Below are positions 1 through 64,000 of a stretch of 64,000 nucleotides of DNA, piece after piece. Origin of the DNA: Amphiscolops sp. MND2022 (taxonomy: Eukaryota). The stretch spans positions 59,026,001 through 59,090,000 of the forward strand of contig OZ076409.1 in the NCBI GenBank assembly GCA_964187785.1, in the 5' to 3' direction. Within the stretch, counting starts at the first letter, position 1; each line of letters opens with the position of its first letter. The position numbers were made by a program, and so were the translations under genes. The notes beneath the pieces are model-generated. The model was not told where the DNA came from. It ran no database searches and was given only the letters and a program-made list of their open reading frames with translations.

Positions 1-794
1 ACCTGCACCCCTGAAAAGGGGAAGGAAGCATGAATTTTGAGCTTGGTTGCATCAATAGGCGAATGCCAGTGGATGCTTGTGGAAGTGGTGGAGAGAGTAT
101 CGGAGATGGGATACGGGCAAAGTACAGCTAAAGTGTGGCAAGTCCTGAGTTGGAGGTTTGGACAAAATGCCCTTGTGGATAAAATCAAGTTGGGGAATTA
201 AGGGCGGTGGCACAGTCATTGGTTGCATCCTTAAAAACGTTCTTGATCCATGGGAGGCCTAGCCTAACTAAATCGGGGTATGCTAATTTGTGCTATGAGC
301 ACGGCAATGCCAGCAACTAGGGTAGACGTAGCACCATTCGGAAGGGTGTTTTGCACAAGCGCCAATTGATCAACTCTGCCATTTATTTCTCCCTGAGACG
401 TTGTGGCAGACGAAATACCTGGTTCAAGTAGCTACCGACGATTGGTATTCTGATTGCAAGGTGCGGGCTTGCGTTGGCGAAAAGAATTATCCATGTTTGA
501 TAGTAGCAGCGATGATGGTAGCACTTGTGGTGATTGATTATGACTGTTTTAAGTTAGAGCAGTGAGGCGCGAAGGGATTGAAACAGGACTAAGCTGAAAA
601 ACAGGCTGCAATTGAGTTGAAAACCTTTTTACACGGGCAGACTTGAACGAAATGGAACTAACACTATGGGTATGAAAACACGATAGGTGAACTCAGCGAA
701 GAGTAAAAAGAGGAAATATTCAGTTTATGGATAAAAAATGGAGTTTAAAAGAGAGGCCAATGGACTCGCAAGGAGCTCGGACTGACTCTATCTG

Positions 795-1278
795 TTACCT
801 ACCATGTGTCACTTTTACTGATGCTATTGATACGTAAACGCGGTCGTGAAGCACTACTTCGATGTTTGATTCGGTGAAATGATCTCTAATCATTGCATAA
901 CAGGTAGGAAGTATGTTGATGAAACGTTCGGAATCATAAATGGGAAAGTGGATTTGTGTAATGCACTTTTGACCGAGTTGTCGTATCAGGTCGATTCAAC
1001 GTAGATGTAAAACCTTATGTAGCATGGGATGGTTGTTAAAAGCTCTCGTGAATAACAAAACAATGTCGTTATCCAAGGTGCAGTTAGTTATTTAGCCAAG
1101 TGGACAGCTCTCCCTTTGACTGGACGGAGCTGAAAAATCTCCTCTTATCCATATTCTTGGAGTACCTACCGCGTCATTGCCGAGTAGCGCGTTATTGCCG
1201 AGACGTAAGTTCCGCAGGACAACACAAAACTAGCGTGGCAGGTGCCTGTAATATGTCCGTGTTGGCGTAGGATATCCA
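795..1278 (-). pseudogene. Macrodomain-like (TARG1/OARD1/Poa1p-type) remnant at the 3' end of element 1
   Basis: Manual translation across stops and frameshifts gives ISYANTDILQAPATLVLCCPAEL..VLQEYG*EEIFQLRPVKGRAVHL..DIVLLFTRAFNNHPMLHKVLHLR*IDLIRQLGQKCITQIHFPIYD..YAMIRDHFTESNIEVVLH. Its pattern and spacing match the OARD1-type macro fold as recalled from memory. Confidence 0.6.
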
Positions 1279-3014
1279 TGGGAAATAGTGTGGTCTAGTC
1301 TTGGGTTGTGTGGTCAACCATTTACCTGTGATGTTGCTGAAGTCATCGGCTGAAGTTGGTGTTAAGTGCTCAAAAATTGCTCTGCACTCCTGCCATTCAG
1401 TTCGGCGCAAGAGTCGGTCGCCCATGTTGGTGCAGGACAAGTCATGAATCATGGAGAGTGCTTCATGCACCGTAATTGGCTTCTCTAGGGTGAAGGTGTG
1501 CTGGTTCAGTAAACATAGGAACTTATTAAAAATGTCGGCTTAAGAACTTTCCGCGATAGATGTCCGCTTGGGGAAGTTTTCCAGACAAATCCACAGCGTG
1601 GTCGGTGATACAGGTGATATGTCATCCAAGGAAATGACTAGAAGCCACCAACCGTGGGTAGGCTGGTATACGTCTTCTGGGGCTGGAGAAATGTGGCATC
1701 TTTCCCACAAATGGTGTGCAGTGATGCGACGAACCATTTCTGTATCCCTGTCTTCTGGATCGATTTTTCCAAACACCATTGAGGGTGGTAGCGGAGGTAG
1801 CACAGCGGCTAATGTGGATCCTAGACCGCTCTGGTCATGCTGCGTCGATTCTTCAAAGAGGTAGTTAGGACAAGCGGAGGTAGAGATGTTGTGCATCGCT
1901 TTCAGTGTGGTCTCTAGTGGTGGTACCACTCCTTGTTCTATGCTTGTGTACGTTTTCTCCACGGTTTTTAAAACGCTATGCACTATTGGAGGAACGTTAT
2001 TTGGTCTCGCCGGAATTGCTAGGATCTCATGCTGCGGGTGTAGGTGTCCAGAAGATCGCTTCGTTAAGTGTTCGCTGTTAGGGACGTCTACTCTCCGGGC
2101 CAATCGGAGATCCGGCGTTTCGGTCATAAGTGGATTGACACAACTGCAGTCACGGGAACCACAGGTTCCGCATATATATCGTGTTGCCCTATTTGTTCTC
2201 AGCTGATAACGTTTTGTTTGCGGTGAGGTTGACTGTTCGGCATCTTGTTGGGTTGCTGACTGGCTCTACGGAAATGTTGGGTAACGTCATGGGTCGTTCC
2301 AGAGTTCTCGACTGAGCTCTGGGGCTGGCTCCTGTTCTCGGGCCTCTTCTTAACCTCGCAGGTGGTCCTCTCGAGGTTGCGGTGGTTTTACTGGGGGAAG
2401 TACTATTTCCCCTTTTGCAACCTGGTAGCTGACATCTTGGTCGACCGCTCGTGGGCGTAACCCTGTCCGGTGTTGGCGGTTGTGCCGGGTTGGTATCTGG
2501 GGTTTGGTTTTCCTCGTTAATCTCCTCTTGAGGTTCGTTCTCCACAGAGGATTCTACACCTATTGAGCTCACAGTTTGAAAACTGAATAGTGGGAACTTA
2601 CTAACAGTGTCGGTTAGGAATGCGTTTGACAGCAGTGGAGCGGATGTTCCTGTGGGTGATGCCAATAGGTTTCGTATTGGTTCTTCCGGCAGAATTTTTT
2701 CCTGATCTAACAATAGTGGTTCGAGGTCATCCAATTCGGAGACGACCGATTGGGTTGACTCTGGAATTGGCTGTTCGGTCATCTCTCGATGTGACTCCGA
2801 GTCGAGGGGTATCCAAAATGACTGAATTTCTGTCGAGGTATGCTTTGTTCGAGAGCTGTCTGCGTGCGAGTTTGGACGGTGCGCGGGGTAACCGGCCTGG
2901 TTGGTTCTAGTTCAAAAGATGCCTCTAGCAGCTGTTCCGGCATTAAACAGTCTCGCGAAATGTCAGGGGCTATTTCTTCATGACTCTTTTCGACATAAGC
3001 GTCAGCTATGATGG

Positions 3015-4240
3015 CTATATTCTGATCCGGCCCAAAGAGCTGATTTGCTGCCCAGTCCCAGGGCGCGGGGTCATATGCTTTTTTAATCGCTCAAAATGGA
3101 CCTTTTGGCCTGTGTCCAACACAATATAAGCGTCCGTCTTACAGCACATGTGTCGATGACTTTGTGGGGTCCGTGCCAAGCGGGAAACAGTTTGCGGGTG
3201 CCATCGTTTGGTATGATATGGCACAACACACAAACTGCTTCGCGTACGGCTTGCATTTTCGCTTTCGGATGTTTATCAAACTCTTACAATTGCCGCAACT
3301 GTGCCTGATGTGTGTTTCTACGGACTTACTCGTGAACTTCCTGACAAGTAGGTGCTCAACGAACTCTTCCTTAGACTCTGCGCTGCGAACTCAGGGTATA
3401 AGAACAAAAACAAAATCGACTTTTCAGCCCCATGTTGGCATATTTGGTGCGAAAACCTTGTTGCATGGCGGGTCGAGGTGTAGGCACCCAAGACTCCATC
3501 TATGTGCTCGTCCCAATCTTGCATCCTGCGCGATACAAAGACTCGATGCATGGTGAGGAGTGTTCGACTTTGTCGTTCCACGAGTCCATTACTTCTTGTG
3601 TGCAGGTGTAAATGTGACCTTGGTGACTTGCGACGCCTCGAGTTCTTGAGCCATCTCTGCTGTAAAGTTGGTCGCCCGGTCACATTGCATCCGAGCCGGA
3701 GTGCCATGCCCGGCAAACCACTTTTTAGAATGATATTCGCCGTTGTCTGTGCGTCATATTCATCGTGGGAACACTGAACTGCTTCATCAAACTTCGTAAG
3801 TTGATCTATAATGACTAGTAGGCCTGTGTTTCTCGACACGGTTTTGCAAAGCTTCAGGTGGTCGAATTGCACTAGATCGTTGAAATTGCTGCTGTTGATG
3901 CTTTGTAGAGGAAAGCACGGGTTCCCTGCTGGGTGCTTGGTTTGCTGGCCGGTTAAGCATTGTTTAATATGATTCACCACACCGCGTTTGATGCCTGGCC
4001 AGGCGTGTCTCTCATGTATTCTCGCTAGCACTTTTCCAACGTCTGACGTCCGAACTCGTCGTGCCCTCTATACAAGATGTCACTTTGGTAGAGTTGTAAC
4101 CTGACGATCATGCACGGTCGCACGTGCAGTGCACTTTGTGGTGGGACATATTTGACGCATGGTATGTCATCTGGATTCAGGAAAAAGTTGGTCCTTCTTC
4201 TGATGATAGTAACGTTTCGCCAAGTCCTGCACATCATCTG
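3015..4240 (-). pseudogene. Gypsy integrase (zinc-binding region, catalytic core, C-terminal VHFERLK motif), disrupted
   Basis: ORF 3318-4031 has HAWPGIKRGVVNHIKQCLTGQQ, VQFDHL, LLVIIDQLTKF, SNGLVERQSRTL and DWDEHIDGVLGAY. ORF 3015-3233 has TGQKVHFERLKKH. Confidence 0.9.
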
Positions 4241-4799
4241 GAAAGACTGTGTCTTCTAAGGTCTCTCTGTTCAATAGTTTTTTAGTGCTACAAGGTGAAC
4301 ATTCTAAGGACGTCTGCTTGTTCTTGACAGGTGGTGGGCAATCTGTGCAACATTGCATCGTGTTCCGCCGTGTCCAGGCGTGTCGATGGCACTTTGGTGG
4401 TTATACCAAGAAAGCGATTCAGCCTCTTTTCGTCAAGTGTCGGAGTCATTTCCCATTGTACATGTGGATACCATGGGTGGGATCGCTAGATTGATCGTCA
4501 GCTGGTATTTCCTTCGATTTGTTCAACAAAATGTATAGCACCGGAAGTTGGGCTCTAGCTTCCACTGAGAGTCTGGATGATCCGGCATCAATCGTCCATG
4601 TTTATCGAAGTGTGGTACCGTGAGAAGCTCCTCATAATCTTTCTGTGTCATGAAGCTGAAACCCTTGCTCACCACTGGTTACGTCTCGATGATTTTTTTC
4701 CGGTGCACATTAACAATGGGCCTTTTACTAAGGCCGCCTGCGTTTCAATTCTGTGTGCGTGGTCGGTGAACTGTCTTGAAGTGGTATTCGTCGAGACGC

Positions 4800-5900
4800 G
4801 CAATTCAATGTCCAATCATCTCTTGGTCCATAGAGTAGGGTTTTAACCACGAAAGAGCCTGGTGCTCCACGCGGAGCGTGAATTTTCGACCTGCTAGGTA
4901 CGAATGGAATTTCTCAAAGAAGTAAAACACCGCGTACGTTTTCAGTTTAGGGGCACCATAATTTAGTTCCGTGTCAGTGACTTGCTGCCATAAACGATGG
5001 GTGGCAGGACGGTTTTTCCGTTGTGCTCTTGGTCTTTGTGTGGAATTCCGGCTATGGCTACTGCACTGGCATCCGTATCCATCACAAAACGTCCCTCTTC
5101 GTTCGGCGCAGCCAAAGCATTGGCTTCAGCTAGTGCTTGCTTTACTGAATCAAACGCTTCCTGATGCTTGTCATTCCAGTAGAACTGCTGATTCTTTTTG
5201 AGTAGTTCGTGCATAGGTTGTACTTTGGCAGCGTGGAACGGGATGAAGTCCCAATAGTAATTAGGAAACCCCAAAATGCTTTGTAGCCTTTCTTGGAGTT
5301 TGCTCACTGCTTCTGAATCTGCCTTCAGCTGAAACTACTCGTCCCAAGTATTTGGTCTCTGTGCGAATGAAGTCGCGTTTTTCGGCCCGCATCTTGAAAC
5401 ATGCTGACACAGAACACTTCCTTTATCGTTACCATGTGATCTTCAATTGTTTCGGTGGAGATGACGATGTCGTCGATCTAGGACATGACGACTCTCCCGT
5501 GTCACTGTTTGAATTTTCGTAAGGCTCTGGCGATGGGTTGCTGGAATGTTGCTGATGCATTGCATAGGTCAAGAGGCATGCGCCGCCATTTGAATAAACC
5601 TAACTTGCAAGCGAATGCTGTCTTTCTTCTATCGCACTTTTTCAATGGTATTTGCCAGAAGGCCCATGCTAAGTCTATGCTCGTGACGATTTTCGCATTG
5701 CCAATCGTCGAAAAAAATCATCTTTTCTAGGCAACGGAAACGCCGCGTCTTTCACTTTTACATCCTTTAGCGGCCAGACGTCACAGCAAAAGCGAAGTTC
5801 GACGGATTTTTTTCACCATGACATTTACACTGGCCCATGGCGGTAAGACGGTTGGATTAGACCAAAAGCTAGTAGTTCCGTACTTCTTGGCTCGCTTTGG
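4800..5900 (-). pseudogene. Reverse transcriptase and RNase H of element 1, inactivated
   Basis: 5469-5480 reads *IDD (the Tyr codon of YIDD has become TAG), preceded by MPLDLCNASATFQ. ORF 4963-5307 gives the connection/RNase H sequence FYWNDKHQEAFDSVKQAL..VMDTDASAVAIAG..PIVYGSKSL. Confidence 0.9.
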
Positions 5901-6639
5901 CTGCCTTGTCGGGAGACATACGCCTTGTTCCTTCTCTATGAGGTGTAGCCTCCTGCTCTATTTCGATGCAGTGCTCCGCAATTTTGCATCTCCCGATGAC
6001 GGCTTTATGTTTCATAAATAAGTCATCGTACTCACTTAAAACGCTTGCTAGTTGGTCCTTCGCCTCTTCCCCAGAAAGAAAGGACGGAAGAGAGGTCTGG
6101 GCCAGGAATTCTTTTTAACAATTGAGGGTCTGTTCTTGTGCGTGTTGTTTTGTTTTCTGATAGGCCTATCGCGAACATTTCACTGGACGAAAAGAAATTT
6201 CGAGCGAACGATTTGAACTCAGAGCTGGTGTCATCCAAGTCAACAGTAATAATACGGTTAGCTTGTTCAAATGGAAGTGCCGAGGCCTCGTTGTTCAGCT
6301 AAAATGGGCTCAAACACAAAAGTTGCTAGTCATGCTTTACCGATCACAGTTTTACTTTTGATGACAACCTGGTCAGCGGCAGTTTTTTTTCTGACAGAGA
6401 GGAATACCGTTCCATTGTCTCCGACGGTCGTCAGTGTGACTTCTGAAACGAATAGATATTTGGTGTGCACCCACAGGGGGTTTCATTACGTTGCGGAAAC
6501 GTAAATCATTGGTTTGCTGAGATTTTACTTGGACACTAACTTACGTTCGTTCGAACGGACCTAGTGTTCCCTCTTCGGTGGATACGACAAAGAATGGGTC
6601 TTGGTTACTAACCTCGTGCATGGGCTTAAACTATCGTGG

Positions 6640-7460
6640 TGCTTTCGGGTCTTTGATGGTAACCCTCATGGCCGTTAGGTCCACCAAAACGTTGTATATT
6701 CGCAAAACGTTGTGGCCCAGCAGGAAATCTTCTGCACCCAAATGGTCGGCGATTACGATGAAAATGGTTTTCAGCGTGTGGCCCCCAGCTGGAAACTGAC
6801 GTCTTCAGCATGACCAATGTTATTGATGCTGGTAAACCTGTATGTCGTATGGCAGGAGGCTGAGAGCATGAGAGGAGGCAATCTTTTGGTAAACGCTCAA
6901 AGAAAAACTGGAAACTTCTGAACCGGTGTCGACCATCCCGTACAGTAGGATAGATTCCTGAAGGTTGTGCAAGGGCAACCACCAAGAAGGCCCTTTCATC
7001 TATGCGAGCTTCCCCTTGAGCGTCTTGCACGCCACTACTATTGAATCGCAATTCCTGTCGGCCCAGATATAAACCTTGCTGGAAGTGTCCTTCTAGGACT
7101 ACTACCGCGTCGAATTTCTTACCATCGCCTTCGACGTTGATAACAACGGGGGCGGGTGCAATTGGTTTCACTTTTTGGACTGTTGCCAGTTTTGTCTCAT
7201 CGTCTCTAGTGAAGTGTGGAAGTGGCCTGGATGCTCTTTTATACCTAGTGTTTCTACACAGCTCTTCTTTCAACTGGGCCTGAGTTCGGTTCCTGGGCGC
7301 AACTTCTGTTCTGCTGATAGCATCAAGTGGATGGAAATTACGGTTTCCGCGCAATCAGCAGCGGGCACTTCTAATGTGGTGAGCACTTGTCTTTCACCGC
7401 AGGTGACTATAACCGGGTGCGATGGTCCTAGGGCTACGGAAATTAACCTCACTTGATCGT
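6640..7460 (-). pseudogene. Retropepsin-type aspartic protease region of element 1 (possibly two tandem protease-like units)
   Basis: GMVDTGSEVS with DTG at 6922-6930 and a downstream EDFLLGHNVL motif. An upstream unit ends in GLYLGRQEL. Confidence 0.75.
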
Positions 7461-7529
7461 CCGATTCTACACTATCAAGGTGAGCGGGGGATGGGGCGTA
7501 CCACGCCGCTCGTATTTGTCGCGCGTTCT

Positions 7530-10100
7530 CAGGCGTCAAACATTTAGATGCCGAGTGTCCCGTGCGACCACACTGGATGCAAAAGGCTATTGTTCTTTGT
7601 ACAGGCAATGTCGCTGGAAACACATCGTGATTCATACCGTGTGCTAAGGAAGGACATGTCCATCCTCCAGCAGGATTGGTGTTGCATGAATTTACTTGCT
7701 GTTGTACGGGCTTGCGCGCGCGGTCTTTTTGCGGAAAATCTATGATGAAGTGCGATGGGTCTCTGCGTTTGAAGCACGCTCGCTGCGGTTGCTGTCTATA
7801 GGCCGCAGACTGCTAGGGGGGTTTCGGTGCGTCGGGCGCTGGTGGAGGTACGGTCGGTACTTGATTTTGCTGGTTAGCGCGTGCGGGATGTTGTTGCTGC
7901 TGAGGTGGTATTGTGTAGTTTTCGGAACTTGAGGGCTAGGTATTGCTGAACCGTGAAGCGAAGCGCTTCCACTGTTTGCGGTACCTCACCGTATTGTTCC
8001 TGTGCATACATAAGTGCTAGGTTTCGTTTCAGCTCATTGTTCCGCACTCCTTTGATCAACTTCTGCATTATCTCGTTACGTCTCACCGCTACTTTTTCAT
8101 TCGGGAAGCCTTGGCAACGTAAGCCATCGAATGAATCGAAGTGCTGTACGGAATTGCTGAATGTGGATCTTACTTGATCCCGTGCCGAACCTGCGTGCGA
8201 GTAATGCGAATACTTCCTCGTCGGTGTCCCTTCCGGCCTCAGACTTGTTGGTGCTGTAATCTCCCGCTTCGGTCTCTAGAAACTCAATTATCGGCCGAGC
8301 ATTATCGAGAGGCGTCGGTTTGGCGTGTGCCTTTTCTAGATGCCGCATCAGTAACATCATCCAGCCATCGATGGCTTGCTTTTTGTCTCTTTTGCCGCTG
8401 GTAGCGGTACTACACCTTTAGACATGGCTATTGAAATCGTTTCTGCTAATGCTTGTTGTTGCATAGTTCTAAAAGAACCTGAAATATTGTCTTTACCTTT
8501 TCCCCTGTCTTCTGCGCCGTCTCGGCTCAGCGCTAGGTTTTTCTCGCATTTACTTTCCGCTGAGTGCTAGAAGCCACAGGCCGCGGAGGGATTTCCCGGA
8601 AGGACAATATCGGAGGGTTGGTGTTTGCACTAGCCGTTACCGCTGTGTGGTAGTCTAATTTTTTTGTGATCAGACCGCTCGCCGCGGAGCAGTAAACTCC
8701 TTTCGTCGATGCACCGCGGGCGATTAGGTCAAAGGGCGAGATGTCTGTCAATGGGTCTGTTCCTGCATCACTCGAATCGGCATGTTCTACTCTTGCTATC
8801 TTGTTTGCCTTGGTAGACCTTCTTTTGTAAGTGGCAGTCGGTATAAGCTTGGGTTGCTTGGCTTGCTCTCCACTAGGCGGAGCAATCTTCCTGTCCCTGG
8901 TTTGAGCTGGGGGAGGTACTGCGCTGGTGGAGGGTTTGCTCGTCGAATTATGTGCCACCTGTAATGGTGAAGGACGTGTTTGTGCCGCAGCGGTTTGAGC
9001 AACTACTATTCTCTTCCCTAGGATTAGGTCTTGCATTGTCGTCATCAGCTCCACCATACGGTTGTTAGTACCCGACGTTGCATGAGTTCTGCCATGAGTT
9101 TCAGATGATCGTTGGCTTGGCGATCCCTCTTTTCATAATGGCTGACATCTCAGGCATGCGTCTATTAGCTAGAATCTCACGTTGTCTTAGATCATCGATT
9201 GAGGCAATCGACGCTTCTAATCTTTCTTGTCTCGTACGTCCTTCCGCTTGTATTATGAGTCATCAGCGCATCTCATCCATATCTCTCATGATCACATCAG
9301 TCCGCAGGGCATGCTCATTGTTCTTTTAAGCGAGCCGCGATTGTACTTGTGTAAGCTTGGCTAGGCTTTGTCTGAAATCCTCTCTTATGGACTTCGACTC
9401 TTTTATGCCTTAAGTGATGGTCGAGTCCACGGCGGTCACAATACTAAGTCTAGAACCCGGCGTGTGGTCTAACTTTTCCGTTTTGACGAGGCGGATGCTA
9501 GAGTCTGCAATCAGCGATGTTCGAAACGTGAATCTTAATGGATTGTCTTCATCGGGGTTTTTCTGCTTGTCTGCTGACCTCTTTTGGGATTTAGTCAGTG
9601 TGTTTCGTTGTTTTTGTCCTCGCTGCTAGTTGATGCGTGGGAACCAGAAGGGTCCCTTTGCGTTGTCCCTTTTGGGCGCGCCTCCTCAGGGGTTGAACTT
9701 GCAGTTGTTTGCGGTATCCACTCATTGGTGGTAGTTTGTTCATTTCCCAGCCCAATATTGGAATTCAGCCAAGCATCAAAGCTAAAGTTGATGACCTCCA
9801 AAGGATGCCAGGCATTGCTTTGGCTTGTTGCTTCAGCACTATCCACTGCATTGGTACTGTCGGGGGAAACGATGATTCGGGCTTGCTGAGGCCATCTCAG
9901 TGTTTTGATTGGATACGTTGTTTGACATAATTTCTAAAAATATGTTCGCAATCATGGTATCCGTTGCATCTTCGGTACGGGCGTGCAAACTGGAACATGT
10001 CTCTACCTCCCTTGCCAATGAATTGGTGGCATGGAGACTATTGGGCTCCCTAAACGACTCATTTATGGGTTGTAGGTATCCGCACTCACTCAAGTCCATG
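7530..10100 (-). pseudogene. gag region of element 1 (long low-complexity/coiled-coil N-terminus, capsid-like core, CCHC knuckle), fragmented
   Basis: ORF fragments 9839-10099, 9595-9846, 8533-9057, 8097-8360 (EEVFALLARRFG), 7874-8086 and the CCHC in 7270-7635. Confidence 0.75.
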
Positions 10101-10423
10101 TTCGGTAGCAGGTTGTGGTGGGTGTTATTTGAACTGTTGCACTTTTGGAGCTTAGCTTGGGCTTTCTATAGGCTTGCCCATTCCTTCCCACTCAAGACAA
10201 ATGGCAATGGAAATTTTGAGCTTGTAGCTCACAATGGCCTTCTAGTTTCTGGATGGAAAATAGTTGGGTTGTGAGCTACGGTTGACGTTCTTACGACTAG
10301 CTAGGTGGCGACTAAGTACAACAAAGAAGAACAAAAGATCTTTACTCACCAGTTAACAAATTTTTTGAAGTACTACTTGAAAAGGCATCTGAGAACTGAG
10401 GTTTTTCTTTTTACCCATCCGCA

Positions 10424-10435
10424 GGCGGTGCACCA
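10424..10435 (-). promoter_or_regulatory. Candidate primer-binding site of element 1 (TGGTGCACCGCC, tRNA-Gly-like)
   Basis: TGG-initiated motif just 5' of gag. It resembles the complement of a tRNA-Gly 3' end (TGGTGCATCGG) with mismatches. Confidence 0.5.
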
Positions 10436-11013
10436 AGTATGAACAAAACGTTTCGATGCTTGAAGCAGGTTTTGCGGTGGTTTTGATAGTAAGGGCAACG
10501 TGGCACACCTCAGGCGTGTTTTTCTTTACTCGTGCTGCTCTTTTTCGTGGGCACAAGATGGGACTAATGAACTAAATTGGGACTAGGGCAGACCTTGGGG
10601 ATGAGTGTGGAGGAGGGGAATGAGGATGGTAAGGTTTTTTCTGGTACGGTAGTGAGATGCTCGGAAAAACTTGTTGTTCCAGGTGTTACAGTTCCTACTG
10701 AGTTTGTCCTTGTATCTCGAAACGTACTGCGTGCAAAGTCTTATGTGCTTTGGGGGCTAAGAAGCAAAAGTTTTTGGGCATGAGGGGGGCTAGGCACCGG
10801 GTGTGCACATATTTTGGTGAGGTTGCGCACCTAGAAGACTCTTGTTGGCAGATATGGGGAACAAGTGGGAACAAGTTTCTCACTAGTACGATTTGTAGAC
10901 TGTTTCCTCTAATCTAAGGGTCGACTTGGCTCCACTAAAAGTATCTCACCAGGACGTGAGCCACGGTTGACTGTGCAGTACCAGGGTCCTCTGAGCCCTT
11001 ACTAGCGAATACT
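10436..11013 (-). repeat. Candidate 5' LTR of element 1 (AGTAT...ATACT termini)
   Basis: Abuts the candidate PBS, is bounded by a 5 bp inverted repeat, and base composition changes at ~11013. The partner LTR is outside the window, so the boundaries are unconfirmed. Confidence 0.45.
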
Positions 11014-13981
11014 TTTGCAAAATTCGTGAAATTTATTGCGAAAATCAGCAAAAAAATGAGTTTTTTGTCAATATGCACGTCTTGGAAAGGTGAAAACCAA
11101 GTAAAGACACTGATAATTTTTCAATTTCTATTGAAGATGACTACAAAATGTCTTGGCAGTAGTGTTTTGTACTACCAAGCAAAATATTAGGGTTTTTGGG
11201 CTACTCTGAAGTCTCACGTGAAAGTTCTTGAAGCTTTGCGCTTGTCAAATTTGGTCCAAAAGGTCAATATTGGCTATTCTTCAGGAAAATTTGCCAAATT
11301 TTTAGTGTTTTTGCAATTTACCCAAACAACTTTTTCTGGTCATGACTTGATAGGTCTGACCGACCGTTTTTATTGCATTCCTATTGGCCGTACCCTAATC
11401 TGAAAAATTTCGAATATTAAAAGTCACAAATACGAAAATCGAGCAATATCAGGTGTTCAGAAAACAATCATAGTACCCTGTGGGCGTTTTTCTCAGCTAG
11501 TGCTAGAAAGTACCCCTGTTAAAAAGCTTTGATAGCTGCTAAAGAAAAAAAGAACAAAGTAACTAAGATGATTCCATGATTTTATAAAATTCTCAAAGAA
11601 ACGTCCATGCATTAAAATGCAACGTCCAGTTAGCAGCGTACATCTTAGAAGTGGGACAATGCCTAGATTGCTTGAACAGGAGACCAGTGTCTTACTACAA
11701 TCTAGACATTAGTTTTTTATCCTAAAATGGTCTCCTAAGGGGACTTTTCATACGTCTAAGGAGGTTCCTCAATTAGACCGGCGATGGGCCGGCACTCGCA
11801 AACTCCGGCCACGTCCCACAAGCCTGTAAAAACGAATCCTAAGGTTCCAGAGAGTTCCTACATACTCCCGAGGTCCAAAAACACTGTCGAGCTGAAATAC
11901 ATAATTTTTGGGGAATAATGTCTAAATCCACCAAAATAGGGATCTAATAGAACCACTATCATTGCAAATTTGCCAAACAACATTACCAAGGAAGAAACAA
12001 CCAGGAAATAGCACGTTTTGAGTTCCTCATCCAGTTTCCAGAGTTTTGGGAATAAACCACTGGAGTGTCATCACTCTTTTTGGGTCATCTGAGACATTTT
12101 CTAGAGATGGATGGCACAACACAGCGTTTTGTCAGTCTCTGGCGTTCTTTTTCTGGATTCTGGATACTTTTCTGAGGTTTGGTAGGGGGGTCTTCTTGCG
12201 TTCTCATTTGCTTCTTTTTGATTTCAGGGACCTGCCAGGTCGGCCATTTTGAATCGCACACTTTTTTATTTTTCATCGATTTTTTTTATCAAGCTGGTTA
12301 TCAACTGGTTGACGTTACAAAACTTCAGTGATTCGATTTACTTTTATCAAGCTGCTGTTTATCAAAATGCATCCTAAGTTTAGCGGCAATTCTGTGCCGC
12401 AACGTTTTGCAGGTTTCATTAAGACGCCGTTCTAGTTTCGAAAGCAGCTGAGACCTTCATCAGTTTAAAACTTCAGTCACGATATAACTTTCAAAATAGC
12501 GTCATATTCAGCGCTCTATTTGACTAACGGTGATTACATAGAGTACTTATTTGAAAAACTTACGCGTGAAAACAAATGATCGCGGCGGTGAAGATGTGGA
12601 ATTAATTCTTTTCAGTTTCAGTTCAAATACTGGAGGCTTCATTGTAATCTTGCAAATTGCTTCCATGCATGATCCCAAAATTTTCCATGTTTTGTAACAA
12701 ATTAGCCTGCATGTTTTCATGCACTTGTAAAAAGTTCAAGCAATCTTGACTAGGCATAACTTTCAAACTCTATATTTAGTTGGAGTTTTTACTAAGCTAT
12801 AGATTTTTGACTTTGTTTGAATCAAGCAATGTTGCCACGGAAAATTATTATTTCTCCCCACGAAAACATGCTAAGTACCTTCGAGGGCGATTTTTCATAT
12901 TCTATGTAACTGTGTAACCACGCAAACTTCTAAACTTTATACAACAACTGCAAAGTTTTGTCAAAATTTGAATTGTTCTCCTTTTTCAATTTATGCCTTG
13001 GATTTCCTTGGTGAAAGAGCTTAAAGCTCTACGAAAACTTGCTAAAATTCACAAAAACAAAAACACAAAAAAATTGCAAGTTTTTTTCACTTTTTAATAT
13101 TCTTTTGGCTATTTTGTTGCTTTGGTAAATCAAAATTATCAAAATTTCTTCCGATTGGTATGCTTGAAAGTTATTTTTTCCTTTGATTTTTTCGATTTTT
13201 CATATCCGCGAAATCGTTCAAATCTTGTTCAAAATTTGCCGAAAGTGTGGACAACTCCTTTTTCGGGAATGTTTTATGTTTAAGGATTTCCCATTTGAAA
13301 AACGGAATGATAGCTAATTGTTTCAACGCTGAGCTTGGTGAACGATTTAATTGACGAAAACATTTGTCGGACATTGAGAGTAAGACTTTTTGTAATTTTG
13401 GAGTTTTTTGTAGCCATTTCGAGGAGTTTTAAAAAACTTTTTTCTAAAAAAACCTACTGAATAACTCAATAGCTTATTAAGTTGAGGTCAGCAGGTGTTT
13501 CAACGTTAGGACTGTGTTACAAAAATTGCAACTAAATGGTCAAAATGAACATTTTTGAAAACTTTGACTGTTTTTGGGTCAATTTGAAAAACTCCACAAA
13601 ACTCTATAATTTCGTATCATAACTATATTTGTGACAGCTGAATTCTGTATACAAAACTCTATTAATTTGGTATGAATTTGAAATGTGGCGAATGTTGAAA
13701 AAAAGCAGCAGTTCGTAATTTCCTATTCCCATATAAAAAGATGGGCGAAAACTAGTCGATTATTTGCCTCAAAATTGAATAAGTTCTAGCGGAGAAGCGA
13801 TAAATAGTCCTTGAAAATTTCGGATCACAAAAGTTTCGAATAACTTTGTCCTGTTATTCTTCTTCGTGACTAGAAAAAAGCAAGTTTTCATTTTTTCAGT
13901 TTTTTGCATCAAATTTATCCAGAAAGTGGTCGCGCCGTTACAATATTTTCGGCGCGCGTCGTAGAAAGGTATGCCTCCGCA

Positions 13982-14065
13982 TGCCCATGGACGGTGGGCT
14001 TTGATTGAGCGTTAAAAGGGTTTGCCCATGGACGGTGGGCTTTGATTGAGCGTTAAAAGGGTTAA
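13982..14065 (+). repeat. ~41 bp tandem duplication ending in a piggyBac-like right terminus (AAAAGGG|TTAA)
   Basis: TGCCCATGGACGGTGGGCTTTGATTGAGCGTTAAAAGGGTT occurs twice in tandem. The second copy ends GGGTTAA. Confidence 0.6.
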
Positions 14066-14722
14066 AGGTTTCTTTACATACACGTTATAATTGAATCACA
14101 GGGTTGAAAATAACTTTCTGCGAGATAACCCAATTGTGAGAGATTGTTTTTGGACTGACAGTTGTTTTTTTCTCACGGCTACATATTAGTAGTTTATTGT
14201 TGCATTATCGACGACAGTCGAGCAAAGTTTGGTTAATTGTCCTTGAAAATTTGAAAGCCGAAATTGACAATTAAGTGACAGCATATTTCCGAAATAGGGA
14301 AAACTGATTCATGTCATTCCGAAAAATCTCAAGGTTACTGATTCTTCTTTTCGTTCATGGGAAATGCAAGTTAGCTTCCCACACTACTTTTTACACTCGA
14401 CAGACTATGGGAAAACTCGTACAATCAACGGGAAAAAAGAAAGAATCAACTCTGCAATTTTTCTTTGCCAAAGTTAGTATCAACACTGGCGTGACAATCC
14501 CAATTGACGCCTGAATCAAACAATCCAACTTTGTCAAGTTCAACAGCTATGCGGAGTAGCGTGGCATGAAAGGAGGTGTGGGGTTTTTCGTTATTTGAAA
14601 AGTTGGTTCAGTTGGCATTTCGAGCTACCTGAAACCAACTTGATTCGAACGTTAGGACTCAACTTTTTTCTGATCGAAAGTGTCTGAGAAAAAATTTCAA
14701 TTACTAAAATCCATTCGGATGC

Positions 14723-17700
14723 AGAGCAACAAGTATTCTTCAGACGAGCTGCTTTCAGATTTTCGTTGGGATAAGTTTGCAAACCCAAGAAATCAGGTTG
14801 TCAACTTTGAAACCCGGCAGGGTTCTCACCTTATACCAAGAGGAATCATTTACGATTTTCAAAGAAACCGGTTCTTTTGCAGAAATTTTGGAACGTAGTT
14901 GTGCCTGTGATCTTTTGGCCAGTATGAAACCACATTGAAAAGCACTGTTGTTTGAAAACGATGCTGCCCCGTGTGACATTTGAAACGCATGCTTGATTAG
15001 GATTTTAAAAACTCTATTCATATTTTGGACTCCTGAACGATACAAAAACTTGATACAAAATTGTTTTGACAGAAAAACTAACTTTTTTCCTCCCATTTTG
15101 GACGTTTCAATATTACAATTGTTCGATGATTTTATCTGGTTAACAGGCTTTATCACTTCTACGACCTAAAATTTGTCTGGAGTGATAGAATTCTCTATCA
15201 GACTTGAAACCCCAGACTTGAAATGCTTAATGTCAGCTTCATATTTCAATAGATTGATTTGTGTTTTCACGTTGCTTTCGAAAGAGCAATGAAAAGTGAA
15301 TTTAATTGTTTGTCACAACCGATTTGAAGCGTTATGGTGATAACATCTAACAAATCATGCTTGTCTTCATCCGCAAAGGCCGATGGTAAACGCTTTGTAA
15401 TAAACGATGTATTGCACTGGCTACTTATTCAATTTCTTCAATCGGTTCTAATGACCACAAAATAGTGTCTTCAACGGAAACGCATATTAAACATAATATT
15501 TGATTGAAAACATTTCAATAGTTCAAAGTGTATGGTCAACTAGTTTTGAATAACAATGTGAAACAGCCCAAGAAATGTGTAAAGAACACATTGAAAAGCA
15601 CGTTTCGTGGAGAACATGAAAACTATCATCTCAACTGAATCGTCGCGAAGCCTGATAATTGAAACTCTAAACATAAATTTGAGGGCATGAGGACAATCTC
15701 TAGGACCTTAAAATGGTTGATTCAAAAAATTGTTACGACGGTTATTAATGTATGTAATACTATTACATAGCGATATGTATATCTCTCAGCTTGCAGCACT
15801 TCATTACAAGCATGTTTCATTGCTTAGATAGATTCTCAGCAACAATCGTGGAATAAAATAATTTGCGAATTTTATCCATTTAACCTTAAATTGTCTAATG
15901 AGGCAAGGCAATTACTGCCATTTCCGGTCACCTGGAAGAGTTTGGGACTTCTGAAATACATGTCCTAAAAACCAGTCAGCTGATTTTAAAATTGATCTAC
16001 AGCATCCGACGAGCAAGTCTTACGCTTTCATGGCGGAAAAACCCGTTTAAATTCGAGTTAAAGAACGTTTCTTTTCAAAAATGGCCAAATTTAGTCATTT
16101 GGGTATTTCGGACGAAACGTTATTAATTACCCGATGTGCTACGTAATGCCTTTCGGATTATCATTGAGGAATGACACTTTCAACTGCAACAAGCGACTCA
16201 TGAAATATGCTTTTTGCCTCAAAACTACAACAAAAGCGTCTGTTTTGCATTGAAAAGTCACTTTTTGACCATTTCCGGTCCAAGGATGTCATTTCCGGTG
16301 AAACTACCGTTCACTTTTGGTTGTGTGAGCGATAGATGTTTAGAAAAAACAAGGATCCCATGATGCTCCGGGCCTTCAGACTTGGTCAAATGTGCACATT
16401 TCACTTTTGCAACAAAGAAAAAGGAGGCATGATTCATATTTCCGGTGAGGGGCGATAGGTAAGTGCACAAGGTTTTTTATTCTTGAGAGGCCTTTGTCTA
16501 AAAATACTTTTAGTAATGGCTGTTAGCGCGCTCAGCCTACTCCTTCCCACCGGAAATGGGCTCTGCATCTATCCAAAAAAGTCGAAAATGGCGACCGGGA
16601 GTGACAAAAGGGCTATTTCCGGTGTGGGGCTGATGTGAGCGAAAATTGAAAAACATCAACAGCAAGCTACTTAGACCGTCTACAAATCCATACCCCACAC
16701 CTGTATCTCTAGTACCAACTCAACGCAAACTATTAGCTTGTCAAGCAAAAAATACGCAAAAAAGGCCAATTTTGGCCCTATCAGACAAAACAAGTGCAAC
16801 AAAAAACATTTTGCCAAACATAGGACTATAACCCATCCTAATCATTTCCGATTCACTCCCTACACAACAAATTGCAGCCAAATCGTACGGAAGGGATTTG
16901 AAAACTTTGGGATTTGAGGCACTTTTCCCCCGTTTTGGATTTTGGCATAAGAAAACTGGCATTACTGATCAATGACCGGCGTCAATTCGAGGGCGGAATT
17001 TTTTGAAGGCGACCGCATTGACCAGCAAGTTTCAACTTTGGGCTCAATGCAAACAAAAGAGCAACAAGTATTCTTTAGACGAGCTGCTTTCAGATTTTCG
17101 TTGGGATAAGTTTGCAAACCCAAGAAATCAGGTTGTCAACTTTGAAACCCGGCAGGGTTCTCACCTTATACCAAGAGGAATCAATTACGATTTTCAAAGA
17201 AACCGGTTCTTTTGCAGAAATTTTGGAACGTAGTTGTGCCTGTGTTCTTTTGGCCAGTATGAAGTCACATTGAAAAGCACTGTTGTTTGAAAACGATGCT
17301 GCCCCGTGTGACATTTGAAACGCATGCTTGATTCGGATTTTAAAAACTCTATTCACATTTTGGACTCCTGAACGATACAAAAACTTGATACAAAATTGTT
17401 TTGACAGAAAAACTAACTTTTTTCCTCCCATTTTGGACGTTCCAATATTACAATTATTCGATGATTTTATCTGGTAAACAGGCTTTATCACTTCTACTAC
17501 CTAAAAATTGTCTGGAGTGATAGAATTCTCTATCAGACTTGAAACCCCAGACTTGAAATGATTAATGTCAGCTTCATATTTCAATAGATTGATTTGTGTT
17601 TTCACGTTGCTTTCGAAAGAGCAATGAAAAGTGAGTTTAATTGTTTGTCACAACCGATTTGAAACGTTATGGTGATAACATCTAACAAATCATGCTTGTC

Positions 17701-18326
17701 TTTATCATGCTTTTTTTTCTTGAGAGGCCTTTCTCTAAACATACTTTTAGTAATTGCTGTTAGCGCGCTCAGCCCTCTGCGCTCAGCCCTCTAAGCGCGA
17801 GCTTAGCACTCTTTCCCACCCGAAATGGGCTCTGCATCTATCCAAAAAAGTCGAAAATGGCGACCGGGAGTGACAAAAGGGCTATTTCCGGTGTGGGGCT
17901 GATGTGAGCGAAAATTGAAAAACATCAACAGCAAGCTACTTAGACCGTCTACAAATCCATACCCCACACCTGTATCTCTAGTACCAACTCAACGCAAACT
18001 ATTAGCTTGTCAAGCAAAAAATACGCAAAAAAGGCCATTTTTGGTCCTATCAGACAAAACAAGTGCAACAAAAAACATTTTGCCAAACATAGGACTATAA
18101 CCCATCCTAATCTTTTCCGATTCACTCCCTACACAACAAATTGCAGCCAAATCGTACGGAAGGGATTTGAGAACTTTGAGATTTGAGGCACTTTTCCCCC
18201 GTTTTGGGTTTTGGCATAAGAAAACTAGTTACTGATCAATGACCGGCGTATATTCGAGGGCGGAATTTTTTGAAGGCGACCGCATTGACCAGCAAGTTTC
18301 AACTTTAGGCTCAATGCAAACAAAAG
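14723..18326 (+). repeat. Local duplication A-x-B-A'-B' (A 14723-15367 / A' 17058-17702; B ~16480-17059 / B' ~17718-18326)
   Basis: Near-identical sequence by eye. Duplicated ORF translations 14755-15156 vs 17090-17491 and 16646-16831 vs 17915-18100. Confidence 0.92.
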
Positions 18327-18936
18327 TCTGTGATTTTTCAAAGAATCAAAGAAAACTTTAAGCTCAACTTTTCATTTTAAGTTATGTCTTCTGTTTTCCT
18401 AAATAAAAAAGATTGCAATGAAACTGTTGATAAAGTTCCAAAACTGTTTTTTTTTACTGTAATAATAAGAAAAAAACAAATTTAGGTAACGCCTAAATCC
18501 GCGCGTTTCCGGTGATTGAATTCATTCATTTTTACTGTGTTTTAAAAAAAATTTTTTTCAAAGTTTGACAGTTATGTGAAACCTTTGGCATATTTTTTTC
18601 GCTATTTTTTTACTTATTAAAATGGTACTCATTGAAATGTACTGATTGAAATGTACTGATTAAGTTTTTTGATTAAATTTCATCAAAATTGCAAAAATAT
18701 TGTTGATTGAAACTTGAATGTCGTTGTAACTTCAAACTCGGTAGTATACATTTTCACCCGATTAGTTCAGCGAAAGTGATCTCTATATTGAAATTTCACA
18801 AGGTCTGGGGTATTTTCGGTGGAGAAAACGAGAGTCCCTTGATAAGTTTATCTTCCATAACGTAGATGAAAAAGAGAGATTTGATCACTGGTAAGCATGG
18901 ATGAGCGTTCGACAATTGTAGATAATCTTTCTATAA

Positions 18937-20117
18937 TTGTAAATACTTGCTAGGACAATGAGTCTTACTCATTATTCCCAAAATGAAATTTCAGCGTCGA
19001 TAAAGGCGAAACTGATTTCCAAATCCCATACCTGAAATGAAAATACATTCTCAAAAATTCGGGAAGAAATTAGAATCCCATGATCTGAGGAGTAAAGGTC
19101 CACCTCTTCCCTAAGGTCAAAGGCAGACCTTGAGTGCTTCTTTGTAAAACTTGTATTTGGCTCTTTCCAATTACTACCAAGAACTTGATCACTATTGGCC
19201 GTCCCAGTGCCGTTTTGGTCCAAAGGCAAACTCCCAATTTTGTTTTGTATTTCCGGGATAACCCTATTATTGATGCCTGAACTGATAGCCCTATTTATCT
19301 GCGTTTGCATTACCTTCATCTGTGAATCCATTTCCTGAGACAATCTAGCATTCATTTCACCGGATAGTACTTCAATAGACTCTGCAATTCCATATTGCCT
19401 AGTTGGGCCGTTTCTATTATCAATGTTTCTAATCTCGTTTTCTTGAGATGAATTTTCCTTGTTAGGTACGAACTTTGGGTCCTGATGCCTTTAGTCATTC
19501 GGGTATTTCGGACGAAACGTTATCAATTACCCGATGTGCTACGTAATGCCTTTCGGATTATGTTGTAAATACTTGCTAGGACAATGAGTCTTACTCATTA
19601 TTCCCAAAATGAAATTTCAGCGTCGATAAAGGCGAAACTGATTTCCCAATCCCATACCTGAAATGAAAATACATTCTCAAAAATTCGGGAAGAAATTAGA
19701 ATCCCATGATCTGAGGAGTAAGGTCCACCTTTTCCCTAAGGTCAAAGGCAGACCTTGAGTGCTTCTTTGTAAAACTTGTATTTGGCTCTTTCCAATTACT
19801 ACCAAGAACTTGATCACTATTGGCCGTCCCAGTGCCGTTTTGGTCCAAAGGCAAACTCCCAATTTTGTTTTGTATTTCCGGGATAACCCTATTATTGATG
19901 CCTGAACTGATAGCCCTATTTATCTGCGTTTGCATTACCCTCATCTGTGAATTCATTTCCTGAGACAATCTAGCATTCATTTCACCGGATAGTACTTCAA
20001 TAGACTCTGCAATTCCATATTGCCTAGTTGGGCCGTTTCTATTATCAATGTTTCTAATCTCGTTTTCTTGAGATGAATTTTCCTTGTTAGGTACGAACTT
20101 TGGGCCCTGATGCCTTT
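18937..20117 (+). repeat. ~555 bp tandem duplication (18937-19492 / 19563-20117) with a ~70 bp filler copied from ~16090-16161
   Basis: Both copies begin TTGTAAATACTTGCTAGGACAATG and end CTGATGCCTTT. The spacer matches TTTAGTCATTTGGGTATTTCGGACGAAACG...CGGATTAT near 16090. Confidence 0.9.
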
Positions 20118-20516
20118 CCGGTCAGTTTATGACACTGTCTCGTTCTTTCTCAATAGAATTTGAATTTCCTTCACTTAGCACAGTATCCATATTACTATAG
20201 TTGGATAGCATATCCGATTCTCTAAACCTCATTTTTTTAGCTTTCTATGTCCTAGTGAAAAGCATAAGTGAGAATACAGGTGGAAAACTTAATTGTTCCT
20301 GTATTGGTTCTTTCGAACGGGTTTGAACTATTCAAAGTTTGCAACAACAGTGTTAACAGCATCAGAGTTTGAATGATCATGAGTGACCATTCTTGGTTCT
20401 TAAACTTAATAGGGGATGACACTCAGAAAAAGGGTAATCATACTAAAAATAGCAACACTGCTAAAACTAGCAACACTTTTTCAAAATTAGAGTCACTGTT
20501 ATTCATATACGCGACA
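19710..20516 (-). mobile_element. Probable old solo-LTR relic with an internal ORF (MLFTRT*KAKK...MNARLSQEM...DLTP)
   Basis: Minus strand begins TGTCGC at 20516, like the LTRs at 39861 and 61935. A decayed ORF from ~20265 runs to CCT CAG A, compared with CAC A at the other LTR ends. No clean TSD was found. Confidence 0.5.
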
Positions 20517-23500
20517 AGGTCAAAGTGGCTAGCACCAAGGAGGTGTGACGACTACATGCAATCATGACTTGTATTATTTCCATGATGTTACATGCATTTT
20601 GAAATGAACTGCCCGGCCAACAGTCCGGTTAGGCTTTTTCATGCAATAGCACAACGGGGGTTGATGCCCAATGGAAAAGCGAGTAAAAGCACAGCCAGAT
20701 TGTTTACCAGCGGAATTTGTTCCTAGAGGGCTTTGACTTCAAGATATTATCAAATTTACATGTTACTTTCTTTGATAAATAGAGCAAGCTAAGTACTCAG
20801 CGACATGTACATTAGGACAAGCTAGGCCGATCGGCCTTATATGTCCATTCCGGTTAGTTTTATGTAGCATCATTGTAAAAAATGAATAAATGAATAAACA
20901 CTGGGCTGTGATTGGCTAATACGCCGTTGGCGGCTATGCTAGCCATACTGAACAGGCAGACATTCAAAAACCTTTCTTACCTTTCTTTTCTACCTGACAG
21001 TGTAGCTTTGCTGTCAAATATTACCTGATATAATTATACAAATCAAGATTACATATTTGAAAACCAAAGATAAAACAATCTTGAAGGCATTTGATTATAG
21101 CAGGGGAATGGTTCCCGGTAGGGCAGTATCTCTGTTTTGGTCAACTGTTTAGAGGTTGCCATCGCAGGCGGTAGCCTGCGACACATGACACCGAAACTTT
21201 TTTTTACCCTTGTTCGGATTATCTTTCTTGTAATTACCTTTCAACTTACTTGTTCGAAATTCTTAGAAAAAGGAAAATTAATGAATTTCATTTTTGTTGT
21301 GAATTATCCATCTCAAAGTTAGTTTATTGGTTCAGCGGGTTCACTTTTCGTGGATTTTTTTCCCGTTATTTACCCCCTCACAGTAAGCGTGGAAAATTTA
21401 GTTTCCCTCCCGTTTCACGCAATCGAAATGAGTTGCTGTCACTGGTAAAAAATACTGAAATCTGATTATTTGTTACTACTAACATAGTGAAAATTTCATT
21501 TGACCGCCTAGCTGGGGGACTGAAATTGGAGGGCGTGGAATTAACAGAAAAGATCCCTCTTGGGAAAAAAGCAATAAGTTTTAAAATTATTTCTCCTTTT
21601 TCCGCCAATTGATGTCTTCATGGATTGCGCTATGGAAGTGAAAATCAATCTTGGAGTTTTGAAGGAATTAATCTAATTTGTTGTCAACTTTGATACCTCT
21701 GCCAAGTTAGTGACCATTAATTTATAAAACCAATAGAGCATTTTTAATGAATATGCAAAAAGAAGCTTTCTGAGTGTAAACTGTCGCTACTCTAAATTGT
21801 AGGTTTATTTAGTTCTTCTATGAAAAACCGACGTGGTTATCATAGTTGTTATACATATACAAATTATGGTACCATCTGAAAGTGAAAAGCTTTGTATTTG
21901 CTATTTTCAACAGAATTTCTTTCCAATTATACTGGTTGAATTCTTAAGCGTATTTGCAGAGGAATTGGTGTTTAGTTTCCAACACTTTTGCTAAAACACC
22001 CTGAAGCACCAGTGAAACTCCTAGGTGTTCCAAAATGTTTATTTTTGTCCCATAAATCTGCAAAAAATGATTTTCTGTAATCGTATTTCTAGAGGTAATT
22101 AGTAATTTCAAGTAGAAGATAAATAAATAAACCCGATGAGTTGCAAGAGGGTTAGTTTCATGCTTCTCTTCAATTTCCGTTTAAGTTTTGGATATTTCGG
22201 GAAAAACCTGTAATATCTTTTCGAAGTTAACGTAGTACAAATAAGACAGTTTTAAAAAGTATTTACTAAAATTCGAAAAAAAACTCAAACTGGGGAAGAG
22301 AATAAGAAGCATCTCACAGTAAGCACATATAGCATTAGCCAGAACGTATTTTTTCTTGGGTATTTTCTTGAATATCTATTTCACAGAGGTGCAGTTTAAG
22401 GCCTTTTGCAGTATTGTTCTTTGCTTAAAAAAGGTTGCCTCAGTTGAAGAAGTTTTAAGATTATTCTAATTGGCGCACATGGGTATGCGGATTCATCCCT
22501 GAGGGAGTCCATCATGGCGTCGATTTGTCAATTCGATTCTTCAATTTTTAGTGACTTTTCCCAATTAGGGGTAACTTCCTGTCTACGTTGCTTCAATGTC
22601 ATAATCAACACCTTCTTGACATTTCCCATTGTTCGCGAAAAAAATTTTAATATGAAATTGAAGTCAAAACTCTGCTTTCAATTTATTCTCTAAATCGAAT
22701 GCAGAAAACTTGAAACACGTATGACTGGAAGATAACAATTTCAATGACATTAATTGGGTCAAAGAAATTTGAGCCCCCGTTTTCTTACGGTTTGACTCTA
22801 AACGTCAAAATGTAACATGCAATTAACATTCGTAATGCGTACGGGATAGCTGGCTAGTTAGTTGTCGAGCTCTCTAGATGTTGCCAGTTTTGGTAATGTT
22901 CGAAGTCTGTGGTTTGAAAATTGCCTCAAAATCAAAAGTTGGAAAATTTTGTAGTTTTTAGGTACTTTTGCGTCATTTAGAAACACATTCTTCAACAAAT
23001 TTTTAGGTTTTTTCTTCAAAAGACGTCCAGCTGGTGTTTTTGGCTTGGAACGTTTTGGTCTTTTTAGCTCTCGAAAACATTTAAACACTGTATAAATATT
23101 GCATAAAAACTTGAAAAATAGAATATGGGACCATATCATCTATCCCCCCCCACCATAATGTCAAAAATTTATGGCATTTTTTTAAACTGACGTGTCCAAA
23201 CAGTTTTGGAGACAATCCTCTAAGTATATACATTCATATAATATTCTCTTATTAGTGAAATATTTTTATTCAAGAACAAAATGTGCTTTCGAGTTGAGGG
23301 TTTAATTCCCAACAAACTGTACCTGGGGTAGATGACATGGTCCGGAATATGGGTTTACATAAGCTTAGGATGCAATTTTTCCACTATTTTGATGGCATTC
23401 CGAGGTGATTTTGGGATGAGAAGAATCTTCAGTGTGGCTAAAATACTTTAACACATTAAAAGTGGTAACGGAATGACTGATCGAGACGTCTAGACTGTTT

Positions 23501-23706
23501 CTGATGGTTTGAACCATCCTTAATTGAAGACCTCCAATGAAAATGATTGACGAAAACTGCGAAAGATTTTTGGTGTCTTATTTACAAAAAGTGCGCCTTC
23601 TGTTTTTGGTTCAACTACGATTGTAGTAGTCTAAAAATTTGAGATGAAACCTGAACAGAGTTCAACTAAGAAGAAAACATATAAAATATGGTACGTTGTT
23701 TTCCAG

Positions 23707-23830
23707 TGACAGTTGCACCTCCCGCCCACGTGATCAATCAGAGACGGAGAGTGACTCGAATGGTGACTATCATCACCATCTTCTTTCTCATCCTCTGGTG
23801 TCCCGTTCACACCATCAACCTCTACTTCAG
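23707..23830 (+). CDS. Internal exon of a class A peptide GPCR: end of ICL3 and TM6 (galanin/allatostatin-A/kisspeptin-receptor-like)
   Basis: TTTTCCAG acceptor and AG|GTTAAT donor. Encodes TVAPPAHVINQRRRVTRMVTIITIFFLILWCPVHTINLYF(R), with the basic TM6 entry and an FxxxWxP motif. It ends in phase 2, which matches the exon at 46310. Confidence 0.88.
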
Positions 23831-23929
23831 GTTAATTGCATAACACAGCTACACCATTTCATAACTAAACGTGATATTACGCAATAAACCAGACGACCAA
23901 AGCTAATGTGTACGCAAGATCTTAAAATC

Positions 23930-25318
23930 CCAGGTTTTCGACCTTTGCAAATCTGTGCAGATCTGCAGGATTTTTTCTGCAGGGTTCTGCAAAGATCGTT
24001 GCACTGAATCTTGAAGAACCATAAAGATCTGCATAAATTTTACAGAAGTGTGCAGATTGTCTCGAAAGATTTTTGCAGAAATATGTTTTTTTGCAACTTC
24101 TAAACCAAAATACTGCATTTTTGAACTTCTTCAACTACTTCATCCAGTATTTCAGCTGACCAAGGTTCAGTCAGTTGACACTCTCCATCACTCAAAATTC
24201 TTGAAAATTTGTCCCCTTCACGGTAGTTATAGTGGTGACTGGAGAATGTTTGGTATTGGTTATACACCGTAATGATTTCCAGAAAACTCAACACAAGAAA
24301 ACTCAACAAAAGAAAACTCATCACAAGAATACTCAGCACAAAAAACTCAACACAAGAAAACTCAACAGAAGAAAACTCAACACACGAAAACTCAACACAT
24401 CTTAAGCATTTAATAATCGTGATATATATTATACATCTATACTCCTTGTTCGTACTGCTAATAATTTATGCATTTGACACAATTTTTCTAAAATATTTGT
24501 GTTTGCTTTTGAACTTTTTCTATCGTTTTGTTTCATGGCCTGGGCCAATGTAACATGAAAAACAGTTTAATATTGGAAAAAGTCGCAATAAGTGTAAAGG
24601 AAATTATACGTCTTTATATGTTTTTGAAATGAGTCGCAACTGTGACCAAGTGTAAACGGAAATAATCCGGTTTTAACAATTAGTCAGATTGCGGAAAATA
24701 AACTCAATTGAGGTGTTAACTAAAATTAATTAATTGTGTTGAAATGTGTTTGAATTTTCGTGTTGAGTTTTCTGTGTTGAGTATTCTTGTGTTGAGTTTT
24801 CTGTTTTTTTTTGTGTTGAGTTTTCTGTGTTGGGTTTTCTTGTGGTGAGTTTTCATGTGGTGAGTTTTCCGTACCCCAATTTATCCATTCCACTGGAACT
24901 TTGCAGAAGTGATTGTTAAACTTTGAGAGGCTCGTTTGCCATATTGACTTCGTTTTGACGGATCAAATTTGACATGTGGCAACCTTCTGTGTTGGTATTC
25001 GTGTTGATACGGTTTTTTTGTTGTAATATTTCGGGAACAAATTTTTTGTGGTGATCTTGGTAATTGCTGGTAACTCGAAATACGTTATAGTAATTTATTC
25101 GTCATTGTTTGCCTCTGCAAAGATCTGCAAAAAATGTTTCATCATTTTGACATAAATGAGATTTCTCTCCAGTTTCAAACATTTTTATTATTCGTTTATC
25201 ATCACTGTGAGGTTTTTATTGAGTTTCTGAGTAGGTCTTCTTTCGAATCTGCACATATCTGCAAAGCTCTGCAAAAATACTGCAGATCTGCAAAGATTCG
25301 CAAAGATCGAAAACCTCG
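23930..25318. mobile_element. Non-autonomous TIR element (MITE) with ~60 bp imperfect TIRs rich in TGCAGATCTGCA
   Basis: Left end AGGTTTTCGACCTTTGCAAATCTGTGCAGATCTGCAG mirrors right end CTGCAGATCTGCAAAGATTCGCAAAGATCGAAAACCT. Confidence 0.75.
24281..24874. mobile_element. Foldback-like element nested in the MITE: inverted arrays of a ~15 bp unit GAAAACTCAACACAA
   Basis: About 8 tandem units at 24282-24400 and their reverse complements (TTGTGTTGAGTTTTC) at ~24745-24870, around an AT-rich core. Confidence 0.8.
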
Positions 25319-28300
25319 TATGTCCAATAATCAGTAGCAAACACTTGACTTGGGTGATCGTGGTATTAGCCACCCTGATTGAAAGTGCTTGTTTTTTTTA
25401 CAAGTTTTTGTAAGTTACCACGCTAACTTTTTATGATTTTATAAAATTCTCAAGGTAACTTTTATGCATTAAAACGATTCAGTTTCATCGAGCTGCCTAT
25501 AAAATGCATCCTAAATTTGGCGGTAATTCCAAGACACAAAGTTTTGCAGGTTTTATTAAGATTACATTCTAATTTTGAAAACAGCTGTGACCTCAATATT
25601 TTCACCGCGATTTCAATGCTAATGAATTTCAGCCAAGTTAAAAGTTTCAAAGTTGCGTCATGTTCAGCGTGTTATTTGACTAACGGTGGTTACACAAGGT
25701 GTTTACCTGAGCAACTTACGCGTGAAAATGCTTCCATTATTTTCTATGTTTATCAAAGATTTAGAATGCATGCATGGATGCAACATGGAAAACTTTCTGG
25801 CATGTTTGACTAGGGCAAAACATATTATAGCTGATAGATGGAATATTTTGCGTGGATCACCTTTCCTCTCAATGTTGTGGAAAGTTTTGAAAACCTGTTA
25901 CTTATATCATTCATATCGGCCAACCACTTTCGATTACAAAGCATTTCTAGCTAAAAATTCCATCAATGTTCGGCAGTTTTATTTATAACCCTCAGTTTAA
26001 GCTTTAGTGAATATAATTTTGAGTTGTTTTGCTTGACTGTGGTCATCATATGTCAGATTTTTGAAAACACACCTTACTTTCATTATTGAGGTGACACGAG
26101 CATTTTAATGATGTGATTATGCGTTTGTTGTTTGTTGTTCTAACAATCAACAAAAGCTTCTGTGAGCTTTCAGTATTCCATGAAGTTTCCGAAAAACTGA
26201 CGAAATAGATATTCACACTTGTTTGTCGGCTCCCGATTTGCTGACACAAGATAACAAGATAACAAATAGTTGAACTGAATTTCAAATTTTAGAAGCCAGG
26301 CAATGTCTCTGGATCTGAGAAAAATCCATAATTGCTCTTCAACTCCTTATGAAGACTGAAATTACAAAAATAGAACGTTAGGATATTACTGTATAGTAAA
26401 TGATAGTAAAATTTAGTATGACATAAGAAGTAGAATTCATTAGTATACTAGCAACCTCAAGAATTGCAGTGTGAAAAGTTTTGTGACAACTGACTGCATC
26501 ATTAGTCGGTAACAGTTTTGGAGAAACTGTCTCGAGACAGTTTTAATTACATTGGAACACCACCGATTGTGTTCAACACACTTAACGAATAGTCCACCTA
26601 ATAAAACGGCGCGGTATCGCTTTAACCCTGGTGACTGATTTATCGCCAAATTGTTTGCCAAGAAGAATTCCATTAAGATTCCGAAAAGATTATCTCGTTG
26701 TTTTTTTGTATTTTTTATTCATTCGTTCAAAACTCAACAGCACACAATTAGGTGATGATAAATTATCTGATAGAGTAAAAATAGTGAACTGCATGTTTGT
26801 TTGCATCATCTTAGTATGGCTCTTTTCTGAAACCCCCCCCCCCCCAACACCACCACCACCACCATTTATTTGGGAAAATTGTGAAAATCACATAACAAAT
26901 AGACTTGGATACAAACCAGAAAGCTTCAATTTTTATATTTATTTTCATCATGATAGTTTAGGATTCCGATTCTTGTTTCGAGTCATCAATAAACACTTAA
27001 TGCGAACATAATTATAGTGAAAATGTGTGAACCATGTTTGTCCAAGGCAAAAACTGTTCTAATAAACGTTAAGGTTTTACGTTTAATTAAGCTATTCTAA
27101 AGTTTTAAGGAAATTTACTTCGGTTGTGGGGGGGGGATTTAACAGAAAAGAACCCATAGTATGAACATAGGATGATGATACATCATGTTTCATAGTATGT
27201 TAAGAGTTTGAGGAATGATGAATTCTAGATTAAAAATTAAGATGTTGGACATGGCATAGACATAAACAAACTTCACAAATTAGTTACAGAGTGCTAATGT
27301 TGTACTTTTAGGAAGGCACTCAGCTCGTGAGATACATTGTATTCCACTTGACGGGGCCCACGAAAAGAACGTGGCCTCTTTTGGTCTCAATGCACGTAAA
27401 AAACATGGATAACTAAAATTCATAGGAAAAACATGGAAATGCCACAAACGACGCTTGTGTATGCTAGGTGCTAATCCATGGACTTTGCCTCCAATTAATG
27501 TTGCAAACATTAGATCTTAGACCTATATGATAATACTCGAGAAATAGATGAGGAGGATATTATGATCAAGGAATGGACCCCAAACTACGACAAGACTTTG
27601 AATAATAACAGCAAATTATTTAAAATCTGCCCAACTTCCAACCGGATTATGTAAGAATTTGATCCAAAAAAGTTTGGCAAAATAGATGCTAAATCATGGA
27701 AACTACATGTTAAAATTAGAACAATCAGATCTTGGACCGATGTTATTTTCATCTTTAAAAAAAGAACCAAAATTCTCGAAAGATAAATATTTCTGGAATA
27801 TTCTTATTTTTGCCTCTAATATGAGGGAAGAAGATCCAAATATAAGGTTACTTTATGGAGTTTAGACGTTAAAATAACCTATTTTGATCTAGATATTACA
27901 CGTCCAGATCCCGAGGAAAGAGAATATTGTCTAAAATCCACGCTTCATCCATTTTGAAGTCGTTAAATTTAGTCCAATAATTTCTAGCTATCCAGCAGCT
28001 CCAGGAAACTCAGTGCCGAAATATGTCATTAATGCTACCCGGGTCATTAGGGCAAGCTTAAAAACTTCATATCCGAAAGCAACAAAAAAAGACATTTTGT
28101 TGATGCCCATTTTTCAGTAAATTCTGACAATTGAAAACGAATTTTTCGAAATTTCTAACATGCTCAGCCATACTATGGTTTCGAGTGTTTAAAGACTCAC
28201 TTCTAAAAAATGTTTCCGCTATGATTTGACACTGCGAAACAGAGGACGCCGGAACTATCTGAATTTTTCTGTTTTGGGACCATTTCGATTTTCAAAAAAA

Positions 28301-28852
28301 ATGTTTCCAGGTTGTTATCAAACTGAGAATGTAAAACTTTAAAAATCATACTCATCAAAATAGGGTGTCGTTGGTAGAGCGCCTGAGTCAAGAAAGGCTC
28401 AATAAACGAACCTTTGAGGACCCACGAGAAGCACTGAACCACGAATTTCTTCGAAATTTTATTTCGCTCGTTAAATAAAATAGATTTTGTGAAAAAAAAA
28501 CTAGGTGTGCGTAAATTCTTTGTATCTACAGTATCAAAATACTACGTTTATTTTTTGTAAGATGGTCATACTAAAACATAAGATTGTTCACTATCTTTTG
28601 TGGGGTCATCCTCGGATACTACTGTGGATAAACATTGCGAACAAGTTAGTGAACAAGACGCCCGCTGACCAGCGGGATATCTTCCGCCCCAAGATCTTCT
28701 ACAACGACAATCTTGAGGCTCAAGAGTAGCCAATGCACTATGAAAAGGCATAAAATTTAAAGGAATGAAAGTTTTGACATTTCTTGATTCATCTTATCCC
28801 ATTTTTAAATACAGCACCTGATTTAAGAACACGCTCAGTACCGAATGGTTTT

Positions 28853-30540
28853 GTTATTTTCCGCCCATATTTCATATCTGGGAAATGAAAATAATTGAAT
28901 CAAACGGGTTTTTTTTACAAAAGTTGTCAAGCACCAAATTAATGTTCAACTTTAAGGGTGTTACCCATAGAATTCAACTCACAAAAAATTAGCTTCGTGC
29001 GATATGTATTTGTGGATATTTCTGGATTTTTTAGTTGACCCCAAGGACCACAGAATGACCCCAAAATGACCCCCAAAACAGAAAAATTGCAAAAATTTCC
29101 AATTTTGTCGTTGTAATGCAATTTTAATCAATTTTTTGATAAATATCGTAGATAAGAATGTTGAAAACGTTCACAAAGTCACAAATTCGTTCTCCAGTAG
29201 GCTTCTATGAAGAGATAATTGCAGTTATTGGGATGAAAAACGTCTCAAATTAACACCGAAAATGACAAAAAACCAAAAAATTCCCGGTTTTTATGCAATT
29301 CAAATCAAATTTTTGATAGACTTCGTGGATTAGAATGTTGAAAACGCTCAACATGTAACTAATCCGTTGTTCAGAAGGCATTTCCGAAGAGATAATTGCT
29401 GTTTTCTAAATGAAAAATCTCAAAATGACACCGAAAATGACAAAATCTCAATATTTTCATTTTTCAAAGTTTTTACGCATTTTTCGTCAAACTTTTGAAA
29501 GACTTCGTGAGTTGGAAATTTTTGAACGCCAACAAGGAAAAGATTGGTTGTTCAGTAGTTTTTTCCGAAGTGTTTATTGCATTTTTCTAAACGCAAATGT
29601 CTCAAATGCATACCAAAAATGACAAAAGTCCCAAAAACTTTTTATTTTCAATGGTTTTATTCATTTTGACCCAAATTTCCGACAGACTTCGGTAATTGGA
29701 ACGTTGAAAACGGTCAACAAGGAAAACATGTGTTGTGTTGTCCAGTATGTTTAGAAAAGAGATAAGTGCAGATTTTCAGACAAAAACTGTCCGAAATTGA
29801 TATCGAAAAAGACAAATTTCGAAAATTTTCAAATTTGCACTATTTATGTTCAATTTTTGTCAAAATATTGATAGTCTTCGTGGACTAGAGTGTTACCATG
29901 CCTAAAGCATGGGCAAGCTTGTTGTTTCGGTGAGCTTTCGTTGCGAGACAAGCTCAATCTGTAAAAGAACAATGCTTCAATTGACCCTGAATTGTCGAAA
30001 AGTTTGAAGCTTTTTTGTTTTTGATGCAATTTCTGTACAATTACCGAAAGATTTCGTTCTAATTTTCAACACAATCAGCTCAAGAATGAGAGAACGATTT
30101 ATGCATTACATTTTTTGAAGAGAACGTTGCAAGGTTTTGCTTCGAAAACACTTCAAAAACCCTCCAAAGAAGTCGAAACGTTTCAACATTTTTGTTTTTG
30201 TGCAATTTGTGTACTTTTTGGATCATTTTGGAATCAGAAGGATGGGAAATTTTCAACAAAGACTGAACTGATAATCCAGTAGGCTTTTAAATATATATTG
30301 GACACTTTGGGTGGAAAAAGGCTTATAATTGACCGCAAATTCGAAAATGTCGAAATTTTTGTCAGTTTCTGAGATTTTCAGTGAATTTTTATTTGAGATT
30401 GGTTGAAAAAAGCTTCGAAAAGCTCCAGATGATGACACCAGGCCCGAAGCACAATTTTCAAAAAAGTTGCCAAATTTATGGTCAAAAGTTTCCTCAAAAC
30501 AACCCATATATTCGAAAAACTAAGAAGTTTTTTTAACCTT
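28853..30540 (+). repeat. Dispersed AT-rich repeat with internal ~185 bp tandem subunits; second copy at ~58613-60720
   Basis: Both copies start TTATTTTCCGCCCATATTTCATAT and contain the repeated unit GACTTCGTGGATTAGAATGTTGAAAACG...AATGAAAAATGTCTCAAATTGACACCGAAAATGAC. Confidence 0.8.
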
Positions 30541-30549
30541 TTTAGGCCG

Positions 30550-31091
30550 TTTTTAGTCGGCGCATTTTAGTAGAAAATGTGCCCGACTATTACAGTGGGT
30601 AGTTTTTTTAAACACGAAAGGTCCACTTTTTTGTACATTTGTTTAACAACCTCAAACCTCAACAACTTCAAACCTCAACAACTCCAACCTCAGAAGAGCA
30701 CTCAAAACGAAAAGAAAAAACAAAACGGACGTCCACAACCTCGAAAACACACCTTAGCCCCACTTTTTTTCGGCACTATGCGACTTTTTTTGAAGTTTTT
30801 TGGATTGCACCAGAGGGTCCCCCCTTCATTTGTTTCGATATTTTGCAACACAAGGGATGTCAAAAAATTGCAAAAAGTCCCCCCCTTTACATTTTTCGGC
30901 ACTGTGACACTGTTCAAAAATCTCATTTGAAAAAATTTTTTGGGGAAATTTTTTCATGTCTCCAAAAGGTCTCCCCTTCAATTTTTTAGAATTTTTTGCA
31001 ACCAGCTGGAGTTTTTCAAAGCCCGACGGGTCCCCCTTTTAAATTTTGAGCCTTAGATATGGCGCCGACTTGGGCCGTTCTCGGCTTGTTT
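30550..31091 (+). mobile_element. Helentron/DINE-1-like non-autonomous element (HINE)
   Basis: T-run, then subTIR AGTCGGCGC with a nearby partial inverted repeat CCGACTAT, internal GGGTCCCCC repeats, 3' subTIR GCGCCGACT, a GCCG-TTCT-CGGC stem-loop and TTGTTT. Confidence 0.7.
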
Positions 31092-34000
31092 GTACAAATT
31101 TTGAGCTACTTCCTTGTATTGAATGGTTAAAACAACTGAACGATGATTTATCTGGTTATCTCCAGTAGGCAATTTTGCAGAGATAACTGCATTGTTTTTG
31201 GAAAAACAAAAAAGCACGTTGTTTAACAAACGAATCCCAACTATTGTTCAAACCACGAAAGTTTTTGAAGAGTTGAACTTGCAATGACCTGAGCGTTGAA
31301 GCAATAAGGTAATAAAAATGCAATTGGGGAATAAGTTGGATAAAGTTCATCAAGTTTCCAACAAAGTTGTCAAACTTTCCGAACTTTTTTTTATTTTCGA
31401 CAACATAGTCCCAATTTTGGACCCTTCCAAAATTTACTTCAATCAGAAATACCATAGGCTCAGGATTGGAAACTGTAGCTACCTGTAGTGTTTCGAACAG
31501 ATATCAGATAACTTCATTTGCACAATTTTCAGAAAACTTTACTCGAAAACGTAAATTTTGACCTCAAGGTTTCGATCTAAGGAAAATGTTTCGAGCTACT
31601 TTGTGGGTTAGAATGGTGTAAACATTCAACAACAACTAAACGCGGTGTCCAGTAGGCCTATTTCTGAAGGGACATTTGTAAATTCATGTTAAAAAGTTTC
31701 TCAAATTGACCCCAAAGTTGTCAAAACTATTTCCAATTTTTGACACTTCTGGTGAAACTATGTGCAGTTATACAACAAACTGGGATCGCTCAACTTTCCT
31801 AAATTTGCAAAGGACCTGATTTAAAGTTTTTGCCATTTTCTCAGTGCCAAAAACTAACTCAAGAAAAACGCCTGAGACTAGGAAACCACTTTTTCCGCAA
31901 CAGGAATCACTAGAAATCAATTTTTGGATTTTTCCAGTAAAGTTCTATGATGCCGAAGCGAGTTTCAGCTCGCGAAACTACTTTTCCCAAGCCGAAATGA
32001 GCTATGAAAGCAAGGGGGTATTTTTTGACCAAGTGAAATTTTAGGAAAAAACGCACGGAGTCAAAAAAACTGAAATGATATAAATTCCACAATCAATTAG
32101 AAATCTCGTCAGTTCCATTTGATCAAAAGTAACAAAGAAGTCACCCTCAAGACTCGGGGAACCTTTTCCTTTACAGGAAACCTCAAAAATTGAAAATTGC
32201 AAAAAATGTTTTTCGAAATTCATTCTCAAAGAAATTTCTGAAAATTTTCTATTTTATCGGTAAGTTGCATAGTGTCGAAAAAACACAAGGTGGCCAGCTA
32301 TCCCAGATATAATAACTTATGTGTTTTCTTAAAAATGGGCTAAGATGAATCAGAGCTTTCTTTTCTTCGAACGTCTTTGCGTTTTTATAGTGCATTGGCT
32401 ATTCTTGAGCCTCAAGTTTATGTAGTTGTAGAACCGTTTGGGTCTCGTTACCCAATCAGTCACACGTTACTGCGTATCATTGTGCTACTAATCAGCTTCG
32501 ATCAAACTATATTGAAGAGAAACCTCAAGTAAAATCCCCCTTTGTTTAATTAGTTGCAATTATAGTTTGAATTTTCCCCGCTCGTTTCTTTTAAATTCAA
32601 GTATAGAAACAGCCATATATCTTTCCAAAGGCCACCCGTTTCATTTTGGCGCTGAAGGATAAAAGGACAACTTTTCATTCCTTGAAAAATTTTTGCTTTG
32701 GTTTTTGACTGTTTCCAGTTTCCAGTTAGAAGAGGAAGTTTGCCCCAAATGGTCGTCCTTTCCATTATTTTTTTTATTTTGTGAATTTTGATAAACTTTC
32801 GAAAATAGTTCTTCAAATGAAGTAATTTGGTCTTTTAGAAGGCTTTCATGGTGGCAGACTTGTACCGTTCTCGACTTGTTAAATCTCGAATCTTCAACGT
32901 ATATATAACTGATTCAGTGCCACACCAATGATGAATCAAACTACACTGCTTCCAAATGAAACGGAACGGCAAGATGGAGTGAAAAGTCAAACAATATTGA
33001 GTAGCAAAAAATTGAACGTTCCATAGAGTACTTCAGACCCACGCGAGAGAGCTTAGAAGAATAGAAGTTCTACTTTTTTAAGAATTTCAATCGATATCTC
33101 ATCTTTCTTTGATATTTTGTGAATGTCAGGTATACTTCGAAAGTGTCCTCCGGTAATTGAACGCTTCCGATGAGTTTGCGCAAATTACTTCGCTGAATAG
33201 TTATTCGCCCAATATCGGACCATTTTCAGACCGTTCATAAAACTGTTTCCAATTGTCGTCAGGCATTTTGTTGTCCCATTATTGACCACTTATAAATGTC
33301 ATATATTTTTCGAAATTAAAGTGGTTTCATGGTGTATGACGACGTAACAAAACTACCGTGAACACAAAATGAGACGTGATCATCACGATGTGTTCAAACC
33401 TGGACGGGTTCTCCCACTGACAATCAGATTGTCAACACGTTGAATCAATTTGGGACTTAGGAGTTTAGCTGCTTTCAATTTCTCTCTAGATTCTGCAAAA
33501 GTATTCCAGTTCGACGCATAGTGGAAGTTGGCGAAACGCGGTGAATCCGTTCAGCTGAAGTTGTGACGTATGTACAGGTACCCAAGAACAAATGTTGCTG
33601 TGTTTTTATGACCCTTGATACTAAGAGTGGTCAGTTTGATTTAATCAAAAAAATTGTATAAACATTTCCTTCAAGTCAGCTGAAATCGGGTAGGTTGTTA
33701 ACGAAATCTCATGAAAACAATAATCAATGTTCGCAAGAAGTCTGGACGCAGCTTAAGAAGCGTTTTTTGGAGAAACAACACGAAACTTTGCTGCACCATT
33801 CATGAGTTCACGGCGTACTTCATGATGATACGTTGCGAACCTTGCACAGCGGTTCCCAACTTTGAATCAATCTGACCTGTCGACTTCAACGCTGTCTCCT
33901 TATTCGTCTAAGTCTTCTGCGATCTAATTCTTGCGATTCGAGCTCAGTTCACGTTGAGGTCAGGGGTTCCTAACAATCAGCGTTCAGGGGAATCTACTAG

Positions 34001-34860
34001 CATTGAGTCTGGTTATTCATGAGGCTCTTGTTCTTTTGAGGAGTCAGCAAGAGCCATATTATATCAACACCTGCCATGACATGTTTCGCACTGGAAACGT
34101 TTCGATGACTTAGTTCAGGCAGCCGACCAAGGGTCCTTTTTTTCTTTGCCAAAATGTTTCAATCCATGCCAAGTCGGAAGTTTATGAGCTGCCTTGGTTT
34201 CACTCTCTTCCGTTAAGAAACTTGGTGTATAATTCTAAGGCTGCAGGCAACGGTTGAAACCCAATTCACAATAGACGGAGTTGAGAAAAATAGTTTTGGG
34301 ATCGGACTCAAAATACTCCAATGAACAGGTTGATTGAAGCACATTGTGACCAAATTTCCTTTTTACGTCTCGATAATTACATTTCCTGGGTTGTTACAGC
34401 AACGGGCTGTAATTGACGGTACAGAGTTTCCAATAAATCAACGTTGATGACGTCATTTTCAAAAAATGACTTTTTTCACGTAACCTTTGACATCAAGACA
34501 GTGCCAGCGCCACCGGAACGAACAGGCATTAGTTTGAGCTCATCTACTTCATTGCCAACGACTGCCTTTGCTAAAATGCATTACTGATCTTTTGTCAACC
34601 CTTTACGTTCAACTATTTTACAAGAAGTTCTGAGTTCCATGAGTGCAAGCGGAGTCACGCAAGGATTTCGCCTTTGCAAAAGTAGTTCAAGTGTGGACTT
34701 CGAATCCACTTGTTTGGAGAATTCGTTCAACATCAGTTTGAATGCATACCTTGCTTTTTGGCAAAATTTCAGTCGTTGCAGTTCTTTCGAGATCGATTTG
34801 TTTGATTCAATGATGGGTTTTGTGAGAATTTTGGTTGAAGCTTGACAAACGTGAAGTGAG

Positions 34861-35460
34861 AACTGAAACAACGATCTTTATAATTCTGTAACTGTCGACA
34901 CTTCCATTCAGAGTGGTTTCTTTTCGGATAAAAAACAAAGTTAGCTTTTGGCAACAACCATTTCTCAAATGATTGGTGCCTCAGTGAGAAACATGCAACA
35001 TAGATAAATATACGAGATGGTTTTTCTTTGCTGGCAAAGCAATTCACTTGCACTACACTGTAGTTTAGGATTGATCACAGTTACAGTCGAACATGCACTT
35101 GAACTACCAGTGGCAATTCCTTCAGCTTCTGGTTTTGTTCACGTAGCTACAGGAGATACGTTTCGACACTTCAGGGCTTTCCTGAGAAGCCTATTTTCTC
35201 AAGTATATTTTTCAGCAACGTGAATAGAGTATAGTCGTACCTCGAAAGCAGTCCAAACTGTTGGCGAGTACGCAAATACCTTTCCGTATTTATCAATCTT
35301 CCAATTGAGCTCTCACAACTCCCAGTGGTTTTTGAATTATACACTCAAGAGTCTTAAGTGCATCTGGGTTCATTTCCCCTCAGTAAGCACCCCAAAGCAT
35401 TTTGATATTTTAAGGAGTTCGTTTTTGAAAACAAGTTTTATTATTTAAAAAAAATTGAGT
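34861..35460 (+). repeat. Uninterrupted paralogue of the interior of the piggyBac-like element (contains both empty insertion sites)
   Basis: Matches 37872-38197 + 39862-40025 + 46014-46127. It has a single CCTGA at ~35181 and a single TACAC at 35340-35344. Confidence 0.9.
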
Positions 35461-38197
35461 CAAAAGACTCACAACAGCAAATTAAAATCCTACTTTAAGA
35501 AATAATCGAATATGAGCAATTTGATTGCGTGATCAAATAACGGAACCAATGTTGAGGAACAATTAGGAACCAACACGTACTTAGTCGATGTTAGAAGCAA
35601 AATTCACCAAAAACGAACACGCAGAATTTCAAATGATATATCTTCACAGGCTTGCCAAAGCTAATCAAAGCTTTTGATCTCGCGACTGCCATATACAGGT
35701 TTTAAATGGAGGATTCCTAGGCTACCATGTCATGAGCACTCACATAGGTTAGTCTCAAAGTTTTTCTCCATGAAAAGTTTAACTGTGTTGTTTTCGAAAG
35801 AAGACAGACACTTTTTGTATATTATTTTTTTCATCACTTTCATTTTGGGTATAATCAAGTCTTGGACTTCGCAATAGACTCCAGTCCTCGGAAACTTTTA
35901 GACATGTTGTAGTTCAGTTTTTAGTCTCTTAAGAAAGGCACCGACTAGAGTCACGGCTTTTCGTCAGTGTTTTTTTTCGATACACCTGAACTGTCCAAAA
36001 TAGTCCTACAAAAGTTCGTCAATTTTAGCAATGCTCGATATAACGTATACCGGATATAACGACACAACCCATACCGGATTTAACGCGGACCGGATATAAA
36101 TTATACCTAATTTAACGTTTTTTGTTATTTCGACGAAGTGACAGATTCCGTCAATTTCTATCAATTTTGTTCAACTTGCAGACAACTTTCTTAGATTATA
36201 CATAACATCTAAAACGTACGTAAAATCGGATAAAACGTTTTCAAAGTTCGGATATAACGTTTTCATTTCTCGTATAACGTTATCATTTTTTCCCCAAAAG
36301 TTCATATAATTTGCGTCGAATGTAAAGCTTTAGGGTCAGGTTGTCAGTACTATAAGACTTTTTGGATTTTCGAAAAATCTTCATTCAAGAAGTGATACTA
36401 AAACCACGTCCCCGGGGTAAACTTTTGTGCCTCGTTTCGGCTTTGTGAGACTTTTTTTCGGAAATTTTTTAAGGTCTGCAAAGGGCCCCCCTTCAATTTT
36501 TTGATCTTTTGCAACAGAATGGATGTTGAAAAATCCGAAAGGGTCGCTCCTTTCAGTGTTTTTCCTCATTTCTGAGACTTTTTTGAAAAATGTTTAATGT
36601 CTTCAAAGGGTCCCTCTTCAATTTTTTTGTGATATTTTGCATCACAATAGATGTTAAAAAAATCCGAAAGGGGCGCCAGTTCGGTCCAACTTTTGGGTTT
36701 TTCGGGTACTGTAGAAGAGAATACTTGACACTTTGAAGTCATTTTGCTCTTTTTGAGCCTTAAATATGGAAATATTACATACTTAACAGATGGAAATATG
36801 CCTTTTTTCAAGAATAATTAAAGTATGTTTTGTTACAAAACATCAGATTTTCCAATTTTTTGGTCTTTTTTCTACAAAAGATTCGCCGGCCGAATTACCC
36901 TATTCAGCGACGCTGTTTCCTTATTTGTTCGTTTCTTTTCGATAATGAAAAATTTGCCCAACAACACAGTTTGTATACACAAGTTTAATATTATAGAAAC
37001 TGGATTGAAGAAATCAGAAATAATTATGGAAGATTGCAGCTGAATCTGAAAACTGCAATGTGGGTCCGTGTACAGTCATAAGCGCCCAGTCAAGAACGCT
37101 ACACTACAAAGCGCCTCGCTAATTTTTGAGCTGGTTTCTAATTAAATCTAATTGAATGTGTTCAAACAAAATAATATTTCACCATTAATACCACGCTTGC
37201 CATTTTCACACCTAACAAATTCCAATTGAAATCGACTTAAATTGTGGGACAGTATACTGCAATTACCAACTATGAAAGGCAGACTGAATTTGCCAAAAAT
37301 TCATTCGAATCGATGAAATTCATACACTGCTAAAAACGAAAAGTTAGTTTCAATTGATTGAATACTTTCAGATTAACTAGGTTGTTCCATTTCCATAATT
37401 TTCATAATGCTTCCATATTTTCCAATCATTTTTTTGCAATAAGTTATGCCTGTGATAAAACCAATAAGTCCTTCTTTCGTGTTTTTGACGATGTGAGACT
37501 TCATGCATATAAGAACAGCCCCATGGGTCTAGCGATTCTAATCAAAGAATCAGTATAACAAAGTTAACTTTTCTTAACCCTAAATAGACCAGGAAGCACT
37601 GGCTTCGGACTTTGAGCCAAAACTTTGCACATCTCGTGTCTCTGACTGCATTTCATCACGTTTGAAAACATGCTAGGTCCACTTTGACACAATCTTGATA
37701 CCAGTGGGATAGAGTGGCCACAAACGAAAACTTGAAAAACGGAGAACCTTCGCTGAACTTTTTTCGATTTTTGGCCCCGTTTTCTTGCTTTCCGAGACAT
37801 CATGTCAATATTCCGTGAAAAGGCGTGCAATGCTATGTAATATCGTCTAAATATCTAATTCAAGAATTGAAGAACTGAAACAACGATCTTTATAATTCTG
37901 TAACTGTCGACACTTCCATTTAAAGTGGTTTCTTTTCGGATAAAAAACAAAGTTAGCTTTTGGCGACAACCATTTCTCAAATGATTGGTGCCTCAGTGAG
38001 AAACACGCAACAGAGATAAATATACGAGATGGTTTTTCTTTGCTGGCAAAGATATTCGCTTGCACTACACTGTATTTTAGGATTGATCACAGTTACAGTC
38101 GAACATGCACTTGAACTACCAGTGGTAATTCCTTCAGCTTCTGGTTTTGTTCACGTAGCTACAGGAGATACGTTTAGACACTTCAGGGCTTTCCTGA

Positions 38198-39861
38198 TGT
38201 GATGATCGGCCCTTTCCTGTCTGTTTTCATTTATGATGATGGTTTCGTCTAAAGTGTCTTCAGCAATCCCAAGAGGAGTGTACGGTTGTCTTAATTCACA
38301 CATTTCAGACGGATAGAACCGGTCATCCTGATTCTTATTTTTATCTGATGTTGAATTTGATGCGTGTTTGTTCCTGAGACCCTTATCTTTATAGTTAGAA
38401 GGACCAGGCTGATTGTTCTCGGCATCCTCTTCATTACAATGTGGGTTTGGTTTGTTCTAATCTCCTTAAGTATCTCTTCGAATTTGTTTTTCAGTTGCTC
38501 TTCAATCTGTGACATCTTGTCGTTATTCTGTTCTTCTAGGCTTTGTGAAATAACTTCTATCTCGTTGCTTAATTGAGAAGGTTCTGTTAGTTCGCTGCCT
38601 AAGTTCCTGTCAAGAATATTATTAACATTTTCAGAAACACCAACTAAAGTCGCGTTACCTTGAGTGAAGCTTGTTTCCGAAGTATTTTCGTCTCTGTCTG
38701 GTGATTGAGATTCTACTCTCCTTGATCGTCTATTTCTCCTGTTTCCCATGATGAAAACGATGTTAGGTGCAAAAATCTTTGAATTACAAAGATATTTTGG
38801 TGAAATGAAAATGTGGAAGTTATTTTACAGGGGAAGGAAACTGCGAAGTTTGTGGGTTATGAGTTGTTTGTGAAAATGAGTGACTGCTCTGAATGTGTGA
38901 TATTTTTTGAATGATGGTTAGAAGAATGGTTTTTTGATGATCCGCCTTCAACTGATCTTATTGGGTACTATTTTTAGTTACATGACTTTCAATTTTATGC
39001 AAATCATCATAACGTCGTGTTTCTAGGGTCAAATGTTAAAAATATAATATTGCGTCAGACTCCTGGAAGGTCTAAATATAGCACTGTGACTTACAACATC
39101 GTAGCACTGGAAATCCTGCAAATTATGCTGTTTTACATCCTATTGCAGTATATGCTGTCTCATGAAAACCTCATAATTCAGTATAATTTTATCAACAGAA
39201 ATAAGAATCTTTATACTGTTTTTAAGTTAAAACGTCATACTGTTTCTGTCAAATTCCCACATATGCTGTTCCTACATTGAAACGTCATACCGGGGTTTCT
39301 GCATATGCTGTATCCCATCTGAACCATCATACTGTTTCTGTCAGATTTCCGCATATGCTGTTTTTAACACATGTCATCATGCTGCATAATCAGTATCAAA
39401 TAAGCGTACGAATTCGTTATGCTGATTTTTAAGTGGATCATCGTGCTGTTTTTGATTGTTTTCCCCATGAATGAACTACAAATAAATAAATGTAGCAAAG
39501 ATATATAGGACCATTGGATCTAACTCCTTTCTACCATTTAAGATGATAAAACAAAGATTTAGCACTGTTTTGATAACTTTGACGTTACCTTTCCAGTTGT
39601 TTTTCAATTGATCAACACACCCTATGGGTGAAACAATAACAACAATAACGACGTTCAACAATCATCATTTTAGATGAAATGTACAACTAAAAGCAACATT
39701 ATATCAAACGAACAATAACAAGCATTGTTTAAGTTTAAAGTTTGAAATGTTTATCAAGTCTTCGTCCATATTTGGGTAGACAGCCTTCATGATGGGTAAG
39801 CAGCGTTGACTGCTTCATCGATGTTGCACTCCGGACATCTCGCATGGGTAAGCCGGCGACA
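38198..39861 (-). mobile_element. Solo LTR, 1664 bp, with 5 bp TSD CCTGA and an internal ORF
   Basis: Termini TGTCGC...ATCACA on the minus strand. CCTGA at 38193-38197 and 39862-39866. The empty site is visible at ~35181. Confidence 0.92.
38199..38749 (-). pseudogene. LTR-embedded ORF (MGNRRNRRSRR...), one frameshift, open up to the LTR end
   Basis: ORF 38291-38749 plus a shifted frame EDAENNQPGPS...HASN...ENRQERADHH. It aligns by eye over its whole length with the ORF at 62889. Confidence 0.85.
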
Positions 39862-40028
39862 CCTGAGAAGCCTATTTTCTCAAGTATATTTTTCAGCAAC
39901 GTGAATAGAGTATAGTCGTACCTCGAAAGCAGTCGAAACTGTTGTCGAGTACGCAAATACCTTTCCGTATTTATCAATCTTCCAATTGAGCTCTCACAAC
40001 TCCCAGTGGTTTTTGAATTATACACTAT

Positions 40029-40205
40029 TGTATTCTGCGAGATTATCTCAATTGAAAACGTTTTTAAAATAACAATGCTTTTTCCAGCTCAGAATGTATC
40101 ATAATGAGATCAGGTTTCAGATATAGAACTCAATGTTTGTTTGTAAATACGAACTAAAAATGGCAACAGTTGTTTATCAACAGTTCTCAAATAAGCTATT
40201 CTTCA
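40029..40205 (-). repeat. 3' LTR of element 2 (177 bp)
   Basis: TG...CA termini. Nine mismatches to 45837-46013 by manual count. Preceded on the minus strand by a PPT, AGAGGGGGAAA (40206-40216). Confidence 0.95.
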
Positions 40206-43200
40206 TTTCCCCCTCTGTAATTGGATGAGAGGTATCCAATTGATTACCGTTGCCGTCCAGGTTAATGCTGCGGTCGGATGCCGTCCACGTCTTGGTGCAG
40301 TATCCGGGTGTCCTTGGTTGGCGTTGTTGTTTTCCATTGGCTGGAACATTTGTGGTTGTGAGCAGATTACTGGTTGTCTTCGCTTTCCCGCTCCGGCATT
40401 TCTTCTGTTGTCTCCAGTAGTGGTGACAAGTTTGGACGTTTTGCGGTGTTTCCTGTAATCAGAATAGTTAACTGGATTTTTTAATCTAATGACTGGATTT
40501 GTTTTCGTTAGTCGTTTTGACCGGCGTAGGTTAGTTTCTTGTACGTTTTCTAAACCTTTATCAATTTCGGTGCTAGAGCTAAGGTTACTTGCTAATTCTA
40601 GATCTGAATCAATAGTATTGGATACCTTACCGTTTATGTCTTTAATGTGGAGGTATTGTCCTGACTGTTGAGTGTCATTGATCACCTGTTCTATGTCGGA
40701 TTCCGACATTTGTTCTGCGTTGATTGTGAGGGGCCTCATTGGTTTATTTTTGTTTGTTCCCGGTTGTTTCTCTGGTAATGCTGACTTTTCCCAGTTTCTT
40801 ATAAATCTGGGTTTTCCAAATGTTCCGCATTTTCGGTTGTTTGGTGTTTCTGGGCTGGTGTCCAATTGCTCGTCTTGTGATTGGGATGGCTCGAGAGTTG
40901 CTGGTGACTTGTCTTCTTTGCGAGCAAATCTTCCGTTCGGTCCTCTTGGTCCGGTTCCTCTATTGGAAGTATCCTGTTCAAATGGTGTAATTGGTTTACC
41001 GATTAGTTTACAGTGAGTAATTTTATTTTCGGCTGTAGTTACGGTATGGTTAGTTCCCTTCACTGCTGTTTCTAATTGATCGGAGTAGGGACTTCCGAAT
41101 TTTGATTTTGTGTTTTTCCGAAGAACTGAAACGGGTATTTACTAACCGTCTTGGTTGACTTTCTCTTTTGTTTCATAGGTAGATGGTCGGAACTACCGCC
41201 TTCTCCACTGAATGTATAAACCTGTAGGGTTTCTGATTTTGCTGAAACGGAATGGTTATTGGTTAATTTTTTGATTTCTTTTAATTTTAGCATATTACTC
41301 AGCTCTGTGTTCGGTTCTCTACCGAAGTGTAATTCGAATGCCGTTTTGCTCAGTCTAGAGTGTGGGGTTGTTCGCATTACTCCTAATGCTAGATCAAGCG
41401 CTTTTCCGAATGGTTCGCCCACTTTTATATTGGTTAGTAAGTTTTCTTTTAGTGTTCTCACCCCCCGTTCTACTAAACCGGTGGGAGTGTGTAAATACGG
41501 TGTCCCGTATATCAGCGAGAAATAATTCTTTTAACAGAATTCTCTGAACTAGTGACCCGTAAACGCTGATGCTTTATCGGTTCTGAACGTTTTGTATGCC
41601 GTTTAGTTGGATGTATTGTTGAAAAAAATTTACCGTCGTTTTTCCGTCCGTTGATTTGCATAGACTGGCTGCCGGCCGTTTACTAAACCGGTCCAAGGAG
41701 AGTAAAATGTAAAATCTACGGTTCTCTTCCGTGATTGGTCCAATGAAATCCAATTGAATTTCTTCGTTTGGTGCGCTTAATGGTGGTAAGCGATTTTGTT
41801 TCGTTTCAGGTATATTTGGTTCAAGATTCTTACCGGAAAGTTTGCACGGTATGCAGCTGTCGCATTTTCTTTGTATTGCTCCAGATAGTTTCGGCCACCA
41901 GAAGGGTTTTGCCGCCATTGTCATCTTGTTTATGGCAGGGTGGCCCTTGTGCAGTAGTGTGATGACGGTTGTTCGTAAATTTGTTGGGACGATAATTATT
42001 TCTTCGAAGAATACTAGTCCGTACCTTGTGGATAGCTTCCGTTTGTACTGGTTGTATTCTTCTGGGATGTTGTCATACTGTTTTCTTTCCAGACAAACGA
42101 GGGTTTTTAACAGTTTTGGATCGTTTTTTGTCTCCGTCTTTAATAATTGGAGGTCCGTGGCGAAATCGTTTTCGGTCTCTCTGACGGAATTTTCACGGTC
42201 CCAGTCATTTGGTTCTAGTGCTTGTATCCTCGGGGCGTGTCCCAGTTTAATGTATTGGACGCTTTTAACTCCGAGGTAGTTCGCCCAATTCATTGTGGGT
42301 ACCTCCAGCACCGACGGTGCCATTTCCGAGTCACTGGAGATCTCTCCTTCCTCCATCGGTGTCTCGTCCGATGTATAACTTGTTGTCGGACGTGCTTGGG
42401 ATGTGCCTTGATTATCGTGAGGGATAAATCCACCTTGGAAATTTCTGGTTTCTTTGAATTGCCAGTCCGGGAAGTAGTTGGTTTGATTTTGCCGGTTTCT
42501 AACCTCCACGGCAGGGCTCTCCAATCGTTTTATGATTTCGGGCAATTTTTTTCGATTATTTTCCTCTCTCCACGGAGGAATTTTGGCTCATGGTACTTCT
42601 TCCATTTGCCATTTGATAGTCGGTAAATTCCCTTCTTTACGATGTTTCGCCAGCGTTCAATTAAGTTGACTGTCCCCTGAGACGATTCGATTTTCTCGAG
42701 ATTGTCAATGATTTTGGCGTCCATTGTCATTAAAGTAACGTCACTGTTTGGAGTGCGAATAAGGCTATGAATGGCGTTTTGTTCACGCGTGTTGTCCGAT
42801 GACCGGTGTTTGTTTGCTTTTGTCAAGTTTGCTGTTCCGTTCGTTGATTGTGATTGGTTGAAATGGTTGCTAAGGCAACCAAAGTTTGAAACAAAACCGT
42901 AGTGCGGTGCTATGCTGTTAATGACATATTCTTTTTCGTATACGTCATCGTTTTGCGCCGGTGCGATTGGATTTCTACTCAAGTAATCGGTAAGCGCTAG
43001 ATGTTTTCCGGCGATATGGTTTACGTTCATTGTAAAATGTGCTAATCGGTCTAGCCAGCGCGTTAAGCGTGCTCTGTATATTTTGTTAGAGCGGTTGCGT
43101 TTTATTAGCTGTTCGAGAGCTTGGTGGTCCGTTAAAAGTTTGACGGGTTTTCCGTAGATGTAAAGACGGAAGTGTTCTAAACCCCAAATAACCGCTAAAA

Positions 43201-45790
43201 ATTCCAACTCGTTTATTGCATATTTTTTCTCTGTGTCCGATAGAAATCTGCTTGCAAATGCTATCGGTTTTAAATCCACATTATCTTGTTCTTGCCAGAG
43301 AATGGGCGCCTAATCCTTTTGTGCTGGCGTCTGTTGTTATGGTGTTCGGTCGAAGGGAGCTATAGTGAGCAAGGCACGGTATTTCCGTGATTTTGCGTTT
43401 TAATCGGTTAAATGCTTCGGAGTGTTCCGTTGTCCAATTCCATTTAATTTTCTTTTTTAACAACTCTCTCATTAAGTCCGTTTGCGCTGACAAAATTTCG
43501 ATGTATTTTGACAAATACTGAATTGCACCTAAGAAGAAATTAAGTTCTTTTTCGTTTTTTGGTTCTTTCAGTTCTTGTATTGCTTTCAACTTGTCTTGTA
43601 ACGGTCTGATACCGTTTTGGTCAATTTTGTGACACATTCTATGTCGGACTTGAAAAATTTTGATTTGTTTGCGCTAAGTCTGTAACCTGCGTCTTCTAGT
43701 TTAGTTAATACCTCGGTTTAGTTAACGTTTTTGTTGTTCCTTTGTCCTTTTTGTGACGATTTGTATGTCGTCTAACCACGCCGGGTGTTGGTTCTCCAGT
43801 GTTTGGTCAATCTTTTCTTGAAAAATGGTCGAAATGTTCGCCAGTCCATAAAATCCTTTTAGGTATCTATAGTATCCAGTGAAGTTGCCTCCAGTTATTG
43901 CGAATATACACAGGTCTTTTGCGTGTTTTGACAGTTGCATTTGACCGTATGCATAATCCAGATCCAGTTTCGATATCCAAATTAAGTCGGTTTCTCCGTC
44001 GGCTATTTCTCTTGATATTCGGGATATCAATTCCTCCATGTTCGGCATTTGTGCTTTTCTCTTCACGGTTATTTCGTTTAATTTCCGTGAGTGTAAAACG
44101 ATAATAATCGTTTTATTTTTCACAACGGTGAAAACTGCTGGGCTTGCGAAGCAATTTTTGTCTATGTTGGCTGCTCTTTCTACATGCCCTTTTTTTCAAC
44201 TTTTCTATTTCTTTACCAACTGCTGGTTGTAAATCTATCGGTACCGATCGGCCTTTCTGTTGTATCAGTTTTGCATCCGGTTTTAGCTGAATGTCTACCT
44301 CTATTCCCTTTACCGTTTTATTTTCGTGAAACAGTTTAGTAAAGTTTCTTTTCTGCTCTGTCACGTCTGGATTTTCTTGGATATTTTGTATCTTCAGGTT
44401 AGATTTTTCTGTATCCAGTTTGATTCCCAATTGATTCATCCAGTCCAGTCCAAGAAGTTGATTTGTCCTTTATGTTGTTATTAGTAGTTCCAGATTTTTA
44501 GTTTCTCCGTTAATTTCTACTTTTTTAATTTTAAAGTTAAAAGTTTAAAGTTTTAAAATACTTTAATTTTCTACATTTTTCCTTCGAACTTTATTTTGTT
44601 TATGTTGACATCCTTATACTCCGTGTGTAGGGGATGTATAGGTGTTGTATGGTTGAATAATTGTTTTGGTACCAGTGTGACCGGTGATCCACTATCAATT
44701 ATGAATTTGTTTGGTCGGTTATTGACCAATGCTGTGGTAGTGAAGAATGGTTGTCCGTCTTTGGTGTTCTGTTTTGTTGAATGGACCATTCTAGTGATAA
44801 AGTGTATTCTTTTTGTCGACCATTCGTCTTCTTCTGCACTGGAAGCGTCTGATTCCGGGTGGATGTGTTTTATTCTTCGGTCTATCTTTTGTTTAGTTCT
44901 GCACAATTTTGCGTGGTGACCGATCTTTCCGCAGTTTAAGCATTTCTTTGCTTTTGCCGGACAATCGTGAAGCTTTCTCCAGTTTGGTGCTCCGCATCTG
45001 ATACAGTCGATTTTTCTGAATTTATTTGGTTTATCTTTTTCCGGTTTTTGGTAGTTTCGTTTTCTATCCACGTGTTTTATTCTTGTTTCTTCTTCCGAAT
45101 CTCGTGATTCGTTCATTTTTTTGTACATCTATTCGTGGTTTGTGTCGGTTATAGCTTCCACCGACATGGAAGCTTCTCCTTTTTTGATTTTCTTTTTGAG
45201 ATCGTTGTCTCCAGTTGTTTTTCCGATGACTGAAAGGAAATTTGAGGCTAATAATTCTGCTGCTTTTATTTTTCGAATTCGCAGTTTTTTTCTATTTCCA
45301 GAATTCGTTTCCAGGTTTCGGCTGCCGATTATCCCGGTTCTTTTTTCAGGTTGAAGAAATCGGCCCTGCTATGATGTTTGTTTCGCTCAGGGACAAAATG
45401 TAGTCTGAACAGTGCGTATAGACGGTACAATGGTAAAGAAGTTGGTTCTCTTTCTCTTACCGTCTTCGTCATTTCTGTTAATGCTGACTGCCCGGTTGCC
45501 CAGATAAAGACGTCTTTTGTTTCCTTTTCTAGTTGGTCCCTGTATTGTGGCAACACTTCTTTGGAGTTTGTCATCTTTGATAAGTCCAACTCTCGAGTCA
45601 TCTTTATGTATTGGGTAAATTTTCTCCACCAGAGCTTTGCACTGGTGTGGTCATTTTTCTCCATGATTGGTATGGGTAACTTTTGGGTAGTCCATTCTGG
45701 GTCGTCCGTTCAAACGATCGTGTGGGGGTATTGTTTGGTAGCGAGCGGCTGCTCGTTCCTCCCATGGAGTTATTTGGTTCGTCTTCCATT
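40203..45790 (-). pseudogene. gag-pol of element 2, broken by frameshifts and stops
   Basis: ORF pieces 45329-45664, 44571-45128, 44113-44439, 43722-44123, 43281-43637, 42530-43279, 41574-42545, 41072-41461 and 40203-41063 lie in gag-PR-RT-RH-IN order. Confidence 0.93.
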
Positions 45791-45823
45791 GTAGCGAAGT
45801 TTTTTCTGATAGTTCAGAGTGTT

Positions 45824-45833
45824 GACTGCGCCA
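45824..45833 (-). promoter_or_regulatory. Primer-binding site TGGCGCAGTC (tRNA-Ser-type)
   Basis: Lies 3 nt inside the 5' LTR and is complementary to a ...GACTGCG-CCA tRNA-Ser 3' end. Confidence 0.8.
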
Positions 45834-45836
45834 TTT

Positions 45837-46013
45837 TGTATTCTGCGAGATTATCTCAATTGAAAACGTTTGTAAAATAACAATGCTTTTTCTAGCTCAG
45901 AATGTACCATAATGAGATCAGGCTTCAGATATAGCACTCAATGTTTGTTTGTAAATAGGAACTAAATATGGCAACAGTTGTTTTTCAACAGTTCTCAATT
46001 AAGCTATTCTTCA
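45837..46013 (-). repeat. 5' LTR of element 2 (177 bp)
   Basis: Direct repeat of 40029-40205, followed by TACAC. Confidence 0.95.
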
Positions 46014-46309
46014 TACACTCAAGAGTCTTAAGTGCATCTGGGTTCATTTCCCCTCAGTAAGCACCCCAAAACATTTTGATATTTTAAGGAGTTCGTTTTT
46101 GAAAACAAGTTTAATTATTAAAAAATTAACTAGGTTGTTCAATTTCCATAATTTTCATAACGCTCGAAATGGTACCAATATCCATTTAGGGTTAACTGTC
46201 CAAAATTTTCTTTTTGTAAAACCTGCTGACTGTTAACGTTGAGTAAGTCTAAAGGTTTTCAGTGTACTAACTGTAATCAGCGAAATTTGCATCATTTGTA
46301 TTTGTTCAG

Positions 46310-46460
46310 GTACCAGGATGCGTTCGGGACGTCGTCAGATGTCCTTACTCTCTCCCAGGCACTTTGCTTATTCTCAGCCAGGTGTCTCATCTTCATCAGC
46401 AGTGCAATCAACCCCATCATATACGCGTTCGCGGGCGAGAACTTCCGCAGCCACCTCAAG
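46310..46460 (+). CDS. Internal exon of the same class A GPCR: ECL3, TM7 (NPIIY) and helix 8
   Basis: Branch point TACTAAC at 46265-46271, TTTGTTCAG acceptor and AAG|GTATGT donor. Encodes YQDAFGTSSDVLTLSQALCLFSARCLIFISSAINPIIYAFAGENFRSHLK. Confidence 0.92.
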
Positions 46461-46801
46461 GTATGTCTCGGGACTTTTTTACTTGCAGTTTTCCAGAGAA
46501 TAACAAAACATGTTCATTTTATGCAAATTTTCATAGCTAATGTATGGTAGCTCTTAGCAGTGTTAGAACTGTAATGTTTTGGCATATTTTGTAAAACTTT
46601 GCTACTCAGCAATTCGACGGATGTGTGCCAGTCTGGAGGTATTTTTGTTTCCCTACTAACTTGCCCCAGTTTTCAGCTTGGTAGTCTATTCTTGGCCAAC
46701 ATTAATTTAGCTGAATATGCTAACAAATCTTCTCAAGGAAAGGTATCTTTCCTTTCAAAGATTTTGCAAGCCTTTTTAATATACACGTTTCAGAAGAATC
46801 T

Positions 46802-47993
46802 AAAACAAGCCGGGAACGGCCCAAGTCGGCGCCATATCTAAGGCTCAAAAACAGCAAAAGGACTTCAAAATATTCTCTTCTACGGTACCGGAAAAACCCA
46901 AAAGTTGAACCGAATTGGCGCACCAGAGGGGACACTTTGAATTTTTTCATCCATTCTGTCGCAAATCATCAAAACAATTGAAGGAGGGGTACTTTTGGTG
47001 AAAAAAAAATTTGAAAAAAAAGTCTCACAATGCCGCAAAAACTGAAAGGGGGGACCCTTTAGGATTTTTCAACATCCGTTCTGTCGGAAAACTCGAAAAA
47101 ATTGAAGGGGGGACCCTTTGGGGCAAAATTTTTTTTCGAAAAAAAAGTCTCACAGAACCGAAAATACTCTGTTTGTTAGATGATGTAAAAATACTACTTC
47201 GCAAGCTTTTAAAGTATTTTAAATTTGCTAAATAAGAATTGAAAGATTTTAAGATTGTAAGAATTGTAAGAAAAGTGGACCGATCAGTGTGAGGATTGTA
47301 GTCTGAAGAAAAAACAAGACGGGAACGTCAAAAGTCGGCGCTTTATCAGAGGCTCAAACAGCGCAAAACATTTTTTTCGGAAAAAAAACTTGAAAATTTG
47401 GAAAAAAATTTCTTTCGGAAAATGTCGCATAGTGCCGAAAAATGTAAAAGAGGGGACCCTTTTTGATTTCCAAACATGCAATCTGTTGCAAAATAAAAAA
47501 ACTCAAAGGGGGACCCTTTGGGGACATTGAAAAATTTTCGAAAAAAAGTCGCACAATGCCGAAAAAAAATCAAAAGGGGGGACCCTTCGGCCTCGGCCGG
47601 TTTTGTAGAATACGTTAAAAAAGTAAAAAATGAAAGGGGGGACCCTTTGGAGACAAAAATTTTCGAACAAAAAGTCGCACAGAGCCGAAAAAAATTCGAA
47701 AGGGGGGACTCTTTAGTCCCGTCCGGTTTTGTAGATTACCTTGAAAAAGTGAAAAATGGAAGGGGAGACCCTTTGCACTAAGTTTGCTTTAGCCCCTTTG
47801 CCGGACTGGGCGCCTTAGGTGGTTTCAGGATTGTTTCTAAAAAGTGGACCGATCAGTGTGAGGATTGTAGTCTGAAGAAAAAAAACAGTCACTGCTATAG
47901 TCGGGCAATTTTCTCTTAAGGGAAAAGCGCCGACTAAAAACAGTCACTGCTATAGTCGGGCATTTTTCCCTCAATGGAAAAGCGCTGACTAAA
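46802..47993 (-). mobile_element. Two nested Helentron/DINE-1-like elements (inner ~47311-47940 within outer 46802-47993)
   Basis: Two AAACAAG-stemloop-AGTCGGCGC ends (46802, 47311) and two GCTATAGTCGGG...GCGC(C/T)GACTAAA ends (47940, 47993). AAAGGGGGGACCCT internal repeats. Confidence 0.72.
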
Positions 47994-48049
47994 CACACTG
48001 TGTAATACCTTTTAAAAGTTCACATAATAAAAGGAAGTATTGTAAATTT

Positions 48050-51000
48050 ATAAAAGGAACACTGTAATTAAAAATGAAGAAGGTTTAAAAGTATTAGACA
48101 AGACGAAAACTCTGAAGGTGATGAACGCTGCTTAAATCGGTAGTTGCTCCAACATTTTTTTCCATATTCAGGAAAGTTGATTTCGGCTATCATGTTTGTG
48201 AGATAGAAGTTTTAAATTTTGATTTTGGAGTAGCGAAAAGGCACTGTTTTGCGTATATTTTTTAGCAGGTTGTTCCACAGGGGTGCAGTTTTCTTGAAAA
48301 AATGAAACAAACTGTTTCTCAGAAAATCAGATCGACGAAAGATATTGAAGTAAAGAGTCTCGGGTCTGGATTGTTTTCGTATTTTGCCAGTCTCCAATTG
48401 TGAGTCTCGGAACGCCGGGATTAGGTTGTTTTTCATTTTCCAAAAGTATGATAATGATTTGTTTTTAAGGAAATTTCGGATAGGTAGGATGTTGTGTTTG
48501 ATCCTAAGATCTGATGATCGATCGTATTTTGTTCGATTAGAACACGCTTTTATTCCCCAATTCAGTTGTTTCTCTATGGTCTTATTGAGATTTTGAGTTA
48601 AGCCATTCAACAAAAATACCGGGTAGTGGAGATGACTGATTACGAGGGCATTCAATAGCAGAAAACGAACTTTTTCAGGAAAAAAGTCTGTGATGGAATA
48701 CAGAGTTTTGATTCTGCATGCCATTTTCCGGAATATATGCTTAGCTTCTTCTTGGAATGTTAGATTTTGGTCCAAGTAGACACCCAAATACTTGATGGTG
48801 CTATTCGAACGAATGATTTCATCTTTAACAATCAAGTTGGTACATTTGTATTTATTATTTTTGTTTGTGGTTTGGAAGGTGATAAATTTGGTTTTGTCTG
48901 CGTTCAATGTAAATTGATGCTTTTCAAGAAAATCACAATTATTGTTAACGTTTAGTTCCAGTGATTCAACTGCTGATTCAGTTATTCTACTTGAGGTAAA
49001 GACCCTGGTATCATCCGCGTATAGCACAACGGTGCATTTGTGATCAATACAAGTATATTAACTGTTCACGTATATGCTGAAGAGAAGAGGCCATAAAACT
49101 GTACCCTGTGGAACACCTTGATTTATTTGGATCCAATCAGAGGTGCAACTGGGAAGTATCACTTTTTGGATTCTGTATCTGAGGAAACAGTTTATCATTG
49201 ATACTGCGTTGCTAACAAAATTTAGTGTTTACAATTTTTCGAGAAGGATGTCGCGTGAGATTGAATCAAAAGCTTTTGAAAGATCTAGGAACGCAGCGCA
49301 AACAATTTCTTTGTGGTTACTTTTCTTTCGTATGTTTTCTGTGGCTTATAAGAGTGCGTCCGTAGTTGAAAATTTCCTGCGGAATCCATATTGTGTTTTG
49401 CTCAGCAGTTTATGCTGCGTAAGATTTTCAGATATTTGTTAATGTAGAACTTTTGCGAACAATTTCGCAAATACGAGAGTGATAGAGATAGGCCTGTAGT
49501 TAATGGGATTTTCGCGGTCACTTTTTTTAAAATAGGGATTACAAATGCTGATATCAAGTGATTCGGGAACTTTGATTCTTCAATGAATACATTAATTAAA
49601 AAACATTGTGGTTCAGCAATGATGTTTAAGCAGTCTTTCAACGCACATGCGGGTATATTGGATGGCCCTTTGTGTTTGTTTTTTTTCATAGTTTTCAGAT
49701 GTCTCTTGCATTCATTAAGACTAATAGGATGAAACGCGAAAGGTGCGCTAGTTTTCGATTCGTGTGAGCTTTCAGTGTATGGTTTTTGTTTCTTACATAG
49801 TCGCCTAGTTTTGAAATCCTATAAATGACTAAATTAGCTATTTTTGTTTGGTCAGTTACGAGGCCACCTAATGAGTTCCGTAAACTGTTTATTTTGGTCT
49901 TTGTCTTCTTACAATTACGGGCTTCAATTATAAAATTCCATTTGTCTTTATCACCTTCAAGATTGTTAAAGACTTTTATCTGGTCCTGAAATCGATTTTC
50001 TTCGATTTTGTTTAGAAATTGTTTAATACACTTTTTGATAATTCACGTCATTGGGATCCATACTCATTGTCATTTTGTTATAGAGTTTCTTAGTTTCAGC
50101 AGTTATCCATTTTTTGTGGAGCCATAGTTCGTTTTTATCGTTACGAATGAACACTTTCCTTTTTTGTATGCATTTTCGTGAAGCATTTTCAAAAATATCA
50201 GTGAATGCTGAAAACATTCCTTCAGCGCATATTTGATTATAGAAGTTACTGCAATCCGAATATGAAGAGATGGGTCCTCAAAATTTCAGGCCGATAATTC
50301 CGTTTATCGAAGATTTTTTTTAATCGTTACTCGTGCTTGAGAGTTCTTTTTTATGTTTGTAATTACCGATGTAGCAAAATGGTCCACTTCCGTTTTTGAA
50401 GGTTCTTAGCGGTGTCAGTTACATATGTGACTGCGACTTCAATCGTTGGCAGAGTTGATATTATGTAGTCTACGGGTGATTTTGAAGTAAGTCCGATTCG
50501 TGTTGGCTCCTTTGTGTTAAGAATATGAACGCCGTAAGGAATTGTTATTGTTTCTAGGCATTGAAGTTCTTTATGGTTGAAAAATTCATGTTGAAACCGC
50601 CCACGAGAGTGATTGGTTTTTTTTCAACGATAGCTATATCGACGCTAGTTGATACTTCTTCAGAAAAAGATCAATTAAATATTTCGAAGGGTTGTAGCTA
50701 ATATTGATGACCTGTTTGTTTTTATTTGTAGGATCGTTTTTGAAATTACATTCATCCCAAAGACATTCAAATTGGTTTTCGTTCATGCCATTTAAGTCAT
50801 TTCGTGACTTTGGGTTCAATGTTTTTGGTATTATAAGAATAACTCCACCTCCTTTGGTTTTGTTACCGAGGTTTCTATCGAACCTTAATGTTTTGAAGCG
50901 GTCTCTGTTCAATTCCCAAAGTTTTTGATCATTAGATTCTTTCAAACAAGTTTCGGATAATCCGTATACTGTGTTGTCTCCTAGGCCATTCAAGATGATC

Positions 51001-51050
51001 TGTATTTGTTTTTTTTCTGTACGATACTTCGGCAATTGACATGGAAGAAT
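48050..51050 (-). mobile_element. Decayed non-LTR retrotransposon (L2/CR1-group LINE) ORF2: APE endonuclease and RT
   Basis: Endonuclease motifs YGLSETCL, DR..KGGGVILII and ISYNP (ORF 50634-51326). RT motifs FLDLSKAFDSI, GVPQGTVL.PLLF and LYADDT, then KYLGVYLDQNLTF (ORF 48212-49027). Confidence 0.92.
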
Positions 51051-51362
51051 TTGGTATTCTTCGATGTTTTCAGGAATTCTTGCGAAAACTTTTCGAAGTT
51101 TACGGTTGGTCCAGGGTTCATTTCGATATCTCCCGAACCTAATAAGCATTTGATTTTGATTTAGTAAAGACCAGTCACTTTTACGGGCCTCTTGAACAAA
51201 AGTTTTTTCACAGTAAAATTCGAAATAGATTGTCGAAAGTTGGAAAATCTCAGTAATTTTAAGAGACATCAGTTTCATAGCTGGCTGGAACAGTAATAGC
51301 CCTAGAAACAAACTTGATCGAAACACACAAATGTATTAAAACTGAAATGAGAAATTTACTTA

Positions 51363-51562
51363 NNNNNNNNNNNNNNNNNNNNNNNNNNNNNNNNNNNNNN
51401 NNNNNNNNNNNNNNNNNNNNNNNNNNNNNNNNNNNNNNNNNNNNNNNNNNNNNNNNNNNNNNNNNNNNNNNNNNNNNNNNNNNNNNNNNNNNNNNNNNNN
51501 NNNNNNNNNNNNNNNNNNNNNNNNNNNNNNNNNNNNNNNNNNNNNNNNNNNNNNNNNNNNNN
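51363..51562. other. Assembly gap (200 N)
   Basis: A run of exactly 200 N, probably a scaffolding placeholder of unknown true size. Confidence 0.99.
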
Positions 51563-53150
51563 GAACAAACGGCGCGTGGACATAATGTCCGCTAATAATA
51601 GCATTGTATTAGAGCGCTCAGCAGAATGCCGAGATGTGATTGTTTGAAATTAATTTGGACTGCTTGTCCACAGCGATAGGAGAGGAAACACTTTGAACGC
51701 GTTTCCTCTACCTGTACGCCTTGGTGTCCAATTCATAGCACATCTGATTATATTTACATGTTTTAAAATATAACTGAACAAGCAATACGGTAACTAACTG
51801 TATGCAACTACATGTTATAACATAAACCAGTAAAACAAAACAGTTTTATCGTATGTCTGCCTTGGACTTCTTGGCTCGATTGTCGATGTTTTCTCAATCT
51901 AGTGGAAATGTTCCGGGTAGAGCCCTGCAATAACCATTTGCGACCGTGTACCAATTACCATCGCAGGCGGCCGCCTGCGACAGGTAGTCCAAAAAGTGAA
52001 ACTTTTGAGGGCCTGGTCGTGGTCTTTAGCAGACACTTATGTTGCTCAAAGTTGCTCTATGTCCACAGCTGTCTCAGTCGTTCGTTACATAAAAAACTAA
52101 TCATCGAACTTTTTTGTCAGAGAGATTTCCTCAAGCTCCAGAAATTCTTATTGAAAAACAAGTTTTAAAATGTTTTACAATCTTCACAACACTTTGAAAA
52201 TTTTTTAGGCGGTGTCTTAAGAGTGATGTGGAGAATCATTTGAAAAATAATCTCCACATCAAATATTCAAGCAATTGCTGCAATTTTTTCGTGTTCTTGA
52301 TCATCAAGATATTTCACTAATAAGAGAATATTATATGAATGTATATACTTAGAGGATTGTCTCTACAGCTGTTTGGACACATCTGGTAAAAAATACCATA
52401 ATTCTTATATATTATTGTCCAAAATAGCAGAAATTCACGTTTGGAACAAGCTAAAATTGTAGCTAAAATTGAATAGCTAAAACAAGCTAAAAAATACTCC
52501 TATTTCAGCGCAAATTTTGCCAGCTATAAAATCTAATGAGCAACTTTTAACTGACAGTCAATGTAATGGATACGATTATGTCGACATCAGTTATTTTATT
52601 GGACCCAAATTTCAGCGCAAACGACGTCGACGTAATGGTATTTGAACCTTCTGTCTTATTCCAAACCCCTCTGTCTTCTTCGAAATGTCTCAGACATTCT
52701 TGAAAAACGATGAGTGTTTTCAATTGAAATGTTTTCCAATGAAAAAAGGATTTCGATTGATCTTTGAAAGCTTCTAGATCTTGAAGTTCTAATTTTTTTT
52801 CACAAAGAACTGAATCCGAAGAGCTGAAAAGCAACGCGATTTGATGCAGTATGATGATGATTATGATGTTGATGCAAATGTCTCTCTTCATTGTAAGCAT
52901 ATCTTATTTGTGGATAGTTTACATCCTGTTGCTGTTGTTATTTGGTTTTGGTGAACAAAACTTGAGATTTCTGGGAGGCTCTAGTTGAATGAATTCGTGG
53001 GGTAGTTCTCTATGCTAATTTCATGTATACAAGGCTACATGTTTTATTTACAAAAGATGGAAAATTATGAGAACCTGCTTGAAAAAACTTTGTAGGATAT
53101 CAATTCGACAATTTCTACTATTTCAATCATTTTTGAAAACATTTCAACTT

Positions 53151-53250
53151 CTTAACAGTCGACTGTTAAGCGTACCTGAATAATTTAAGAGTGGAGAAGT
53201 GATCGAGATCTCAATCACTTTTCCACACTTGAATTATTCAGGTACGCTTA
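53151..53250. repeat. Overlapping palindromes: perfect 20 bp (53151-53170) and near-perfect 84 bp (53167-53250)
   Basis: CTTAACAGTCGACTGTTAAG; and TAAGCGTACCTGAATAATT...GAGATCTC...AATTATTCAGGTACGCTTA. Confidence 0.9.
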
Positions 53251-53286
53251 TGTATTAACGCTAATCACCGGGATACTTTCCACCTA

Positions 53287-54252
53287 CCCGGGTTGACCCT
53301 CCATGGATATCTTAGTAAGATCTTGGCAAGATCTTGTCAAGATCTTAGAACAATCTTGGATAAGATCTTGTGAAGATCTTGCCATGGTATTCATTTTGCC
53401 ATGGTAAGATCTTATCAAGAGAGCCATGTTCCCAAGAAAAATTTCTTTGTAAAATACTATTTGGCCAGAAAAAATCTGAAAGGAAGTCAACAAAAATCAA
53501 CATCTCTGAAGATTCACATTATTAGACATGGCAATTTTCTGTTCGCAAGGTACAAAATTTGATTGAAAAGTCCTGATGATGTTTAGAGAGGCACTGATTA
53601 AATTGTCCTGTCAATTGCAAAACTGTCGCCAACAATGGCGTCAGATAAGCCACGAGCTGAATCATTACCCAAAATGGCACTATGACCGCCGTTTCTAGCA
53701 GTAATAAGGCTGCTGAAACAGGTTCAAAGAAAGTTAGAGATATGATTTTACAAAAATTTCCGGATTTTTAGGTGTTTCCTGTGTAAATTTCCGATAATGG
53801 TTCAGGACCTTTGGGAGCATTTTTCTCCGTCTCTGGAATCGACAGGAGCAATAAATTACATTAGTAAAAAATTAGTAAATTATTAGTATTCTTGTCAGAA
53901 TTTCGGAAGCCAGAATACGTTATCGTAATTTTTCGTACAATTTTGCATGCAAAATTTTCTCATTAGGTTGAAGCATTTTGATTGTGAAAACGAGTAGAAA
54001 TAGTCGTTTTTGGGTGAAATGAGCCTTCAGATTGAGTCTCGGCTGCTTGTACCGAAGGTATAGTGTTTATCGTAATCTTAGATTTTCAAAAATTTTGTCC
54101 ATCGTGATAAGATACGATCTTGGAATAATGTATTATCTTAGTAAGATCTTAGTAAGAATCTTGTCATGGGATCCATGGTTGCCAAGATGTAGTAAGAATT
54201 TGGCAAGATCTTGCCAAGACAGCCAAGATGCTAGTAACAGGGTCAACCCGGG
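53287..54252. mobile_element. MITE with perfect 14 bp TIR CCCGGGTTGACCCT, TA flanks and subterminal AAGATCTT arrays
   Basis: TA|CCCGGGTTGACCCT...AGGGTCAACCCGGG|TA, with many AAGATCTT motifs near both ends. Confidence 0.88.
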
Positions 54253-54267
54253 TAGTCAAAAAAGTCA

Positions 54268-54339
54268 GGCAATTGCGAGATTCGAACCCACCATCTACTG
54301 CTTGATAGGCGGATGCACTATCACCTGAGCCAACGGAAC
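54268..54339 (-). pseudogene. tRNA-derived fragment (SINE head or tRNA pseudogene)
   Basis: Minus strand shows an A-box-like TGGCTCAGGTGATA and a B-box GGTTCGAATCT at tRNA spacing. The acceptor stem does not pair. Confidence 0.6.
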
Positions 54340-56761
54340 TAAAATAGCAACTAACTGAAGTCGACATTGTGGAGATTTTGCAGATTTTGGAAAAAAGCGC
54401 AACACAGATGATGATTTCCCTTCCCATATTCAATCAAACTTTTGGGGGCGGAAATTAAAAACTTGTAAAGTGTTGCAGACTTTCAACCAGGGTGTGTTTT
54501 GCTTTCATCAGAGTAGAACCACTTTTTGGAGTAACGTTTTTAGAAGATAGCTAGGCTTTGGTAAAGAAAAATTCGAGCAATTGAAGACTTGCATCTCACT
54601 ACTTCTGAAGATTGTATGGGTCTTTTGGTAGATTGGAATTGTCCCATTTGCTAAAACACTATCGCTTGAAGCTTTTCCGCTGTTTGTCAGAAAGTAACCT
54701 TGGTATGTTTTGAGCACAGGCAGAAGTGACTCATTCTAGGTGAAAAACAAGTCGGGAACATAACATCAATTGACACATGGAAGAGACAAAGTTTATTGGC
54801 ATCGAAAGTTTGATAATTTGATATGCTACAAATTGGGTTTAATTTTCATCGATATAAAATTTAATAGCGCTACGAGACAAAAATACCCATTGTGGCGAAA
54901 CTGATCAAAGAAACATCGAGCAAATTGGTTGAAACGTATTTCCAATATTGCACGACTCTATTTGGTTATGTTGTTATACATTTATTATCTCAATACTGTC
55001 AACACTTGGAGAAATATTTCAAATTTTTTCAAATTTTGGTCATTTACACTGTTATAGTTGAAAACATTAACAGTTTCGATGATAGTTTTCTTCAAATGAT
55101 GCTTCCTATTGGTTACTGTTGCGCGAAAGACTATGAAATTCAATCATTGCAATGAAAGCTCCATAGACAAACTAGTAATTTTGAGTAACATAAATAATGA
55201 AACAGCAATCTATATGCTACACAAAATATAAACATTTTTTTGGTTCATAACCACGAATTTTGAAATGAATATTCACACAAATTGCGAAGAATTATTGCCT
55301 ATAGGCAAAGTTACCTACCACCAAATTTTTATTTAATAATAGGCGATCGAAAGAGGAGTGAATGTTCTGATCAGAAGGTCATTCGAAGGACAAAGGTCAT
55401 GTTATATACATGAACGAGTAACCCTGGCACATCCATTTCAATCAAGTATTGGCTCTTGAATTTTTCTTGAAATAGACTTTTTCGATCCTCTATTGTTTGA
55501 TTACAAATAACATGACTTTAGACAGCTGTACAGCTGACTTTAGACAGCTTACAACTCTGCACAGCAATTTTGATGAGATTTTCTACATTTCGGTAATTAA
55601 TGTTTCCACGAAAGGCAACTGCTCTATTGATCCAGAAATATAAAACACAATTTATTAAAAACTGCTCTACCGATTAACGAGAATGATTTATAAAACAATT
55701 GTCGTATTTTAGATCAACACATAATATCGGGAAAATCAATCACACAATAAAGAAAATATATTTTTAATTACCTGTCTTGGTACGGCTGAAACAAGCCCCG
55801 CGGTCGTAGAGACGTCAAAAATTTTCACACTTAATGTAGATGCGAGGTTTTCTGATGGTTTCAACTGACTTGCAATTTCAAACATTTATCTTATTCTTAT
55901 GAATTTAATTTGCTGCAAAACAAAGTTTGTCGTTTTAGCCGAGCGCAGCCTGTTGTCTCTAATTTTCCATTGTCCGATTCTGCTATTTGTTTACATTTTG
56001 TGACATTTCTGCGGTTAGTCAACTTTGATCGTAATTTATTCCCTAGGCTTCAATAGATACGCGTTTCATTATTCCAAAAAAGTTCGACAAAGGAACCGAA
56101 GATTATTGTCTGAAGAAAAAAATCAACAGATTTAGAAATCTTGCTCTAGACAAAAATGGCATAAAAAATCGATGACTTCCTTGTTTTCAGTAGTTACGTT
56201 GAAGTAGTTTCAATTCTGTACAAGACATACTCCACACTTAAGTTCTGCTCAGTTTGAATTTCCGCACTGCAGTTTTTCTAGAAAAATGCAAAAAGTTTCA
56301 GCATTTTCCCTTTTCTATATTTATCAGCTTCATATCTGAAAACTGGAGACAATTGCAGTGATTTGTCAATACTTAAATCAATAAGCAACAGATTTAAGCC
56401 ACATTGCAGCTGAAAATGGCTCCGCATTCGTAATTTTACGGCCAAAATATTGTTTGCTTCGGACTCTTTAAAAGTTGTAGCTTTCTGAGAAACTACTAAT
56501 ACCCCGCTCTGTTTTTTTGATTGGATCTTCTCGGTTCTAACAACGCAATTCAAAAGGCAAGACAGAACCACAATGCTTATCCAATGGAGAAGAAGAATGA
56601 GCTATTCAAGTCTTCGCTCTAGAGAACCAACTTGACATAATGGTTGGTTGGGAACTATTCTGAGAGGTTTAGGTTTTCTTGAATTATCATTTCATGTAAT
56701 AACAAGACCTTAACTTCTAAAGTCGGCGCTATATCTAAGGCTCAAAAAGATCGATCATACG

Positions 56762-56908
56762 CCTCCTCTCCTCCTCCCCCTCCTCCTCCTCCTCCTCCTC
56801 CTCCTCCTCCTCCTCCTCCTCCTCCTCCTCCTCCTCCTCCTCCTCCTCCTCCTCCTCCTCCTCCTCCTCCTCCTCCTCCTCCTCCTCCTCCTCCTCCTCC
56901 TCCTCCTC
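56762..56908 (+). repeat. (CCT)n microsatellite, ~147 bp
   Basis: Direct reading. It lies inside a HINE-like fragment beginning ~56720. Confidence 0.98.
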
Positions 56909-58612
56909 GTAGATTTAAATTATTTCGGATATAACGTCAAAAGTTTGGATATCGCGCTTTACTCCGGATATTACGTCGAGATTTCGGAAAGTATTGAATG
57001 AAAATATTGGTGGGTATATATTGAGAAAATTTAATTTCAGACAAAAAAGAATTTTGAAACCGTCTCAAAGTGCCCAATGTAAAAGGGGAGACCCATTGGG
57101 CTTTTGAAACTCCAGTTTGTTGCAAAATATCGTAAAATGAAGGGGGGACCCTTTGGAGACAAAAAAGACCCTACAGTCTCGTCCTGTTTTATGTTTAACG
57201 TTAAGAATGGAGTAAAAGAAAGGGGACCCTTTGCACTAACTTAGATGCGTTTCCGTTTGCCGGTCCAGTAGTTTAGTTCTGTAAAAAGTGTCCACTACGC
57301 ATACATTATGCTCTCTGACGAACAAAGAAGAAACAAAATTGCCATTGTATTAATCGTGCTTTTTCATTGGGTTTCTTTCTTCAATTTTTTTCAGTCTGGT
57401 CAAAATTACTATACAATTTTACAAAATGCCAAAAGTCAAAATCATTCCAAAAGTCCTCCGTTTCATTTTTGATCAGCGCTTCATGAAGTCAAGCGCGACT
57501 ATACTACTGACTTTTTCAATTCTAACGAGCTGACCAAAATAGTTTTACAAAGTTCAATGGAACTTTTTGGTGCCAAATTGGAGCATTTGACACAAGGAAC
57601 TGAAACATGAAAGTTGTTCCTTTTTTTCAGCGTACCATATCCTTTCAGTTATTTCGGCATTGTGAGACATTTTTCAAAAAAACTCTCCAATGGGTCCACC
57701 CTCCAAGTTTTTTGATGATCGGCGACAGAATGAACGTCGAAAAAGTCAAAGGGTCCCACTTTCAGCTTTTTCGGCATTGTGAGACTTTTTTTCATAATTT
57801 TTTTGTCTCCAAAGGGTCCCCCTTAAATTTTTCTGCGATTTTGCGACAGAATGGGTGTTAAACAATCCAAGAGGGTTCCCATTTTAGCGCGTCAATGGCC
57901 TGCGCTAGCGGCCCCCGGTGTGCCAATTCGGTCCATCTTTTAAGAATACTTGACACTTTGAAGTCCTTTTACTATTTTTGAGCGTTAGTTACGGAGCCGA
58001 CTTATGCCGATCCCGGCTCGGTATATTTAGTTTTCAGATTACAAGCATTTTATATTTTCATTTTTGGTTCAATGCGATTTTGTTCGAAAAAGTTCCGAAT
58101 TAACAAATGGATCCTGTGAGATTTACAAAACCTAAAAGACACTCCTCAAAAACACTTCCTAAAAGTTTCGTAAACCTCCGCTTTTTAAACCTTCAGCGGG
58201 GCCCTTTTCTGCCGTTCCCGCCTGCTTGTTCCTGAATCACACATAGCTAAATTCGGAACTTAAAAACATTGACGCTAGAAACAGCGCGTGAAATTTTGGC
58301 GTATGACACAATTTTTGACACTGAACAATTGAGTATCCTGTTGAGCAAATTTGGCTTTTTTGAGGCAATTCAGCCTAACACCGTAGGTAAGGATAGAGGT
58401 AGGATGAAAAAGGATTTGAGATGTTGCCGGAATTCGATCTCAGCATGTCTGCTCGTAAGGCTTTCCATTAGTCGATCTCGCTCCACCTAAGTATCCTGTC
58501 GGTGCGGTCAGCGTCGTCTGAAGAAAAAAATCCAACATGAGAACAGACATAGCAGTGTGGTTATTTTTGTCTTGGTGTAAATGAGTAGAAGGAAATCTTC
58601 CACTATGCGATT

Positions 58613-60720
58613 ATTATTTTCCGCCCATATTTCATATGGGAAAGGATAATATTTAAATCAGACGGTTTTTTTTACAAAATTTAAAAGTTGCCAACACCAA
58701 ATTTATATTTAACTTTAAGGGTGTTACCCATAGAATTCAACTCACATAAATTTAGCTTCGTGCAATATGTATTTGTGGAGATTTCTGGAGACTTTTTTGG
58801 TTGACCCCAAGGACACCAGAATGACCCAAAAATGAGAAAATTTGCAAAAATTTCCAATTTTTTACGTTTGAAAGCAGTTTTAGTCAAATTTTCGATGGAC
58901 TTCGTGGATTAGAATGTTGGAAACGCTCAGCATGGCACCAATTCGTTTGTTCAGTAGGCTTTCCCGAAGAGCTAATAGCCGTCTTCCGAATGAAAAAGAT
59001 CTCAAATTGACACAGAAAATGACAAAAAAACAAAAAGTATTCCATTTTTCAGAGCTTTTATGCAATATTTGTCAAATTTTCGACAAACTTCGTTGTCCAT
59101 TAGGCTTTTCCAAAGAGTTTATTGCAGTTTTCTAAATGAAAAATGTCCCAAATTAGCACCGACAATGACAAACAAGCCGGGAACGGCCCAAGTTGGCGCC
59201 ATATCTAATAAGGCTCAAAAATAGCAAAAGGACTTCAAAGTGTCAAGTACTCTCCTCTACAGTACCCAAAAAAAATTTCCAATTTTTTTTGAAGTTTTTG
59301 AAGTTTCTGGTAAGTCGCATTGTACCGAAAAAAGTAAAAGGGGCCCTTTGGCTGTTTTTCAACATCCATTCTTTTGCAAAATAGGGAAAAAATGAAGGGT
59401 TGACCCTTCGGAGACATTAAAAAATTGCGAAAAAAATCTCACAATCCGAAAAAAATCTACACAAAAAAATTTGGTCAAGGGCGGGACTCGAACCCATGTC
59501 CTTCCGCTTGGCAGACCTCAAAAAGCCGTAACCTCTATGCCAGTGTGGTTTAGTGTTAGTGCCAGACAATGTTAGTGCCAGACAGCAGTGTTAGTGCTTA
59601 CTTATAAAATTTATAAAATCTGTCTGCTCGTTGGTCTTAAAAAAAGAAAAGTCACTACTATAGTCTGCGTTTTTCTTCGAAAAACGCCGACTAAAAACAC
59701 AAATTTTCCGATTTTCAAAGTTTTTATGCTATTCATGTTGAAGTTTGGCAGAATCCGTGGATTGGAATGTTGAAACGTTCTTCAATGTGAAATTTGTTGT
59801 CCAGTAGTCTCATTTGTAGAGATATTGCAGTTTTCTGAATGAAAAATGTCTCAAATTGACTCCGAAAATCAAAAAACCCAAAATGTTCCAATTTTCAAAG
59901 TTTTATGCCTTTTTTGTTAAAGTTTCGACAGACTTCCTGGAGAGGAATGTTTGAAAGGATAAACAAAGGAAAGGATTGGTTGTCCATTAGTCTTTTATGA
60001 AAAAATAATTGCAGTTTTTCAATTGAAAAATGTCTCAAACTGATACCAAAAATAACAAAAAGTCCGCAATTTTCTAATTTTAAAAGTTTTTATGCATTTT
60101 CTCCCAAATTTTTGACAGACTTCGTTCGTGGATTGTAATATTGAGAAGGGCCAACAAGAAACGAATGTGTTGTCCAGCATGCTTAGAGAAGAGATAGGTT
60201 CAGTTTTTCAAATGAAAATTGCCTGGATTTGACATCGAGAAAGACAAAAATTCAAAAATTTTCGATTTTCGCCATTTTTGTTCAAATTTTGTCAAACTAT
60301 CGATAAAAGTCGCAGACTAGTTAAAACCCATAAACAATGGGGCAATTTATTGTTTCGGTGAGCCTTCGTCAGGAGATTGTCGAAATTTCTCGAAAAATTT
60401 CAAGTCTTTGTCGGTTTCGATGCAATTTCTGTACAGTTTTCGAGAGATTTCGTTAGAAGTTCCAATACAATTAACAATGAAAGATCAAGCTATGCAACAA
60501 GTTTTTTGAAGAGAACGTTGAAATGTTTTGTTTCAAAAACACTTCAGAATGACTCCAAATGAGTCAACAAATTTCAACATATCTTTTTTGTACAACTTGT
60601 ATACTTTTTGAAGCGTTTTTGAGTCAGAATGTTGGCAATCGTTCATCAAAGTTTCGAATCAAAATCCGGGAGGTTTTTAAAAAAGTATTTGCGGACTGTG
60701 GTTGGAAAACGGCTCGAAAC
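58613..60720 (+). repeat. Second copy of the 28853 repeat, interrupted by a HINE
   Basis: Colinear similarity with 28853-30330. Confidence 0.78.
59171..59697 (-). mobile_element. Helentron/DINE-1-like element inserted in an A-run; carries a tRNA-like B-box
   Basis: AACAAGCCGGGAACGGCCCAAGTTGGCGCC...ACTATAGTC...CGCCGACTAAAAA, with GGGACTCGAACCC at ~59483. Confidence 0.72.
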
Positions 60721-61934
60721 TGATCAGTTTACATTTTTTTACACTTTTCTGTGTCTAAAATTTCCATAATAGGCTTTCGTCCGAGTTCAAGACGTGCCCT
60801 GATATTTAGAACTTTCGCAAGAACATAGCTTCTTCTGCATTAGAACCAATTCTGGATGGAAAATGAAGAAAAAGGCCTCAATCACTTTTTGTGTCACAGT
60901 GACTAGAAACATAAAACGAGAGACAAGAAGGATAATTCTGTACGTGAAAAAAGGGGAAACAAGACGTCAAAAACGTGCAAAAAATTCAACACTTGTTGCC
61001 TCACTTTAGGAATTTCTCATGAAACAGTTTCATACTTCTCCATTTGAAAGTTTATATAATTCTATGCGGAGAAATCTGGAGCTAACATACGTTAAGAAAT
61101 CGATTGTATTGACTTTTTCTGTTTTTTGTTCTACGCGGAAAACTGCAAACAGTTTTTCCGAAATGCGTACTGCATTTGGTAGTTATTTTTTGGAGCTTAA
61201 TGAAAAACAAATTTTAAACAAAAAGGTCAAAAAAGAATTATACGATTTCGATGAAATTTTCTGTCATTTTGCAATTTCAGTTTTGCAGTAGTGCAATTGC
61301 TTTTCGAAACCCGTACTGATTGCTACATGTTTCGATCCTGAGCCTATGCATTTTTTATTTAGGAAAACAATGGCAATTTTGAGAGTATTTGGGGAAGATA
61401 ATTGAGAAACTTCGGATTCTTCGACGCTTTTGTTCTCATCCCATTTTCTTTCCGAAGTAGTGTTTTGATCAACATACTTTTTCAACGTTCTCATGCCATG
61501 TTCAAAACTCCTGAATTGAATAAAAAACTGACACTAAGTAGTCAAGAAACAAACTTTTTTGTCTTTTTGTGTTTTTGGGGTGTCTTTGGGGCCTGATTTC
61601 TCAATAAGATGTAGTTATTACTTCGGAAACGACTACTGCATATCGGACATAGTCTTTGTTGAGTGCTTCGACCACTTTATGCCACGCAATTGCTCAAAAG
61701 GTTCATTAAAAAACGCAATAAAACCTCAAAAACTCAAATTTCTTCTATGATTTGGGTCATTTTGAGGTATTTTTCTTCAGTAAACTTCTCGTTCAAAAAA
61801 ATGTCACTGTCCCGGTCTTTCGAAAGCTATTTACTCACCAACTCTTCAATTTTCGAATGAAAAATTCCTAAAATTATAAAAATTTGGAACTTCTTGATAA
61901 TTTTATTAAGTTGATGTATTTCAGAAACACATGT

Positions 61935-63456
61935 TGTCGCATCCATCAAGATGCGATGGTTCCGTGGTGCAGCTTTGAAGAGGAACAGATGATAGACTCA
62001 TTTCAACAAACTCTCTAAAACTCTGCTGAACCCGTTTTATATGATGTCTTAAAACTCAATGTTTTTTAGTCTCGAAAGTCATGTAAATATGATATTTATA
62101 ATATGGTTGTTGTGAATAGACCTTCATCATAGTGCTAACATACCTTCATTGCTTCACTGAGGACCCTTGTTTTAATAGTACAATGAGTTATCTCATTGTC
62201 TAATCATATATTCTAAAGGTCCTGATGCGTCTAAATTCGTAATCAGATAGTAATCTACTTCTTAGCAAGTACAATTATGCGGTACTATGCGGATTGAAGT
62301 GTGACGTACACTCGTCATTATGCGTTTTTACTAGTATCATTATGCGGCATTATACGTTTCAAGGTGCAACGAGTATGCGGCATTATGCGCTTTTCATAAA
62401 AACTTTATACGGCATCCTGCGGAACTAGTAGTGACGCATACTCGTTACTATGCGGTTCTCGCAGGACTTGTTAAATAAACCCAGCACGTGTTATAATGTT
62501 ATCTAGAAGCCATTTCAAATACAAAAGAAGGCCATCTTAAGAGATTCCCAGGGTTCATTAGTTTCTTTCCCCAATCATACTTTTATGATGTCATGTAGAT
62601 GTGCTATTTTTATAATATAACGTCATTGGACGTAATTCTATTTTTGTCCCGATTTCATACAATGACTCCCATAAAAAGGAGTGTCATGGTTTTTGGATTT
62701 TTGTTCTGAGTTTTCAATCAGAGAGATTCATTAAGATTCCAACCCTCATCAAGTGCAGTTAGTTTCTAAAACAACTGTAAAACTTTGATTTCGTCACTGT
62801 AAAACTTCATCTTTGCTCTTTTTTTTGGGATACAAGAATAATTCAAATTCTTTCCCAAAAGTTAGAAAACATTTTCACCTGAGATAACATGGGAAATAAA
62901 AGAAGCAGAAAGTCTAGAAGACTTGAGACACCGTCCCCAGACAGAGAAGTGGAGGTAACAGAAATAGAAACCCCTAAAACAGGTAATGAAGCTTTAATTG
63001 ATCTTAGTAATGTTGCCCAAGGAAATTTAGGTGAAAATAGCTCTGAAAACCAGTTAACCGAACCTAGTCAAATAAGCAAAGAGATGCAAGTTTGGACCCA
63101 AATCATGGAACAAAAGAACAAAGATAAGATTGAAATGATGAGAGAAGAAATGGAAAACAAACTTGAAGCGATTCTAAGGGAAATAAAGTCCAATAAAAGT
63201 GCATCTACAGTAACCAATCCTAGGTCGGATATAAACGAAATGCGAGAAAACCAACCTTCGGGATCCAAATTGAGTAAATCTATAGGAGTTCATGCATCTA
63301 ATAACGAAAACTCTGATTCCGAGAACGACGACTATCCTCTTAGAGCATCTAAAATGAAGGACTTGAAACATCCTGCTAAACCCTTCTTTGAAACTGAAAC
63401 AGACTTGGTCCAAATAACGCTTTCAAATGAAGGGTCTGAACAAGAGGATTATCACA
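61935..63456 (+). repeat. 5' LTR (1522 bp) of LTR element 3
   Basis: Starts TGTCGC..ATGCGA..TCCG..GTGCA and ends GATTATCACA, matching both termini of the TSD-defined solo LTR 38198-39861. Followed immediately by a PBS-like motif. Confidence 0.82.
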
Positions 63457-64000
63457 TGGTGACAGGAGCCAACCGACAACTCCATAGACAGAGCTCACAA
63501 AAGCTAAATGATACAATTGGATCCCATGCAGACCAAAATACAACGAACTCAATAACACAACCACTTGATCCAGTTAACCAAATTGCTCTTGCAATAGAGA
63601 AATTGGCCAACAAAAACTCTCTCCAATCACTTTTTCACCCCAAAAATACACTCACCTTCAATGGGAAAAATGAGAAAAACGAAATATCGAATATTTTGAG
63701 GACTTGTTCCATACAACATTACGAATGCAACCAAACTTAACAGAAGAAATGAAAATTAACCATTTCCACGCCCATCTGAGAGGTTTGGCACTTAAACCTT
63801 CAAAAACATACAAAGAACTCACACCACGACTTTGGAAGACATTTTAAAAGTCTTTCGCCGAAAGTATGTAAAACCAGAGTCCAGTGCATCTGCTAAACAT
63901 AGATTTCATAGACTCTTTTTCGATCCAGAAAACCAAAAACTTCCGGACTTCTCAGAAGAACTCCAAGAAAGTTCTGAAAAAGCGTTCGGGGACAATGCCC
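62889..64000 (+). pseudogene. LTR-initiated ORF fused to a gag-like protein of element 3 (frameshifted after ~63680; runs off the window)
   Basis: ORF 62889-63740, then shifted frames EYFEDLFHTTLRMQPNLTEEMKINHFHAHLRGLAL and TLEDILKVFRRKYVKPESSASAKHRF, which show a retrotransposon gag capsid-like pattern. Confidence 0.8.
63457..63468 (+). promoter_or_regulatory. Primer-binding site TGGTGACAGGAG (tRNA-Leu-like)
   Basis: Directly after the LTR CA; one mismatch to the tRNA-Leu-type PBS TGGTGTCAGGAG. Confidence 0.7.

Follow-up and report, generated by a model that had tools for sequence, protein, structure and literature searches.

The feature at 38198-39861 of the 64,000-nt window, the whole stretch of DNA analysed here, is very probably a solo LTR of a Ty3/gypsy family in which gag starts about 559 nt before the LTR 3′ end. 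The stop-less reading frame inside the LTR would then be the front third of Gag. The frame carries no stop codon because it comprises the first 186 codons of Gag, cut at the LTR end. A first-pass annotation of the same DNA had described it as a basic/coiled-coil leader. The basic tip and the helix are indeed present, but the leader is the N-terminal third of Gag, which that annotation overlooked. The locus itself is of little import, being a broken copy, and is probably decaying without function.

The solo LTR and the surrounding host locus

The solo LTR lies on the minus strand, a point absent from the first-pass annotation, and spans 1664 bp, relatives being mostly about 1790-1900 bp. It has TG…CA termini and the sequence TGTCGCC…GATCATCACA. 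The earlier description of a solo LTR bounded by a target-site duplication holds: CCTGA is found on both sides (38193-38197 and 39862-39866), no internal sequence lies between, and an empty paralogous copy of the insertion site at 34860-35345 carries a single CCTGA without the insert. This empty site belongs to a local two-copy duplication (97-99% identical), and a DNA search of the genome recovered the insertion target only twice. Of 878 candidates from a genome search, 40 were scored, giving at least 39 other LTR copies of 89-94% identity that reach the 3′ end. Moreover, the ends of the LTR, on which the first-pass reading could have failed, are those of the paired LTRs in full-length elements. 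The solo LTR was likely left by LTR-LTR recombination. A degenerate repeat region of variable length, at approximately 39160-39385 (minus strand), is some 176 nt shorter than in L002. The accessory ORF that the family carries in sense orientation on its 3′ side ends within the LTR 5′ end, where its last ~15 codons and stop occupy 39815-39861 (minus strand).

The LTR-encoded N-terminal part of Gag occupies 38198-38749 (minus strand). The ATG at 38749 and the single frameshift that had been reported are both present, the latter as a shortfall of 7 nt at about 38435-38450, near codons 100-105, when compared with a natural relative. From the ATG to the LTR edge there are 552 nt (184 codons; 186 in most relatives), ending in the codons GAT CAT CAC A. 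Owing to the 7-nt deletion, the frame readable from the ATG (38291-38749, minus strand) terminates within the LTR, after 152 aa, at a stop at 38293-38291. Translation begun at the ATG thus falls short of the edge, and the claim that the LTR codes up to its last base is correct only for the Gag frame past the break (38151-38456, minus strand), which continues beyond the LTR for 15 codons of flank before it meets a stop.

The insertion sits antisense within a 22.5-kb intron (23831-46309) packed with mobile elements. The donor opening this intron belongs to a plus-strand host exon at 23707-23830 that likely encodes helix 6 of a class A GPCR (7tm_1 E=3.5e-4, below cut-off). The next host exon (46310-46460, plus strand) is phase-compatible with it and likely encodes helix 7; it gave no 7tm_1 match and contains NPIIY, which we take to be the NPxxY motif of that helix. 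The gene around the solo LTR is thus likely a class A GPCR. Being antisense in the intron, the solo LTR has no way of contributing to the coding strand of that gene, which rules out a read-through fusion for this copy. The immediate flank was considered as a host exon and rejected, as it has no Pfam match and no further copies; by eye, its motifs presumably mark a decayed retroelement, an assignment that Pfam does not support.

Two further features of the window were noted. Another gypsy-type element, decayed and bounded by LTRs of ~179 bp, lies at about 40028-46014 (minus strand), inserted 165 nt from the solo LTR and within the same duplicated segment. A tandem ~625-bp duplication at 18937-20121 (minus strand) has an open frame of 140-170 aa per copy with a helical stretch resembling the Gag leader; the one copy scanned had no Pfam match.

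Full-length elements and the anatomy of the leader

Full-length elements of the family were recovered elsewhere in the genome. Six of nine element stretches could be parsed automatically (two of the six being mutual duplicates, while the other three stretches escaped the pattern), giving lengths of 15,962-17,116 bp, LTR pairs 96.1-98.6% identical and matching 5-bp target-site duplications. The primer site TGGTGACAGG follows the LTR at 13/30 loci, and most of the others have fixed internal sequence upstream. This site is complementary to the 3′ end of tRNA-Leu(CAG) over 11 nt plus CCA (2/5 loci called as tRNA). In full elements the LTR ATG opens a continuous 556-aa ORF that passes through the junction (…CAC A|TG GTG ACA GGA) and the primer site. 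The encoded protein contains zf-CCHC above cut-off and a Ty3_capsid match below the Pfam cut-off (E=0.0066), and its Atlas neighbours are CCHC/Retrotrans_gag clusters; its structural model (pLDDT 46) returned no fold match at E<=0.001. Downstream of Gag, pol has the gypsy order PR-RT-RH-IN (element L037), and the nearest solved RTs to that of the family are foamy-type and Ty3. The sequence before the 3′ LTR is conserved but mixed, not a clean purine run, and neither AATAAA nor ATTAAA is common to 15 or more of 61 LTRs. The same layout is seen in the window in the 5′ LTR of a diverged element at 61935-63456 (plus strand; ATG at 62889), with Gag again running through the primer site.

This arrangement is widespread. 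Among the best 120 of 2861 Gag homologues, the junction D-x-H-M-V-T is kept in 111 and an MG-N/S/K-basic start in 99, and the distance from start to junction is 174-193 residues (n=93; median 190). Exact patterns searched genome-wide returned 1517 starts and 872 in-frame junctions, with reversed controls giving 0. A profile of the leader had no PDB match; it matched 534 representatives that carry neither names nor taxonomy, and only one of the best 150 (556 aa) exceeds 286 aa.

Transcription would start inside the 5′ LTR upstream of the ATG, placing the leader in R/U5. Each round of reverse transcription would then copy the leader into both LTRs, and it is for this reason that 3′ and solo LTRs would all inherit it. 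Selection would act solely through the 5′ copy of active elements. A AATTCAAA-type block at 38778-38785 (minus strand), 30-50 nt upstream of the ATG and common to subfamilies, is a candidate initiator and may mark the transcription start site. A 230-nt ATG-free zone upstream of the start was also considered and set aside as not significant (about 2 expected).

The leader is predicted to be a matrix-like module made up of a possibly myristoylated Met-Gly with a basic tip, an amphipathic helix of ~50 residues and a cis-element at codons 30-38. The tip reads Met-Gly-Asn followed by an Arg/Lys cluster, Gly2 and Asn3 being invariant in alignment A5. A strict fit to MGxxxS/T, as that motif is used in 10.1101/2025.03.14.642691, is found in 36/120 Gag homologues; most of the others, and the 38198-39861 copy, have Asn at position 6. 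AlphaFold2 predicts a single confident helix at residues 58-110 (pLDDT 76-91), the rest of the leader being of low confidence. Its hydrophobic period is 3.67 (11/3), as against 3.5 for a heptad coiled coil; therefore the coiled coil proposed earlier is plausible but unproven.

The element at codons 30-38 (38639-38660, minus strand) is conserved at the nucleotide level as AGGTAAT-NNN-ACT… (AGGTAAC in this copy), with a left half that looks like a 5′ splice site. Of 40 sequences retrieved, 23 are open and 19 of these serve as subfamily representatives, in which codons 32-33 read GGT in 19/19 and AAT in 18/18, and codon 35 is ACT in 17/19. Other conserved leader residues, unlike those of codons 30-38, use several codons, and judged by this codon usage the motif is a cis-element. 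AG|GTAAT is fixed at synonymous sites, but the conservation extends past what a donor would cover. A hairpin at the motif has an energy of about 0 and no covariation. In retroviruses, a donor can suppress polyadenylation in the 5′ LTR; by analogy, one idea is that the donor-like site would do so here. The possibility that the leader is spliced to the 3′ sense ORF was rejected, since the latter carries a conserved Met of its own and lacks a conserved phase-1 acceptor.

Selection on the leader and its possible roles

Selection was assessed in a set of 61 LTRs (27 5′, 25 3′, 8 solo and 1 truncated), which includes three duplicate pairs and one solo LTR whose target-site duplication has 1 mismatch. 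The ATG is kept in 61/61. An open frame extends as far as the edge in 12/27 5′ LTRs, 15/25 3′ LTRs and 4/8 solo LTRs, that is, in 19/33 of the solo and 3′ LTRs together. A check of ORF intactness on solo LTRs had been proposed in the first-pass annotation, and these counts bear out its picture of solo and 3′ LTRs as units with an ATG, a basic leader and no stop; the gene-seeding role that it attached to them is not supported.

For differences between the two LTRs of one element, which arose after insertion, pN/pS is 0.85 (18 elements). Between elements, at codons identical in both LTRs of each, it is 0.18, in comparisons that are not independent of one another. In 57 copies (the 61 LTRs minus three duplicates and the truncated one), variants present in at least 4 copies comprise 40 synonymous and 25 nonsynonymous changes and 0 stops, and singletons comprise 48, 178 and 7, respectively (Fisher p=3e-9). 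The singleton ratio is 0.58 in solo, 0.80 in 3′ and 1.29 in 5′ LTRs; the solo value (10 synonymous, 23 nonsynonymous, 2 stops; 33 changes in 8 copies) represents a slight nonsynonymous deficit to which no significance test was applied. The leader is maintained in transposing lineages and decays at a near-neutral rate once inserted.

Beyond the edge of 33 host-facing LTRs, the Gag frame runs on for 1-52 codons, with a mean of 14.9 versus 14.0 expected (p=0.76), and the other two frames run on for 13.3 and 20.6 codons. One in-frame chimera was found, at G000:C4:36837660-36838790 (L122), in which a 3′ LTR leader continues into 191 codons of a glycoprotein ORF; the tail matches a Monjiviricetes-type fusion glycoprotein (E=4e-13). 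It originated when a full element inserted into the glycoprotein ORF; placed against uninterrupted copies, the two flanks meet with 5 nt of overlap. The glycoprotein ORF is high-copy, with matches at 108 other scored places. This 3′ LTR is absent from the set of 33 because its LTR end is mutated. At the DNA/ORF level, no fusion to host coding sequence was found in the 33 host-facing LTRs or in 120 listed leader-containing longer proteins, where the next longest non-Gag tail is 98 aa, and a scan of 13 other long matches gave no convincing Pfam family. DNA-level fusion can therefore happen, the sole case being a single truncated join of two mobile elements. The ability to fuse to flanking DNA that had been ascribed to these LTRs is thus real in one natural instance, but the partner is the ORF of another mobile element.

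Four other readings of the leader were weighed, all of them improbable. The one that survives best, itself speculative and unlikely, is that each of the ~1500 LTRs is a first exon consisting of the initiator, the ATG, a 30-residue Met-Gly/polybasic membrane-or-nuclear tag, the conserved donor and the stop-less helical leader. On this view, neighbouring genes could acquire a targeting tag from solo and 3′ copies, including those with a frameshift further along, such as the copy in the window, and the C4 chimera would be a fossil of this route.

Somewhat less probable still is the proposal of the first-pass annotation, in which solo and 3′ LTRs serve as portable cassettes of promoter, ATG and leader and give rise to chimeric or de novo host genes; such fusions would form by read-through or by use of the codon-31 donor-like site. 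The proposal gains from the open frames of more than half of these LTRs, from the roughly 1500 starts genome-wide, from the in-frame glycoprotein codons behind the C4 3′ LTR and from the AG|GTAAT site, which lies upstream of the frameshift in the 38198-39861 copy; mammalian MT LTRs do seed genes, according to PMC5538554. Against this stand the near-neutral decay after insertion and the chance length of the run-on tails, while no conserved phase-compatible acceptor was found for the donor-like site. Moreover, the only long fusion is truncated and leads into a high-copy mobile-element ORF, with no other non-Gag tail above 98 aa among the 120 proteins listed, and the copy in the window is both frameshifted and antisense to its host gene. 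Taken together, a gene-seeding role of the family's LTRs is possible but unsupported.

We regard as very improbable that leader-only peptides from 3′ and solo LTRs act like Ty1 p22, as truncated-Gag restriction factors that limit copy number. Ty1 p22 is a C-terminal part of Gag, not its leader, and the values for 3′ LTR singletons (0.80) and LTR pairs (0.85) also speak against such a function. The confidently predicted helix with its 11/3 periodicity could poison assembly, half of the solo LTRs are open with their slight nonsynonymous deficit, and Ty1 provides a precedent for the principle (PMC4551931). Least probable of all is that the frame is open mainly as a by-product of RNA or DNA signals and that Gag truly starts at the junction ATG: nearly all homologues do have an ATG where the LTR meets the primer site and a nucleotide-level motif does lie inside the leader, but outside codons 30-38 the leader conserves amino acids (M1-G2-N3, the Arg cluster, the E-P-S-Q block and the hydrophobic residues of the helix) with its synonymous sites left free, and no stop is common to at least 4 copies.

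Comparison with known elements

The Ty1 LTR ends at the primer-binding site. For Ty1 of Saccharomyces cerevisiae, PMC5454406 gives a 53-nt 5′ UTR and a primer-binding site at RNA nt 95-104, positions from which, by arithmetic, about 14 GAG codons precede the site. GAG thus starts upstream of the primer-binding site and reads through it, as in the present family. However, Ty1 has ~14 such codons versus 186 here, copia rather than gypsy domain order, tRNA-iMet rather than tRNA-Leu as primer, and a yeast host, the present genome being large, eukaryotic and likely that of an animal.

In Candida albicans, the LTR of the Ty5-related element Tca5 measures 685 bp and its first ATG comes after 382 bp, which PMC4139406 calls an unusually deep inset while stating that the in vivo use of that ATG is unclear. 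Tca5 likewise has ~100 codons in its LTR; it differs, as far as that source goes, in its single ORF, low copy number and few solo LTRs, whereas here the inset is nearly twice as deep, under purifying selection and spread over many subfamilies.

According to PMC5538554, mammalian solo LTRs of the MT, ORR1 and MT2 groups (ERVL-MaLR) may carry a promoter, an AUG and a splice donor, and they can give rise to genes, D6Ertd527e among them. They share the AUG inside the LTR with the present family. There, gene founding is shown by transcriptomes; here, the LTRs are known from DNA alone, fusion to a host gene was not found, and a long portion of Gag makes up the coding stretch.

With Ty3/gypsy (Metaviridae-type) elements the family shares TG…CA LTRs, a 5-bp target-site duplication, a tRNA primer site, gag with CCHC and the PR-RT-RH-IN order. 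It departs from them in a Gag that starts 559 nt inside the LTR, in antisense ORFs, in a sense ORF ending in the 3′ LTR and in the lack of a clear polypurine tract. We found no animal gypsy element with an LTR-encoded Gag part this long in the literature, a search whose coverage largely left out subscription papers and Repbase and which is hence weak evidence of absence. Gag starting within the LTR is already known from Ty1 and Tca5, and the 186-codon gypsy case is a new, extreme variant of that layout.

The family extends the yeast-type layout to 186 selected codons in a gypsy clade, at no fewer than 872 junctions. With such a layout, the first product of reverse transcription should reach about 600 nt or more and signals should overlap coding sequence. 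Splicing or 5′-LTR polyadenylation may be controlled through the fixed motif at codons 30-38, a concrete candidate for that role. Moreover, ORFs of ~190 aa predicted at these LTRs should be annotated as Gag fragments, not as orphan genes.

Lastly, several features of the full elements were observed in passing. Antisense ORFs between pol and the 3′ LTR (L039:8670-9887 and L040:1198-3228, both minus strand; also L107/L108) are conserved in both families and contain a Cys/His finger-like segment; one such ORF had no significant PDB or Pfam match and no Atlas match, and the model of its C-terminal part has a mean pLDDT of 39. The sense accessory ORF (L040:4569-5537, plus strand) encodes ~315 aa with its own conserved Met and an acidic DISSxS motif; it extends ~15 codons into the 3′ LTR, which thus has coding sequence at each of its ends. 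At the gag/pol overlap (L039 near 3540-3570), a slippery site for -1 frameshifting, T TTA AAC, can be deduced from the proteins, whose overlapping translations read SKDLN and EGFKL. The tRNA-Leu-like 3′ end pattern has 890 matches genome-wide, most of those listed falling in a large tandem array at G000:C8:35.58-35.64 Mb, a possible primer source. Proteins P0236, P0253, P0259 and similar ones contain tandem repeats of the peptide spanning the LTR-end/primer-site junction, suggesting short duplications there. At G000:C7:54.767 Mb (L041), an LTR is preceded by 3′-internal sequence and followed by the primer site, and is likely shared between tandem elements.

Follow-up and report, generated by a model that had tools for sequence, protein, structure and literature searches.

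In the established scheme of reverse transcription, the U5 portion of an LTR ends where the primer-binding site (PBS) begins, and the stretch from the cap to the PBS is copied as minus strong-stop DNA. MMTV sag, HIV nef and foamy virus bel are separate U3 genes read from the 3' end, and Ty1 gag starts inside the 5' LTR with about a dozen codons there. According to the excerpted text of PMC4974528, the PBS of Saccharomyces cerevisiae Ty1 lies inside the GAG frame, and the Ty1 restriction factor p22 is a C-terminal part of Gag made from an internal start. In the Candida albicans element Tca5 (Ty5-like, Ty1/copia), the ORF opens 382 nt into a 685-nt LTR, an 'unusually deep inset' for which the excerpts of PMC4139406 call the true start unclear; our own arithmetic on those figures gives an LTR-borne part of ~300 nt, or ~100 codons. 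Among Ty3/gypsy elements, the N-terminal Gag exons of Caenorhabditis elegans Cer1 are common to the spliced CERV product (excerpts of PMC10309623), and the plant Retand/Tat elements have a long region running from pol to the 3' LTR, with antisense ORFs and tandem repeats (excerpts of PMC11963269).

The element described here is a Ty3/gypsy (Metaviridae) LTR retrotransposon lying at the right end of a 64,000-nt stretch of DNA (the window), and the first third of its gag is carried by the LTR. The features of this element and of a related solo LTR in the window are as follows.

35181..35185, +: duplicated empty insertion site with a single CCTGA, serving to verify the ends of the solo LTR independently
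38198..39861, -: solo LTR of family B with a homologous ORF (ATG at 38749) and a frame change near codon 105; target-site duplication (TSD) CCTGA at 38193-38197 and 39862-39866
38599..38658, -: 60-nt in-frame intron-like segment of the solo LTR, AG/GTAACG...CTTAG/G, read from sequence
61930..61934, +: left target-site duplication CATGT; the same 5-mer follows the 3' LTR at G000:C1:59103769
61935..63456, +: 5' LTR, 1522 nt, of a 15.8-kb Ty3/gypsy element, assigned from the LTR pair and from PR-RT-RH-IN in a close copy
62689..62888, +: leader without an ATG, likely 5' UTR; the closest ATG upstream is at a distance of 203 nt
62755..62760, +: initiator-like GCAGTT with its A at -132, a candidate transcription start suggested by CAGTY conservation
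62889..63456, +: LTR-borne first 189 codons of gag, with a basic N-terminus, a disordered linker, one long helix and a second disordered linker (codon selection; AlphaFold model of a close copy)
62889..62924, +: Lys/Arg-rich start with 6 K/R among its first 14 residues; each of the five families has 4-7 K/R, dN/dS 0.03-0.14 where computable
62983..63030, +: 48-nt in-frame intron-like segment AG/GTAATG...TTTAG/G, T-rich, putatively spliced; of 24 aligned gags, 23 keep the GT and all 24 the TTAG
63066..63194, +: predicted long helix, residues 60-102, coiled-coil-like; pLDDT ~76-84 over most of it, the most conserved LTR-borne block
63457..63468, +: primer-binding site TGGTGACAGGAG, read as M-V-T-G and complementary to tRNA-Leu(CAG) plus CCA (pattern search, ARAGORN)
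63457..64000, +: internal gag, a linker followed by capsid, frame-broken in the window copy (sequence reading, fold search)

The first-pass annotation of this DNA placed the start of gag at the ATG at 62889, 568 nt inside the LTR and 189 codons from its end, and had the frame cross the junction as EDYH/MVTG (the slash marks the LTR end), with an ATG made from the last A of the LTR and the TG of the PBS. Both statements are borne out in the window sequence. The LTR begins with TGTCGC and ends with GATTATCACA, and its boundary is supported in three ways: the solo LTR together with the empty site, the element's own 3' LTR, and the ends of genome matches, of which 14 among the 40 listed stop at query position 564-580, corresponding to the LTR end. 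The 3' LTR lies ~12 kb past the end of the window (G000:C1:59102248-59103768); it is 96.4% identical to the 5' LTR, has the same end base, and is followed by the TSD CATGT. Frame changes near 63690 and 63800 disrupt gag in the window copy.

In a close copy, Gag is 558 aa long and has a zf-CCHC match over the Pfam cut-off and a Ty3_capsid match below it, and Pfam gives the order of the pol domains as PR-RT-RH-IN. Membership of the Ty1/copia superfamily is excluded, the order not being PR-IN-RT-RH, and the best PDB sequence match is Ty3 Gag-Pol (E 7.7e-47). A fold search with the Gag model puts PNMA2, Arc and retroviral capsids on top, with probabilities up to 1.0 but an E value of only 0.026. 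The LTRs end in TG...CA, and identical 5-nt TSDs flank 22 of 26 elements of families A and B. Complementarity of the PBS to tRNA-Leu(CAG) extends over 12 nt in family A and 11 nt in family B, and ARAGORN called two of six loci; a tRNA-Leu-like 3' end also occurs in a large tandem array at G000:C8:35587798-35638465 onward, with 863 matches genome-wide. A conserved but impure AAAAATGC(G/A/T)GGAC-type stretch, a possible polypurine tract, precedes the 3' LTR. Gag ends with GATTTAAAC plus stop in all five copies shown, overlapping pol, and the TTTAAAC motif at the gag stop is presumably a -1 slippery site. Two related pol proteins, P0188 and P0195, match PF00692, which we take to be dUTPase.

The region separating pol from the 3' LTR has further coding content. 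A sense ORF of ~310-390 aa, ORF3 (L014:1836-2882 (-), with homologues in L141-L156 and L130), ends ~40 nt inside the 3' LTR; it has a CxxC motif near its end and, considered as a possible env-like ORF of the errantivirus kind, aligns as low-complexity sequence and had no match in a Pfam search (~340 aa). A CAGTY motif of its own, 50-70 nt upstream, suggests an internal promoter. Three conserved antisense coding segments are also present in this region, past the end of the window, in families A, B, C and D (L141-L150, L130, L136, L156). They resemble the exons of one spliced gene, a candidate recognized because GTAAGT-type donors follow segment 1 and (T)TTCAG/TTACAG acceptors precede segment 2. 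Segment 1 contains a W-C-x2-C...H zinc-finger-like motif and segment 3 is helical. A hAT-transposase origin is our guess for these segments; they have no Pfam match, the fold of exon 3 found no Foldseek match, and its comparison with Hermes transposase (Z 5.2) is within background. Short tandem arrays with ~65-nt and 32-nt offsets flank the antisense region (L011:9096-9413 and L012, element positions ~12600-12850).

The gag layout is conserved across a clade. In all 38 elements from five families (A 16, B 10, D 3, C 4, E 5), with RT identity down to 70%, gag starts inside the LTR, 397-592 nt in across families, and the frame passes the LTR end and the tRNA-Leu PBS as x/MVTG; LTR-borne codons number 132-197 per element. 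The ATG is 550-580 nt inside the LTR in all 26 A/B elements compared, 565 nt in three of three family D elements, 592 nt inside a 1.79-kb LTR in family C (RT 74% identical), and 397 nt inside a 2.48-kb LTR in family E (RT 70%). One junction column is common to all 24 A/B elements with an open gag; because a long 5' frame was the ground for choosing 20 of these 26 A/B elements, their openness is no independent test, which the dN/dS analysis is. In family C, three of four elements have a 5' copy that stays open through the junction, and all four have the start in the 3' copy; three of five family E elements are open; the 5' N-terminus is broken in three of these nine C and E elements. Full-length elements were recovered and both of their LTRs carry the ORF, as the first-pass annotation anticipated, the 3' LTR of the window element included, and the 3' copy is open to the LTR end in 22 of 26 A/B elements. 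The clade is probably wider than five families, since other Gag representatives, known as proteins alone, have 114-223 residues ahead of the MVTG motif. With the first 190 residues as query 131 relatives were found, with a Gag profile 2148, and with RT at least 120. One element, L021, is a mosaic when compared with L013 and L085, with an LTR ORF 93-100% like subfamily A1, an internal gag 89-96% like L085 in most windows, and a switch near the PBS.

The LTR-borne codons are under purifying selection. Nei-Gojobori dN/dS is 0.08-0.16 in eight of eight within-family comparisons (upper 95% bound <=0.27), far below 1, and 0.29-0.37 in two comparisons between families A and B; the capsid gives 0.01-0.05, and some sub-region ratios are undefined because dS is saturated. 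Third codon positions differ ~3x more often than first or second positions in the LTR-borne frame, and gaps across subfamilies are whole codons. The best conserved parts are the basic tip, which may be NLS- or RNA-binding-like, and the helix. The AlphaFold model of a close copy has a mean pLDDT of 50.7, with a single helix at residues 60-102 and predicted disorder at residues 1-59 and 105-229, which places the LTR end and the PBS within a disordered linker. The earlier proposal that the LTR encodes a selected basic and helical Gag extension is thus upheld by dN/dS, by the presence of the ORF in both LTRs, and by the predicted helix. The A, B and D peptides are 33-37% identical to one another. 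No similarity was detected between the C and E peptides and A, B, D or each other, and both keep the same design; the LTR peptides of families A, B, C and D have no Pfam match above the cut-off, and an Atlas search gave scores of only 0.78.

The solo LTR provides a second view of the ORF within the window. Its peptide is 42% identical to that of the window LTR over 108 aa (E 6e-18). It had been proposed that the two peptides align end to end while their non-coding DNA is barely alignable. The latter holds, the two families aligning poorly there; of the former, a one-frame alignment of ~105 codons stands, and extending it end to end needs a frame change because the HASN...DHH end of the solo-LTR peptide lies in another frame. 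The solo LTR is in one copy only of a local segmental duplication (window 34859-35345 and 37871-40026; 97-99%). Beside it, at 40028-46014 (-), is another degraded LTR element with 179-nt repeats (95% identical) and a gag-like frame within the bounds of these repeats, and a GC-richer region at 1540-9057 (-) contains fragments reading like another retroelement.

Transcription likely starts ~120-200 nt upstream of the gag ATG, as suggested by the leader, by shared motifs, and by a recombination switch. None of the three outcomes that would refute the first-pass proposal was thus seen, the third (a start downstream of the first ATG) being judged from these indirect signs. No ATG occurs in the first 100 nt upstream of gag in 16 of 16 elements, and ATGs per 100 nt number 0 and then 0.38 in the first two bins vs 1.8-4.9 further up. 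The CAGTY motif, presumably an initiator, is at -128 to -141 in all nine A/B elements tabulated and at -172 in family D, and in family E TATAAAT lies at -152, followed by TCAGTC at -117. Element L087 resembles L091 at 99% through the 3' internal region and on through U3 as far as -165, and at 92% from there, as expected if U3 comes from the 3' end of the RNA and R-U5 from its 5' end; L103 and L113 switch at -205. This recombination support comes from two or three of 25 pairs, the others switching at +250 to +295, far upstream, or weakly. No conserved AATAAA was found to mark the end of R, and no poly(A) signal could be placed.

The explanation we strongly favor is that these elements form a Ty3/gypsy clade whose tRNA-Leu PBS sits inside gag, 130-200 codons past its start, leaving the first third of gag in the LTR. 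The frame runs in the order ATG, LTR end, PBS, capsid, zinc knuckles, and TTTAAAC at the gag stop. With the PBS inside gag, all coding sequence upstream of it falls in the LTR and is likely copied to both ends within a long R-U5 region; the minus strong-stop DNA would here span ~0.5-0.8 kb, and its sequence would be present in both LTRs. The LTR-borne codons would form an N-terminal, matrix-position extension of one full-length Gag, likely for localisation or RNA contact and for self-association, and the 3' and solo LTR copies would be by-products lacking a stop of their own. Selection on full-length Gag suffices to account for the conserved LTR-borne codons; since a single RNA is the source of both new LTRs, selection acting on the 5' copy covers the two.

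It is possible, if somewhat doubtful, that the LTR ORF also serves as the first exon of a spliced product, which would add to this explanation rather than replace it. The donor at ORF nt 95 could be joined to an acceptor 48-60 nt on, giving Gag minus 16-20 residues, or to a more distant exon, giving a regulatory protein like Cer1 CERV. This donor, AG/GTAAT, is the sole conserved GT column of the LTR part (23 of 24 A/B and 3 of 3 D elements), and it is one of the two invariant columns among 13 conserved four-fold columns there, vs 0 of 71 in capsid/NC. In-frame GTAA...TAG/CAG segments (TTAG or TCAG) of 48, 60 and 51 nt are found in families A, B and D, and in 58 further LTR copies the donor is kept in 55 and the acceptor in 51. 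Third-position difference within the segment is 0.25 and 0.12 vs 0.43 and 0.37 elsewhere, and its synonymous divergence ranks 12 of 519 windows, the 11 lower ones all being at the att/PBS junction. The segment is 33-38% T vs 18-21% in the rest, with another equally T-rich window in two of eight copies, and family E has GTAAGT at a similar place in five of five elements.

Other observations weigh against splicing. A genome search with one probe fitted to A1-type copies found no precisely spliced copy, and the spliced form is absent among 116 proteins with the N-terminal region; one shortened protein, P0109, was considered and rejected, its deletion not matching the splice sites. The acceptor has no pyrimidine tract of the kind that the antisense introns of the element show, family C has no clear counterpart, and family E has no conserved acceptor. 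The constraint on the segment could instead reflect RNA structure or a promoter signal. Fusion of the LTR exon in frame to ORF3 upstream of the ORF3 ATG was likewise discarded, only 1-4 codons being open there in several copies. The host, probably an animal, has a 1.07-Gb genome, and its myosin genes contain introns; those searched in order to size host introns gave no usable small ones. We put at slightly under an even chance the use of the conserved donor-like site by the splicing machinery, whether to drop the 16-20 residues or as a U1-binding control signal. A broader proposal, tentative and on balance unlikely, is that the LTR is a self-contained coding module in which a promoter and start codon are combined with a basic peptide, a mini-intron under regulation and the helix, and in which splicing would switch between two Gag N-termini and a solo LTR would act as a first coding exon splicing or reading into host sequence.

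The first-pass annotation also raised the prospect of two Gag isoforms, the longer starting at the LTR ATG and the shorter at the CA/TG junction ATG, and this we find improbable. All 38 elements do have the junction Met in frame, families C and E place a purine at its -3 position, and a capsid plus NC protein starting there would be a normal-sized Gag. However, the junction ATG follows automatically from the CA of the LTR end and the TGG of the PBS in the gag frame, one other frame meeting TGA; its context in A, B and D is cacATGG, and between one and seven in-frame Met codons come before it. The same annotation proposed that truncated peptides from 3' and solo LTRs are selected as a built-in dominant-negative copy-number control like Ty1 p22, which is quite improbable. 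Each LTR does contain the helix, an ATG followed by G at +4, and a likely promoter; the 3' copies are largely open, and the copy number is high (150 of 150 scored in both of two sets). Against this, the LTR has no stop, so that the 26 3' copies examined read 2-45 codons into the flank (mean 16.8), the solo copy in the window is frame-broken, and selection on the 5' copy already explains the conservation; the LTR peptide is also without capsid or NC, unlike p22 as the excerpts of PMC4974528 describe it. That the LTR frame is a chance or vestigial one, untranslated, has a negligible probability, contradicted as it is by the dN/dS values, the codon-position pattern, the whole-codon gaps and the ATG-free leader.

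The layout with the PBS inside a single selected gag, which we prefer, has several consequences. Throughout a successful gypsy clade, gag can hold the PBS ~200 codons past its start, implying strong-stop DNA of 0.5-0.8 kb and ribosomes that cross the primer site, and the balance between translation and priming becomes testable. Annotation restricting gag to the sequence between the LTRs would lose a third of these proteins. Solo LTRs bring a start codon with a frame free of stops, together with a donor-like site and a likely promoter, which makes the clade a candidate origin for new first exons of the host genome. With a candidate spliced antisense gene and an extra sense ORF, these elements are unusually complex.

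Comparison with the known systems tempers the novelty suggested earlier. Exact-phrase searches of the open literature found no gypsy clade with 130-200 selected LTR codons, and Repbase, Dfam, closed papers and supplements may hold such families. The claim was overstated, because the Ty1 PBS lies inside GAG (excerpts of PMC4974528) and in Tca5 ~300 nt of the ORF lie within the LTR (excerpts of PMC4139406); what stands is the larger scale and the different superfamily. As in Ty1, gag starts in the 5' LTR and its frame runs through the PBS, here in every element compared; unlike Ty1, these are Ty3/gypsy elements, with 132-197 LTR codons rather than a few and a tRNA-Leu rather than an initiator-tRNA primer. 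Tca5, as excerpted, is one low-copy copia element, whereas this is a high-copy gypsy clade with dN/dS ~0.1. Like MMTV sag, HIV nef and foamy bel the LTR encodes protein, but the frame is the 5' part of gag, and ORF3 is the closer analogue of those genes. In contrast to Cer1 and CERV, the search here for a join to ORF3 in frame was negative, and the excerpts of PMC10309623 do not place Cer1 exons in the LTR. Window-type elements resemble Retand/Tat in the long region running from pol to the 3' LTR, with antisense coding and tandem repeats; they differ from those plant elements, which have a TRP28 domain, in antisense segments without a Pfam match, and the excerpts of PMC11963269 make no mention of gag within the LTR for Retand. 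What is new here is the conserved splice-donor-like site and the 48-60-nt in-frame intron-like segment of the LTR ORF, as read from sequence. The layout itself is real, clade-wide and selected, and is that of Ty1 and Tca5 at larger scale in another superfamily.
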